Assembly (NCBI GenBank): GCA_043228905.1
Contig: JBHGNT010000003.1
Coordinates: 17,980,001-18,044,000 of the forward strand
Source: Azolla caroliniana
Lineage: Eukaryota > Plantae > Polypodiophyta
Reading direction: 5' to 3'
Length of the DNA stretch: 64,000 nucleotides
Below the pieces are notes generated by a model. It had not been told where the DNA came from. It saw only the letters and a program-made list of their open reading frames with translations, and did no database searches. Positions within the stretch are counted from its first letter, which is position 1. Each line of letters begins with the position of its first letter. Positions 1 through 64,000 of the stretch are shown piece after piece. The position numbers were made by a program, and so were the translations under genes.

Positions 1-1159
1 GAGTAGAAGCAAAACTCTAATATGAATCAGGAAGACCATTTAGAACGGTCTGCACAAGTGAACTATCTGATATCATTTCATCAATAGAAATTAATTGTTC
101 CCTTAAATCTTTGATTTTTGTAAGAAAACATCCTTCTTTGCCTCATTTCTTGCTTGGTACAAAGTGGTAAGAGTATCCCGAGCATCCTTTGTTGTCTTAC
201 AAGAGTGAATATGGGGAATAATGGCACGTTTCACAGACAAAGCCATCAAAGCATGTGCGTAAGCATCTCTGCCATCCCGACGAAGTTGCTCTGCAGTTGG
301 TACAATAGAAATTGTAGCATGGGCATGAGCAAGATGATCAACATCCTCAACAGAATCAGTACCATCAGCATTTGTGTTCTCAACAACAGGACATTTTTTA
401 GCCCCTTGAACCACATTCCACAACCCCTTTGCTACTAATACATGGCGCATCATATAAGCCCATAGAGGGTAATTTATTCCATCCAGTTTATCCTCAACAG
501 CAAGCATTCAAAATACATCGTTGTTCTTAGCCATGGCCGTGAACTGAACACGTTTTGATGTAAAAAAATGGACTGCTGAATGAATAAAAGGGAATAACGT
601 ACCTCTTTGACTTGAAAGATGAACAAGCGAAGAGAAAAGGGAAGCAAATCTGATTTCTGAGGGTTGTAGGAATGTCTTGGAAGACTCAAGGAGGCTTTTT
701 CTAGGATTGAATCGACTTGGAAGCAAAAAAAAAACACAACTGACAATGCGCAGAGAAAGAAAACACGCAGAAATTTGTTTTTTCAACAGCAAAAAAACGC
801 CACCACAGATGGCATAGACGGACTGCGTATGACAGCCGTTGTGTTGCTACTCAAATGTCGCTTTGTAGCTCTTATACCACTGTTCGGTTCTTGCTTTGAA
901 TTATTTGTTGACATATTTTGGTAGTGATGTGTGTGAAAACACTTAGGACAATGATGTGTGAACACACTTAGGATAGTGATGTGTGTGAACACATTTAGGA
1001 CAGTAATGTGTGAACACGCTTAGGACAATGAGGTGTGTGAACACACTTAGGACTACAGGGGCATTTTTTCCCTCTTTAGGAGGTTTTTTCCCCGTCTAAA
1101 AATACTCTTACAACCCTAAAGTGGTGAAGCTTTTTGGGATTCAAAGCAAGAACCCAACA
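1..1159 (-). mobile_element. Ty1/Copia 5' portion (LTR, PBS, degenerate gag) in the last visible COG3 intron
   Basis: gag KLDGINYPLWAYMMRHVLVAKGLWNVV and QTVLNGLPDSY; PBS TGGTATAAGAGC (rc of 868-879, tRNA-iMet type); LTR 881-1159 with TG..CA ends. Confidence 0.85.
881..1159 (-). repeat. Copia LTR with ~20-bp inverted termini and five ~27-bp tandem units
   Basis: Termini TGTTCGGTTCTTGCTTTGAA ... TTCAAAGCAAGAACCCAACA; unit GTGATGTGTGTGAACACACTTAGGACA repeated at ~923-1053. Confidence 0.85.
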
Positions 1160-1489
1160 ATACTAAGAGGAGGTGATGACTTGAGTATCATACTAAAGAG
1201 AACACCTAGAAGGTTGAGCTCATAGACTTGGTGCTCCGGAGTACAATCCCTTCTTATAAAGGAGATACATCAAGAAAAAATTTGTATTTAGGTCCCATGG
1301 ATCAATATTGGTCTCTAGGGACACTAAAAATATCTATCTCTCTTTTTGGTGAAAACACAATTATATTAATAAATGTGTGTGAAAAACATTACTTACAATG
1401 GGTGTTACAATGGACTATGATCACCCACTAACTACATGGGTGGTGGATGGAACATGTTGAATTGCCAATAGGCAAGACGAACACTCCAC

Positions 1490-2005
1490 TAAGGAAATAA
1501 TTTCCACTTGCTCCAATAAGAAAATTGCCACATTAGTACCCCCTTCAACTTTCGTAGATATAATTTGACTCCATGCTTACCATCAAATACCAAAACATTG
1601 TGCATATCCCAATTATGACACAATCCCCAATACCTCAGAAATAGGAAAACAATCTCCATCTCTGAGTTGGGTCGACCTATGTGAATTGTGCAAACACCCG
1701 TTGTCTTGGTGTCAAATAACACCGTGATAAAACTTCCCAAATTTGAGAAATGTAGCTCCAAATCTGACAAGCTATCGGACATTGTACAAGATGATGAGTA
1801 CTATCTTCCATTTGAACATTGCAAAAGAAGTAATTGCCCATTGCTAGTCCATGTCACTTTGGAGCTAATCCCATAGGCAAACCCTCAATCAAAACTCTCC
1901 AAATGAAGACCTTTGCTACAAGTGGCACTTTAGAATGCCAACTATGTTTTTAGATGTACCAGCATCCATAATCAGAGTTGGGTGTTTTCCATTACTGTTC
2001 AGCCT
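1490..2005 (-). mobile_element. Degenerate L1-like LINE ORF2 C-terminal (zinc-finger) fragment
   Basis: Minus-strand translation gives FFCNVQMEDSTHHLVQCPIACQIWSYISQIW, a zf-RVT-like motif, with stops nearby. Confidence 0.6.
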
Positions 2006-2046
2006 TAGATGTATTTTCCATTCTCTCTCTCTCTCCCTCTCTCTCT

Positions 2047-3290
2047 AACCGAGGCATTGTTCCGATCAATGACATTTATCCAACGTCTTTGGGAGCTCCC
2101 TAAACGAAGGTACCCAAGGTTGGCACTTATGTCATCAAGACAACTGGCTGAAAATGGCGACACTCATTGTTGGTATGCTGAAATGCAGCAATGGTTCGAG
2201 TCACATGGCAAGAGTATAAATGCACTACCCCCCGTTCCAATATAGTTTGGTCTGTCCCCACCTAAATATGACCAAAGTGGAAAAGAATAGAGTGATCTGA
2301 ACTGATATTATTAACTAGAAAACAAGATAACATGGATCAGCCCCAAAATACCACTTGGTACAAAGATGCCCCACTATAAGACACACTTCTTACATACATC
2401 GGAGGATGGATTTGTCATCAGGCCACCTTATATGGACATACATCTATCCTATGCGCTGCGTAGTGTGATAGGGCAGCTGCGAACCTCATCACATCAGCTA
2501 CGGATTGAGGTGGGCAGATATACACGACTACCTCTAGAAGAGAGAATTTGCCAATTGTGTCATCAAGGAGTGGAATCTGAAGAACACTATGTTTGTCATT
2601 GTAGTGTCTTTTATGAAATCAGAGGGAGATACCATTGCCTCTTTAAACAAGGCTTTGGCCCACTACGCAAGGTAATGGAATATGAGGACCAAAGATGCCT
2701 AGGACTTTTCTTGCTCGAGCTCAAGAGACATCCGGAAAAGTTGTTGAAGAATACAACCACACAAGCTCATCCACAAAGAACAATCACAACTTTCTTTAGC
2801 TCGATCACTCCTAATGCTAGAAGTCAACCCCAAGATACAGAAATGGGATCCAGACCAGGATATAACAAAGGGGTTACGATTGATCGGGCAATGGCAATTT
2901 GCCGTGCACAGAGGCCACGGGCCCATGGACCACGACCTCGACACCCTTGTCATCGACAAATAAAAGCCATTATCTCCCGCCATCATAGGTGCTTCCCTCG
3001 CTTCGGAGACATTTCCATTCTAGATCGACCTATGATAGAGATCTTTCGGAGACAAAAGCTACAATATACCTAACTTGAGAATCTCGCATGTGCCAAAAAC
3101 CAAATTGTCTCGTTTTTTTTTTTCATCTTATTTACTTTTATATTTACTGTGTAATATTTACTTTATTTTGATTTGTTCTCAAAGACGAGAAAACATTTAA
3201 GATGTAATCTCTTATTCGGTCTTATAGGCCATTTTGGCCTCTTAAAAGACGTTAATATATCTTTCTTTCTTTTCTTTCTTTCTCTCTCTC
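2047..3290 (+). mobile_element. 5'-truncated RTE-X-like LINE (copy A)
   Basis: ORF 2366-3073 has [34 protein letters not shown] (C-terminal CCHC domain). A 3' hairpin at 3219-3250 is followed by a (TCTT)n/(TC)n tail, and the 5' end abuts (CT)n at ~2022-2046. Clade assignment is inferred from the motif. Confidence 0.85.
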
Positions 3291-4545
3291 ACTTGAGAAT
3301 CTCACATGTGCCGAAAACCAGATTCCCTCGGCTCTTTTTATATTATTTACTTTTATATTTCTAGAGTAATATTTATTTTATTTTGATTTGTTGTTCTCAA
3401 AGACGAGACAACACGTAAGATGTAGTCTCTTTTATCGGCCATTTTGGCCTCTTAAAAAACGTTAATATATCTTTCTTTCTGTCTCTCTCTCTGAACTGAT
3501 ATTATTAACTTGGAAAGCAAGGTGACATGGATCTGCCCCAAAATATCACTTGGTATGAAGATGGCCCACTACAAGACAGTAGACGGACAGAACATTTTTA
3601 ATAGAGCAACTACAGGACAATCATGATTGGCCATTAATTGGCTAAACTAATTGCCTTAAACCGTGTGAATGTTTCCCTACTACATGGACAGAAATAGAGC
3701 AATTATGGGAAAATCATGATTGGCCATTAGTTAGCTGAACAGTACGTACAAAGGTTTGTTAATAAACATGGATAATTTAGTGATTAACTAGACTCAAACA
3801 TGAGTAAAAAGATCAGAACCAGAGCATACATACCTAGGTGTAAGATTTACAAGGCCTAGGTTTTTCTTAGGGAGGCTGCTGTGCCTAACTTTGTCATGGA
3901 CAAGGTGCACATTTGCAGTTCCAAGAGCCACGAACTGAACTGTGGCTATTTGATACACTTGTCACACCAACTCTTCTCTATGGAGTAGAAAAGTGATGAC
4001 CAACTTAACAAGGTGAATTACTGGAAAGATCTAGAGAGACATTTAGTGTCAATGATTGCCCACATGAAAAGGAGCAAAGCATTGGTGCCCCGTGATATAA
4101 TCCGGACGGGGATGGGGGCAGCCCAAATAAATCCAACGTTTTTGGGAGCTCCCTCAAGGAAGGTACTCAAGGTTGGCACTTATGTCATCAAGACAATTGG
4201 CTGAACATGGAGACATTCATTGTTGGAAAAGAATAGAGTGAACTGATATTATTAACTTGGAAAACAAGGTAACATGGATCAGCCCCAAAATATCACTTGG
4301 TACGAACATGGCCCAGTACCTAGACACTTGGTACACGCATCATAGGATGGATTCATTATCAGGCCATCTTATATGGACATAAATCTATTCTACGTGTTGC
4401 GCAATGTGATAAGGCAGCTGTGAACCTCATCAGATCAGTTAGAGATTGAGGTATGCACAAATAGCTCTAGAAAAACGAATTCGCCAATTGTGTCATCAAG
4501 GAGTGGAATCCCAACAATATTGTGTTTGTCATTGTATATACAAAG
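3291..4545 (+). mobile_element. Further truncated fragments of the same LINE family
   Basis: Duplicate 3' tail at 3291-3492 and ORF fragments at 3493-3576 and ~3832-4545, all homologous to 2047-3290 and to the reverse complement of 13748-15300. Confidence 0.8.
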
Positions 4546-4844
4546 GGAGATGAGAAATATCAAAGTTGCAAAAACGAATAACCCAAGAAAATATCATGAA
4601 CAAAATGAATAGTTTGAAATCATAACCATCTCATACAATCTTATCAACTAAGCTATAACCGATTGGTTTTTTCATTTTTTGCTCGTAAAATGCATTTTGC
4701 ATTATAATGTGTACAAGATAGATGATAAAGATCAACATTGGCAAAACTAATACCCCAACAAAATATACTGAAAAAGAAATTTGGATTTCTGGCATAACAA
4801 TATTTAAACAAACAATGTTTATAAAAGACAATAGAAAATCTTAC

Positions 4845-7800
4845 TTGATTGGCTTGAAAAGTATTGATCTTGTTGAAGGATTCTGAAGGTAAAGCTTCAT
4901 TTTTTTCATAACCTGTGGGAGATCCTTCTTAACTGCATCATCAACCTACAAGAGTATGGAAACTGTTATTCCACAGAGACTTCCAAATCATACCCAAGAA
5001 GGAGATGCATTCTCTTAACGTCCTCAATTACTCTAATGGATTATTATCGGCTGAGGACACACATACTTTGACCTTTTCAACCTTAAAACATGGAAATACA
5101 ACTCCGACATGGGTAAACTTGCTACTAAAAACATGCAACCTAAGAAGAGTTACAGTTCCAATAAAAAGTAACAACTTTATGGAGTAAATAAATTGTAAGA
5201 CCCGAAATAAAGCAAAGGTAATTCATGAGTGTCAAAACACACATTTTTAGTACTAGATGCATTGATGCCATAATCTTAAGCTTTATAGATGGCATTCACA
5301 TCTCATTCCTCCAAAATACATAGATTTTAACATTAACTCTGGTAGTATTTCCATGCTGTTCTGACATAGTTGTAACATACTTACCATACAATACTCATAG
5401 AATACATATGCTTGTAAAATACTTACCATACAATATGCATAGAATACATATGCTAAGTATTTTTAAAGTATTCTACCTTCTTTTCTTAAACACTTACGAT
5501 ATAGAACATGTGTATTCTAAAGATAAAATGTAAAATACATGTAGAATACTTTAAATGCTTCTTATGTTTACATTATATCTAACAATTGTTTTATGGCCAA
5601 ATTTTTATTTTTTATTACTTCTTTGTTTTTTTTTTTAAATTTAAATTTTTAGGAAACTTATAATAGGTCTTAAATAAGTAGAATACGTAAAACACTTAGA
5701 ATACACCAAATACGTTCAAACATTTTGAAATGGCCGTTCTAAAATGTAGAATACATGTTAAATACATCAAAGTATTCTAAAACATATTCTAAACATAAAT
5801 TAGTGGTTTTTAACAACTATAGTTGTTTCATCAAATAATTTGAAGGATAATTTATCAGATAGAACAGTCCACAACAGGCACCTTGTTGTAACCAACTAGG
5901 CTCAGAATCATGGATGAAAAAGATTTCCCTTCAAAGAAATTGTATTTTTAATGCTGGATGCTAAGCAGTGAGTCACATATCAGTTTCAATTAGACAAAAT
6001 GGATTTTTTGGGCAAGCACAAAGGAACTAAACTTAAACTGCCGCATATTGGACTCTATATTTCATGAATATTCTTACTTTAAAGCATATTATCTACAAAC
6101 TCCAGATCGTATGCAGATTTTATTACCTTGCCAACCATTTCAGTAACTTTCTCCGGAGTTGCAAAAGCTTGATCTTTTAGCAGCTTTCGTCCCTCTTCCC
6201 CACTACGTGATGTCATGGAAACTTTCACTGCTGTAACCTACAAAAAGTAAGAGAAACTAATTAAATTCTTACATTAGAATAATTCCATCTTTATAGCTTG
6301 CAAATATCCTCTTTTTCAATAGCCTTACTGCACTCAGAAAAAAATCTCTAATTACATGCAGACCTAGATCAAAGTTGCATACAAGAAGGCACACATAGCT
6401 TCATAAGAACAAAGACATGTATAAAAGGATATGTACATTCTTTGTATTTGTTATTCTTCTCTCCTGTATATGTACACTTAAGATGTAATCTCTTGTTTGG
6501 TGTTATAGGCCATTTTGGCCTCTTAAAAGACGTTAATATATCTTTCTTTCTTCATGGATTCTCATAAGTGCATGACCAGAAAGCCATGTATAGCATCATA
6601 TCTTATAGTAAGCTAACAGTTGTTATGCCTTTCATATACTATCAAGCATGAAAAATCAGAAAGTTTCAAGCATCCATGAGCTTTAAGCTCTTCACGCACA
6701 ACAAAGCAAGTTGCAAATATATATGAACACACACACACACATGCTACAAGCATCCAAGATGAACTCTTCATGCATTCCCTTGGATATCTTAAATAGGTTT
6801 AAAACCAACATAAAACATTTAACACTTTCTAAATACGCAAATAAAGAAATGAAGTTCTTATTTTTAATTTACTTTTTTGTTCTGCTTTTTCCTTGCTCTA
6901 TTCACATAGTAAAAACCCAAATCCATCATGACATTTGAGGAATAATTACATATCATCAAATATAAGTGATAACCAGCTTAAGACCAAGTCCACACTCCTT
7001 TCTTGTCATTCTTGATGTGGATAGAAAGAACAAATATTCACACCTTGTAAGAGGCAAGAATGAACTATGAAAATGAACAAGAAATCACATCTTAAAATGT
7101 TGTCTCAGGTGGAGAGCAAACAAAACTAAATCATTCTATCCCTGAAACATTTGGCTTAAGGTGAGCTCAAGGGGATGGAAATTTCTGTCTCCACATCTTG
7201 AGACCTCTAAAAGATCAAGAGGTGGATATATAGACGAATGTGACAAGAGAGCTTAACAAGCTGAATCAATAGGAAAACTTTGTACATGGGTTTGTGGAAA
7301 TCTGAAGCAAGTCAGGTGGCCTTTTACATATATTTTAAACTGCTGGTAACAAAGCATTTTTGCACCATTATGAAGAACTTGAGTTCAAGGTTTTTTGTTT
7401 ATTTTTACAATTTGGCTTTGAACTATCTCTTTGATTATTTATTAATTACATTATATTTCAATATGCTTTGAAATTTGATCCTTTTTCAGTTATGACACAA
7501 AAGTTGGTATGACAGTAGAAAACATACATATTGAGTGAGCATGGTTGATTCTAGGTGAATAATATGTACAAAATCGCAATACAGTGTGTCTATACAAGAA
7601 CTTTATAGATGGAAATCTAACACAAAAACAGAGGCAAAGGCATAACCTGTTTTAAGCATCAAAACAACCCATAAACTCCAAATCTTGTTGAAAAACTTTC
7701 CCATAAACATTCATTGGGATACTACTGTTATACAACAAGTACTCTTTATGCATAGAAGAAAGGAGGAATCTCATAAAACTATAACAGGACAATAATTAAA

Positions 7801-10800
7801 AAACAATACCCACCTTAGTTATAAATGATAGCATTGGCTCAACTGCTAGTTTGGTTATGGACATGATAAACTGTTCACATGTACTCTTTAGATTCTTCTC
7901 CAAATCCTGTCATTGCATAATGTTATATTTCTATTCAATCCTTTACATCTGTAGCACCCAGAATTAGCATACAATGTCAAGAACATTTCTTGTAGTACAC
8001 CTTTTTAGCGTCCAGATGATTTTCAGTTACACGAGGTGAAAACGCTCGTGCAAAGGTTGAACGGCTTGTGAAATCAAAGAATGATGCTTGCCCCCGAAAT
8101 ATCCTTCTTAAATGATCCTGATAACGTAGCATAACAAAGTTAAAACTCATAACAGAAAAATCTAGGAATACATGGAGCTACGTAAAGGAGGAATTAATCC
8201 TGTAGTTTGATAATAATACCACATGACAAGATTTCTTAGTTTGTATATTCTGCACTTACAAGAAGATGAGCAAAATCCAACTCCTTGTAAGTTATTGCAA
8301 AATCAATGTCAAATGGTGCAATCTGTCAACAACAATAATAAGCTCTAAGAACAATAATAGCAAATGATTTTTCATGAGTATGTTATTCAAAAATATACGA
8401 AGTTAACTGATAGAAAACGAATTTTCAGGAGCAAGTTTTATGCTACCTGTTCACGCAGTATGAGAAGATATTTGATAAGAAATAACTGGCTATCCATTTG
8501 AGAAGATTGTTTTGCAATCAATTTGCTGGCCTTCTGAAAAGTTGTGCAATCATATTTATGGTTTTAACTTCTGTAAATTTTAGAGTTGACCTCAGTTCAA
8601 TGCAATTTAACAACCAAGCTAACCTGTATTGACATAGAGCATACTGCAATTGAATCCTACAAAAAACCCCTTGTTTTAGAATACAAAAACAACTAAACAT
8701 GGAGGTCATAGGTGAATTTCAGCAATATTACCTGTGCAAGTCCAGTAAAAATTTCAGGTTCCAAGCATCTATAAAGCTTTGATAAGCATGAGAGAGTTTT
8801 CTGAAGAGGTGGGTACAAATCACTGGAAGTTTCCCTCCCCAGTTCACCCTGAATAAAATAATGATCAAGAGATGATGTTCCTGAAATTCATGCATTGTTA
8901 CCGTGCATTTTATAAGAATATGCTTGAAGAATCAGACCTCTTTATCAGAATCTGCTATCAAGTTCACCTCACGCTCAAGCCTCCCCGGATACTCCAGGTC
9001 TTCAGACGATGGTAAAAAGTTTGCAACCTGCACTCCAGATTTTTGTAAATATTGTAGAGACAATTGTCTAAATATCAAGAGATTGATTTGATCAATTTGC
9101 AGACAGGTATTTAAATTTTGGGAAAACTGTGAAATACTCAAGTTTTTTTCCCGCCCTCAAATGCCCCTAATTGTTATTTCCTGTCTTGAGAAATTATGCG
9201 GTCAATTCAACCCATTATAGTTTCTTTGGGAACTGGCCAGGCCCATTATTTGTGGGAATGACACAAATTAACAGCCCTTTCGGAAAAGGACAAAAGAACT
9301 CTGGGTTATTTCAAGGTTTTTCCTTTATACACATCTGAAAAATACATCCTAAAATTAAAATTCATTAATCCACAGAGAATTTTCTGATACGAATAAAGTA
9401 AGGCATATTCATGTGCACAATAAGATCAATCAAACCTATACCTCGTCTCGTATAAATGTCTGAGCCCGAAAAGTGACTCTTTCTTGTACATCAGCCAATA
9501 TACGTATAATTGTTGGTTTTAGAACAGCTACAGATTCCCCCCGTCGACCAATCTCCTCCTCAAGCACTTCAACTTTGAGAATTTCTACAAGCTCACACAG
9601 CAGTTCTAGATCCGCTTCATAAATGAGCTTTGGACGCAGAACATCGTAGAAAACTGTACACCTATCATTATCATTGAAGTGTTAAAAAAATACAATCTGC
9701 AGCTCTCATTAAATGTGAAGATACTTACAAAGGATCAACAAGTGGAGTAAGGTTTGAAACATCCGAGGATGATGACGAGAAGAAGTGATCAAAAAGTTGA
9801 TGTTCTGATTGGCAAACCTGTGAACTGCAAACTATTACTAACTAGCTCTATAAAAACTATCACAGAACTTCATACAAATATTTTCACAACATATTAGTTG
9901 CAACACAGATCTATTATGCTTCACACAACCCTCTTTCCATACATCCACCACTTTCCTTTTCTTTAAGCTTTCAACTTATTATGGGAGAGGGAGATTTCTA
10001 TATAAGACCAAACATCCGTCATAGCAACTAAACGATTACCTGCATCAGGTAGGCACAACCTTGTCGTGTGAAAGATGCCAATGCTTCACTCTTGGAATAT
10101 TCTAGAATGCGTTGCCGAACTACTCCTCGAACCTGTGGCACAAAATAAGCAGTACCATTTCTGCTATTGCACACTTCGCCATGGGAGAAAAGGTAAAAAG
10201 GTGGTTTTACACACAAAAGTGGCATACAAGAGATAAACGCTGCTCACAGTAAAGGGATTGACAATCTTCTAGAATCTGTGCATATTCCATCCTTGATTTC
10301 CTACTCTCTACCTCCTCCATCAATGGCTTAATCTGTAAAACCAGTAATTAAGCATCAACATTTTCTCATAAGTCTCAGATCTACAAACATTGTCTTTCAC
10401 CAAAGTTTTACCTCACTAGCTGCAGCTTTGAACCGTACATACAAAACTGATGTCTCTGCTGCCTCTGATAAAGGCGCTTTTCCATGAACAGAAGCACTTT
10501 CTTTGATACCTGTTTGCACCTATTTTAAATACAATTGATCAACACAAGCCTTCCTAAACCTCCAACATTCTTAATACAAACCCCTGTTGCGAGTTAGAGG
10601 AAAACATCAACTCTCCTTTTATATATATCACAGGCAGTATTGGTTGGTTATTGTGCCTGCTCTTTTCAGAGAAAAATAAAAATGAATAGGAAAGACCCTC
10701 ATTTATTAATAAAAAGTTGAGAGTTATCTCATTGTGAAATATTCTACACTTTTTCTTTTACCGACTTTTTATTTCACTGTGGAAATATGAAGAAAACACA

Positions 10801-13800
10801 ACATTGGATCATGGATGTGTAAAAAAGAAAGTATAATCTATTATAAATCAATATTATCATAAGCTAATAAAAATGAATAGGCAAGACCCTCATTTATTAA
10901 TCTACAAGCCAGAATATGTAGTTTGGTGTGTGTGCGTGCGTGCGTGTTTTGGGGGAGGAGGGGGGGGGGGGGGGAAGTAACATTATAGTCTGGGTAAAAT
11001 AAATGCCCTCCCATCTGGATAATATGAGAATTCTCTATTCATATGCAAGCTCTCATGAACAAGTAATTGTTGGATTACGCGGATACTTATTAACAAATAT
11101 ACAGCCCATTGCATATTATTTACTGCAAAAATTGTTTAGCTTTAATTTTATTCAACTTTGCTAACTTCTTTTTACAAAGTCCTCACATAGGGCCTTCCAT
11201 AAAGAGAGAATCATTCAAAAGGTAATAGTAGAAAAGCACACTAATATAAAGATCAACAGATTCCAGTGCTAAGAGAATTATTTGACATAAACCTAGAAAG
11301 CATAAAATCAAGAATATCATATGCCAAATTACCTGCTGGGATGCCATTTTCAGGACTCCAAGTATGTGTGTCCTCACCATACCCAGTGCTCGAGACTGCT
11401 CAAAGAGAAAAAACAAAACATCGACATAAAATGCTTTGGAATTTCCTCATTTCTATTTTTTCTGAATCAATAAATTATCTGAAGGTAGACATGACCAAGC
11501 ATTAGTCATTTTTTACTCTCATAAAAAAATAGATGCTCATCTACAGCAACAGAATTTAATACTCTTGATTGTTTTATTTAAAGAACTTCCCTAGGACATA
11601 ATCTAATACAGCAAAGAAGGAAAGATATATAAAATCTCTAAATAAACATAATGGCCAATGAGATCTAACAAAAATTACAACTGTTTACATTAACTCATCG
11701 GCAGAAATAACAGATTAAAAATGTATTTCTACCCTAGATTCCTAAAAATAAATGGCTTGAAATGCAATCATGAATCATAAATAACCAACAATCACTTTCA
11801 GTGCTTGATCATTAGAGCTGAAATTTTTTGCCTCTAAAAATACCATAATGGGGTTAGCCAATATAGAAGTTTCAGCAGAATGAGGAGAGTGTCTCAGATT
11901 CATAACAAGAATGCTTCATAAGCACTATAAACATTTTCCAGGTAGAAAAGAAACAAGCAATACCTGGAGTTGTTGAAACTTTACCATATACACAGCTGAA
12001 TCTGCATACTGCGGATTATTGCTAACATACCTGTACAATATATTGTACTCAATCAATCAAGTTTCTAAAAGGTGTATTCAATTACTTATGAGTAATCTGA
12101 TCATTTGAAGTGTGTTAGAATAATTTCACTTCCAAAAGGTCCTTACAATATGCATTCATCAAGTCGTTTCAACAAAGGAAGGAAATGTCCACTGGCAACA
12201 CTCATTGTAGGAGCATAAAACTGTGTTGCAATCTGTTGTTTAAAAATAAAAAATATCATGATTTGCTCATATAGAGATTAGAAAATTCTATGTGCATAAT
12301 ACATTTCTATAAAAATAGGGTGGTTGAAGTTGCAGAGAACATACAGAAGCAAAGATGGACATTACAAACTCATATGAGAAAATGTCTGCCTGTGCTATTA
12401 TAATTTATGTATTTACAAAGCTTAACAAGGCACAAAACGCATAATAATCATCATGAATACATTTCTTTACACCTGTTGGAACTTGAATTCTTTACATGGT
12501 TTTTACCTACCTGTTGTCTTTATAGTTTCATACTGAAAACAATATTGCATCCTACATGAACTACAAGGCCTTTTTTGATAGTGTGAGCTCAATTACATGC
12601 AACAAGTTTTGTTTTGAACACCAAATGAATGTAAACTTTTACTTATCAAAACCAAGGATTATTTCCATGCTTTCAAAAAGATAAGTCCCAAGCTTGAAAA
12701 TGACTGCAATGACTATTTTCATGTTCCTTGTTCAGTAATTAATCATCTACAATCGACAATGTTCATGTTAAATGTAATAGATTGGATCTCTCCATTACAT
12801 TTCTTTGTAAATATATGCACATAGTTAAAACGAAACAAAATAATCCCTCTACTACAGCCTATCATCTGAGTACTTGTGTTATCAAATTTCACAGTAAAAT
12901 TGATGGAATTCTTTGGTTCAAAGTTAAAACTTCATAATAATATTGCATCATTTATAATGTTAATATATATATTTAATATAATATAAACAATGTCCCCTCG
13001 TAATGAAACCTACATGTCCACTTTAGCATGAAGGAACATGTTGAGTGTCAGATAAGTTGTCCCACAATAGGTTGGAACCTAAAATCAATCTTTCATTATG
13101 TTTCAATGATTATCTAGGAAAGCAAATGCACAGCATTTATTCATGCTAGAACTAAATTACTTCATTTCAAGAAAACAACTTACATTTTCCAATTCATCAA
13201 AATAATTAAGCTTGTTTCTCAATGCATTCGCAAATTCCAGCAACCTATCTTTCTCTAGTACCTGCGACCAATTAAGCATCACAAATAAAGGTATGCAACA
13301 GTGACTTCCTGTTACAGACCATCACCACAGTAAAACGAAACAAAAGAAACATTTCTGAACAAAACCTCATATATGAAACCTTATCTTATTTAGAAATATA
13401 ATTTCTTACCAATCTCTCACATGCATCATGCAATGTCTTTGTTTTGGTTGCAACTGTCTGATGTTGTTCTTGCAAGTCATCAAAGAGATGCAACGTGCTA
13501 TCTAGCTACAAATTCAAAAATATTTGAAACTGTAAATTAGTACATATTTAATATTTATACCATCACAAATAAGACCAGGATCTTGGACTTCCAGGACATA
13601 AACAAAAGCCACAGATAAAAACCATCATTCATAGACGAAAAAGAAAAACTGTCCTCTCTTTATATCCTAGTTCCTGAATAAGCAAAATTCCACGCAAAAT
13701 CTCAAGTTTTGATGGGTAAATTTGATCATGACAAAAAGATGGACATAGAAACAAACAAACAAACAAAGATATATTATGTCTTTTAAGAGGCCAAAATGGC

Positions 13801-16800
13801 CTATAAGACCAAATAAGAGATTACATCTTGAGTGTTGTCTCATCTTTGAGAACAAATCAAAATAAAAAAAATATTACACAGTAAATATAAAAGTAAATAA
13901 GATGAAAAGAGAAGAAACGAGGGAATTTGGTTTTTGGCACATGTAAGATTCTCAAGTTAGGTATATTGTAGCTTTTGTCTTCGAAAGATCTCTAGCATAG
14001 GTCGATCCAAAATGGAAATGTCTCCGAACCGAGGGAAGCACCTACGATGGCTGGAGATAATGGCTTTTATCTGTCGATGACAAGGGTGTCGAGGTCGTGG
14101 TCCATGGGGCCGGGGCCTACATGCTCGGCAAATTGCTATTGCCCGATCAATTGTAACCCCTTTGTTATGTCCTGGTCTGGAGCCCATTTGTGTATCCTGT
14201 GATGGACTTGTCGCATTAGTAGGAGTGATGGGGCTAAAGAAAGTTGTGATTGTTCTTTGTGGATGAGCTTGTGTGGCTGTATTCTTCAACAACTTTTCCC
14301 GATGTCTCTTGAGCTCTAGCAAGAAAAGTGCTAGGCATCTTTGGTCCTCATATTCCATTACCTTGCGTAGTGGGCCAAAGCCTTGTTTAAAGAGGCAATG
14401 GTATCTCCCTCTGATTTCATAAAAGACACTACAATGACAAACATAGTGTTCCTCAGATTCCACTCCTTGATGACACAATTGGCAAATTCTCTCTTCTAGA
14501 GGTAGTCGTGTATATCTGCCTACCTCAATTTGTAGCTGATGTGATGAGGTTCGCAACTGCCCTATCACACTACGCAGAGCATAGGATAGATGTATGTCCA
14601 TATAAGGTGGCCTGATGACAAATCCATCCTCCGATGTATGTAAGAAGTGCGTCTTATAGTGGGCCATCTTTGTACCAAGTGGTATTTTGGGGCTGATCCA
14701 TGTTATCTTGTTTTCTAGTTAATAATATCAGTTCAGATCACTCTATTCTTTTCCACTTTGGTCATATTTAGGTGGGGACAGACCAAACTATATTGGAACG
14801 GGGGTAGTGCATTTATACTCTTGCCATGTGACTCGAACCATTGCTGCATTTCAGCATACCAACAATGAGTGTCTCCATTTTCAGCCAGTTGTCTTGATGA
14901 CATAAGTGCCAACCTTGGGTACCTTCGTTTAGGGAGCTCCCGAAAACGTTGGATAAATGTCATTGATCGGAACAATGCCTCGGTTATATTAGGTGTTGCT
15001 CCCATCTCTACCCGGATTATATCGTGGGGCACCGATGCTTTGCTCCTTATCATGCGAGCAATCATTGACACTAAAGGTCCCTCTAAATCTTTCCAATGAT
15101 TTGCCTTGTTAAGAAAGACTCGGTCCCCATGTTTCTACTCCATAGAGAAGAGTTGGTGTGACAAGTGTATCAAATAACCATCGCTTAGTCCGTGACTCTT
15201 GGAACTGCAAATGTGCACATTGTCTCTCGAGAGCACCAAGGGCTGCATATCCACGAGAAAGTCGGGCACAAGCAGCCTCCTGTAAGTAGAACCTAGGTCC
15301 TTTAAAAGTTCAGTTTAAACAGTTTCGGTTAAAATGTTTCCATGGTTTAATTAGTTCCATTTAAGTTTCAAATTTTTTTAAACAGTTTGAGTTTGAGACT
15401 CCCAAACAAAACCACTGACGATGGCTACATATCATCCAAAGTATATGAGAATAAAACCACGTCATCGGCATATAAGAGTATAAAAATAAGCTCTTGCATG
15501 ACTTTTGGGCCATCTAATCCTTCTTCTTTTGCAGCTTTGTTTACAATTTGTTCAAGTTTATCAATGTATAGACCAAAGATTGTGGAGAGAGTGGAAACTC
15601 TTGCTTGACCCCCATGTTGCTCGAGAGGAACTTCGAGCAAACACTATCCATTTGCAATTGGCATCTAATTTGCACATACAATTGTACTAAAACTACTCTA
15701 TACTCTAATGGCATTTTGATATCCAAGTTTTCCTTGAAGTCGACTTTCATCTATAATTACACAAACGAAAACCAAATGATCGACAATGGAATGTTTTGGT
15801 CTAAAGCCTACTTGACCAAGTGCTCGTTTTGATGATGTTCAGCCCACAAGCTAATCTTTTGTTCCATTATACTACTATATAACTTCATCATACCCGAGCT
15901 AACCATGATAGTTTGACATGTTAATGAGAGAAAGATGTTATTAACATATATAATGAGCCAACATTCAACTCAAGTGAACTACACTACATGTTACTTGATA
16001 TATTAACTTTATCTCACAAGCCCGAAAACAAGAAGAGGTTCTTACTTGTTCCATAATCTGATCGCAAGTCAGCAAATGCTCCGTTAATGTCTTCACATAT
16101 CTCTGATATTTTTCCTCTGTCTATGTCCAAGTAAAAGTACCATTATCATAATTTTTATTTCTACATCCAACAATGTAAACAGGAAGTTTTATCAAGTATT
16201 CGAAAACATAAAAACACCAAAACAAACCTCTGACTTCATGGCTGATTCAAGATCTGTGAACCACTTGTAAAACTGCAATTAACTTGTCTCACGAGTTAGT
16301 GCAAGAGCATGAAATTCAATAGCTAGATGTATCATCCAGTAGAGAGAAAATACTTGTGCATTTAGGATATCCTAATGCCCATATGATATCCATATCAATT
16401 GCTTGTAGGGTAGAATATTGTATATGATATAATAATGTTTATACATACACATGTATGTATATACACACATCATAGTTCCCAGAAATTCTCAATTTAGTGC
16501 TGGAAAAAGATATGGAAGTTTCCCTACATTTTGTTTCCTACAGCCCAGAAAATTTGGAGCTTTTTCCAAGTTTTTTCGACAGTGTTTGGAAGAATATTCG
16601 TGGTTTTACTGTGAAGAGAAATCATAAACATTAAATTTTTCAACATGAACTTGCTATTTATCCCCTCAGATTATCTCATTTAACTTAATTGAGTTCAATT
16701 GTGTAATCTCCAATTTATGATGGTTATGGTGAATCCAGATATTAGCAAGTTTAAGAATAACGTAATCCAGATCACATACAAATAGAGCTAAAGATAAAAG

Positions 16801-19091
16801 TGCACACAATGCACATATCTTACAGTAAGTACACTGAATATCTTCAGCATACCTGATGGCTGTTAAGTAGGACTACTTCAGTGGGAAATGCATTATGATG
16901 TGAAGCTTCATCTGATGCAAAGGAAGCATCAGAAAAGTGTCCATTCAAAGACTCTTCAACCTGTATGATATAAAAGAATAAACATTTGTTAAAAACACAT
17001 ACAAATGTTGTATAAGCTAACTTATAAGACTTTGTTATTGTGGTAGCCAACTTTCTTTCGAATAGTAAAATGCAGGAAACATCGCATCGAGAAAGGACTT
17101 ACATGAGAAGGAATTGGCCGCTCTGCAAATGTTTGAGCAACAGCTGCAACAGCTGCTTTTTGTCCTTCTGTCAATGGAGCATTCTACAAAACACAAAAAC
17201 GAATGATAAGGAAAATATAGCTAGCTTGGCATGCCGCAAAAATGACCTGAATAAGCATCAAATATTGTACATGTCTTTCTGCCATCCTCATCGAGAGTGA
17301 GACGATTAATCTCTTCTCCTACTCACAGAAATGGCTTATCCATTGATAATGGAGCATGAAGAGGTCTAGACCCTAGTCAAGGAATATGGTGCATGTATAC
17401 ACACATGACCAAAAAACATGAGATTAAGGGGGGAGCAGCATATGCTGACAGTAATGATTACCTAGTGCATCAATCAACCACAACTTCCTGACCATAAAAT
17501 TCTGTCAAAGTGAAGTCTCACATCCACTGATATAGCTATTTTCACTGCCAATGGGTTCCCAACATGTCTCGTTATCTATTCCAGAACTTGAAATGTAGTC
17601 CAGAGGATGCAGCAGATGGGGATGAAATCAGCATTTAGTGCACCATTGGGTTCCAGAACGACAACACACCTGCTGCCTTTCTTCATCCCCACACCCATTT
17701 CTACTCAAGATCATGTCTGCCTTTCATTGGAGACACCATCTCTTACACATGCACTGCAAACATCATACACCACCATTCCCTTCACACATGAGGTACCCAA
17801 TATATGCTCATCTGAGGCTCACAATGGGTGTTTCCTTTTTCATCCATTCACATCACAATCCACATTCACAACCCAAATACTATCTATCATCCATACATCA
17901 ATCATCAGCCACTTCCCATACACTATACACATGGAACATACTCCTCCCCAAAGGACTATGCTGCAAAAACAATGGTATGGTGATGTGTAGAGATATTCAC
18001 TAGGAGAAAATACAGAGAGGGAAGTTAGACAACAGATGAGCTTCTTACATGCCACAAGAGAAGGGACTTGATGGATGCACCATCTACTCATGAGTATGGA
18101 TAGCACTGTAGCATGGCACAATATCATGTGATGATTATGCAAAGTTGATGGCAATTTCCAATACCGTTAGCACCCAAACCACAACCTTCCAGCTCTGACT
18201 TCTTCACTCCAGGCATGGTAGTGTGATATTTGGCCCTTGCAACAAGATAGGTCTGCAGCCATAAATGGTTGCAGAGTAAGCACTTCGTCTATGCAGCCAT
18301 CACTAAATCATTGCTTCAACTGGATCAAGGAGGAGGGATTCCCAGACTGTAGAATAGACATACAATAGTATCTATTCACAAATCCGGTGATTCTAACATC
18401 CAGGGGAATCAGGACAATCACGATCAACCACACCCAAAAAATACGTGTAACGGTACTTGAAGTGGAGCTCAACTCATATGCAAAAAGAGAGAGGATTTGG
18501 AAGCCCCTGAGACTGGCCAGGCTAGTTTTTAGACGAGCATTCGCCACCCTAGATCTTATCTTTCTTTCCCCTGTTATCAGAGATCGTATAGGATGCCACC
18601 TAGATTGAATACCTTCAGCCTTATAGGTCATTTTGTTCCTTTGAATCCTGAGGACGAAAATACATCATCATTATCATCTCTTTGTCTCTGCTAGGTGGCC
18701 AATCATTGACTTCCCAAGGACGATAATGCATAATCATCAACATCATTTATCTCTTAAAAGTGATCAATGACTGGCTTCCTGAGGACAATAATACATCAAA
18801 TTCATTACCATCATCAGTTCTTTGTCTCTCTGAGGTGATCAATCATCAGCTGCCGTGGAAAATAATACGCCTTTCTATCTATCTATATCATTTATCCCTC
18901 AGGTAGTCAGTCAATCGGCAGACTTCCAGAGGACAAAAATACATCATACCCCTCTGTCTCCCTTAGGTAGGTAATCAAACCCTTTCTGTATGAAGAGGAG
19001 AAAAGAGTACCTGATCCCAAGTGGATGCGAAAGTGTAGCCTTTGGAAACAGCAGCAGGTCTTGCAGCAACAGTCGGAACACGAGCTGCCAT
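4845..19091 (-). CDS. COG3: Conserved oligomeric Golgi complex subunit 3 (Sec34 family), 24 coding exons in window, 3' end outside window
   Basis: Manually spliced exons (minus strand, all GT-AG, phases consistent): 19011-19091, 17103-17183, 16853-16960, 16228-16272, 16046-16120, 13410-13505, 13184-13261, 12147-12232, 11964-12030, 11333-11395, 10412-10519, 10228-10332, 10040-10132, 9729-9817, 9442-9661, 8938-9027, 8732-8848, 8624-8656, 8447-8533, 8260-8322, 8001-8117, 7814-7906, 6127-6237, 4845-4945. Total 2207 nt, no stops. Translation includes [123 protein letters not shown] and [19 protein letters not shown], which match plant COG3 as I recall it. The last exon ends in phase 2, so the terminal exon is left of position 1. 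Confidence 0.96.
5365..5822. mobile_element. Possible old AT-rich MITE
   Basis: Ends CATAGTTGTAAC / TTAACAACTATAG are imperfect inverted repeats; internal ~43-bp tandem duplication at 5376-5454; no TSD found. Confidence 0.35.
6475..6552 (+). mobile_element. Isolated LINE 3' tail (hairpin plus microsatellite)
   Basis: GATGTAATCTCTTG..AGGCCATTTTGGCCTCTTAAAAGACGTTAATATATCTTTCTTTC is near-identical to 3201-3275. Confidence 0.8.
13748..15890 (-). mobile_element. RTE-X-like LINE (copy B) with RT fragment in COG3 intron 5
   Basis: ORF 13957-14667 is nearly identical to 2366-3073. RT motifs NMGVKQ, FGLYID and LLYADDVVL; same 3' hairpin; (TTTG)n tail; interrupted at ~15305-15422. Confidence 0.88.
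18650..18980. repeat. Imperfect tandem repeat, ~5 units of 65-75 bp, in COG3 intron 1
   Basis: GAGGACRAWAATACATCA..TGTCTC..AGGT..CAATCA..ACTTCC-like units start near 18650, 18716, 18781, 18855 and 18929. Confidence 0.6.
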
Positions 19092-20534
19092 TCTGCAGAT
19101 CTAAACAAGCACACACACCCACACCCCTCTGTGCAGGACAGTGTTTTGGTAGCTCTGTCTGTAGTTTTTCTTTTCTTTTCTACCTAGTCTAAAACAAAAG
19201 TTACAGATTTACAAAACTAGCCCCTACAAGAGTTTTGGTATTGTTTAATGTCTTTGCTTCTTCCTTTTTTAATTCCTCGCTTAAAACTAATAAGCCCCAA
19301 ATCCTGAAAATATACAAATTTAGTCTCGCTATTTTACATTCTTTACATTACAAATGAGGCCACACTCATCAATCTTAAGCATTGCATTGCATTGCAATTT
19401 GCGATGTGGATCTTTGAGAAAGAGTTGCACGTAATCGCCCCAGTTATTATTCGTAAATACTTTGAACCAAAACTAAGTCGCCAATTGCAAGTTTTATAGC
19501 AAAGAAATAACAATTGCATAGATAGATATAACGGTATTGGTAAGGTTGTCCAATAGAGACCAGAAGGTCATGCATTAAACCCCTACATTCTTTAGTGGCA
19601 TTTAGCCAATAAAGAAAAATATGTATGGTATAATATATAATAGAGAAGTGTAAAAGTTGAGCCTTAAATTCAACCCCTGTGATTAACAATATAACAACTT
19701 ATGACTATGGTAAGCTAATTACAATAAATAATGCTAGCAACATAGGGTTATTTCAATGCATTTTTCCTTACTCAAATGTTGATTTTCCTTTCGATGCATA
19801 AAGTAACAAAGCATTATTGACCAGTTTTTTGTAAATCATACAAATGCTTTTGTATATTTCTGTGAGATTTGTTGCCTTCAGAAATATTTCCAGCAATAGA
19901 GTTCAATATTTCTTAAACATTCCATACGAATATGGGAAAGAGGTGCACACATTGCCCATGGTTAGAAACTTTTGTATAAAGAATTAATTCTAAGGGCACC
20001 AATGAAATAAAAGTTACTCTTCAAGGTTAAGTTTTCGTTCTATGCATGAAATAGTAAGAAGATAGGATATCATTTAAAAAAATTGCATATTCCCATTAAA
20101 CTTTTGTCATCTATCGAATGAGTGTAAAAGACAATAAGGTCAAAATATAAAACTAATGGAACAAATAGACATGCTTGATTATGTTGCATGACTAGTTTTG
20201 GTATGATAAGGATTGTTGATCAAGCAACCCAATGAATAAATATTTGCAATGTCTGGGTACACAACGGTTAACACTTTGAAATGTTCCAAGCAACCCAACT
20301 CAACCTCAATGTTGCAAAGTGCCCATTCACAAAGTCCAATGGGATGTTGCTCAAACATATATTTAGCGAAGACATTGTGCTTTACCAAGGCAAGGTGAAG
20401 GTGTTGGCATAAAACGATGTCTCCTTCCAATTTGTATCCTAGTGTGAACTCGTCCAAAGAGTTAGGGTTTAGTATATAAGCAATAACCTAACATTGTAAA
20501 GAAGCACCACTTGATCATCTTGTAAATCAAGTCT

Positions 20535-20571
<37 letters not shown>

Positions 20572-22484
20572 TGCAATAACAGAGCTTCCATTAAAGCTTA
20601 AACCGTGTTTATCTTCTGTTATATCTTCTTGCCTCTATTCAGTGTAGTTTGCTGAATAGATACGACAGGTCCTCACACACACTTATGTTTCCGCGCATAT
20701 CTGCCCACAACTAGTATCAGAGCGACTTGTGGTTGGGCAACAAGCAACAGAGAAACTGAAAGGAAAAAGACCAAGTCAGTAAAATCTCACTTTCAAAGAA
20801 GAACATGGCTTCAACATCCGGAATTGGAGTTGAAATCAGAAAATTCAATGGCAAAAACTTTGCACTATGGAAGGAGATGATGCAGGATGTGTTGATCATC
20901 AGAAGACAAGTCGAAGCCATTCAACACAGTGAAAAACCTGCCTCGATAACAACCGAAGAGTGGAGATCTACAGACGAAATTGCACACTCCACCATCCGAA
21001 TGCATTTGGCCGAAAACGTCTACTTTAGTATGGCAAAAGAGACAATATCGTTCTCATTGTGGGAGAAGCTACAAGCTATGTACGAGAAAAAGTCCCTTCA
21101 TCTTCAAAACCGATTCTAATTGAACAACTGTTAAACATGAAGATGAGAGAACCCGATCCAACTACCTCCCACATCAACACCTTCAGTCGGGTGTTGTCAG
21201 AACTCTCCTCACAAGGATTAACTTCGAAGAAGAAGTGAAAGCCCTTGCCCTTCTATCGAGCTTACTGGCGAGTTGGGATGTATTCTGCACGACGTACGCC
21301 AATTGCCAACCAATCCTAAATTTAGATGAGACGATCGGCCAAGTCCTCACCGAGGACATTCGGCGAAAATCGATGGGACTCACCATCGACGAATCGACAG
21401 AAGCCCACCACTTGACCGAGTTGGTCGACCAATTGAGTCGATCAAGAGAACAAGCTGACAGAGCCGGTCGAAACCATAGTCGATCGAAAACAAGGGGAGA
21501 CCGACAACAGTCGAAGTCGAGAATGGGCCGATCAGTTGAATTCTGCACACATTGTAGAAAAGTTGGCCGCAATGTTTCTGACTGTTGGTCGATCAAGAGG
21601 AAAGATAGTGGTCGGCGATTTGAGCGAAATCGAGGATGACCCAACTCGGACCACTCTCCTACATGCAACCAAATCAATGTTGTCGACACCCGATCAGGAG
21701 AAATCCTTTCCTTAGAGGACTCGATGATCGGAGAAGTCCTCTACAATGCACAAGATGCACACACGTGGTTACTGGATTCCGGTGCCACATTCCACGTGAC
21801 CCCCAACATCGAATGGTTTTCAAACTATTTGGCCAATGCCAGTGGCACAATCCAACTAGGCAATGGGTAGTAGTACAGAATCGCAGGGACCGGAGAGGTT
21901 CCCATCCAATTTCCCAATGGCAACATGATCACCCTGCACCAAGTCTGGCACGTACCTGATCTGAAAAGGAATTTGGTCTCCATTGGCATGTTAGCCGAAG
22001 ATGGGTACCGAACGACTTTCAATGAGTCAACATGGATGATCAACCGTGGAAATTTGAAGATTGGAAGCGGGCACAAGTACAACAACTTGTACCCATTGAT
22101 GGCGGTCAATCTAGATAGGGTCATGAAAGTAACTGAAAAGACCGAGCCGAACTTATGGCATGGCCGACTCGGCCATATGTCTCAAGCCAGACTTGATCGG
22201 CTAAACTCCAAGTTAAGACGGACTTCTGCGAGCATTGTCGATACGGGAAATAGACCCAAAGTCCGCACTCTCTCCACTACGAGACAATACGACAACCCCT
22301 AGAGCTCGTGCACATAGATATATGTGGGCCTATGCCAAAGTGATCACTAGGAGGCTCCTGGTACTTCATCACATTTGTAGATGATTGTACATGGAAGGTA
22401 TGGGCGCACTCCATCAGGTCCAAAGACGAAGCGCTCACGGTCTTCACTTGGTGGACAACTGAAGTGGAGAACCAGTCAAGATAA

Positions 22485-22929
22485 TATCATGATATGACAA
22501 GACTCGAACCCATGACCTTATGTTACATGGGTCGAGCTCTTACCATTAGGCTATATATTGTAATACAAAAGATATTATTTTCATTTAAGTTTTACTATAG
22601 AAAATTGATGTATATTCCAGATTTCTCTAGAACATTCTAGAAACTTCAGGAGTACTCCTGAGAACACTATAAAAGGAGGCACAAGGCATTATTTCGAACC
22701 AAATCAGTTCAACACCAGTCTTAAGCCTCCTAACTACTATTGTATATTCCCTTAACATAATATATATCTTTTGTTATCCTCATTCTTTCTCTCTCTCTCA
22801 CTCACTCTTTCATTCTCTCGAGAGTTCTACACCTCCCTTACTACTAATCCTCATCTTTTAGTACTAATTCCTTCTCTGTCTTACTACTGTTCCTAACAGT
22901 ACTTCTCTGTCTTAGTACTGCTCCTGACA
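22485..22929 (+). repeat. Gypsy 5' LTR
   Basis: Direct repeat of 27723-28159; TATA-like CTATAAAAGG at ~22667. Confidence 0.93.
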
Positions 22930-25900
22930 GTTTGAACCGATTTTCTCCCCTTCCTTCTCTTCCTTTATCTTCTTACTTCTCCCTCCCTTCATACTAATCT
23001 CTTATTCCTCTTTTCTCTCATACTATGGCCACTGTTAGCACTCAAGAATATCAATTTGTTTTTTCGGAGTTGCAATGCTTGAAAGAGAAGTTTCTCGCAC
23101 TGGAACAAGAAAATCAATGACTGTTGGGGGAGCTTCAACAAATCTCCTTAGAGAAGCAGCAGACGCAACAACAACATAGGGAACTAGCGTTACGCGTGCA
23201 ACAGCTCGAAGCAACCATAGTAACAATGCAACAACAAGGACCCAATACACAAGGGGTTCATAAAGAACCCAAGATCGGCCTTCCCATGAAATTCGATGGA
23301 ACCCGATCGCAGTTTAGAGGATTCCTTAATCAGGTACGATTAGTCATTCAAATGCATCATTCTCGATATCCCACCGATGCATCACGAGTGGGACTAGTAG
23401 GCACTCTACTTAGTGGCGTGGTTCGTCCCCCTATTAGAAAAAAGCTCTCCCTTGTTAAATAATTTCGAAGAGTTTATTACCGAGTTTAAAGCCTGTTTTG
23501 GAGATACCGACAGTGTTAGAACAACAATCAACAAAATCCGAAGATTGCGCCAAGGTGAGCGGCCGACCTTGGCTTATGCTGCGGATTTCCGTCTTCTTGC
23601 CACCGATATTCCCTGGGATGACCAGGCACTAATGGAGCAATTTCATTTTGGCCTATGTAATGATGTTAAAGATTTACTCTTAACTTTCCTCGAGGAGCCA
23701 AAGTCATTGACAAAAGCAATCAGTCGTGTGGTGTGATGCAATAATCGCCTCTTCGAACCACATTCGGAATGTTAGTTCCAAATGCCAATGACAAGATCGG
23801 AGCCCACCTACGCTTCAATCGTAGCAAAGCCTTTCCCAAGGAAGTCATTCAATATGTCTCCAACAAATACTCCGACTCCAATGGAAATCGACACCACATG
23901 TCGTTGCGGACCACTATCGGAAGAAGAAAAGCAGCGACGCAAGACAAATCGATTATGACTTTATTGCGGTGGACCGGGGCATATTGCAGTGAACTGTCCC
24001 CATCGGCCAAAAAGGCAGGTAAATCAAATAACCGCTAGTACTAATAGTACTAAACTCGAGTCTATTTCTCTAGATGTGTCTGATAGTCCTAACAGCCCAA
24101 GCCTTTCAAACAAATTTGAAATCCTTAGTCAACTAGAAGAAGAGTTAAACAATTAAGTCTAGCCAAAATAGGAGCCATTTAGTTGGACAACCCTAGATCT
24201 ATGCAGCCCATTAGTGGTTCCATTTCCTCTAAGCAAGTTAGCAATGTGGTCTTAGCTCAAGTAATGGTTAGTACTAAAAGTACTCCTCCAGTACATGTCT
24301 TAGCACTCTTAGATTCCGGAGCCAACTCTTGCTTCATGGATAGGAATTTTGCCCAAGCTCATCAGATATCCCTAAAAAAACTCCCGTGTCAAGCCTTTGT
24401 AGAAGTCATTGATGGTCATCCTATTGCTTCCAGAAATATTATAGAAGATTCTGAACCCGTTAATATTGTCCTAGATAACTTAGTGTGTGTAGTATCATTT
24501 AATATAATTAGTATCCCAGAACATCCCATTGTTTTGGGATTACCATGGTTTGAATTACATAACCTAGCCATAGATTGGAGAACAAGAGAAATACGGTGTC
24601 GACAAACCCAAGGATCTACTCATAAAATTGCAACCATTTTGCTACATCAGTTGCGTGAGGAAGGATGCAAGGAAGAAATGTTTCTCATCGCAATATCAGT
24701 AAACCCCTCCGGTATCAATAAAGAGGAGTTCACCGTTCAACTTCCAAAGAAGTATCGTCACTATGCTGATGTGTTCAATAAAGTACGAGCCAATACGCTT
24801 CCTCACCATCGACTGTATGATTGCCCCATCGATTTACAACCGGGAAAAGAGCCACCATGGGGACCGATCTACAATTTGTCACCAACCGAGCTAGAAGTTC
24901 TTCGAGCCTATATAAAGGAGAATTTGGCAAGTGGTTTCATTCGACATTCGAAATCTCTAGCCGACGCACCCATTTTCCTCGTCAAGAAAAAGGATGGATC
25001 ACTTTGTCTCGTCGTAGATTACCGTGGATTGAATAAAGTCAACATCAAGAATAGGTATGCACTTCCCCTTATCTCAAGTCTTTTAGAACGGATCAATGGT
25101 GCTAGGTTCTTCACAAAGATCGACTTAAGAGGAGCATATAACCTCGTACGGATCTGACCAGGAGATGAATGGAAATCTGCGTTTTGCACCACATATGAGC
25201 ACTTCGAGTATACGATCATGCCATTCGGCCTCACTAATGTGGCAACAGTCTTCCAACAAATGGCAAATGATATATTCCGAGATCTCTTGGATGATTTTTT
25301 GATCATCTATTTGGATGATCTGCTGGTTTATTTGAAGATCCAAGAAGAGCATGATTCTCATGTACTATTAGTACTAAAATGACTTCGAGAACATGGTCTT
25401 TATGCAAAGCTAGAAAAATGTAGTTTCGGGTGCAACCAAGTAGAATTTTTGGGCTATGTCATTTCCTCGGAAGGCATCTCCATGGATCCAGTTAAGGTCA
25501 AAACGGTAGTAGAGTGGTAGACTCTACATTCGTTGCGAGATGTGCAATGCTTTTTAGGCTTTGCCAATGTTTACCACAAGTTCATACAACTCAAAGCTTG
25601 TTCTCCCTCTCACACAACTTACCAGGACGAGACAATCGTTCGTTTGGTCTGAAGAAATAGACATGGCTTTTGAGAGTCTTAAGAAGGCATTTACATAAGC
25701 TCCTATTTTAGCTTATGTTGATCCAGAAAAACCATTCATCATTGAAGCAGACGCGTCGGATTTCGCCTTGGGTAGCATTCTGTCTCAACAAGGCAATGAT
25801 GAAAAGCTACATCCTGTGGTTTTCCATTCACACAAGTTTGACACTGCGGAAATCAACTATGAAATTCATGATAAGGAGCTATTAGCAATAGTGGACTCTT

Positions 25901-27722
25901 TTACACAATGGAGGCATTTTCTAGAGCCCTCTTCTCATCAAGTCATCGTATTCAATGATCACAAAAACCTTGCCTACTTTCAGAATGCTCGTGTGTTAAA
26001 TCGACGTCAAGCTTGGTGGTGCCCAATTCCTCACTCGTTTCGACTTCAAAATTACATATCGTCTGGGGAAGCAACAAGGGAAGGCAGATGCATTATCACG
26101 GCGCTCGTATCTAACACCGCGTCCCGGTGAGCCGGCTTTCGATAACCAAAAGCGAGTAATCATGGGACCGGCACGACTGCAAGCAATGCAGGTCTTCGGT
26201 ATGCCCTTGGATTCCCACGTTATCGATACCATACGTGAGGACTTGAAGACAGATGCTTTCGCTCAAGCCATTCTAGCACAAATTGATCCCTCTCGAGCAT
26301 CTTGTTCACAGTCGCAACAACTAGGTACGGACTATCGACAATTCAAATGTCATGATGGATTACTATTCTTTAAGAAACTCTTGTATGTTCCTAATGGTAC
26401 TTGTCGCCTTCAAGTAGTCCAAATTTGTCATGACACATATACAGCTGGGCATTTTGGTAGTACTAAAACACTAGTTTTAATACAATGATGATTTTGGTGG
26501 CCCCATATGCGACAATTTGTCGAAGATTTTGTTCAGACTTGTGATACATGTTGCAGAGCAAAAATTCCAAGGCATCATCCATATGGTTTATTAGAACCAT
26601 TACCAATTCCAAGGAAGCCATGACAATACATTGCCCTAGATTTCATCATAGATCTTTCGGTCTCTAAGGGATTCGATGCGATCTTAACAATAGTAGATCG
26701 ATATACAAAGATGGCCCATTTCCTACCATGTACTAAGGAAATCTCTAGTGAAGAAACCGCCGCAATTGTCATGCGTGAAGTATGTCGGCATCATGGCCTT
26801 CCCGATAGTATCATCAACGATCGTGGACCCCAGTTCGTCTCGAAGTTCTGGAAGCACCTCTTTAAAATGCTTAAGGTCACTTGTAACCTCTCCTCTGGCT
26901 ACCAACCGCAAACAGACGGCTAAGCAGAACGAACAAATCAAACATTGGAGCAGTATCTTCGGTGTTTTTTAAGCTATCATCAAGATGACTGGGCGGATAT
27001 TCTCCACTTCGTCGAATTTGTGTATAATAACTCTGTTCACTCATCAACAAAGGTGACACCATTTTATGCTTACACGAGCTATCACCCTCGGTGGTGTGTA
27101 TTTGAAACCCCAAAGTTACCTACAAATCCTTGTGCAGAGGATCGTTTGGAGCGGCTACGTAAGATACAAGCCGATTTATATACTCATCTACAACAAGCTC
27201 AACAAACACAGAAGGTTTACGCGGATCGTCATCGGCTTCCATCCAGTTTTGACATTGGAGATCGGGTGTGGCTACTATGACGACACATCAAGACTACTCG
27301 CCCATGCGAGAAGTTGGATTATCGACGATTAGGTCCTTTCCGTATTATCAAAAAGATTAATGATGTCGCTTTTCGTCTCGATCTACCTCCGCAGCTACGG
27401 ATACATCCGGTGTTCTCTCCTAGAACCCTATCAGGACAACACCATCCCAGGTCGGATTAAACCACCTCCACCCCCGATCGAACTTGAAGATGGACCTGAG
27501 TAAGAGGTTGCCGCCATCCTCGATTCCAAGATTGTTCGCAACAAGCTCTACTATTTAGTCGATTGGCTAGGATATAGTCCCAACGAGCGTACTTGGGAAC
27601 CGATAGAGAATGTGACCAATGCTCGTGCTCTTCTTGAAGACTTCCATTGTCAATATCCAGACAAACCGGGTCCTCAATCCAAAATGACTCGTGACACTCA
27701 TCACGTTTTAAAGGGGAGATAG

Positions 27723-28159
27723 TGTCATGATATGGCAAGACTCGAACCCATGACCTTATGTTACATGGGTCGAGCTCTTATCATTAGGCTATGTATTGTA
27801 ATACGAAGGATATTATTTTCATTTAAGTTTTACTATAGAAAATTGATGTATATTCCAGATTTCTTTAGAACATTCTAGAAACTTCATGAATACTCCTGAG
27901 AACACTATAAAAGGAGGCACAAGGCATTATTTCGAACCAAATCGATTCAACGCCAGTCTTAAGCCTCCTAGCTACTATTGTATATTCCCTTAACATAATA
28001 TATATCTTTTGTTATCCTCATTCTCTCTCTCTCACTCTTTCATTCTCTCGAGAGTTCTACACCTCCCTTAGTACTAAACCTCATCTTTTAGTACTAATTC
28101 CTTCTCTGTCTTAGTATTGTTCTTGACAATACTTCTTTGTCTTAGTACTGCTCTTGATA
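27723..28159 (+). repeat. Gypsy 3' LTR
   Basis: Starts TGTCATGA right after the PPT; direct repeat of 22485-22929. Confidence 0.93.
27868..27890. promoter_or_regulatory. Perfect heat-shock element (5 alternating nGAAn units) in the Gypsy LTR
   Basis: GAAcaTTCtaGAAacTTCatGAA just upstream of the TATA box; a 4-unit version is at 22630-22647 in the 5' LTR. Confidence 0.7.
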
Positions 28160-29787
28160 GATACAGAGTAAAGACACTCTGATCTGACAACGGAGGCGGA
28201 TACACCTCTAGAACCTTCAAGCAGTACCTTTCCGACAAAGGGATCCGACATCAAAAGACCGTTCCTTACACACCCATGTAGAAAGAAGTGGCAGAACGGA
28301 TAAACCGAATGATCCAGGAGAGGGTGATGGCAATGCTCCGACAAGCCGGAGTAAAGTTAGAGTTCTGGGCCGAGGCATTGCAGACGGTAGTATGCCTGAT
28401 AAATCGTCGCCGTTGAGAGCAATAAAGCTCAAGGTGCCACAGATATTATGGTCAGGCAAACAACCGACCTATTATAGGCTTTGTATATTCGGATGCAAAG
28501 CCTACACGTTCATGCCCAGGGAGAAAGAACCAAGTTGGCACCCCATGCAACGAAATGCATATTTCTCGATTATGGAACCAATGGGGACTTTGGCTACCGG
28601 CTATAGGACCTTGAGAACCGGAAACTAATCCGGAGCAGTGACATAGACTTCAACGAAGACTCTATCTTCTCTCAGCAGAAAATAGTTGGTAAAAAGGTAT
28701 CCTTCGAAGATGATAGAGTTGTCGCAGAAGGACCCACCCACCGGGCCGACTCAAAGATTCGACAAATAGTCGAACTTGAACAAGACAACAATACACCTAC
28801 CGCCTCCAAATCGGCAACAGGTCCAAGAGTCGAACTCGAAGACAAACTCAAATAGACCAGAGTTGGAAATGACAGAGTCACAAGAGATAGAGTCCAACCG
28901 ACCGAAACACCGGATATGACTCAAGGGATAAACAAATCTGAGTCGACCGAGTACCCAAGGGAGAACGGCATGACATTGTTGAACTCCCAACATGGGGGCG
29001 GGTCATCTAACAAGACTCCTGATACTACTGGTTCAACAAATGTCGTTTGACCAATAAAGCCGATCGAAGGATCTGAACCACTCATTTCAGCACCCAGGAG
29101 ATCTGGACGAGCTCGAAGGCCGACAAAGTTCTATCAACCGGGCCTCGACTATGTCAATTACACTGATGTAGGAGAACCAAGCACATATGAAGAAGCTATA
29201 GCCGCACCAGACTCCGAAACATGGCTACAAGCCATGAAATCCGAAATGGACTTGATTCACAAGAATCAGACATGGGAGTTGGTCGAACTACCAATTGGAA
29301 GAAAGCTGCTACCTTGCAAATGGGTTATTCGATATAAATATGTATCTGACTCAGAGAAATCCAAGTACTAAGCTCGGCTTGTCGTGAAAGGGTTCAAACA
29401 AGAACATGGGGTCAACTACGATGAGATATTCTCACTAGTAGTCAAGATGACCACCCTTAGACTCCTACTAGGAGTTGTGGTGATAGAAGACCTAGAGCTA
29501 GAGCAGCTAGATGTAAAGACGACATTTCTACACAGAGATATGGAAGAAGACATTTAAATGTCTCAACCGGCAGGCTTCATGATGACAGGGGAGGAAAGTC
29601 ACCTCATATGTTGACTGAAGAAAAACCTTTATGGCTTGAAACAAGCACCAAGGATGTGGTACTAGAAGTTCAACTCCAACATCAGACAGCTTGGATACCG
29701 TCGATTAGACTCCGACCCATGTATGTACATTCGGAAACTGGCTGACGAGTCTAGAATTTATCTGATCCTATATGTCGACGACATGCT

Positions 29788-30463
29788 CGCGACATCAAAG
29801 ACGGGAAGTCACCGAAAGAAGCTTGGGAAAATTTGAAGAAGATTTCCACTGCTGCCACCACGGCCCAGAAGTTGTAGCTACGACAATAGCTCAACAACAT
29901 CCGGCAAAGGGAGATGTCGGTTACCGACTACACCACCAAGATCAAGGAGATCTGCGATGCACTAGTTCCATCAATGTGACGGTGGATGAAGACGAGATGG
30001 TTCAGATCTTCCTTGTGGTCTAGCATATCGGTATGGGCCAAGTACCAAGAGTCGAAGAGTTGACAATGGAGAGTCGGTTGATTAACCATACATTGTTACT
30101 ATTATTATTATAACTATAATAATAATAACAATAATGATGTGTAGTAGGGGCTACACTTGTAAATAGCCCATATGATGCAAAACATAGAGTGTGAGTTGAA
30201 CAGAATAAGGGGTTAGCGATAGAGTGTGAGAGAGTGAGTCTGACGCTAGAGCCAAGCGAGGTTTGATGCTAAGAGCCTTGTGTGGCTGATACACTTTGTG
30301 TGGAGAGTGTTGTATTGTGATTTCATTTTGTATTCTCTCTGTATAGTGGAATCTTTGTTCCCGTGGTTTTTCCCCATTTAAGGTTTCCACGTAAAACGTT
30401 GTGCCCTGTGCATTTTGTGTATTTCAGCATATCTTTGCCGTGGATCGACGATTGATTCTCAAT
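29788..30463 (+). mobile_element. Copia family B gag fragment followed by a Copia-type LTR remnant
   Basis: 29788-30040 duplicates the gag segment at 30480-30740; 30041-30463 has GGTTTCCACGTAAA and an LTR-like end. Confidence 0.7.
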
Positions 30464-31177
30464 ACTATGAGCAAGATCGGATGCTCGACTACATCAAAGA
30501 CAAGAAGTCACCGAAAGAAGCTTGGGAAACTTTGAAGAAGCTTTTCGCCACTACCACCACGGCCCGGAAGTTGCAGCTCCGGCAAGAGCTCAACAACATC
30601 CGACAAAGGGACATGTCGGTTACCGACTACACCACCAAGATCAAGGAGATCTGCGATGCATTAGGTTCCATCAATGTGACGGTGGACGAAGGCGAAATGG
30701 TCAAGATCTGCCTCGTGGTCTAGCACATCGGTATGGGCCAATCCGGATAGTGATTTGCACTTGGTAAAAACCACCATCCTTCTTCAACCACGTGAGTGGG
30801 TCGAGGACCACTCAACCAGACAGTTGTATGTTGTACATAGAGGTGCATCAGCCCTGTGGGCGTGGAGGACGAGGTGAATGGACACGCAATAATGGCGACC
30901 GACAAGAGTAGAATCAGAGGCACGGAGATAGTGCCGACAATAGTTCCAGACCCTCCATGAGCAAGGGGAGTCAAAGTGGCGTTGGGAACCAGCAATCGAA
31001 GGCCGATACAAAATGCTGGTAATGTGGCAAGAAAGGCCACAAGGAAAGTGAGTGCTGGAAGAAGCGTGCTGATTCGGATAAATCCAAATATGGTAAGGCC
31101 AGACAGGAGAACCAACAACAATTGCACTATGTAGAAGGATCAGAAGGATCAGAAGGATCCGGAACCGGAAAGACCGG

Positions 31178-32858
31178 TGTCGTGAAGATTTTCGGCAATG
31201 GTGTGAAAATCGCATAAAACATACGAAATCGAGTATGAATCATATAAAACAATAATAGTGAAAATATTATTTTAAATATGTTTAATATCTTAGTACAAAA
31301 AGATGGAGGTCTGCAAGAGCTTTCGAATGCACCTTACTACATAAGAAACAGACATCTAAGCCTCAAGTTATGTGGGTAGGAAGTTTGCAAAGGAAAAGAG
31401 AAAAATAAAACTGTGAAATATCCCACATAGATAGGAAAAGTTTAGGCCCCAACTATATAAGCAGATTGAGATCCATCATGATTCATATATGTGTTAAGAG
31501 CACATAAGCAATAGTTGGACTGGAGCCACTTTTGTCTAGATGGACATATGTGGGTAAGTCGCCGGATATGGCTAAGTGCCCGAACCGGTTGGTGAAGAAA
31601 CTCAAACCGGTTGACGACAGAATCGGAAACCGGATGGAGCCAGCAATCGGTGACCGGATGCATCCGGCAATTGGTGATCGGACGGAACCGACAACCGGTG
31701 ATTGGCGACGGAACCGATGATCGACGATCCAGCGACTGAGGGTAACCGGCGGTAACTGGCGACAACGATCGACGGAGCCAGTGACGGAGCCGGTGAGCCG
31801 GCGACAACCGACGACGGAACCGGTGACGGAGCCGGCAATCGGTAACCGGATGCATCCGACAACCGGTGACCGAACGGTTCTGACAACTGGTGATCGGCGA
31901 CGGAACCGATGATCGATGATCTAGCAACCGACGGAGCCAGAGACGGAGCTAGTGACGGAGCCGATGGCAACCGACGGAGCCAGAGACGGAGCTAGTGACG
32001 GAGCCGATGGCAACCGACGGAGCTGGCGAGATCAACATCCGGCGACGGAGCCAGTGACGGAGCCGGTGAACACCGACGACGTAGCCGATGAGCCGGCGGC
32101 AACCGACGACGGAACCGGTGACGGAGCCAGTGAACACCGACAACGGAGCCGACGAGCCGGCGGCATCGAGCGAAGGAGCCGGTGACCGACAAGCGACTCA
32201 GGATGCGGACTGGGCTGGACCAAACGGATGCAAATAAGACGGATCGGTCGGGTCGGTTGATCGCGGTGCATGGTGTCTTAAAGATATTTGATCCAAAAGC
32301 CTAATAGTATTTTGTGCATAAAAGAAAAAGATGTAAGCAAGAATCGAACTTAACACCTCCAAGATAGGAAGCAATAGGCTTACCATTAAGCCAAACCATT
32401 TCTTTAGGGATTATATTTTTATCATTATAGCTTTACATGGAAATTTTCATGTGTGAGAGCTTAGATGATGACATGGCAAGCATGCATTGTGTGCATGTCT
32501 TGTACCCTCACATGCACCATATGCAGGGGGGCATCTATAAAAGAGTGGAGGAATCAAGCAAAAGGGGGGATTTTTATCAAAAAAACCTTTGTACTTTATA
32601 TCAAAATTAAAATTAAGAAGAAAATTCGTTATCCAATTGATGTATTAATCTTGTTCTTCAAATCTAAAGTCAAGAGTTCAATCTTAATCTCTCTCTCAAT
32701 CTAAAGTCAAGCGTTTTATCTTATCTCAATCTCTCTCTCTCTTTCAATCTATCTTAAATACTTTCTCGCTAAAGCTTGTGCGAACTTCGAATCCTTCCGG
32801 TCCAAAACCCTGGCGGTTCCGCCTCATGATCCGCACGTAGTGACGGATCTTCACGACA
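31178..32858 (+). mobile_element. 1.68-kb non-coding insert (probable solo LTR) with 4-bp TSD
   Basis: Perfect 12-bp inverted termini TGTCGTGAAGAT/ATCTTCACGACA; CCGG on both sides; the host Copia frame (ERPEKGVVETGD) is restored on removal; TATA at ~32536. Confidence 0.85.
31600..32200. repeat. GC-rich compound minisatellite
   Basis: Many copies of GACGGAGCCRGT, GGCAACCGACG and GAACCGGTGA motifs. Confidence 0.8.
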
Positions 32859-35254
32859 CCGGAAAAGGGAGTTGTCGAAACCGGAGACAACACTCCTCAC
32901 CCGATCGAGCATGTCAAAGAAGTCCTTTTGAGTCATGTCGGACAAAAGGGAATGTTGATGAATGTTTTACATGTTCTGACAATCACAAAGAACCTGGTGT
33001 CAGTCTGACAGATTGTTGACCAGGGGATGTAGGTGTGGTTTACTCAACTTGGGTGCTTCATTGAGGAAGAAGGTGCTTCATTGCGCAAGGGCACTGAGAC
33101 GGGAGGATGTTCATCCTCGACACCAACAACGTAGGCACCACTTTGTTCGCAAAAGGACAGAAAGTCGAGTCAGATATCGACTTCTGGCACAAGCGGATCG
33201 GCCACGTCAATTATCAAAGGCTTTAGGACATGTAGTTGAAACAGGTCGTGTTCGTACTGTCGAAATTCAGTGGCTAGAAGGCCCAAAATTGTGAAGCCTG
33301 CCAACTCGGGAAACAACACCGAATTCCATTCCCCACCAAAAGAAACTGGAGCCATAAGAAGCTCGACTTAATACATTCAGACGTATGGGGACTGGCAGAG
33401 AACGTTAGTCTTGGCATGAGTTGATATATTGTCTCCTTCATCGACGACTACAACCGGCACACGTGGATCTATCTCATTGAGAAGAAAAGCGATGTCTTCG
33501 ATTGTTTTTGGAACCTACAAAGTCTTGTCAAATAGGAAACAGAGAGAAATATCAAGTGGATACGGTCTGATGGAAGAAAAGAATATTTTTCCGGCCAATT
33601 CAACAATTATTTGTAACAGAAAGGAATTCGGAGGGAATTCAGTTGCCGATACATGCTAGAACAAAACGACATTGCTGAGAGGAAGAATCGGTCAATTGTG
33701 GAAGTGGCATGAGCAATGCTTGAGCAGAAAAGCATGCCTAAGTTCTACTTGCTGAGGCGGTTCAGACGACCGTCTACATCCAAAATCGGATCGGGAAGAA
33801 GGTGTCAGCACAGGAGCTGTATTTCGGGCGGAAGCCGAACTTAAGACACCTTAGGATATTCAGTAGCATAGCTTATGTGCGTGTACCGGATGAGAAACGG
33901 AGGAAGTTAGATCCGATGTTGGAGAAGTGCATACTAGTCGGCTATTCACATGAGAAAAAGAGGTATAAGTGTTATAAACCCCGGACAAAGACAGTTCGAG
34001 TAAGCCGAGATGTCAAATTTGACAAGTCGGCATCATGGTACTCTTTATTGATTCCGACCTCCGACCGGACTCAAGAAGATGAGGCTAGTGAGCCCGAAAC
34101 AATCCAGGTAGAAGAGGAAGAAGAGTTTGGTACTTTAGATGAGAGTCCAATTTCATTTCTGCTGAGTGGGCCGAACGAGCGACTGAGTCGGAACTGTCAC
34201 GACACAGTGGCATAAAATACATAGTTGGTGAGGATTGAACCTACTACCTCACTTCAACAAGATATCATGTCTAACCATTTGGATGGGAACACGTATTTGT
34301 ATATAGTAGTTTAGTACTATATATTCTAGCATATAATACATTCCAGAATATTTTAGTCTTTGGTATATTCTAGAAATATTCTATGGTGTATTCTAAATAG
34401 GTATATTCTAGAGGTATTTGTCAGGTATATTCTAGAGATATTTCTCGAGTATATTCTAGAGATATTCCATCTCAGAACTTGTATAAATACTTGTAACCTC
34501 CTTGGTTCCTTTCAAGGGATTCAACACTAGTCATTGACACATCAATCTAGTATTCTCGTTTCGCCCCATCTTGTCTCCTTGATCTTTATCTTTGTCTTCA
34601 TTCTATTTTGTTGTTCCTGAGTTTCTAGCCTCATCACTTCTAGCTCTAAGTTCACAACCCATTGTTCGTAGCGCCATCATTTGTGCTCCGTCCCTATCCA
34701 TAGTTGGTGTGTCTGTGACAGTTTGAATCCCTTCCAACTGGAAGCATCACCCACCTTGGTCATCGCCCTTGCTTCTAGAGTTACCATCGTCATAGTCCTT
34801 GCTTCTAGAGTTACCGTCATCAACATCCTTGTCTTCGACATCATCATTTTCAGCACCTCTTCGCCCAACCTTCATCGTCATCAACACTACTTGTTATCAT
34901 TTATAGGTATCATTTTGCATCACGATTTTGGTGAGGATTGCTTTTGATTGCTCACTTTCCCATTTCCGGTGGGGTCACAACCACTCACTTTCCTGGTGGG
35001 GATCAGATCATTGTTCGCTTGCACTCCATTTTCATTATAGTTCAAGTCTCCCGCCACTTTCCTTTGGTGAGGACCAATTTCAATCGCTCAACTTCTAGTT
35101 TCGGTGGGGGTCACAACCGCTCACTTTCCTAGTGGGGATCACATCAGTTTCTTGCTAGCGCTGCCGTTTTTGCTGTGTTTTCGGTCAACCTCAACTATTT
35201 ACCCTCTCATAATAGAAGAAGTCGAGTCGACCGCTTCACGTGCACTGTTTTGCC

Positions 35255-36005
35255 TGTTCGTGTTCTAGTTCTCGGTGAGGCCCGCATGGTCGCTCATGCC
35301 CGTCGGTGTTCCAGTTCCTTGTGAGAACCGCATATGGTCGCTCACATTCCAGTTCTCGGTGAGGACATCATGGTCGCTCACTCCCATTCATGTTCGAGTT
35401 CCCCATGAGGGCAACACATGGTCGCTCATGGTCGTTCGTGTTCGAGTTCCCGGTGAGGGCTACATGGTCACTCACGCCCGTTCGTGTTCGAGTTCCTGGT
35501 GAGGGCCGCATGGTCGTTCACTCCCATTCGTGTTCGAGTTCCTGGTAAGGGCCGCACATGGTTGCTCATGCTCGTTCGTGTTTGAGTTCATTGTGAGGGC
35601 CACATGGTCACTCACTCTCGTTTGTGTTCTAGTTCCCGGTGAGGGCCGCACATGGTCGCTCACTCCTGTTCGTGTTCCAATTCCCGGTGACAACCACATG
35701 GTTGCTCACTCTATTCGTGTTCCAGTTCCAGGAGAGGGCCGAACATGGTTGCTCACTTTATTCCTTTTCTAGTTCTTGGTGAGGACTGCATGGTTGCTTA
35801 CGCCCGTTCGTGTTCCCGATGAGAACTGCACATGGTCGCTCATGTCTGTTCGTGCTCCAGTTCTTGGTGAGGATCGCATGGTCACTCACGCTTGTTCGTG
35901 TTCCCGATGAGGACCGCACATGGTCGCTCACGGCCATCGGTGTTCCCGTCTCTGGTGAGGACCGCACATGGGCACTCATGTCTGTTGGTGCTCCAATTCC
36001 TGCTC
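35255..36005. repeat. Tandem array, ~16 units of ~46-48 bp
   Basis: Consensus approx. GTTCGTGTTCGAGTTCCCGGTGAGGGCCGCACATGGTCGCTCACGCCC; the ATGGT anchor recurs from 35287 to ~35968. Confidence 0.9.
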
Positions 36006-36578
36006 ACCCCTACACGACGCTTCCAAAAAGGTAGTCGTAAAGGGGAGGATAATGTCATGACACAGTGGCATAAAATACTTAGTTTGTAAGGATTGAACCT
36101 ACTACCTCACTTCAACAAGAAATCATGTCGAACCATTTGGATGTGAGCTTGTATTTGTATATAATAGTTTAGTACTATATATTCTAGCATATAGTACATT
36201 CCAGAATATTCTAGAAATATTCTATGGTGTATTCTAAGTAAGTATATTCTAGAGATATTTGTCGGGTATATTCTAGAGATATTTCATTTCAGAACTTGTA
36301 TAAATACTTGTAACCTCCTTGGTTCCTTTCAAGGTATTCAGCATCAATCATTGACACATCAATCTAGTATTCTCGTTTCCCCCCATCTTGTCTCCTTGAT
36401 CTTTATCATTGTCTTCATTCTCTTGTGTCATTTCTAGTGTCTTAAGTTCATCGTCTCGTCGCTCCCAACTTCCTGAGTTTCTAGCCTCATTGCATCTAGT
36501 TCCACGTTCGTAGCCTTATCAATTGTAGCCTGTCACTCATAGCCCCATCATCCATACTTCGTCCGAGTCCGCGGTTGG

Positions 36579-37033
36579 TGTTACGGGCATGACCATTTAA
36601 TATCCCGTGGTGAGAATTTACCGTAGTATTCTATACACATGGATAAGTGTGAGGGTTAAACGAGAGTGTAAAGAAGGGGAGGATTACTTTTAATCCTCAG
36701 GATTGAGACAACCCATTAGGTCAAGTGTGAACTTGCCTGGGGGCCTTGGGTATCGCTATAAATAAGAGGCCTAGCTACCTTCATTTGATCATCTTTTGAC
36801 TACATCGAGACTCTGCTCTTGTGGTGGGTCAACTCTTGTAGCGAGTGCGCCAGCACTAGGTACGACTCGACGCCACGACGGTGGTATGGGACGCCGATCG
36901 AGGCTCGAGTCCGTCTCAATCCCTTCGCTCGGGGGTGGTCGGGTGGATCGACACCCTTCTTTCTCTTTCTCCTTTCTATCTATCATTTGTTTATCCTTAT
37001 CTTAAGCTTACTTTAGTACTTAGATCTCTAATA
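36579..37033 (+). mobile_element. Solo LTR inserted in the 3' LTR of the non-autonomous element
   Basis: TGTTAC...CTAATA flanked by perfect TSD GTTGG; TATA CTATAAAT at ~36756. Confidence 0.85.
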
Positions 37034-40000
37034 GTTGGTGTGTCTGTGATAGGAACAACTAGTCATATGAAGAGTTGTCGAGTAGTGGAGACTCGGCTGT
37101 GTTGTCCCCGCGCAAGGAACCAAGGAGACGGTTCACACGCAAAGAGAAGGGAAAGAAGACGATGTTGGAATAAGACATCGATAGAGATGAGTCAGAGCTG
37201 AGCAAATCCGACTCCGGAAGGAATGAAGATGAACCTCCGGAGAAGAAGTCCAAATCGGCCAAGAGGGCCCTTAAATTGGTTAACGAGAGGTTACGCCGAT
37301 CTACCCTCCAGAAGAATCTTGTCAACCGGTACAGGTATAATGAGTACATGTCGCATCATTAGGCATGCATGACGAAAGTGGTGGAAGTGCATGAACCGGA
37401 GAGCTACGTAGAAGTGGCAAAGGATGCATATTGGCATGCCGCTATGAAGGAAGAGATGCGGCACTCGATGCCAATGACACATGGGACTAGGTTGACCCTC
37501 CCCGACATTGCAAACCAATCGGCAGCAAGTGGATATTCAAGGTGAAATACAATGCCAACGGTTCGGTCAACCGGTACAAGCCCCGGTTAGTGGTCAACGC
37601 AGACCCACGAAATCGACTACGATGAGACCTTCGCTCCAGTAGCTAGGGTTTACGGCCTCGAAGTTTGACTCTTCGTTGTTCATTTGAAAAGGTCTGGAAG
37701 GTCCAGTATACATCTTGCTATATGTGGATGATCTAGTCATCACCAGACTCAGACTCGTTGAAATCAGGCGAGTGAAGTTCCAACTGTTGGACACATTCAA
37801 AATGAAGGACCTGGGGGACCTTCATTACTTCATTGGGATCGAAGTGATTCATACCCTTGATGGCATATTGCTATCTCAGAGACACTATGTGTTGAATATG
37901 TTGTACAAGTTTGGCATGACGGATTGCCGATCGGTTTCCACACCCTTGGACCGGAACATGAAGCTTCGTCCCGACTCCGGATCGGCCTGCAACGAGAAAC
38001 GGTTCCGATAAATTGTCGGAAGCCTCATCTATCTTACTATCACCCGACCCGACATCAACTATCTGGTCGGGATGATAAGTCAATTTATGCAGAAGCCGAC
38101 CGTGGAGCACCTATAGTGCGCGCACCGAATACTCAGGTATGTTAGCGGCAGTAAGGACTGGGGACTATTATATCGACATGCTATAACTGAAAATCTAGTC
38201 AGTTATACAGATGCTGATTGGGCTGGTGATGCGTCAGATCGTCGGTCCACTTCCGGTCATATGTTTTCTCTAGGTAGCGCGGTTATTGCGTGGAGCAACA
38301 AAAAGCACTTGGTAGTGGCTCTATCAAGCACTAAGGCTAAGTATCGGGGTGCTACCGTCGCCACCTGTGAAGCCACTTGGCTTCGGCGATTGCTGCAAGA
38401 CCTCTGGATCGAAGTACTAACTCCGATCCTAATCTACTACGACAACATGAGTAGCATGCAGCTTGCGAAGAACCCTATCTTCCATGCTCACATAAAGCAT
38501 ATCGAAGTGCATAATCACTTTGTGCATGAGCGAGTCCTGAGCGGTGAAGTCGAACTCCGGTATGTTTGAATGGATTGACAAGTTGCCGATATATTCACCA
38601 AGCCACTCGGATCGGACAAGTTGCAACAATTTTCGGCGATGCTTCAGCTACAACATCTCGACGTGCCGCACTTGAGGGGGAGAACCGGTACTGGTATGGG
38701 GAGAGCCGAAACAGAAATTGGAAAGACAGGTAAAGGCACCGGAGAGCAGGACGAAATGACCGAAACAGGGGGAGACAAGAAGAAAAAGGGAGCCAAGTTG
38801 GCTGAAGAAGTCAGCACATTCGAAAAAATCAGAATGAGAGGCGACGGTAGCAGAATCAAGAAGGATAGAGCTGACCGAAAGAAGAAGGCCAAGACTTGGA
38901 CGTGGTCTGATGTTGTGAAGGGCTTGAAGACCGAAGAAGAGTTGGAGAAAGCCAACTTGGAGAAGAGCGGGAATGAATCAGAGGCAACCGATTTGATTCA
39001 ATAGTTTGATTCAGAGGAGCTGGATCAATTGAAGGCCAAGCAGACAAGAAGGCAGTGGAAGTCGACACCGATGGGTTGAGAAGTGTCGAAGTCACAACAA
39101 CGAAGGAGTTGAGATGGGCCTGTTGAGTAGACAAGCCGACCGAGAAGGTCGAGGAGCACGGAACTGGACGAGTCATGGAAAGCGGGACCGGATGGGTTGA
39201 AGAGTGCGAGCAAGGCGGGTAGACACCAGGAGGAGCCGGAGGGAAGGACCGACAAACACTGACACCATGATCCGACCTCAAGTTGAGCTTGAGGGGGAGT
39301 GTTGAGCGGACAAGTTGAACTAGATCCGGATTGGCTGAGTAAGCCAGAGCCAGATCAGTATCCGGAACAAAAGAGTCGGATCAGAGTGCAAACCAGAACG
39401 CCGTTGGGGGTCTACACTCCTAGACTACTAGGTAGTTATCCTAGGAGTTAGTGTCAGCAGCTCGGTACGAGCATTGAAGTACTAGGTACTTTCGTTAGTC
39501 CTTTCAAGGACTTGTATAAAAGTTCTCTCGGAGCACATTTTATGTACAAAGTGTTATTTTGAAATTAAGTTTTACTGTTCTGCTCTAACTCTCTCTCTCT
39601 CCCTCCCTGTGTGTGTGTGTGTGTGTTTTGTGAAGCTTCCATTAAACCTACCGTTATATGTTGATATCCGGTGAAGTCGGTTACGTCTACAAGCTTCTGC
39701 ATGTAATTCTTTTTAGGCATATAACATCCCAGAAGGATGCATTTGCTTTTCCAAACAAGAGATTGTGGGTTGCTCCATCGAAAGTGTCCCTCTTTGTCAT
39801 GGAACAAAGTCACTTGTAGCATGACAACCTTATATGAAGGCAAGGTTATTCATTGAGAAGCCTTAGTAGGCCATATAAACAATTATGATTGAGGCGTGTT
39901 TTGCATAGATGATCTAATTTCATGTACTTACCTCATTGCGATTTTTTACCTAGATGAAGGCAAAGAAGAGTTGTTGATTGAATGATTGCTTGAAATACCG

Positions 40001-40234
40001 CCATTGATGCATATATACGTGAGAAAATTTGAGAATTGATTAGATAAGTATATAGGGTTACAATTACAAAGATGTATATTTGAAAACAAACTTTCTATGA
40101 CATATGAGAGTAGCTCATAATGGTAGGCCACCCATGTATTCACACCTTATAGCTTAGATGGGATCTAGACTAGTCAACTACAGATTAGTGGGACAGATAA
40201 TAGTCTTAACTACTTTGTGTGTGTGTGATATATA

Positions 40235-41850
40235 TATAGATAGATTATATTATCGTCTTTGGAGGTCAAATAGGACCCTTGAGACAAAAAATATTACATT
40301 TCCCATGATACATGTGAAAGTGAGTTGCGACTCTCGATGTTCAAAACCAATGAATGCTGCAATCAAGAGTGCATATTGTGGTTGTTAGAGAAATTTGAGC
40401 AAGGATTGGGCTTGATCGAAGATGTGTGGAAAGCATGGTAAAATATGATCAAAGACAGAGCATTCTATCAATATGTGATACTCAAACTCTCGAACTTGTT
40501 TAGGGGCAAAGTGTGCATAGTCAACCACTCTCATCACTTGTTCCCAAACGCCTCGTCTCACATTGCAATGCATGTGAGCTAAGTTGCATGGAAGCAATGG
40601 TTCGAATGGAAGCCAATGGAATGGGCTCTACCATGTATCGATGTGTACGTTTTCCCCTTTCCGCGAAGAATATGGTTTTGTAGTTGGGTGCAACATGTGT
40701 AGTATAATGTGTGATGCGTGAGCCTCCACGTTTTCCCATGTCATGATACATTGGCATTGCAAAAAGGCCTCATTTATAGAGGAATCTAGTGATGCCTCAT
40801 GAGGCAAATGTGTTGCATCCCATCTACCAAACCACTTTTTCATGTCTTGTATCCAACCGGAACGCAAAATTTTGCTTTTATGCGTCTTCTGGATCTTTTA
40901 TGCGATTCTATGAAGTCGATGTGAGGGACTTTTTTGAACCTTAAGCATGTATTCAAGAACCCTTTCCATGGACATGATCTCAATGGGAAGTGATCACGTC
41001 TCAAGGAGGAGGAGGATGTATGGTGTTTTTTTCTTAACTTGTGGAAACTTTGTAAGAAAATGTTTTTGGATATTTTCAAACTCTTTCCAAGTAGATTTAG
41101 GGATGCTACCACCACATAGAGGACCGGTGTCACCAAAGTGTCAAAAATGTATTTCTTGAGAACCCAACACTTAATATCTCAATGATTACATGTGTTCTTA
41201 AATGCATAATATGCTCGTTTTCCCGCCTCTAAGCGGCATGTAGCACATTCATTCCATCTATGATTTGAAGGAACTTCAAGGCCAATATATTTGAAGCTTT
41301 CCACACATTCAAGTGGCTCATATTGTACATAATGCGTAGGTTATCTCTTTTTTGTCTCTTCACAAGGACAATCTTTGTTTTAGAGCTATTAACACTTAAT
41401 ATCGTATGCGTGCACTTTTTTCCCAGTGCATGCATAAGCTTTTGCGCATCTCCTAAAGTATTTGCAAAAAGCACTACATCATCCGCATATAGCAAAAGCA
41501 TAATGACAACATTCCCAATTGAAACTTCTTCAACACCTTCTTCCTTTACAAACTTGACCACCATTTCTTCCAATTCATCAATGCATAGACCAAATAGAGT
41601 TGGTGAGATTGGGCATCCTTGCTTAAAACCTATAGTGCTATTGAAAAAATCTAAAACTTTATCCCTCATACACACAAAACATATAACCTTCTGATATATT
41701 CAGGAGATTGCAAGCATATATTCACTTGGCATCTTGAGTTCTTGCATTCGCCTCCAAAGATGCTCACGAGGTACCATATCATAAGCTTTCAAAAAGTCTA
41801 TGAAGCAACAATATAAACCTTTAACTCCACGCCAACTTTCCTCTATTAGA
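40235..41850 (-). mobile_element. Degenerate RTE-X-like LINE (divergent subfamily)
   Basis: RT CFIDFLKAYDMV, GFKQGCPISPTLFGLCID and LLYADDVVL; C-terminal SSHALQCET..HILIECSVF; 3' hairpin; flanked by microsatellites on both sides. Confidence 0.85.
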
Positions 41851-42529
41851 GAGAGAGAGAGAGAGAGAGGATTATATTCTTTGTTTGGGTTGAGTCACAT
41901 TAAATGTGCAAAGCAGTTGATAATAGTAGGATATTCCTTTTTTGTCAACTGACTTGTCATTTAATATGACCAAGCTCCCTAGATACAAGCTAGTGCTAGA
42001 CAATACTTACCTTAAATTCAATGATACATACTTCAAGACTAAGTAAATCTTAACTTGCCCACATAATATTCTTCTAGTCGACCTGACTAGTTAAACTTAT
42101 TACTCTACTTCCCTTTTTCCTAAATCCATTCTATCCTACATCGACACCTTATCGATCCATATGGTCGGATTGCACAATAGCTACTCCTCATTTGGGGAGC
42201 TATTACAAAATGTGCATTCTAAGAATACATATGGGGATAAATTGACAGCTTGGGGTTGATCATTGATTATATCTAACAATGTGTGTGTGTGCGTGCGCAT
42301 CTGTGTATTATATGTCAAGCCCATATATTATCACATATTAATGAAGTGTCCATTACAACCATCATGCAAGTATTCTCATTGTTGTTGCCTTGGAAGATAG
42401 CATAGTTGAGGTTTTCCTACCATGCACATTGCATAGTGTGAAAGGCCATAAATGTATTTCCCACAAATAGTACAATGTATATAGGACAAAAAGTGATGCA
42501 ACTTTGAATGTATTTGGTATGTAATATTC

Positions 42530-42980
42530 AGAAAAGTTGGTATGGGCTTAAGCTATCTTCTCGAAAGTGGTTTATGAGGTCACAAAATTATAATTGGAGC
42601 TATGAAGACACTTATCTATAACAAAGAAATTTCTAGTGGCACGTATATGATTTTGATACTCTATGTAGATGACATGCTCATTGGTTGTAAAAACAAGGAT
42701 GAGTTGTCCATGCTAAAGAAAAATCTACGTCGAACATTTGACATGAAAAATTGGGAAATGCAAAACACATTCTTGGCATCTATATTACTCGCGGTAGGAG
42801 TAATGAATGTATTTATTTGTCTCAATCTTATCATGTATCCAAAATACTCATATGGAGAGTGAAAGACCTTTGAGTGCATCATTATCTATGCTTGTAAAAC
42901 TAATCAAGAATGTACACCCCAAATCTAACGATGAAACGGAATTCCCGAGCGAAATTTCCTATCAATTTGATGTTGATAGT
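42530..42980 (+). mobile_element. Very old Copia RT fragment
   Basis: LYGLK-like motif, ILYVDDMLIG and TFDMK. Confidence 0.7.
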
Positions 42981-43227
42981 AGGGATTGGCAACAACTTGG
43001 TTCAAACTTAAATTGATCTACTAAACCAGTTTGACGGTTTAATGGCTTGGCTAAGGCTTGAGCTTGCTTAAATGGTTTGAGTTTAGTTCAACTCGGCTTG
43101 AGCCCTGCCAAACCGGTTAAGCAGGCTAGTTCACTTTAACTTTTTACTAGTGTTAATTTAATAATTAGGTCATTTTTACTAAAAGTTAGAAGCCGAGAGT
43201 TGAATGTGGAGTGTTGACACAAACATA

Positions 43228-44400
43228 AGAGAGAGAAGAATTTTTTATCATCCATTAAGAGGCCAGTTTTGACCTATGGGACAAGAGTATACATGTGTTC
43301 TTGATATGTGTCTCCTTCCTAAAAAGGGGTATTCATTGAAGCACAAAGTCTCTATGTATGAATAAGGCATACACATATGAGCTCAACCTTCTAGGTGGTG
43401 TCTTCAGTATGGCACTTACGTTATCACTCCCTCTTAATATGTCTTGATATCTTGAACGAATTGCACTATATGTCAAGCATGTGAAGAACAAGTGACATTC
43501 ATCCTCTATCATGGCTTCATTGCATACTTTACATGCCTTTAAATTCATTACATTTTGATATCGTGATGCAACTTTAATACCTAACTTGTGAGGTTGAGTG
43601 TGAAGTAGTGTGAGGGCTCTATGAGCATTACTACTCATATTGATAATGAGATAAGGTTGGATACGATCAATAGGCATTCTTGCCTTATATTGAGACCAAC
43701 GTTTAGGGTTAAGATTTGTAATGTTGTATTCTAGCTTTGTCCTCTTAGCATCTTCCCACTTCATCTTTAATGATTCCACCAACCTTTCCTCAATCATTTC
43801 ATAATGCATATCATCGCTCGAAATCTCTAAAAGATCATCCACACCCCATCATCTGAACCATTTACTTATGTCAACAACCCAACTGGATGAGAGAATTTTA
43901 CTCTTATGATTCTTCTATGGCTTGCATCCAACATTGTGTAGCTTATATCCAACATTCCAAGAAAGATGTGGTAATCGATGATTCAACATATTCTTGACTT
44001 TTGTAATGCATCTACATATATATAGTTTGGAGTGCCAATACCTCTATGGGCCGAACACCAGTTTTCAAGAGCATAACTTGGTAAGAGGTAGTGCGTTTAA
44101 CTCCTAATTGCCTCCTTAAAAACATCTTTTGAAATTTCTCTATCTTATTCCATGCATCAAGAGAGATGATGCCACCCCATACTTCTACTCCATAAAGCAA
44201 TACTTGAGTTAGCATGGCATTGAATAAAATTAGTTTTACTTCCCATGCACAAGTATGACTTTGATTGCATTGGTTCTCCAAAAAGTAATATGATTTCCAA
44301 CCGGCTCGAAGCCTAGAATCAAAGCATGCACTCCATTTATAAGCGAGAATTAGGCCACTAGATCCAATGCCCTTGTCAAGTTTTGTAGCCACATTTAAGT
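43228..44400 (-). mobile_element. Degenerate RTE-X-like LINE 3' part (third subfamily)
   Basis: LLYGVEVWG, QKMFLRRQLGVK and CKVCNEAMIEDECHLFFTCLTY; 3' hairpin followed by a (TC)n tail. Confidence 0.8.
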
Positions 44401-44566
44401 AATCAATGTAAAAAATCTCACATCGGAGTTAGTAAACAAATATGAGAATTGAACGTAGGATCTTTCACACCGTAAGCGAGAATCATGTCACTAGACCAAA
44501 TTGTCGAATATGGGTATATAATGGTCGTATTCATATTGTCCCATTTGGACATACTAGGTTTAGGCA

Positions 44567-45080
44567 TGTTGAGAACCGAACTCAACTTCCCATTGAGATA
44601 GTGTTCACACTAGCCAGTGGACATCATACGAGGCTAGTTTTGTGATTAGTAGAAAGCATCCGAACAATCAAAGCAGTGTCGACTAACCTTCTGAAAGCCG
44701 ATTAAGCCAAATTGAAAATTTTCAAGGATCGAACTGAACCAACTTTTCGACATCCGGAAGTTGTGTTCGAAGGGGTGTGTTGAGAATTGAACTCAACTTC
44801 CCATAAAGATAGTGTTCACACTAGCCAGTGGGCATTATACTAGGCTAGTTTTGTAATTAGTAGAAAGGGCACTTGCCCTAGACTAGTTGGTATTTAAACC
44901 AACTCCTTGTAACTTAGTTGTTGTTGGATGTAATTCTATTTTTACGAATATAGCCTCTTGTTCAAAGCTCTCTCTCTCTCTCTCTCTCTCGCTTTGTCTT
45001 ACGTACACACACGCACACACACACACACAGAGTTTACTTCTGCTGCACAACATCACCTACATCACTCTCAATTCTTTACA
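44567..45080 (+). mobile_element. Internally deleted LTR element nested in the family C 5' LTR
   Basis: Partial 5' LTR 44567-44656, short interior with PPT, full LTR 44778-45080; TSD AGGCA/AGGCT. Confidence 0.75.
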
Positions 45081-47385
45081 AGGCTATTCATGTAGATAGT
45101 GGAAAGGGCAGTAGCCCTAAGTTAGTTAGTATTTAAATTGACTTTTGTAACCTAGTTTTAAGGTTGTTCATTTTGTACATTTGGCCATTATAACTCTGAG
45201 AATAATACACAATTACAATTTGCTTTTGCCTATCTTGGTGTCTCTCTTCTTCTTGTGTCTTATGATTTGATTGTCTTATATTACCAATTTGTTATTATCT
45301 GCTACCTCTTTAAGATCTTCACAAGAAGAGTGTTGATTCTTGGTTCCACACAAGATGGTTGGTCACAACATCTGGTATCTGAGTGAGGCATTTTGATTTT
45401 GTTGTCGCCATCTACTTTGTCTTCATCAACAACTCTTCTTTTGTCGCTTCTGAAGATTTTTTATGTTATAACAGATTCCAAGATTTTAGTCCTACTAAAA
45501 TCCCTTGTTTGGTAACTCCTTAGAAGATCATTTTCAGTGAAGAGAACACATGAAAAGTCTGCACTCGACTGATCTAAATCACTGTTAAAGTAAGCCAGTC
45601 AGTTGTACTTTGTTTTTGTGATTGTAGCCACTCGGAGTTAGACTTCTTCCTTGGACAGGCCATACTTGTGCTTCACCCAGTTAGGTGACGACCGAATAGG
45701 TCATCTGACGCTGTTCACTCGCTCGTCGTAACCACTTGGAGCAAAGTCCACCACAGGAATAACCGCCTTCCATGCTTCACTCGGGTAGACAACATTTGGG
45801 AAGACCGGTCAAATCGGTCCCTCTCTCTATTGTAGTCACCCGAAGCAGGATTGGCTTGGAACAACAACACATAATTTGTGATCGGTATCTTAAAATCAAC
45901 ATTCAAAATTGAATCGGCAGTTAATTGTGCTCAATTCGACCAGGTGATATTCGGGAAGACTAAGTGGCTCTATCCCTCCATTCATCGTAGCCACTCCGAG
46001 CAAGTTTAGCACCCAACTGCTATTCCAAATCCAATCGACAATTAAATTGGCAAATTCGGGTCCAACTCGGCTAAGTCGATCTACTGTAACCACTTAAGAC
46101 AGAACCCTCTAATAGTCGAAGTCGATTTGACTCATGTCCAAATCCGACTAGAACGATATCGGGTGAGCCAATTAGTTGCATCCCACCACTGTTCGCGGTC
46201 GACTCCGGACAGAGTCTAGCAAGCCAACACTGATGGCATCAACATACAGCTCATAAGAGATGAGTCTAAGGAAGTTTAACGGATCGAACTTCAACTTTTG
46301 GAAGGACACAGCTGCAGGACTATCTAATAGTCAAGGGTCAAATCGAGCCATTTGAGACAGAAAATGTCCCAAAAGAATACAAGCCAAATGAGTGGACAAA
46401 GCTAGACAGAATCGTTCGTGCCACTATTTGGATGCACTTATCAGAGTTAGTGTACTTCACAATGCAATCGTGTTCTATTGCCTTCCAACTATCGAAGACA
46501 GTTTCAGACACCTATGAAAAGAAGGTCGCTGCCACAAAGATATATTTGATTCAGTGCCTTTACAACCTTCAAATGAAAGAATCTAACTCGGACCAGGCAC
46601 ACCTAAACGAGTACGAAAGTCTACGCTCCTAGATTTCGGCCCAGTGGACGACGATAAAGGATGAACTAAAATCTATGCTTTGAATGAGTAGTCTCCCCAC
46701 TTCGTGGGAAACTTTCATCACAACTGTATGCAATGCGTCGTCTACTGCCATTAAATACTCTGAGGTCATGAGCTCAATCTTGACGGAAGTTGCTCAGAGA
46801 AATTCGCTTGCAAACGATTCTACCAGTGCCACCTATGTAGCACAAAGTTTGGCTGACCCATTGAACAGTCGAGGAAGAAGTTCTTCCCAACCGCCGAACA
46901 ACATACGAAGCCGGAGCAAGTCTCAGGATAATCGAATATGCAATTACTGCGAGAAACCCAGACATATCAAGTCAGATTTCTGCGCCCTCAAAGCTAGGAA
47001 TGATAAAGCTCAGCGGGCTGATCAAAATAGTGGATGGCATGAGGAGGTCAACTGTGTCGGCTTGTCAATCGAAGTATTGACAAATGACCAGAACATTCTG
47101 TTCATCGAGCACTCAGTTGAATTAGAAGTTCTGCTTACAATTGAAGAGTCAAGTACTTGGCTCTTGGATTTAGGCGCTTCATACCATGTGACCCCTCACA
47201 GATCCCAATTTCAGCAATATTTGGCCCAACATTCCAACTTAGTTCGAGTCGGAAACTCGCAACATTGTGCCATAATCGGAATCGGCACTGTAGAGCTCAA
47301 CCTTCCAAGTGGCTTTACACTTGTACTACATAATGTATGACATGTACCGAAACTCTCACGACCACTCATCTCAGTTGGACAACTC

Positions 47386-47835
47386 TCTTACTTGCTCCAA
47401 AACCAAAAGTACATTTATTATCCGTGGGATTGTAAGTGTATGAGTGTATAAATGATAGTACATGGATAGATAAGTGTAAAATCTTGTGTTAAAAGTCATT
47501 TTGTAAGTATGTGCAAGTGAACACAAGAGTAAGTGTGAGTATATTAATATGTGTAAACATATGCATGTTTATGTGAATGTGTGCGAATATGGAAAAGTGT
47601 TGTAAAGTGACTATATGTTGTTATAAGGGTATGTAACTACCTTCCAAGCCTGATTGAATGTTCTTGATTTGGAACCCTCATGTAATGTACCTATATAACC
47701 CCACCCAAGGGTACATGAATGAATAATAGTAGTTTTTGCCTCTCAATAATTGTCTCTCTTTCTCTCTCTCTCTCTCTTCCTCACACTCAACCCCCTTGGG
47801 AGGGGGGGGGTGGCTCCACCCCCCACCCATCAACA
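47386..47835. mobile_element. LTR-like non-coding insert in family C pol
   Basis: Interrupts pol after LISVGQL; has a TATA-like motif and (CT)n, ends CAACA; no TSD found. Confidence 0.45.
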
Positions 47836-49071
47836 ACATTCATTACATCTGTTATACGTCACACTAAGAGAGGTTGACTTGTTCTTGGTTGATGTCATCG
47901 TATCATCACTATGGCACGAACGACCCAGACACCTCAACAAGGCTGACATAAAGCGCTTATCCAAAACCGGATATATCCCCAAACTCTCCTTCTCAGATCA
48001 CCAATTCTGGAGTGTTGCCAGTATGGCAAACAAGTTGCATCCTCACACCCTATGACCACACTAGGAGAATAGAATCCACTCAATTTGGTTCATTCAGACA
48101 TCTGTGGGCCTATGCCACATTAGTCTCTTGGTGGTGCCTTCTATTTCATAAGCTTTGTTGACGACTCAAACAAAAAGGTATGAGTTTATTTGGACATAAC
48201 CAAAGATTGGGTGTTCTCAATCTTCTAGGTGTCACCAAGTAGGCCTCTAGGACTTCGAATACTGACTTTGGAACCCCAAGCACAAGCAAATCATCCAAAG
48301 TTCGGATGTAGTGTTCAATGAGCCAGCTATGCATAAGACGACCGAAAGGCCACTTGAAGTCTAAAGGGTAACCTTTCTGAAGTATCGGCCCTTTAGGATG
48401 GCCCAACCCATAACACGAGGTTGACTTCACGGGTAGCCGAATCCTCTAGCACCGACTCGGCACCAACCAAATCGGCACAACTGAATGATTCAGCTTTGAA
48501 CCGAATGATTCAGCTTTGGACCATCTGACTCAGACACACCCGATGCGACTAACCCAGTCTTACCTTGAAGATCCGAGAGTTTGTTGTAGTTCCCGGAGAG
48601 GTATTCTCCTAGAGTCTTCTTCATGAACGCTGGCGAACTGACGTCATACGAATAAGCATTGGCATCAACTGATTCGGCCACATGGCATCTAGCGATGGAG
48701 TCAACGGCAAAACAAGACTTGGGACTTGGTTGAATTATCTAAGAATCGACGTGCTCTTCTGTGCAAATGAGTCTATAGATTAAAAGAGACATCCAATTTG
48801 ACCACCCCAAAATTCAAGGCTAGATTGGTAGCAAAAGGGTTTCGACAAGAACATGGTGTCAACTTCTACGAGATGTTTTCACCAGTGGTGAAAATGACAA
48901 CCCTTCTCTTTATGCTCTGAGTTGTGGTAGTCGAGGATTTGGTGCTGATTCAACTAGATGTTAAAATGGCTTTGCTCCATGGTGATCTCGAGGAGGAAAT
49001 TTATATGGTGCAGCCAAAAGGCTTTGTGGTATCCGAATTGGAACATCTAATCTGCCGACTCAGGAAGAGTT

Positions 49072-51300
49072 TGTTTACCCTGGGTCAGACTTCAGCCACA
49101 AACAAAAGCTATCCCTTTCCGGAATACTTCTCCAAAGGTGTGGTTAGAGAGATGGATTAATGCTTCATTACACTAATAAACGTATCCGGAACACATACAC
49201 AGTATCCGCTTATAGGTTACACATATAAGAAATTGCAAGCACAGACAACAAGTACACAAGATAAAACAACAAGAGTTATATTATTCGCTCTCTAATACAT
49301 ACAATCCAGATCCTTTCGTGACTCTGACTCTTCTCTCTACATCTCTGACTGAGACTTTGGTTGGTGTGTCTTCAAGGTACTCGGCTCAACTTGTAGGTCT
49401 TCATCACTAATATTAATTTGTTCTGCCTTTGCCTAACTGCTTTTCGCGTTCTCTCCCGTTCATAGGCCTCCAACTCCAATGTTACCTGCAGTTGGTTGTC
49501 TTCAAACTCCTCCTGGAGCTTCCAGACCTTGTGGCGTAGAAATCTTCCGACAACTCCTTCTGGATGGTGATGATGCTTTCTTGGTCCATCTGATAGAAGT
49601 TGTCATCGGATTTCTTTCGGTTCTCTACATAAGCTCGTAAGATTTGGAGTTCGGCTACCTGATTTGACCATTGGTCCCATATAACCACGGAACATTCTTC
49701 CAATCTCGCTGGCCTCCAACAATCATTCGGATTCGCTTAAGGCCCATTTGCACCTTCTCCTCCGTGGCCTACTTTTCTTGTTTCAGCTGCTTGATTAGTT
49801 GCATGGTGGCCTTAGCATGGATCTCATAGTTTGCTGCTTGGGTCTAGTAGGACATTTACACTTTATTCAATACAACCTTCGTTCTACTACCCGACTATGA
49901 TCCAACAACAACTCCATTCGTTCCTTTGTCGCGCCCTCCAATAGCTTCGATGTTGTTTCCGCCAACACCTTCTCTTGCACCATCAAGGCCTCCGTTTTTT
50001 CTTTGACTTCTGTGTGGGCTTCCTTGAGCTTCTCGCACTGTTGGTCGTACTCCTTCGTTTTTTCTTTGAGATGTTGATTTCCTTGTGTGTGCAGCTGATT
50101 GTCCCGATCCTTCTACTACAAGAGCTCTTCTTTCAATCATTCGATTTCGGTTTCTGCCATCCTCTAGAGCTTGTCCTTTTCTTGTTGCAGCGCGTCCTTC
50201 TCTTCTTTCAACCGGTCCATGTTTCCTTGCATTCTTCGAAGTCCTTCCTCCATTCTCTGCTTCTCATCTTCGGCTGATTTCTGTAACTATTTTTCTTTTT
50301 CCTTCAATGTCTTTTGAGCAACCAATTCATCCTTTAGAGCCTCCCATTCTCTTTCTTTCTCCAGTGCCATCGCTGCAACTGGTTCCTTCCTCCGAGCCTC
50401 CACCGGTACTATGCCCCGTACATTTGTTTCCGGCTTTATTGTTGTCCTGGCCTAGATGGACCTGTATGGCCAATAATGCCTTGGCCCGTTGCAACTCTTC
50501 CTCCAATGTCTGAATACGGCTTTGGGCCTCCGACAATTGTCCGGCCATCGCCGCTGTCCTTTCCGCCTGTGTGGGTCGACTCATCCATTCCCGTTGTTCT
50601 GTGTCCACCCTTTCTGCCACCCCGGTGACCTAGTGTCCTAAACATTCAAGTATTTGCCAACAAGTCCCATGTTGGGTGATTACGACAAACTCCTGTGTTG
50701 CCACCGATATCCCTCCTTGTTCACCGGTTTCTCTTAGGAACAACAACACCGGTTCTTCTTGCGTATCTGGTTCCAGATCCCTCAGGACCTCAGGCCCTCA
50801 AGCCAGTTGCTGACCTCATTAGTTTGCTAATTGGCTTGTCCCGGTTGAGTGCGCCTTTCTGGCTCCGATTCATTTTGAACCGGTTGAACCTCTTCCGATC
50901 TTGCTGTGTCTGCACTCCACCGGCCTTGGCTCCACCACTGTTGAGCTGACGGTCGGTGTTCTGTCCAACTCTGGACTTGATCCTCTCTCCTTTTTCTCGT
51001 CCTGACACACTCTTCTACATCTCTGGACAGGTTTCTCTTCTTCTTCCAGCTCTTCATCCAACCCTTCCTCCTCGATAGTCTCCTAGTGTGCTCTACCGCC
51101 GGACTGTCCTTGCACCGTATCTTGCCACTTCAACTTAATTCAAACAGGTTCTGATGGTTCGGGAAATGCTCCTCTCATAGTAGTTGGGGGCGTTTTTTAT
51201 TGTCATGACTCTTCTTTAGCCCAACCGGGGGTATGAGTAGCAAGCTGCTGCTACCTCTTCGACGACTATTGCGACGTTGTCTCTTTTCTTCCCCTTTGCT
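49072..51300 (-). mobile_element. Minus-strand insert with LTR-like end and degenerate charged/coiled-coil ORFs
   Basis: Begins TGTTTACCC inside the Copia RT (after CRLRKS); minus-strand frames are E/K/R/Q-rich (e.g. LSEAQSRIQTLEEELQRAKALL); right boundary undefined. Confidence 0.55.
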
Positions 51301-53743
51301 TGGGCTTGATCGTGAGTTGTGGTAGCGTGAGAATGTTGAGTGACAAGCTCAACGTTGGGTGTGTAACACAGTGCGTAACCCAGTGTGTAGATTGGGTGCG
51401 TAAAACAATATGCATAACTTGGCCGTATTGGTGCGTAAACCGAAAGGCCGTTAGTATGGTATTCCTCGTAAGGAATAATTTTGGGAGTTAGTATAGTAGG
51501 CTCATTTATGAGCAGTCAAGTACTGTCAGTACTTCTGTCAGCCCGATAGTCGGGGCTTGTATAAAAGGTGCTCACTGAGCATGAAGTATGTACAGAGTGT
51601 CATTATTTTGAAATAGAACTGAGTTGTCTGCTCCCTCTCTCTCCCTCTCTCTCTCTCCCTTTCCATCTCCATCTCTGCATTTTCTATGTTTTACCAAACT
51701 ATCGTTCTTCAAACAATGTACTTTGTGTTTTGCATACGCTTCCACACACGTATTCTTTTACATGGTATTAGAGCGCGAGGGTTGAAGTCTTCTACAACCG
51801 ACAGAAAAGCTTGCGATAGAGACATAGTTGAGTTGTTTCGGAAAAGATAAGAGAACAACATGGACAGAGGAATGGGAAGCTCGCTACCGACTGAGAAGCT
51901 CGATAGGAGCAACAATGCATCTTGGTCGTACAAGATGCACCAGTACCTGCTCGGTCACGGCTACTGGAGTTATGTCGAAGAAGCTAATGATGTAGCACTT
52001 GATTCGACACACAAAGATTTTTCAGCTTGGGAACAAGTGACAAGCAGAGTTCTCTACTGCTTTGCATCCTGTGTGAGCGACCAACTATTGAGCTATATTC
52101 AGGATGCTAAGATGCCAAAGGACGCATGGGCGAATCTCATAAAGCTTTTCGCCACAAGCACAATGGCCAGGAAGCTATAACTCAGGCAGGAGCTCAACAA
52201 TGTCCGACAGAAAGATTTGTCTGTGGCTGATTACACGACCCGAATCAAGGAAATCTGTGACTCACTCGCCTCTGTCAATATGAACGTCGAGGAGGACGAG
52301 ATGGTTCAAGTGTGCCTTGGTGGGCTAGCGTCCAGGTTCGGAGCTTTCCGAACGGCGGTATGTACGAGGGAGAATACGCCGTCATTTTTCGAGCTTCAAT
52401 CGATGTTGCTCATAGAGGAAAACAATGCGGGTGCATCGACGAGTACGCACGTTGACAACAATATGTTGTACACGGAGGATGATAGGCTCCGTGGTCGTGG
52501 TGGAAGAGGCGGATCGGCGCGCAATGGAGGCGGCCGACAAGAGTAGAACAAGCGGCATAATTGAAATATCGACAACAGTTCCGGACCCTCCACAAGCAGG
52601 GGGAGTCATGGCGGCACCGGAAGCTGGCAAGAGAAGGCTGCGTCGGAATGCTGGTACTGTGGCAAGAAAGGCCACAAGGAGAGCGAGTGTTGGAAAAAGA
52701 GAGCCGATTCAGACAAAGCTGGATCAAGCCGAAGAGATGCAGAGAGGCGTCAAAGGTCGCACTACGCTGAGGACTCCGAACGAGGTGGAAATGGATCGGG
52801 CCCCGCCTTCATAATGAAGCATAAGGCCAATTCTATGGCTGTGAACACCTCAAAATCGAGTGAGGTGTGGCATGTTGATTTCGGAGCGTCAAATCATATG
52901 ACGAGTCATGAGGAATGGTTCTCATACTTGGAGAAACTAGAATCGCAAGGAGTGGTCGAAACGGGAGACGACACTCCGCATACCATCAAACATGTCGGCG
53001 AAGTTCTCCTCAGCCACGTTGGGCAGAAAGTGAAACTCATGAACGTGTTGAATGTCCTGCCAATAACGAAGAACCTGGTGTCGGTCGGTCAGATTGTCGA
53101 CCAAGGAATGCAGGTTCGATTCCCGCATCTAGGGTGCTTCATAGAAGAGGAAGGCAAAGTAATCGCGCAAGGGCGCCGTGAAGGGAGGATGTTTATCCTC
53201 GGAACCAACAATATGGGCACCGCTATGTTTGCGAAAGGGCAGAAGGTCGAGTCGGACATCGACCTATGGCATAAGCGGTTCGGCCATATTAACTTCCCGC
53301 GGCTTCGTGAAATGTAGACAAAGAACATTGTGTTCGGCTTGCCGAAATTTCGAGGCCGGAATGGCCAAGTTTGCGAAGCCTACCAGATGGGAAAACAACA
53401 CCGATTTCCATTCCCCAACGAGCGTAATCGTAATCGAAATCCGCTAGATTTGATCCATTCGGATGTGTGGGGTCCGGCACAAAATGTGAGTCTCAGTGGA
53501 AGCAGTTAATTTGTAACCTTCATTGATGACTTTACTTGGCACACGTGGGTATGCACGATCGCGAAGAAGAGCGAAGTCTTCACATGTTTCCTGAAGGTGA
53601 AGAGCCTTGCGGAAAGGGAAATAGGGCGTAAGATCAAATGCCTACGGTTCGATGGCGGGAAGGAGTACTTCTCCGACCAATTCACAAGTTATCTACAGGA
53701 GGAGGGAATTCGACACGAATTCTCGTGTAGATACACACCGCAG
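51300..53743 (+). mobile_element. Ty1/Copia family B copy 2 (LTR end, PBS, gag, protease, integrase start)
   Basis: LTR ends TTTACA at 51762; PBS TGGTATTAGAGC; gag from 51860 (EKLDRSNNASWSYKM); CWYCGKKGHKESEC; WHVDFGASNHM; LIHSDVWG; KIKCLRFDGGKEY. Confidence 0.9.
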
Positions 53744-54585
53744 TGGGAACGGGGTGTGCACGGATGCACACAAAAAGGGGAGTCTTTATTAAAAACAAAT
53801 ATACATATTGAAGTATTGTAAGTACTAGGTAGAGAATGCTATAAGGTACTTTTGATGCCCACAAAAAGAGGAGAATAAAGCGTGTGATGGGAGAGAATCA
53901 AGAGGAGGATCACTGATAAAAAAAGGTTGTCATAAAGGATGATGTAACCAACCATCCTTGAGATATAGAAGGAAGGAAGGAAGACCTTTTGGGGGGGTCA
54001 TTTTGGAGAGGGGAATGTGTTGTTGGTTTGCAAATTTCGGTTTCCCTCTTATGTGTAGTCGGTGAAGGAAGGTGAGGCCTCTGCTCGCTAGGAAGCCCGC
54101 GTGCTCCCAACCAGAGGCTAATCGTTTCTGTGTGTCAGTGTGTGTTCGGAGCTCGAACCTCTGTTGTCGGCCAAGTCCAGTTGTATTTTCTATCATTTAA
54201 TCGATTTCTGGTTTGCTGTATCTAAATCTCGCTCTGTGTGTGTGTTTGGGTTTGCATTCTAGTCTCTATTTTTGTCCGTTTTTCGCGTTTTTACTTGAGT
54301 CTTTTGTTTTTCCATAAAAAATATGCTCCATTGGTATTAAAATTAACAATGCCAAAGGAAATATACCATAATACGGCGACAGGCCTGGATAGAATACAAG
54401 TTCTTGCAAGCCCACGCACTCTATAAAGACCTCTAGCAACCGAACAAGACATTCTCTGCAAGGTTGGTGGTCTCTCTGGCTCCTTAGTTCAAGACCCCAG
54501 TGGTTCCGCTCGTTCCGACACAGACATGCAGATTTCATGACAACATTTTGATAAGTCGACTCCAAAAAATCTTGCTCAACACAAC
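53744..54585. mobile_element. LTR-like non-coding sequence separating family B integrase from family C RNase H
   Basis: Abrupt loss of the Copia frame after YTPQ; no coding motif; boundaries and TSD not resolved. Confidence 0.4.
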
Positions 54586-55399
54586 ACCTCGAAGCACATT
54601 GATGTGAGACATCATTTCATTCGGGACTACCATTTTAGGGAAAATCGACCTCAAGAAGATATCTACAATCGATAATGTCGCTGATGGGATGACAAAGTAT
54701 CTTTTGACGGATCAGTTCCGATCCATTCGGCACCAAATGGGCGTAACGAAGAATCAACTTGATTGAGTCGAACACTCATCATGGTTTCGGACAATTAGCA
54801 TCGAAAGTTCAAAGTTCAGCTTCAGCTCTTCCGACCCAGGCTGACCCGGTCTTATGTTCTCAGATTTTGTCGACTCGAACAAAGCTGACTTGTCCGACAA
54901 CCTTGTATAAATCTGTATTTCTTGTTCATTCATTTTTACAGATTTTTATTGCGCCCATTACAAGGGAGTGTCGAATACGGATCTCTAATGGACGTATTCA
55001 CATTGTCCCATTGGACACACTAGGTTTAGGCTATTTCTTTAAATAGTGGAAATGGCAGTTGCCCTAAGTCAGTTAGTATTTAAACTAACTCTTGTAACCT
55101 AGTGTAAAGGTTAATATTCATTTTGTACATTGTGCTATTGTAACTCTCTAAGAATAATACAGTTACATCTGGCTTGTGCCTACTTTGTTGTCTCTCTTCC
55201 CTTGTTCCATTGTTGATCTTGTCTTATGATTCAATTGTCCATTGTTGTCATCCTATTTCTTTGTACTCGTTGAAGATCTTCAACTCAAAGAGTGTTGAGA
55301 TTGTTCCGCACTTGACGGTCGGTTCCAACTCTCTCAAGTAATGTCCCAAGCGGTTCAGTGTGATAATCGTCTTTTGAACTTTGTCAGGAAGAACGTGGG

Positions 55400-57500
55400 A
55401 CTCGAGGGTTTCAGTCCTACCGAAACACATCAATAACCATGCCATATGTATCAATTTTGCCAACCACACCAACCTTACCATCTTCCACTGATACACATAC
55501 CTCGATGGAGGCCGATACCCATACCCCAATGGAGATCAACCACGCTTGGTTCCAACCAGTAGTTGATGCCCAATGCCAACATCGACGTGACAATGGCCTC
55601 TTTCTCTATTGTGGTACCCCCGGCCATGTCATCCAGCATTGCCCTGTGTAGGGCACTCAACACCAATTCCACCATGCCTATCACGTAGAGGTTTCTCGAC
55701 AACAAAAAAATGACCAAGTCTGGTTGTAGTAGGAGCCATGCCATTGGTCGTTTTTCATTACCCAACTTCTCTGTGATTCTACAATTGAGTTACGCAGTTA
55801 GGAGGTTATGCTTTGAAAGTAAGTCTTTGTTTTGGGTACAATCTGATGCCTTGCGCAACTCCATAGCATCTACTTGTTTTATCGATATCTCGTTGGTCCA
55901 AACACATAATATCCCCACTGTTTACACATCCCAACCCATATCCATTGAAGCGATCGACGAATGGGTTCTCTCTTCGGGGGCGGTTACAGAAGCCACCATC
56001 CCATTGGTACTTCAACTTGGGCTTCACCAGGGGGGTACTAACATTCTACTTCATTGCAACCCCCCGACATCCAATTGTTTTAGGGCTATCTTGGTTGGAG
56101 ACAAACAATCCGATAGTGGATTGGTGCAACCGCTCCATCACTTTTTCATAAACACCAATGTGGCCAATTCCTGTTGGGTCACTACACTCTATTGATTCCC
56201 TTGCGGCGATTCCGGCTTGGTCGCTACACTCTTGGTTATGTTGCGAGACGTCTTCATTCCTGTCAACAATTTGCCCCTACGACTGCCCAATCGAACTCCA
56301 AGATGGCACACATCCACCATTCAGTCCCATCTATGGCCTATGTAAACCCAAGCATGAGGCTCTCCGCACATATCTAGATGAAAGCCTCGCGAAGGGCTTC
56401 ATATAACCCTCCAAATCACCAACTGGGGCCCCAATCTATTTTTCAAGAAGAAGGATGACTCATTACGCCTATGTGTGGATTATCGAGGTCTCAACAAAGT
56501 TATGGTGCGTAATCTTTATCCCTTGCCCTTAATTCCAACACTCCTTGATCAACTCCGAACCAGGTGTATCTTCTCCAAAATTGACCTTCGGGACCCTACA
56601 ATCTAGTACACATGAAGCTTGGAGACAAGTGTAAAACGGCCTTCTGGACACGCTGTCGTGCCTTTCAGTGCTGGATCGTTGCGTGAGTCGGGTGGGAACC
56701 ACTGAGGTTTTGGACTAGGAGAAAAGAAAATTCTAAGGCAATGAAGAATATGAAATATGTTGTAAGAAAGAAAGATATGAAAAACTCGTGAATCCCACGA
56801 GTATAGTATATTAGTGAGTACTCAGATTAAGAGAGAAAAATAGTTAGCAAATTCGTGAATCCCACGAATATATTATATTAATCAACCCTTGTAAAATAAT
56901 CAACAATCTCTATACATCTTTCTCTCTTCCTTATATAGTGTTGGAAGAGTCTAAGTTTATCACATGCAAGCATCATGCTTTTCCTATCTTTAGTTTTCAT
57001 GCACACTGCATGTGCATGATTAGCTTTCTATCTCATCTTTTCTTTTAACTCGAGTGTCTATGCATGAATAACTTTTTGTACCATGCATGTCTAGAGTATT
57101 TACATGGGATAAAGTTTAGTATAACTTTAAAAGTCATAATACGCTAGTATAATGATAAGGCTTAACATTATTAACATGGAGGTGCAAGGTTCGAATCTTG
57201 CCCTATGCATGTAATATATAATTTTATACTTTCTTCTATTTACAAATGTGTCTCTTCATTTGGTGAGAGACTCTCACCGGCCTTCTTCATCCCGCTCTTG
57301 CCGGGTCTCCTTACCGGTTTCGGTCCTCACCGGTTCTTCCTTCCGGTTCTCACTGGGTACTCCATATCCTATCCGGAGAAACCAAAAATGTAATTTTTCA
57401 CGTAGTGTGTGAATTACACTACGACAACGTTATGCGCATTTCGAGTACAAGGTGATGCCACTCGGTCTCACCAACGCCTCGGTAGTCTTCTAGCACCAAC
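55400..57500 (+). mobile_element. Degenerate Tcn1-like Gypsy fragment (gag end, protease, RT start)
   Basis: [49 protein letters not shown]; KTAFWT|RYAHFEY joined across the 56654-57426 insert. Confidence 0.85.
56654..57426 (-). mobile_element. 773-bp non-coding insert (probable solo LTR) with 4-bp TSD
   Basis: Termini TGTCGT...ACGACA; flanks ACGC/ACGT; the host RT frame is restored on removal; two copies of the hairpin TCGTGAATCCCACGA. Confidence 0.8.
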
Positions 57501-57639
57501 GCCCTGGTCTAATCAAGGTGAACAACACGAGTTACAAAAGCATAAGTTGAGTTCTTATTCTCTTTCTCTTGTCTATTCTCTCTCTTAATACTTAGTCTCA
57601 TCTTGGTTAAGCTTATTTACACTCGTCTATGATAGCTCG

Positions 57640-58530
57640 TCCCGATCAATCGACAACGAGTTTGGTGTACACATCATGCGGACACCAAGAGTTAAGAAGG
57701 CCCTTGAATCAACAAGCAAGAAACTTCACCAATCAACTCTGTAGAAGAAACCAATCGTGAGTACATGGCGCCTCATTATACGTTTATGATGGAAGTGGCA
57801 ACTATTCGAGAGCTTGATAGGTTCACCGAAGCAACTGAAGATCCTTGATGGACGATGGATGGAAGCCATAGAGGAGGAGATGCAAGCATTGGTCAACAAC
57901 AACACATGGGACCTTGTCCCATCCTCCGAACAAAAGAAGGCTATCAAATGCCGATGGCTGTACAAAATCAAGTACAATGCCGATTGGCACCGTCAATCAA
58001 TACAAAGCTCAACTTGTAGCAAAAGGTTATGCTCGGACGCACAAGATCGACTACAAAGAGACCTTTGCCCCAATGGCAAAGATGGCGACACTATTAATCA
58101 TACTAGCAGCGATCACGATAGCGAAAGGGTGGCATCTTCACCAATGGACGTGAAGAATGATTTCCTCCAGGGGGGTCTAGAAGAAGTGTACACTCGAATT
58201 AAAGTCTAAAGCACATCCCGTGTCAATATGCCGATTGAAAAAGTTTCTCTTTGGCTTGAAACAAGCTCCAAGGGCATACCACTCAAAGATAATGCGATAT
58301 CTTTATCAAATCAGCTTCAAAGTGTCAAAATCCTACAACTCATTGTATATTCAGAATAGTCAACGAAACACGCTCTTTATCATCTTGTATGTTGACAACC
58401 TAGCCATTGGAGGAGAAAGCCTCAAAGACATCAAGCGTGTGAAAACAAAAGTTCTCAGCAACTTTGAGAAGAAGGAAGGATATGGACGAGCTCCATTATT
58501 TCTTAGGAATCGAAGTCAACCGAACATCAA
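57640..58530 (+). mobile_element. Degenerate Copia RT fragment
   Basis: WMEAIEEEMQAL..NNTWDLV, YKAQLVAKGY, GLKQAPRA, ILYVDNL. Confidence 0.85.
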
Positions 58531-58554
58531 CGCGGTTACATTTCGAACCTATAG

Positions 58555-58800
58555 TTCAAATTCAACATGGCCAAGTGCTTCTTCGCCCATCCATCATCAG
58601 CTATTGAGCCATAGATGTTATAGAGAGGCCCAAAATGTAACTTCTTTGTGTACAAAATGTATTGATAGCTTACGAGATAGATTTTGTTCAAATTCAACAT
58701 GGCCAAGTGCTTCTTCGCCCATCCATCATCAGTTATTGAGCCATATATGTTATATATAGAGAGAGACCCTAAATGTAACTTCTTTGTGTACAAAATGTAT
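58555..58800. repeat. Tandem duplication, ~132-bp period
   Basis: TTCAAATTCAACATGGCCAAGTGCTTCTTCGCCCATCCATCATCAG...GTACAAAATGTAT starts at 58555 and again at ~58687. Confidence 0.85.
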
Positions 58801-61800
58801 GCTTAGTAGCTAGATTTTGTGTCATGCAAGAAGGATGGAAAAGATTGGGGGAGGCTGCGGTGGACAGTGAGCGGCGCTGAGAGGATGGTGAGCAGGAGCT
58901 GCTAGGGCTAAGACATGGTCCCTCCACCACCGAGAGAGGGGGGTGTTCGTTGCTCCGTCGCCAGCCTAACACGTTGTGCCCCACCACTTTAAGGCGACAG
59001 ACGCTTCTCCCTCCGGAGAGGCTCCGGCCGTCACTCTCGGCTTGGAGCAGGCGCGCCCACAATAAGCCACCTGCCGGTCCTTTAGCACAACGGAGCCATG
59101 CCTCCACACAGCCTCCACACATCCCCCTGTTAAGGTTACAAGTACAAACATACCCAGGATGAAAATAAAAGGCTTCTACTTATTTATATATATCACTACA
59201 TTCCTCTAATGCATCAATATGTGGGATAAATCAATGTCTCTTCTTCTTTCATTATACATATAAGTCTCATCATACATACATGATACACACATACACACGT
59301 GCCTACACACCATACACATTTATTTATGCTCCGACTTGCACTCCTTGCCCCACCTTGTGTATACATAACTTATACGCGTCCCTTCGGTTGTGCATCCTAG
59401 GCACAATGCATGAAAATTTCTCATTAGTTCTCTCCTTGAGGTGAACACTTCTGTGTCCTTTTGTGGAACTTGTTGTATCACTCTTTTCATGTAACCCTAA
59501 GGGAATTGCTATTCCACCCTACCACTCACTTCCTTAGTTAAAACTGATTACCAACTAAAACAACGAAATTTGGTTATTTTGCAACCTCCCGTATTCTAGT
59601 TTCTTCGACTTTCAAAGTGCCAAAGTAGTTGGTTCTACCTAAAATTTACCAAACGCTAAGGGATTTGTGTAAAGCTTGGTTGTTGAGCTCAACATGAGAG
59701 AACTCAAAAGATTCTCTTATGTAGAGCCCATTGTGTGTAAACCCACTGTCACTCAATAAACCTAGAAGTTCTATCTTGTGGACCCAACATAACAAAATTG
59801 ACAGTGTTTTGTCATGTGGAGAACACACTATAGAACTCAAAGACCTCTATCACGTGAACTCACCATGGTAGAACTCAGTGAAGAGGGCACATCTCGAGGA
59901 GTAGAGGGAGCAATGACATGTGTTGCTACTGTAGGCTATGTTGTTGCTTGCAATAGAAGACAACACCACCCTTCCCCCCTACCCTAGTTCAATGTCAAGC
60001 CTAGGGTTGATCCTACAACTCTTAAATTTTACCCGTACCTCCATTTTCCTTGTAATCCAAAACCTTATATCTCAAAAAAAGAAGAAAAAAGCGGGATCTT
60101 TATGTTTTTTCGAATACCCTAGATTTCCAGTGAAATACATCTACAAATATAATTCTTAATTCTTAAAGCCTACACCCAACCCTCCTTTTAAAGTATATAC
60201 AAATACACATATTTACATATAAATACACACACACAATTACACAGAAGCATAAAAGCACGTAAACATAATTTGCGAACGCAAATCCTTTCACGTACACACG
60301 TGCAAAAACAAGTACATAAGGTCATCAAGTGCATTGTACACATTGTTCAATATAAAAACATAGATGTTATACACAATTACATGTGCATTCACCTTCACGT
60401 ATATCCAAAGCACATGGACAAGCATGCAAGAGTGTGCACATGCACACACACTATTGCACAGATATTACTTGTACAAACTTAAAAACAAAAGTTTACTAGA
60501 ATACCACCACGTTCTAGTGCACCTTATTTCCAAACACATGTGTTGACCCCAAGTGTGTTATGTTGAGCACACTTCTATGTATCAACAAAGTTTTGCCTCC
60601 ATATTGATATTGTCAGCTTAGTGATTCGGACCGTCTTATACACTATTGGTGGTGAACTGGGTGAGAGTGATTTTCTATCTCTCTCGAGTTGCTAACCTTG
60701 GGACCCCTAATCTTGTGCACTCTTAACATTGGTCACACTAAGATGTTCCTAGCTAAGAAGTTAACTTTAACTTTAAGACAGTATAAATGTAAGTATAAAC
60801 ACACATGGAAGCACCAAGCTACATGTGTTACTACTAAAACACTTTGAGTAAGAAGCAAGATCATCAACATGTACAAAGAGACGAGTGAAGGGGGTTGTAG
60901 AGGATGGGGAAAGTGGTGAAGAGTGGCACCGGTGTTAGGATGTGGTGTGTGTAAAGGGGGGAAATGTTTATAAGAGTCTAAGGTTATAATCAAGAAGTAT
61001 TGAGAAATATCGAAGTCTAAATTCGAACCAATGAAAAGATGTAGTGGATAGAACAAACACTTGGAATGATAAGATGCAAGGTTTGAAACCTTCTTGTGCT
61101 ACAAAAAGCGGAAACAATGGTTTTTAATATAAATGATAGAAGGATAAAGAATGTACTTTTCTGAAAATTGAGCTAGGACAAGTGGTGACTGATGCTACAA
61201 GTTATTATTTTGGCAAGGGCCCTCCTAAAACCTATAGAAGGAGGAGGAGAACTCATTGTCAATGATGGTCATTTTGGGATTCAAGGAGGAGGTCCACCCA
61301 AATTTGGTTTGACACAAGGTAGTGAATCATGAGTGTGTGTAGGAGGCCTATGATGATAAGAGGCAACGTGACCATCAATCATAGTCGTCGAGCATAGCCA
61401 CTATGCCAAAACTCAAGGATCTCTTTCCAACACAATTTTTATTTGTTATTTCATCTTCTTTATTTCTTACACCATATGTGACATGGTTTATATTTGTAAA
61501 ACTAAGAGAGTGTAAAACAAAGTGCTCATTGGAGTTGAGAGCAAAAACATTGATTTTGATATATTAGAGATTTAAATTTTCAATGAATGATGTATTTGGT
61601 ACATGATAAATTGCTACAAAACTTGTATCTATTCACACTATAGAATTTTTGGATCAAATATTTATGTGAAAAAATTATATTTTCATAAGAAGCAAAATTC
61701 CTACCTAGAATTCCAATGGTTCCATCACCATCACCAAAACATTCTAAGTTAGTTAAATTAGAATTTCTTACTCGAGCATATTCTAAGTCGAAGTGGAAAA

Positions 61801-62159
61801 TTTATGAGTGACAAGATTCAAACCCATATTTCTTTGAAACCCAACACCCTACCATTGGACGATACTTGTCCAAGAAGAAGGACAAGAAGCCCTATAGGTT
61901 GTTCCGGCCTAGGCTTTGCCACTAGGTCGTCAAAGCATGGTCTAAGGTCGAAACAAGAAGGCCTAAAAGTAAAAAGAAAGAAAATGGGGAAAGAAAAGTA
62001 AAAGGGACAATGTAAGAAGACGAATCGAGGCAGACCAACAATTAACACTCGACATCAACCAATCACACAAAACTTTCCCCTTTCTTTTACACTACTCCCC
62101 TCTTTAGGACCTACCCAGGAATAAGAGAACCTCCATAATCCATAAAATAACCCTACGCA

Positions 62160-62550
62160 CCAATATACAATTACACACAGAAAAATACATAAACACATAT
62201 ATATAAAGAAAATTATATATACACATCTCCACTTACACATACACATATACTTACATTATTACATATATATGTAAACTCATATGTACATACTTATAAAAGT
62301 AAACATATACATATATATTTCGTATACATATACTTGAACTTACCCATTTACATGCACATACATACACATATGCACATTTTCAAATATTGATACAAACACA
62401 CATATATACATACCTTATATATTTACAAAAGCACATAGTGCCCATGAAGTGCACACATACAAGTGCATATACACCATGCACATACTTACACATCAAAACA
62501 TGCATGCATATATATATACATACATACATATTTGCTTGTACATATATGTG
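62160..62550. repeat. Low-complexity CA/TA-rich tract
   Basis: Degenerate (CATA)n/(CA)n/(TA)n; similar tracts at 59260-59330, 60190-60480 and 63440-63610. Confidence 0.7.
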
Positions 62551-64000
62551 ATGTCACTAGGGTTACACCCCCATATTCTAGTAGATCTTCAGGAAGCCAA
62601 TTTGAGTTGGGAGATTATCAAAATGCATTGCTCAATGAGTATGCCCTCACCACTACTTAAAGGGCATGTAGAGACGTGCCCGTTTTAACAAAACCGCAAT
62701 ATGAAACATCATAGAAAGTGTGTGTCACTAACTATGATGTTTGGCATTGCCAATGAAATTTTGGTGACATTTCTATGCTATATCACAATGCTAAAAGTTG
62801 GGGTAAAAATGTTGACATTTAACATTGTTTCTAGAAAAGCGGTTATAAGAAAAGAGGAGTTAAGAATCTCCTTTTCTCATTCATATTTACCGATCATCGC
62901 AGATAGAAGACACCATCAAGTCCAAGTTATATTGTCAACTTCTTGCCTAATCAATCTACACACATGTAAGTAGGGTTTCAAATACATATGCACATACGCA
63001 TGGATATGAGTACACACACACACACATTTATCCATACATTTTACATTCATACAGTCATTTATGTTTTCAATCACATACATACTATCAATCATCATGTATT
63101 AAAATTAAAGTGGCTAGAGGCAATGTACAAAATAGTCCAATATTACATACGACCCTAGCCAATCTTTCTAGGTAAAGATAAGTAAGTAAAAAACCTAGAC
63201 AATCTTTATAGGCAAAGAAAGTACAATGAAGCCATATCATTCTCCAAATCAACAAGATGAATAGTCCACCCTCCAGAAAAGAGCCAACAAAGGAGTCCCT
63301 ATACATATACGTGAAGCATTGAACTAGATCAAGGTCATTGCTTTTTCTTTTTCTTTCCTTCATCAACTGCATAAATGTTAGATAACAACACATACACAGT
63401 TTCTTTTTGTGGCTCCAACTTGATGATAAATTCAATCATCAGGTTATATTACACATACATTCATTCATATCTACATATACATTCATTCACATCCATACAT
63501 TTATATACAAGCACACATTCATTCATTCATACAAATACGTATATTCTTACAATCATAGTCACATCCATGCATACATACATTTATAAACTTATTGATTCAC
63601 ATACATTTATGTTGAGGATAAAGTCCCCAAGAACTTCCCTTTTGTGTATATTTTGACCCTTCCATGTGAAAGCCCCCGAAGGGAGCTTTCTAGACATACC
63701 TTTACTATATCTTTTACCCCAATTTGGGGGGTTATAGAAATTTACATTATCTTTATAACTTCTGGTCATTGGTTGTGTGTGAACGTGCACGAATGACCGA
63801 AAAGTTACTTATTATTAAGATTTGGTCCCAAATCTCACATAATAAGGTGGGAACTTTTGGCGATTGGGGTTACCTCTTCATTTTTCTACATAGTTTTCTC
63901 CACTTCCTCTCTTCTCACAAAACAACCCACTCCCTTGGTGTTTTGGAGAAATTTATCACACCATCACATCACTCTATTAATTGGTGTCAAGGCTAGAGAG

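Follow-up and report, generated by a model that had tools for sequence, protein, structure and literature searches.

Organization of the locus

The analyzed window, a 64-kb stretch of nuclear DNA on Azolla caroliniana contig JBHGNT010000003.1, is occupied from approximately 20.4 to 58.6 kb by a nest of LTR retrotransposons. A multi-exon COG3 gene is located at ~4800-19100 on the minus strand, and the nearest named relatives of one of its exons come from ferns (79-85% identity, against 63-76% for lycophyte, seed-plant and algal sequences). Two inverted copies of a non-LTR-like repeat of 1.24 kb, 94.5% identical to each other, lie at 2046-3283 and 13747-14986, and the segment 58850-59158 on the minus strand corresponds to a plant SRP RNA gene or a recent pseudogene (100.9 bits, cut-off 105).

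The element at 22485-28159 (plus strand) is a 5.7-kb coding element, inserted in a Copia integrase region and flanked by a 5-bp target-site duplication (TSD) with one mismatch. Its 5' LTR (22485-22929) harbors, on the plus strand, a TATA-like box (22667-22675). On the opposite strand the same LTR carries the cassette considered here, composed of an A box (22553-22543), a 32-nt gap and a B box (22510-22501), thus spanning 22501-22553 and scoring 46.6 bits on the weight matrix described below. The LTR edge is 16 nt beyond the end of the B box, the A box is located 113 nt from the TATA-like box, and the tRNA-like extent of the sequence is 22489-22560. Between the cassette and the TATA-like box there is a three-unit pattern (22630-22647, plus strand) which, like its counterparts elsewhere, we take to be heat-shock-element-like. 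The LTR is followed by a self-priming site (22930-22945), complementary at 11 of 12 positions to LTR nucleotides 22701-22712, and by a broken gag-protease-reverse transcriptase-RNase H-integrase-chromodomain region (23401-27695) with stops and frame changes; domain matches within the element comprise gag, protease, RNase H, integrase and chromodomain. The 3' LTR (27723-28159), preceded by a polypurine tract and 92.7% identical to the 5' LTR, contains a second copy of the cassette (27739-27791, minus strand, 40.3 bits). The element possesses both the Gypsy domain order with a chromodomain and self-priming, and because these are the traits reported for the plant Tcn1 clade (PMC6317226), it is called Tcn1-like; the integrase tree contained no named reference.

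A non-coding self-priming LTR element occupies 34195-37051 (plus strand, 5-bp TSD GGAAC) and spans 2.9 kb, including a nested insertion. Its 5' LTR (34195-34720) and its interrupted 3' LTR (from 36053) carry cassettes at 34232-34285 and 36090-36143, respectively, both on the minus strand and with a 33-nt gap (28.1 and 25.3 bits). The similar LTR start, the self-priming and the 5-bp TSD suggest that this element is a relative of the chromovirus clade. Between 35250 and 36000 it also contains a tandem array of 46-48 nt units with the word GTTCRAG.

Two solo LTRs complete the set. The first (31178-32858, plus strand, 1681 nt) is flanked by the 4-bp TSD CCGG, has a TATA box at 32535 and carries its cassette at 32341-32393 on the minus strand (32.5 bits), 141 nt from the TATA box and 1163 nt from the outer end of the LTR. 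The second (56654-57426, minus strand, 773 nt) has the TSD ACGC/ACGT, a TATA box near 56935 and a cassette at 57145-57197 on the plus strand, antisense to the LTR (29.1 bits), 206 nt from the TATA box and 229 nt from the outer end. The two LTRs constitute one lineage; 311 of 678 columns align, and the best islands are the cassette and the U5 end. Both have 4-bp NCGN target duplications, an insertion preference reported for Phygy (PMC6317226), and on this basis both are probably Phygy-like. No internal region for them was found among the 79 relative loci described below, and the cassette pattern of this NCGN lineage gave 0 matches in viral contigs. Contig depth over its cassette bins was 70,000-84,000 (X11) and 176,000-178,000 (X12), two other organisms, against 22-107 and 100-1299, respectively, in bins 30-150 nt from the cassette, with only the LTR ends rivaling it, although summed contig depth does not equal copy number and further repeats may contribute to it. 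Contigs bridging 152-179 nt at 57214-57395 point to shorter LTR variants with the cassette closer to the outer end.

Occurrence and orientation of the cassettes in the window

The initial annotation had listed six A-box/B-box cassettes in the window, and all six were recovered at the same positions with the same boxes and gaps: five on the minus strand (22501-22553, 27739-27791, 32341-32393, 34232-34285 and 36090-36143) and one on the plus strand (57145-57197). A single correction concerns the A box of the chromovirus 3' LTR copy, which ends in GA and not, as annotated, in GG; among the variants listed, family contigs mostly have GG at this place. The textbook pattern (TRGYNNARTGG with at most two mismatches, 30-35 nt, RGTTCRANYC) yielded 6 matches in the 64 kb, compared with a mean of 0.19 (maximum 3) in 200 local Markov shuffles, and the same pattern with one mismatch yielded 4, compared with 0.01. 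On a weight matrix trained solely on 16 loci from outside the window, the six cassettes scored 25-47 bits, while the best of 60 shuffles reached 18.7 bits. The next-best matrix match in the window (12.5 bits, at 61037) falls inside the shuffle range and was dismissed, and none of the remaining LTRs of the window scores on the matrix. A loose SINE-finder-like pattern was abandoned as a detector for want of discrimination (18 matches vs 10.8), and B-box matches at 2193 and 14839, which lie in two copies of one non-LTR-like repeat and do not score on the matrix, were likewise set aside.

All six cassettes are located within LTRs and antisense to the TATA box of the LTR. A TATA-like box is present on the opposite strand in each case, at 113, 113, 195, 154, 141 and 206 nt from the A box, so the cassette lies upstream of the TATA box and points away from it, as had been proposed. 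The orientation of the LTRs is independently supported in two elements, in which the self-priming site pairs with the LTR ~30 nt past the TATA box. Three-unit heat-shock-element-like patterns occur in the window at 22630-22647, 27868-27890 and 36199-36216, and seven of the nine window matches to such patterns are found in cassette-bearing LTRs.

The cassette had been ascribed to LTRs of several different families. Its recurrence across four elements stands, but these elements represent two Gypsy-type lineages and not four independent families: probably a self-priming Tcn1-like chromovirus with its non-coding relative, and the two Phygy-like solo LTRs with NCGN duplications.

Distribution among relatives of the chromovirus

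A search with an integrase-chromodomain alignment retrieved 77 metagenome loci (from the best 80 of 338 confirmed matches) and two viral-collection loci, the viral contigs giving one locus for each of two protein queries. The chromovirus clade consists of 44 loci and the window element, together 45 of the 80 tree rows (loci from the best 80 of 338 matches), with an SH-aLRT support of 87 that comes from a quick tree only. Since four of the 44 loci are too short to reach the LTR, 40 were evaluable. The cassette was found at the start of the 3' LTR, that is at the LTR outer edge, in 36 of these 40 loci (best 80 of 338 matches), in antisense orientation in all 36, and it was absent or disrupted in the other four (L024, L033, L038 and L040). 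Outside the clade, 30 of 35 loci were evaluable, five having no visible LTR, and the LTR regions of these chromoviruses contained no cassette (0/30, best 80 of 338 matches); three matrix matches sit in flanks.

Within the clade, the gap of the cassette measures 33 nt in 25 loci and 32 nt in 11 of the 36, where 30-36 nt were allowed. A TATA-like match was detected in 25 of 36 loci, in 24 of them 112-207 nt away, and 7 of the 11 loci without such a match are cut short. The distance between cassette and TATA box is 112-207 nt in both lineages, and that between cassette and LTR end ranges from 11 to 1163 nt. The 38 nt upstream of the cassette are 66-95% AT, so that the cassette combines A and B boxes at tRNA-like spacing with AT-rich upstream DNA, the features of a Pol III type 2 promoter. 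An unbroken pol frame of at least 1000 aa is retained by 15 of the 36 cassette-bearing clade loci. Heat-shock-element-like patterns lie between cassette and TATA box in 17 of 29 relative loci and are missing in 12.

Several further A/B-box or tRNA sequences were noticed in these loci. In one clade subfamily, a second antisense A/B-box unit with a 31-nt gap is located within pol, between the protease and reverse transcriptase parts (L009:2954-3005 and L054:4854-4905, minus strand). The AT-rich flank DNA of an outside-clade locus contains a unit with a 32-nt gap, possibly a SINE head (L052:2665-2717, plus strand), and a tRNA with GUC anticodon (45.8 bits) is present in GC-rich DNA upstream of a chromovirus remnant (L010:128-199).

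In the chromovirus clade, 11-63 nt separate the B box from the outer LTR end, and thus from the integrase attachment end. This proximity would suit a role in integration, with each LTR offering later copies a landing pad of the Pol III kind, or with TFIIIC bound to the cDNA end tethering the integration complex. Ty3, DGLT-A and Skipper-2 do target tRNA genes (PMC5911963). Such a role is nevertheless very unlikely, given that each of the four cassette-bearing elements in the window is inserted into coding remnants of other retrotransposons, with no A/B box of another element beside it, and that the cassette of one solo LTR is separated from the end by 1163 nt.

Conservation of the boxes and of the spacer

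Divergence of the cassette was compared in those 20 of 24 chosen family representatives whose integrase ends are unbroken, giving 190 pairs that were binned by integrase identity. In pairs with <60% integrase identity, the fixed positions were 92% (A box) and 97% (B box) identical, compared with 25% for the mid-spacer, 34% for upstream and 24% for downstream sequence; the degenerate box positions had 35% (A) and 46% (B), and the variable-loop remnant 73%. Choosing the 20 loci via the matrix introduces a bias in these values, which is mild because 36 of the 40 evaluable clade loci pass. Aligning the first 150 nt from 22 families, degenerate ones included, without use of the motif gave the values 0.73 for the B box, 0.53 for the A box, 0.47 for the spacer, 0.42 for downstream and 0.22 for upstream sequence, the last being lowered by gaps. 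The similarity of the spacers correlates with that of the integrases (Mantel rho 0.28, P 0.006), which fits vertical descent of the cassette.

According to the initial annotation, the boxes were kept while the spacers differ. The first part and the constancy of the spacing were borne out, but the spacers retain remnants of the tRNA D-loop and variable loop (AGGTY). In a comparison of 19 families, in which box conservation is inflated by the use of the best-preserved member of each family, G46 and T47 of the variable-loop remnant, outside the textbook boxes, were present in all 19, and the 5' half of the A box had drifted (position 10 is G in 8/19, position 11 is Y in 17/19).

Conserved positions that include the variable-loop AGGTY beside the B box, together with an antisense orientation that makes the genomic RNA complementary to tRNA, might indicate that the cassette acts in genomic RNA, pairing with host tRNA loops for packaging, dimerisation or strand transfer. 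A tRNA-binding role has been proposed for HIV-1 U3-R and for the Ty3 bipartite site. Here this explanation is quite unlikely: G-to-A changes, which G-U pairing would tolerate, are absent at G46/G53 (19/19) and rare at G18/G19, and the spacer has a fixed length yet fits no single tRNA. Moreover, a tRNA primer is dispensable for the chromovirus and its non-coding relative, both of which have self-priming sites (PMC6317226). The same self-priming sites rule out the cassette as a primer source.

Relation to tRNA genes, SINEs and Pol III transcripts

The earlier remark that no cloverleaf is evident agrees with the results of two programs. ARAGORN called none of the six window cassettes, either by default or from -ps95 to -ps80 (below -ps90 its calls are noise), and an Rfam scan of the whole window found no tRNA; against the Rfam tRNA model the segment 22489-22560 scored 11.3 bits and one relative 21.4 bits, under the cut-off of 29. 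Compared with permuted arms in 19 representatives, no tRNA arm paired better (acceptor 52/133 vs 45.7, D 43/76 vs 40.8, anticodon 35/95 vs 32.8, T 31/57 vs 32.5). The cassette thus lacks the cloverleaf with paired arms above ARAGORN and Rfam thresholds that defines a tRNA gene.

The window also contains a decayed tRNA gene (44434-44505, minus strand), called by ARAGORN at -ps95 and scoring 17.9 bits in Rfam, at whose 5' end a Copia-type LTR starts (44502). It was considered as a third LTR cassette and dropped (8.4 bits, LTR context unproven). A possible second copy of this remnant at ~44300-44372 (score 57, shuffle maximum 56) is not clearly above the shuffles. At 44784-44793 (minus strand), a B-box match lies 5 nt past the start of a segment that resembles an LTR and is related to the Copia LTR 44502-45370; the gap to an accompanying A-like box is too short.

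Hallmarks of SINE2 insertion, namely an own TSD and an A-rich tail, were likewise absent: an A-tail was found at none of 42 cassettes, and flanking repeats of at least 8 nt occurred in 5 of 42, as expected by chance (6.0 in mismatched pairs). These data bear on the explanation that the cassette has no function and is either left over neutrally from an old insertion of a SINE or tRNA or the product of repeated recent insertions. Such relics are conceivable, with tRNA-like pieces present elsewhere in these repeats (44434-44505; pol of L009 and L054) and "not a few" LTRs reported to contain part of a tRNA (PMC10886601). An identity of 92-97% at fixed box positions beside a spacer at chance level, the missing tails and flanking repeats, and the loss of the stems, unexpected for recent insertions, make the neutral explanation extremely improbable and have largely refuted it.

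The initial annotation had proposed a recurring LTR module, to be given up if the cassettes had their own TSDs and tails, if their orientation were random, or if the boxes were no more conserved than the spacers. Tails were absent and flanking repeats at chance level; orientation was antisense in 6/6 window and 36/36 relative cassettes; and fixed box positions were 92-97% identical, against 25% in the mid-spacer. A recurring, selected LTR module is supported by all three results. Judged from its sequence, the cassette is a real, selected, clade-wide and tRNA-derived putative type-2 promoter element.

Transcription of the cassette would yield an antisense RNA, and a functional one could pair with the U3 edge, the polypurine tract and the end of pol in the genomic RNA, giving rise to small RNAs or tuning reverse transcription. 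That the boxes are kept at the spacing of intron-less tRNA genes suggests transcription competence, and the window chromovirus family can form a hairpin of -24.4 kcal/mol (calculated without shuffle control). In foamy viruses, A/B-box Pol III miRNA genes are located in U3 (PMC3993851). A T4 run follows the cassette within 30 nt in 10 of 36 clade loci and within 60 nt in 20, but no terminator occurs within 60 nt in the other 16, including most of the window chromovirus family, and its position is not conserved. The mid-spacer is at chance identity and no structure is shared, so that an antisense Pol III unit with a functional RNA is, in our view, unlikely. A CAA near the predicted start was found in 6 of 36 clade loci.

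Proposed function

What is conserved, as far as alignments can tell, is a protein-readable sequence with fixed spacing and a bounded distance to the TATA box, and not an RNA shape. We give roughly even chances to the interpretation that the cassette is a DNA docking site for TFIIIC/TFIIIB, keeping the Pol II promoter of the LTR open or shielded from silencing. Because neither a terminator nor a structure is conserved, this DNA-level role of TFIIIC would account for the data better than an antisense RNA unit. A and B boxes are recognized by TFIIIC, which places TFIIIB on AT-rich DNA within ~50 nt upstream; complexes of this kind restrict the spread of silencing in yeast (PMC13578239, PMC5911963). 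By analogy, TFIIIC would bind both boxes of the cassette and position TFIIIB toward the TATA box, where the DNA is AT-rich (66-95% AT). The resulting complex would exclude nucleosomes or stop heterochromatin spreading from the flank, and the predicted Pol II promoter, 110-210 bases from the cassette, would thereby be kept open. As the cassette faces outward, any Pol III would travel toward the flank and not toward the Pol II promoter, and any antisense RNA would be a by-product. As to origin, the ancestor of the chromovirus clade may have taken up a tRNA or SINE head a single time, the NCGN lineage having either gained the cassette in a second event or acquired it through LTR exchange. More tentatively, and with some doubt, the cassette may be a self-carried chromatin barrier of the tRNA-gene type, an outward TFIIIC/TFIIIB site, gained in two Gypsy lineages, which would insulate the LTR promoter and allow these families to remain active within heterochromatin. 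A small remaining probability falls to other readings, for example that the box motif is read by another factor.

Several observations stand against the DNA-level role. An intact cassette is missing in 4 of 40 clade loci, in all 30 evaluable loci outside the clade and in the other LTRs of the window, and LTR promoters therefore work without it. Pol II must read through the copy in the 3' LTR. The conserved variable-loop remnant lies outside the A and B boxes, the A box has diverged in its 5' half, and CAA is present in only 6/36 loci. In yeast, proximity to a tRNA gene can repress a Pol II promoter.

Comparison with known systems and significance

Helenus/TRIMp3, which the initial annotation did not mention, is the closest published group with tRNA sequence in LTRs (PMC10886601), sharing with the present elements tRNA-derived sequence in both LTRs, conserved boxes A and B and the absence of a functional tRNA. 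Helenus elements are non-coding, 311-1263 bp long and tRNA-primed, and their tRNA-like part, proposed as their own promoter, is in sense orientation in the 3' half of the LTR in the supplement entries examined; autonomous elements are argued in the same source to need Pol II and to share little LTR sequence with Helenus (PMC10886601). The cassette described here is antisense, located on the U3 side beside the TATA box and carried by coding-competent Gypsy elements. Although the tRNA-derived A/B-box sequence in the LTRs is common to both, these elements are not Helenus, because three defining features fail: a 5.7-kb coding element and pol frames of at least 1000 aa in 15/36 relatives replace the short non-coding element, the tRNA-like part is antisense (6/6 and 36/36), and both complete window elements self-prime in place of a tRNA-complementary primer-binding site. 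The same work mentions "not a few" Repbase LTRs with a tRNA part and pursued only the short ones (PMC10886601), and LTRs similar to those described here may therefore stand uncommented in Repbase.

Cassandra also has a Pol III promoter in plant LTRs, but a 5S-derived one of type 1, in sense orientation, that drives the RNA of a non-coding TRIM (PMC10886601). Foamy viruses are similar in having A/B-box Pol III units in the U3 of an autonomous LTR element that retains its Pol II promoter; their units produce defined stem-loop RNAs with terminators (PMC3993851), whereas the cassette faces outward and has no conserved structure or terminator. The tDNA/TFIIIC barriers of yeast embody the same proposed principle, with A/B boxes as docking sites that limit silencing (PMC13578239). 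With respect to the host elements, chromodomain and self-priming are shared with Tcn1 chromoviruses and the 4-bp NCGN preference with Phygy (PMC6317226, PMC2864245); the term "polymerase III" has 0 occurrences in the main texts of these two papers, and passages of a fern genome paper (PMC6786969) contained nothing on an antisense LTR cassette. No description of an antisense A/B-box cassette in LTRs was found in the literature searched, mostly without subscription papers and supplements. Divergent tRNA genes upstream of trypanosome small-RNA genes, reportedly described by Nakaar in 1994, are said to provide upstream tRNA-type boxes that serve a companion promoter; there the companion is a host Pol III gene, here it is the TATA promoter of the LTR.

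The Pol III promoters known from LTRs either take the place of the Pol II promoter, in short elements without coding capacity, or produce miRNAs, and a selected, outward-facing A/B-box pair beside the TATA box of coding-competent elements represents a different design. Contigs matching the two LTRs tested numbered 1082-5891 per run. If active, such abundant LTRs would scatter TFIIIC sites genome-wide, with effects on chromatin folding and competition with tRNA genes. Should the tentative barrier interpretation prove true, the cassette would give plants their first example of a Pol III-factor insulator and would represent an anti-silencing device that acts in cis and has spread in very many copies.
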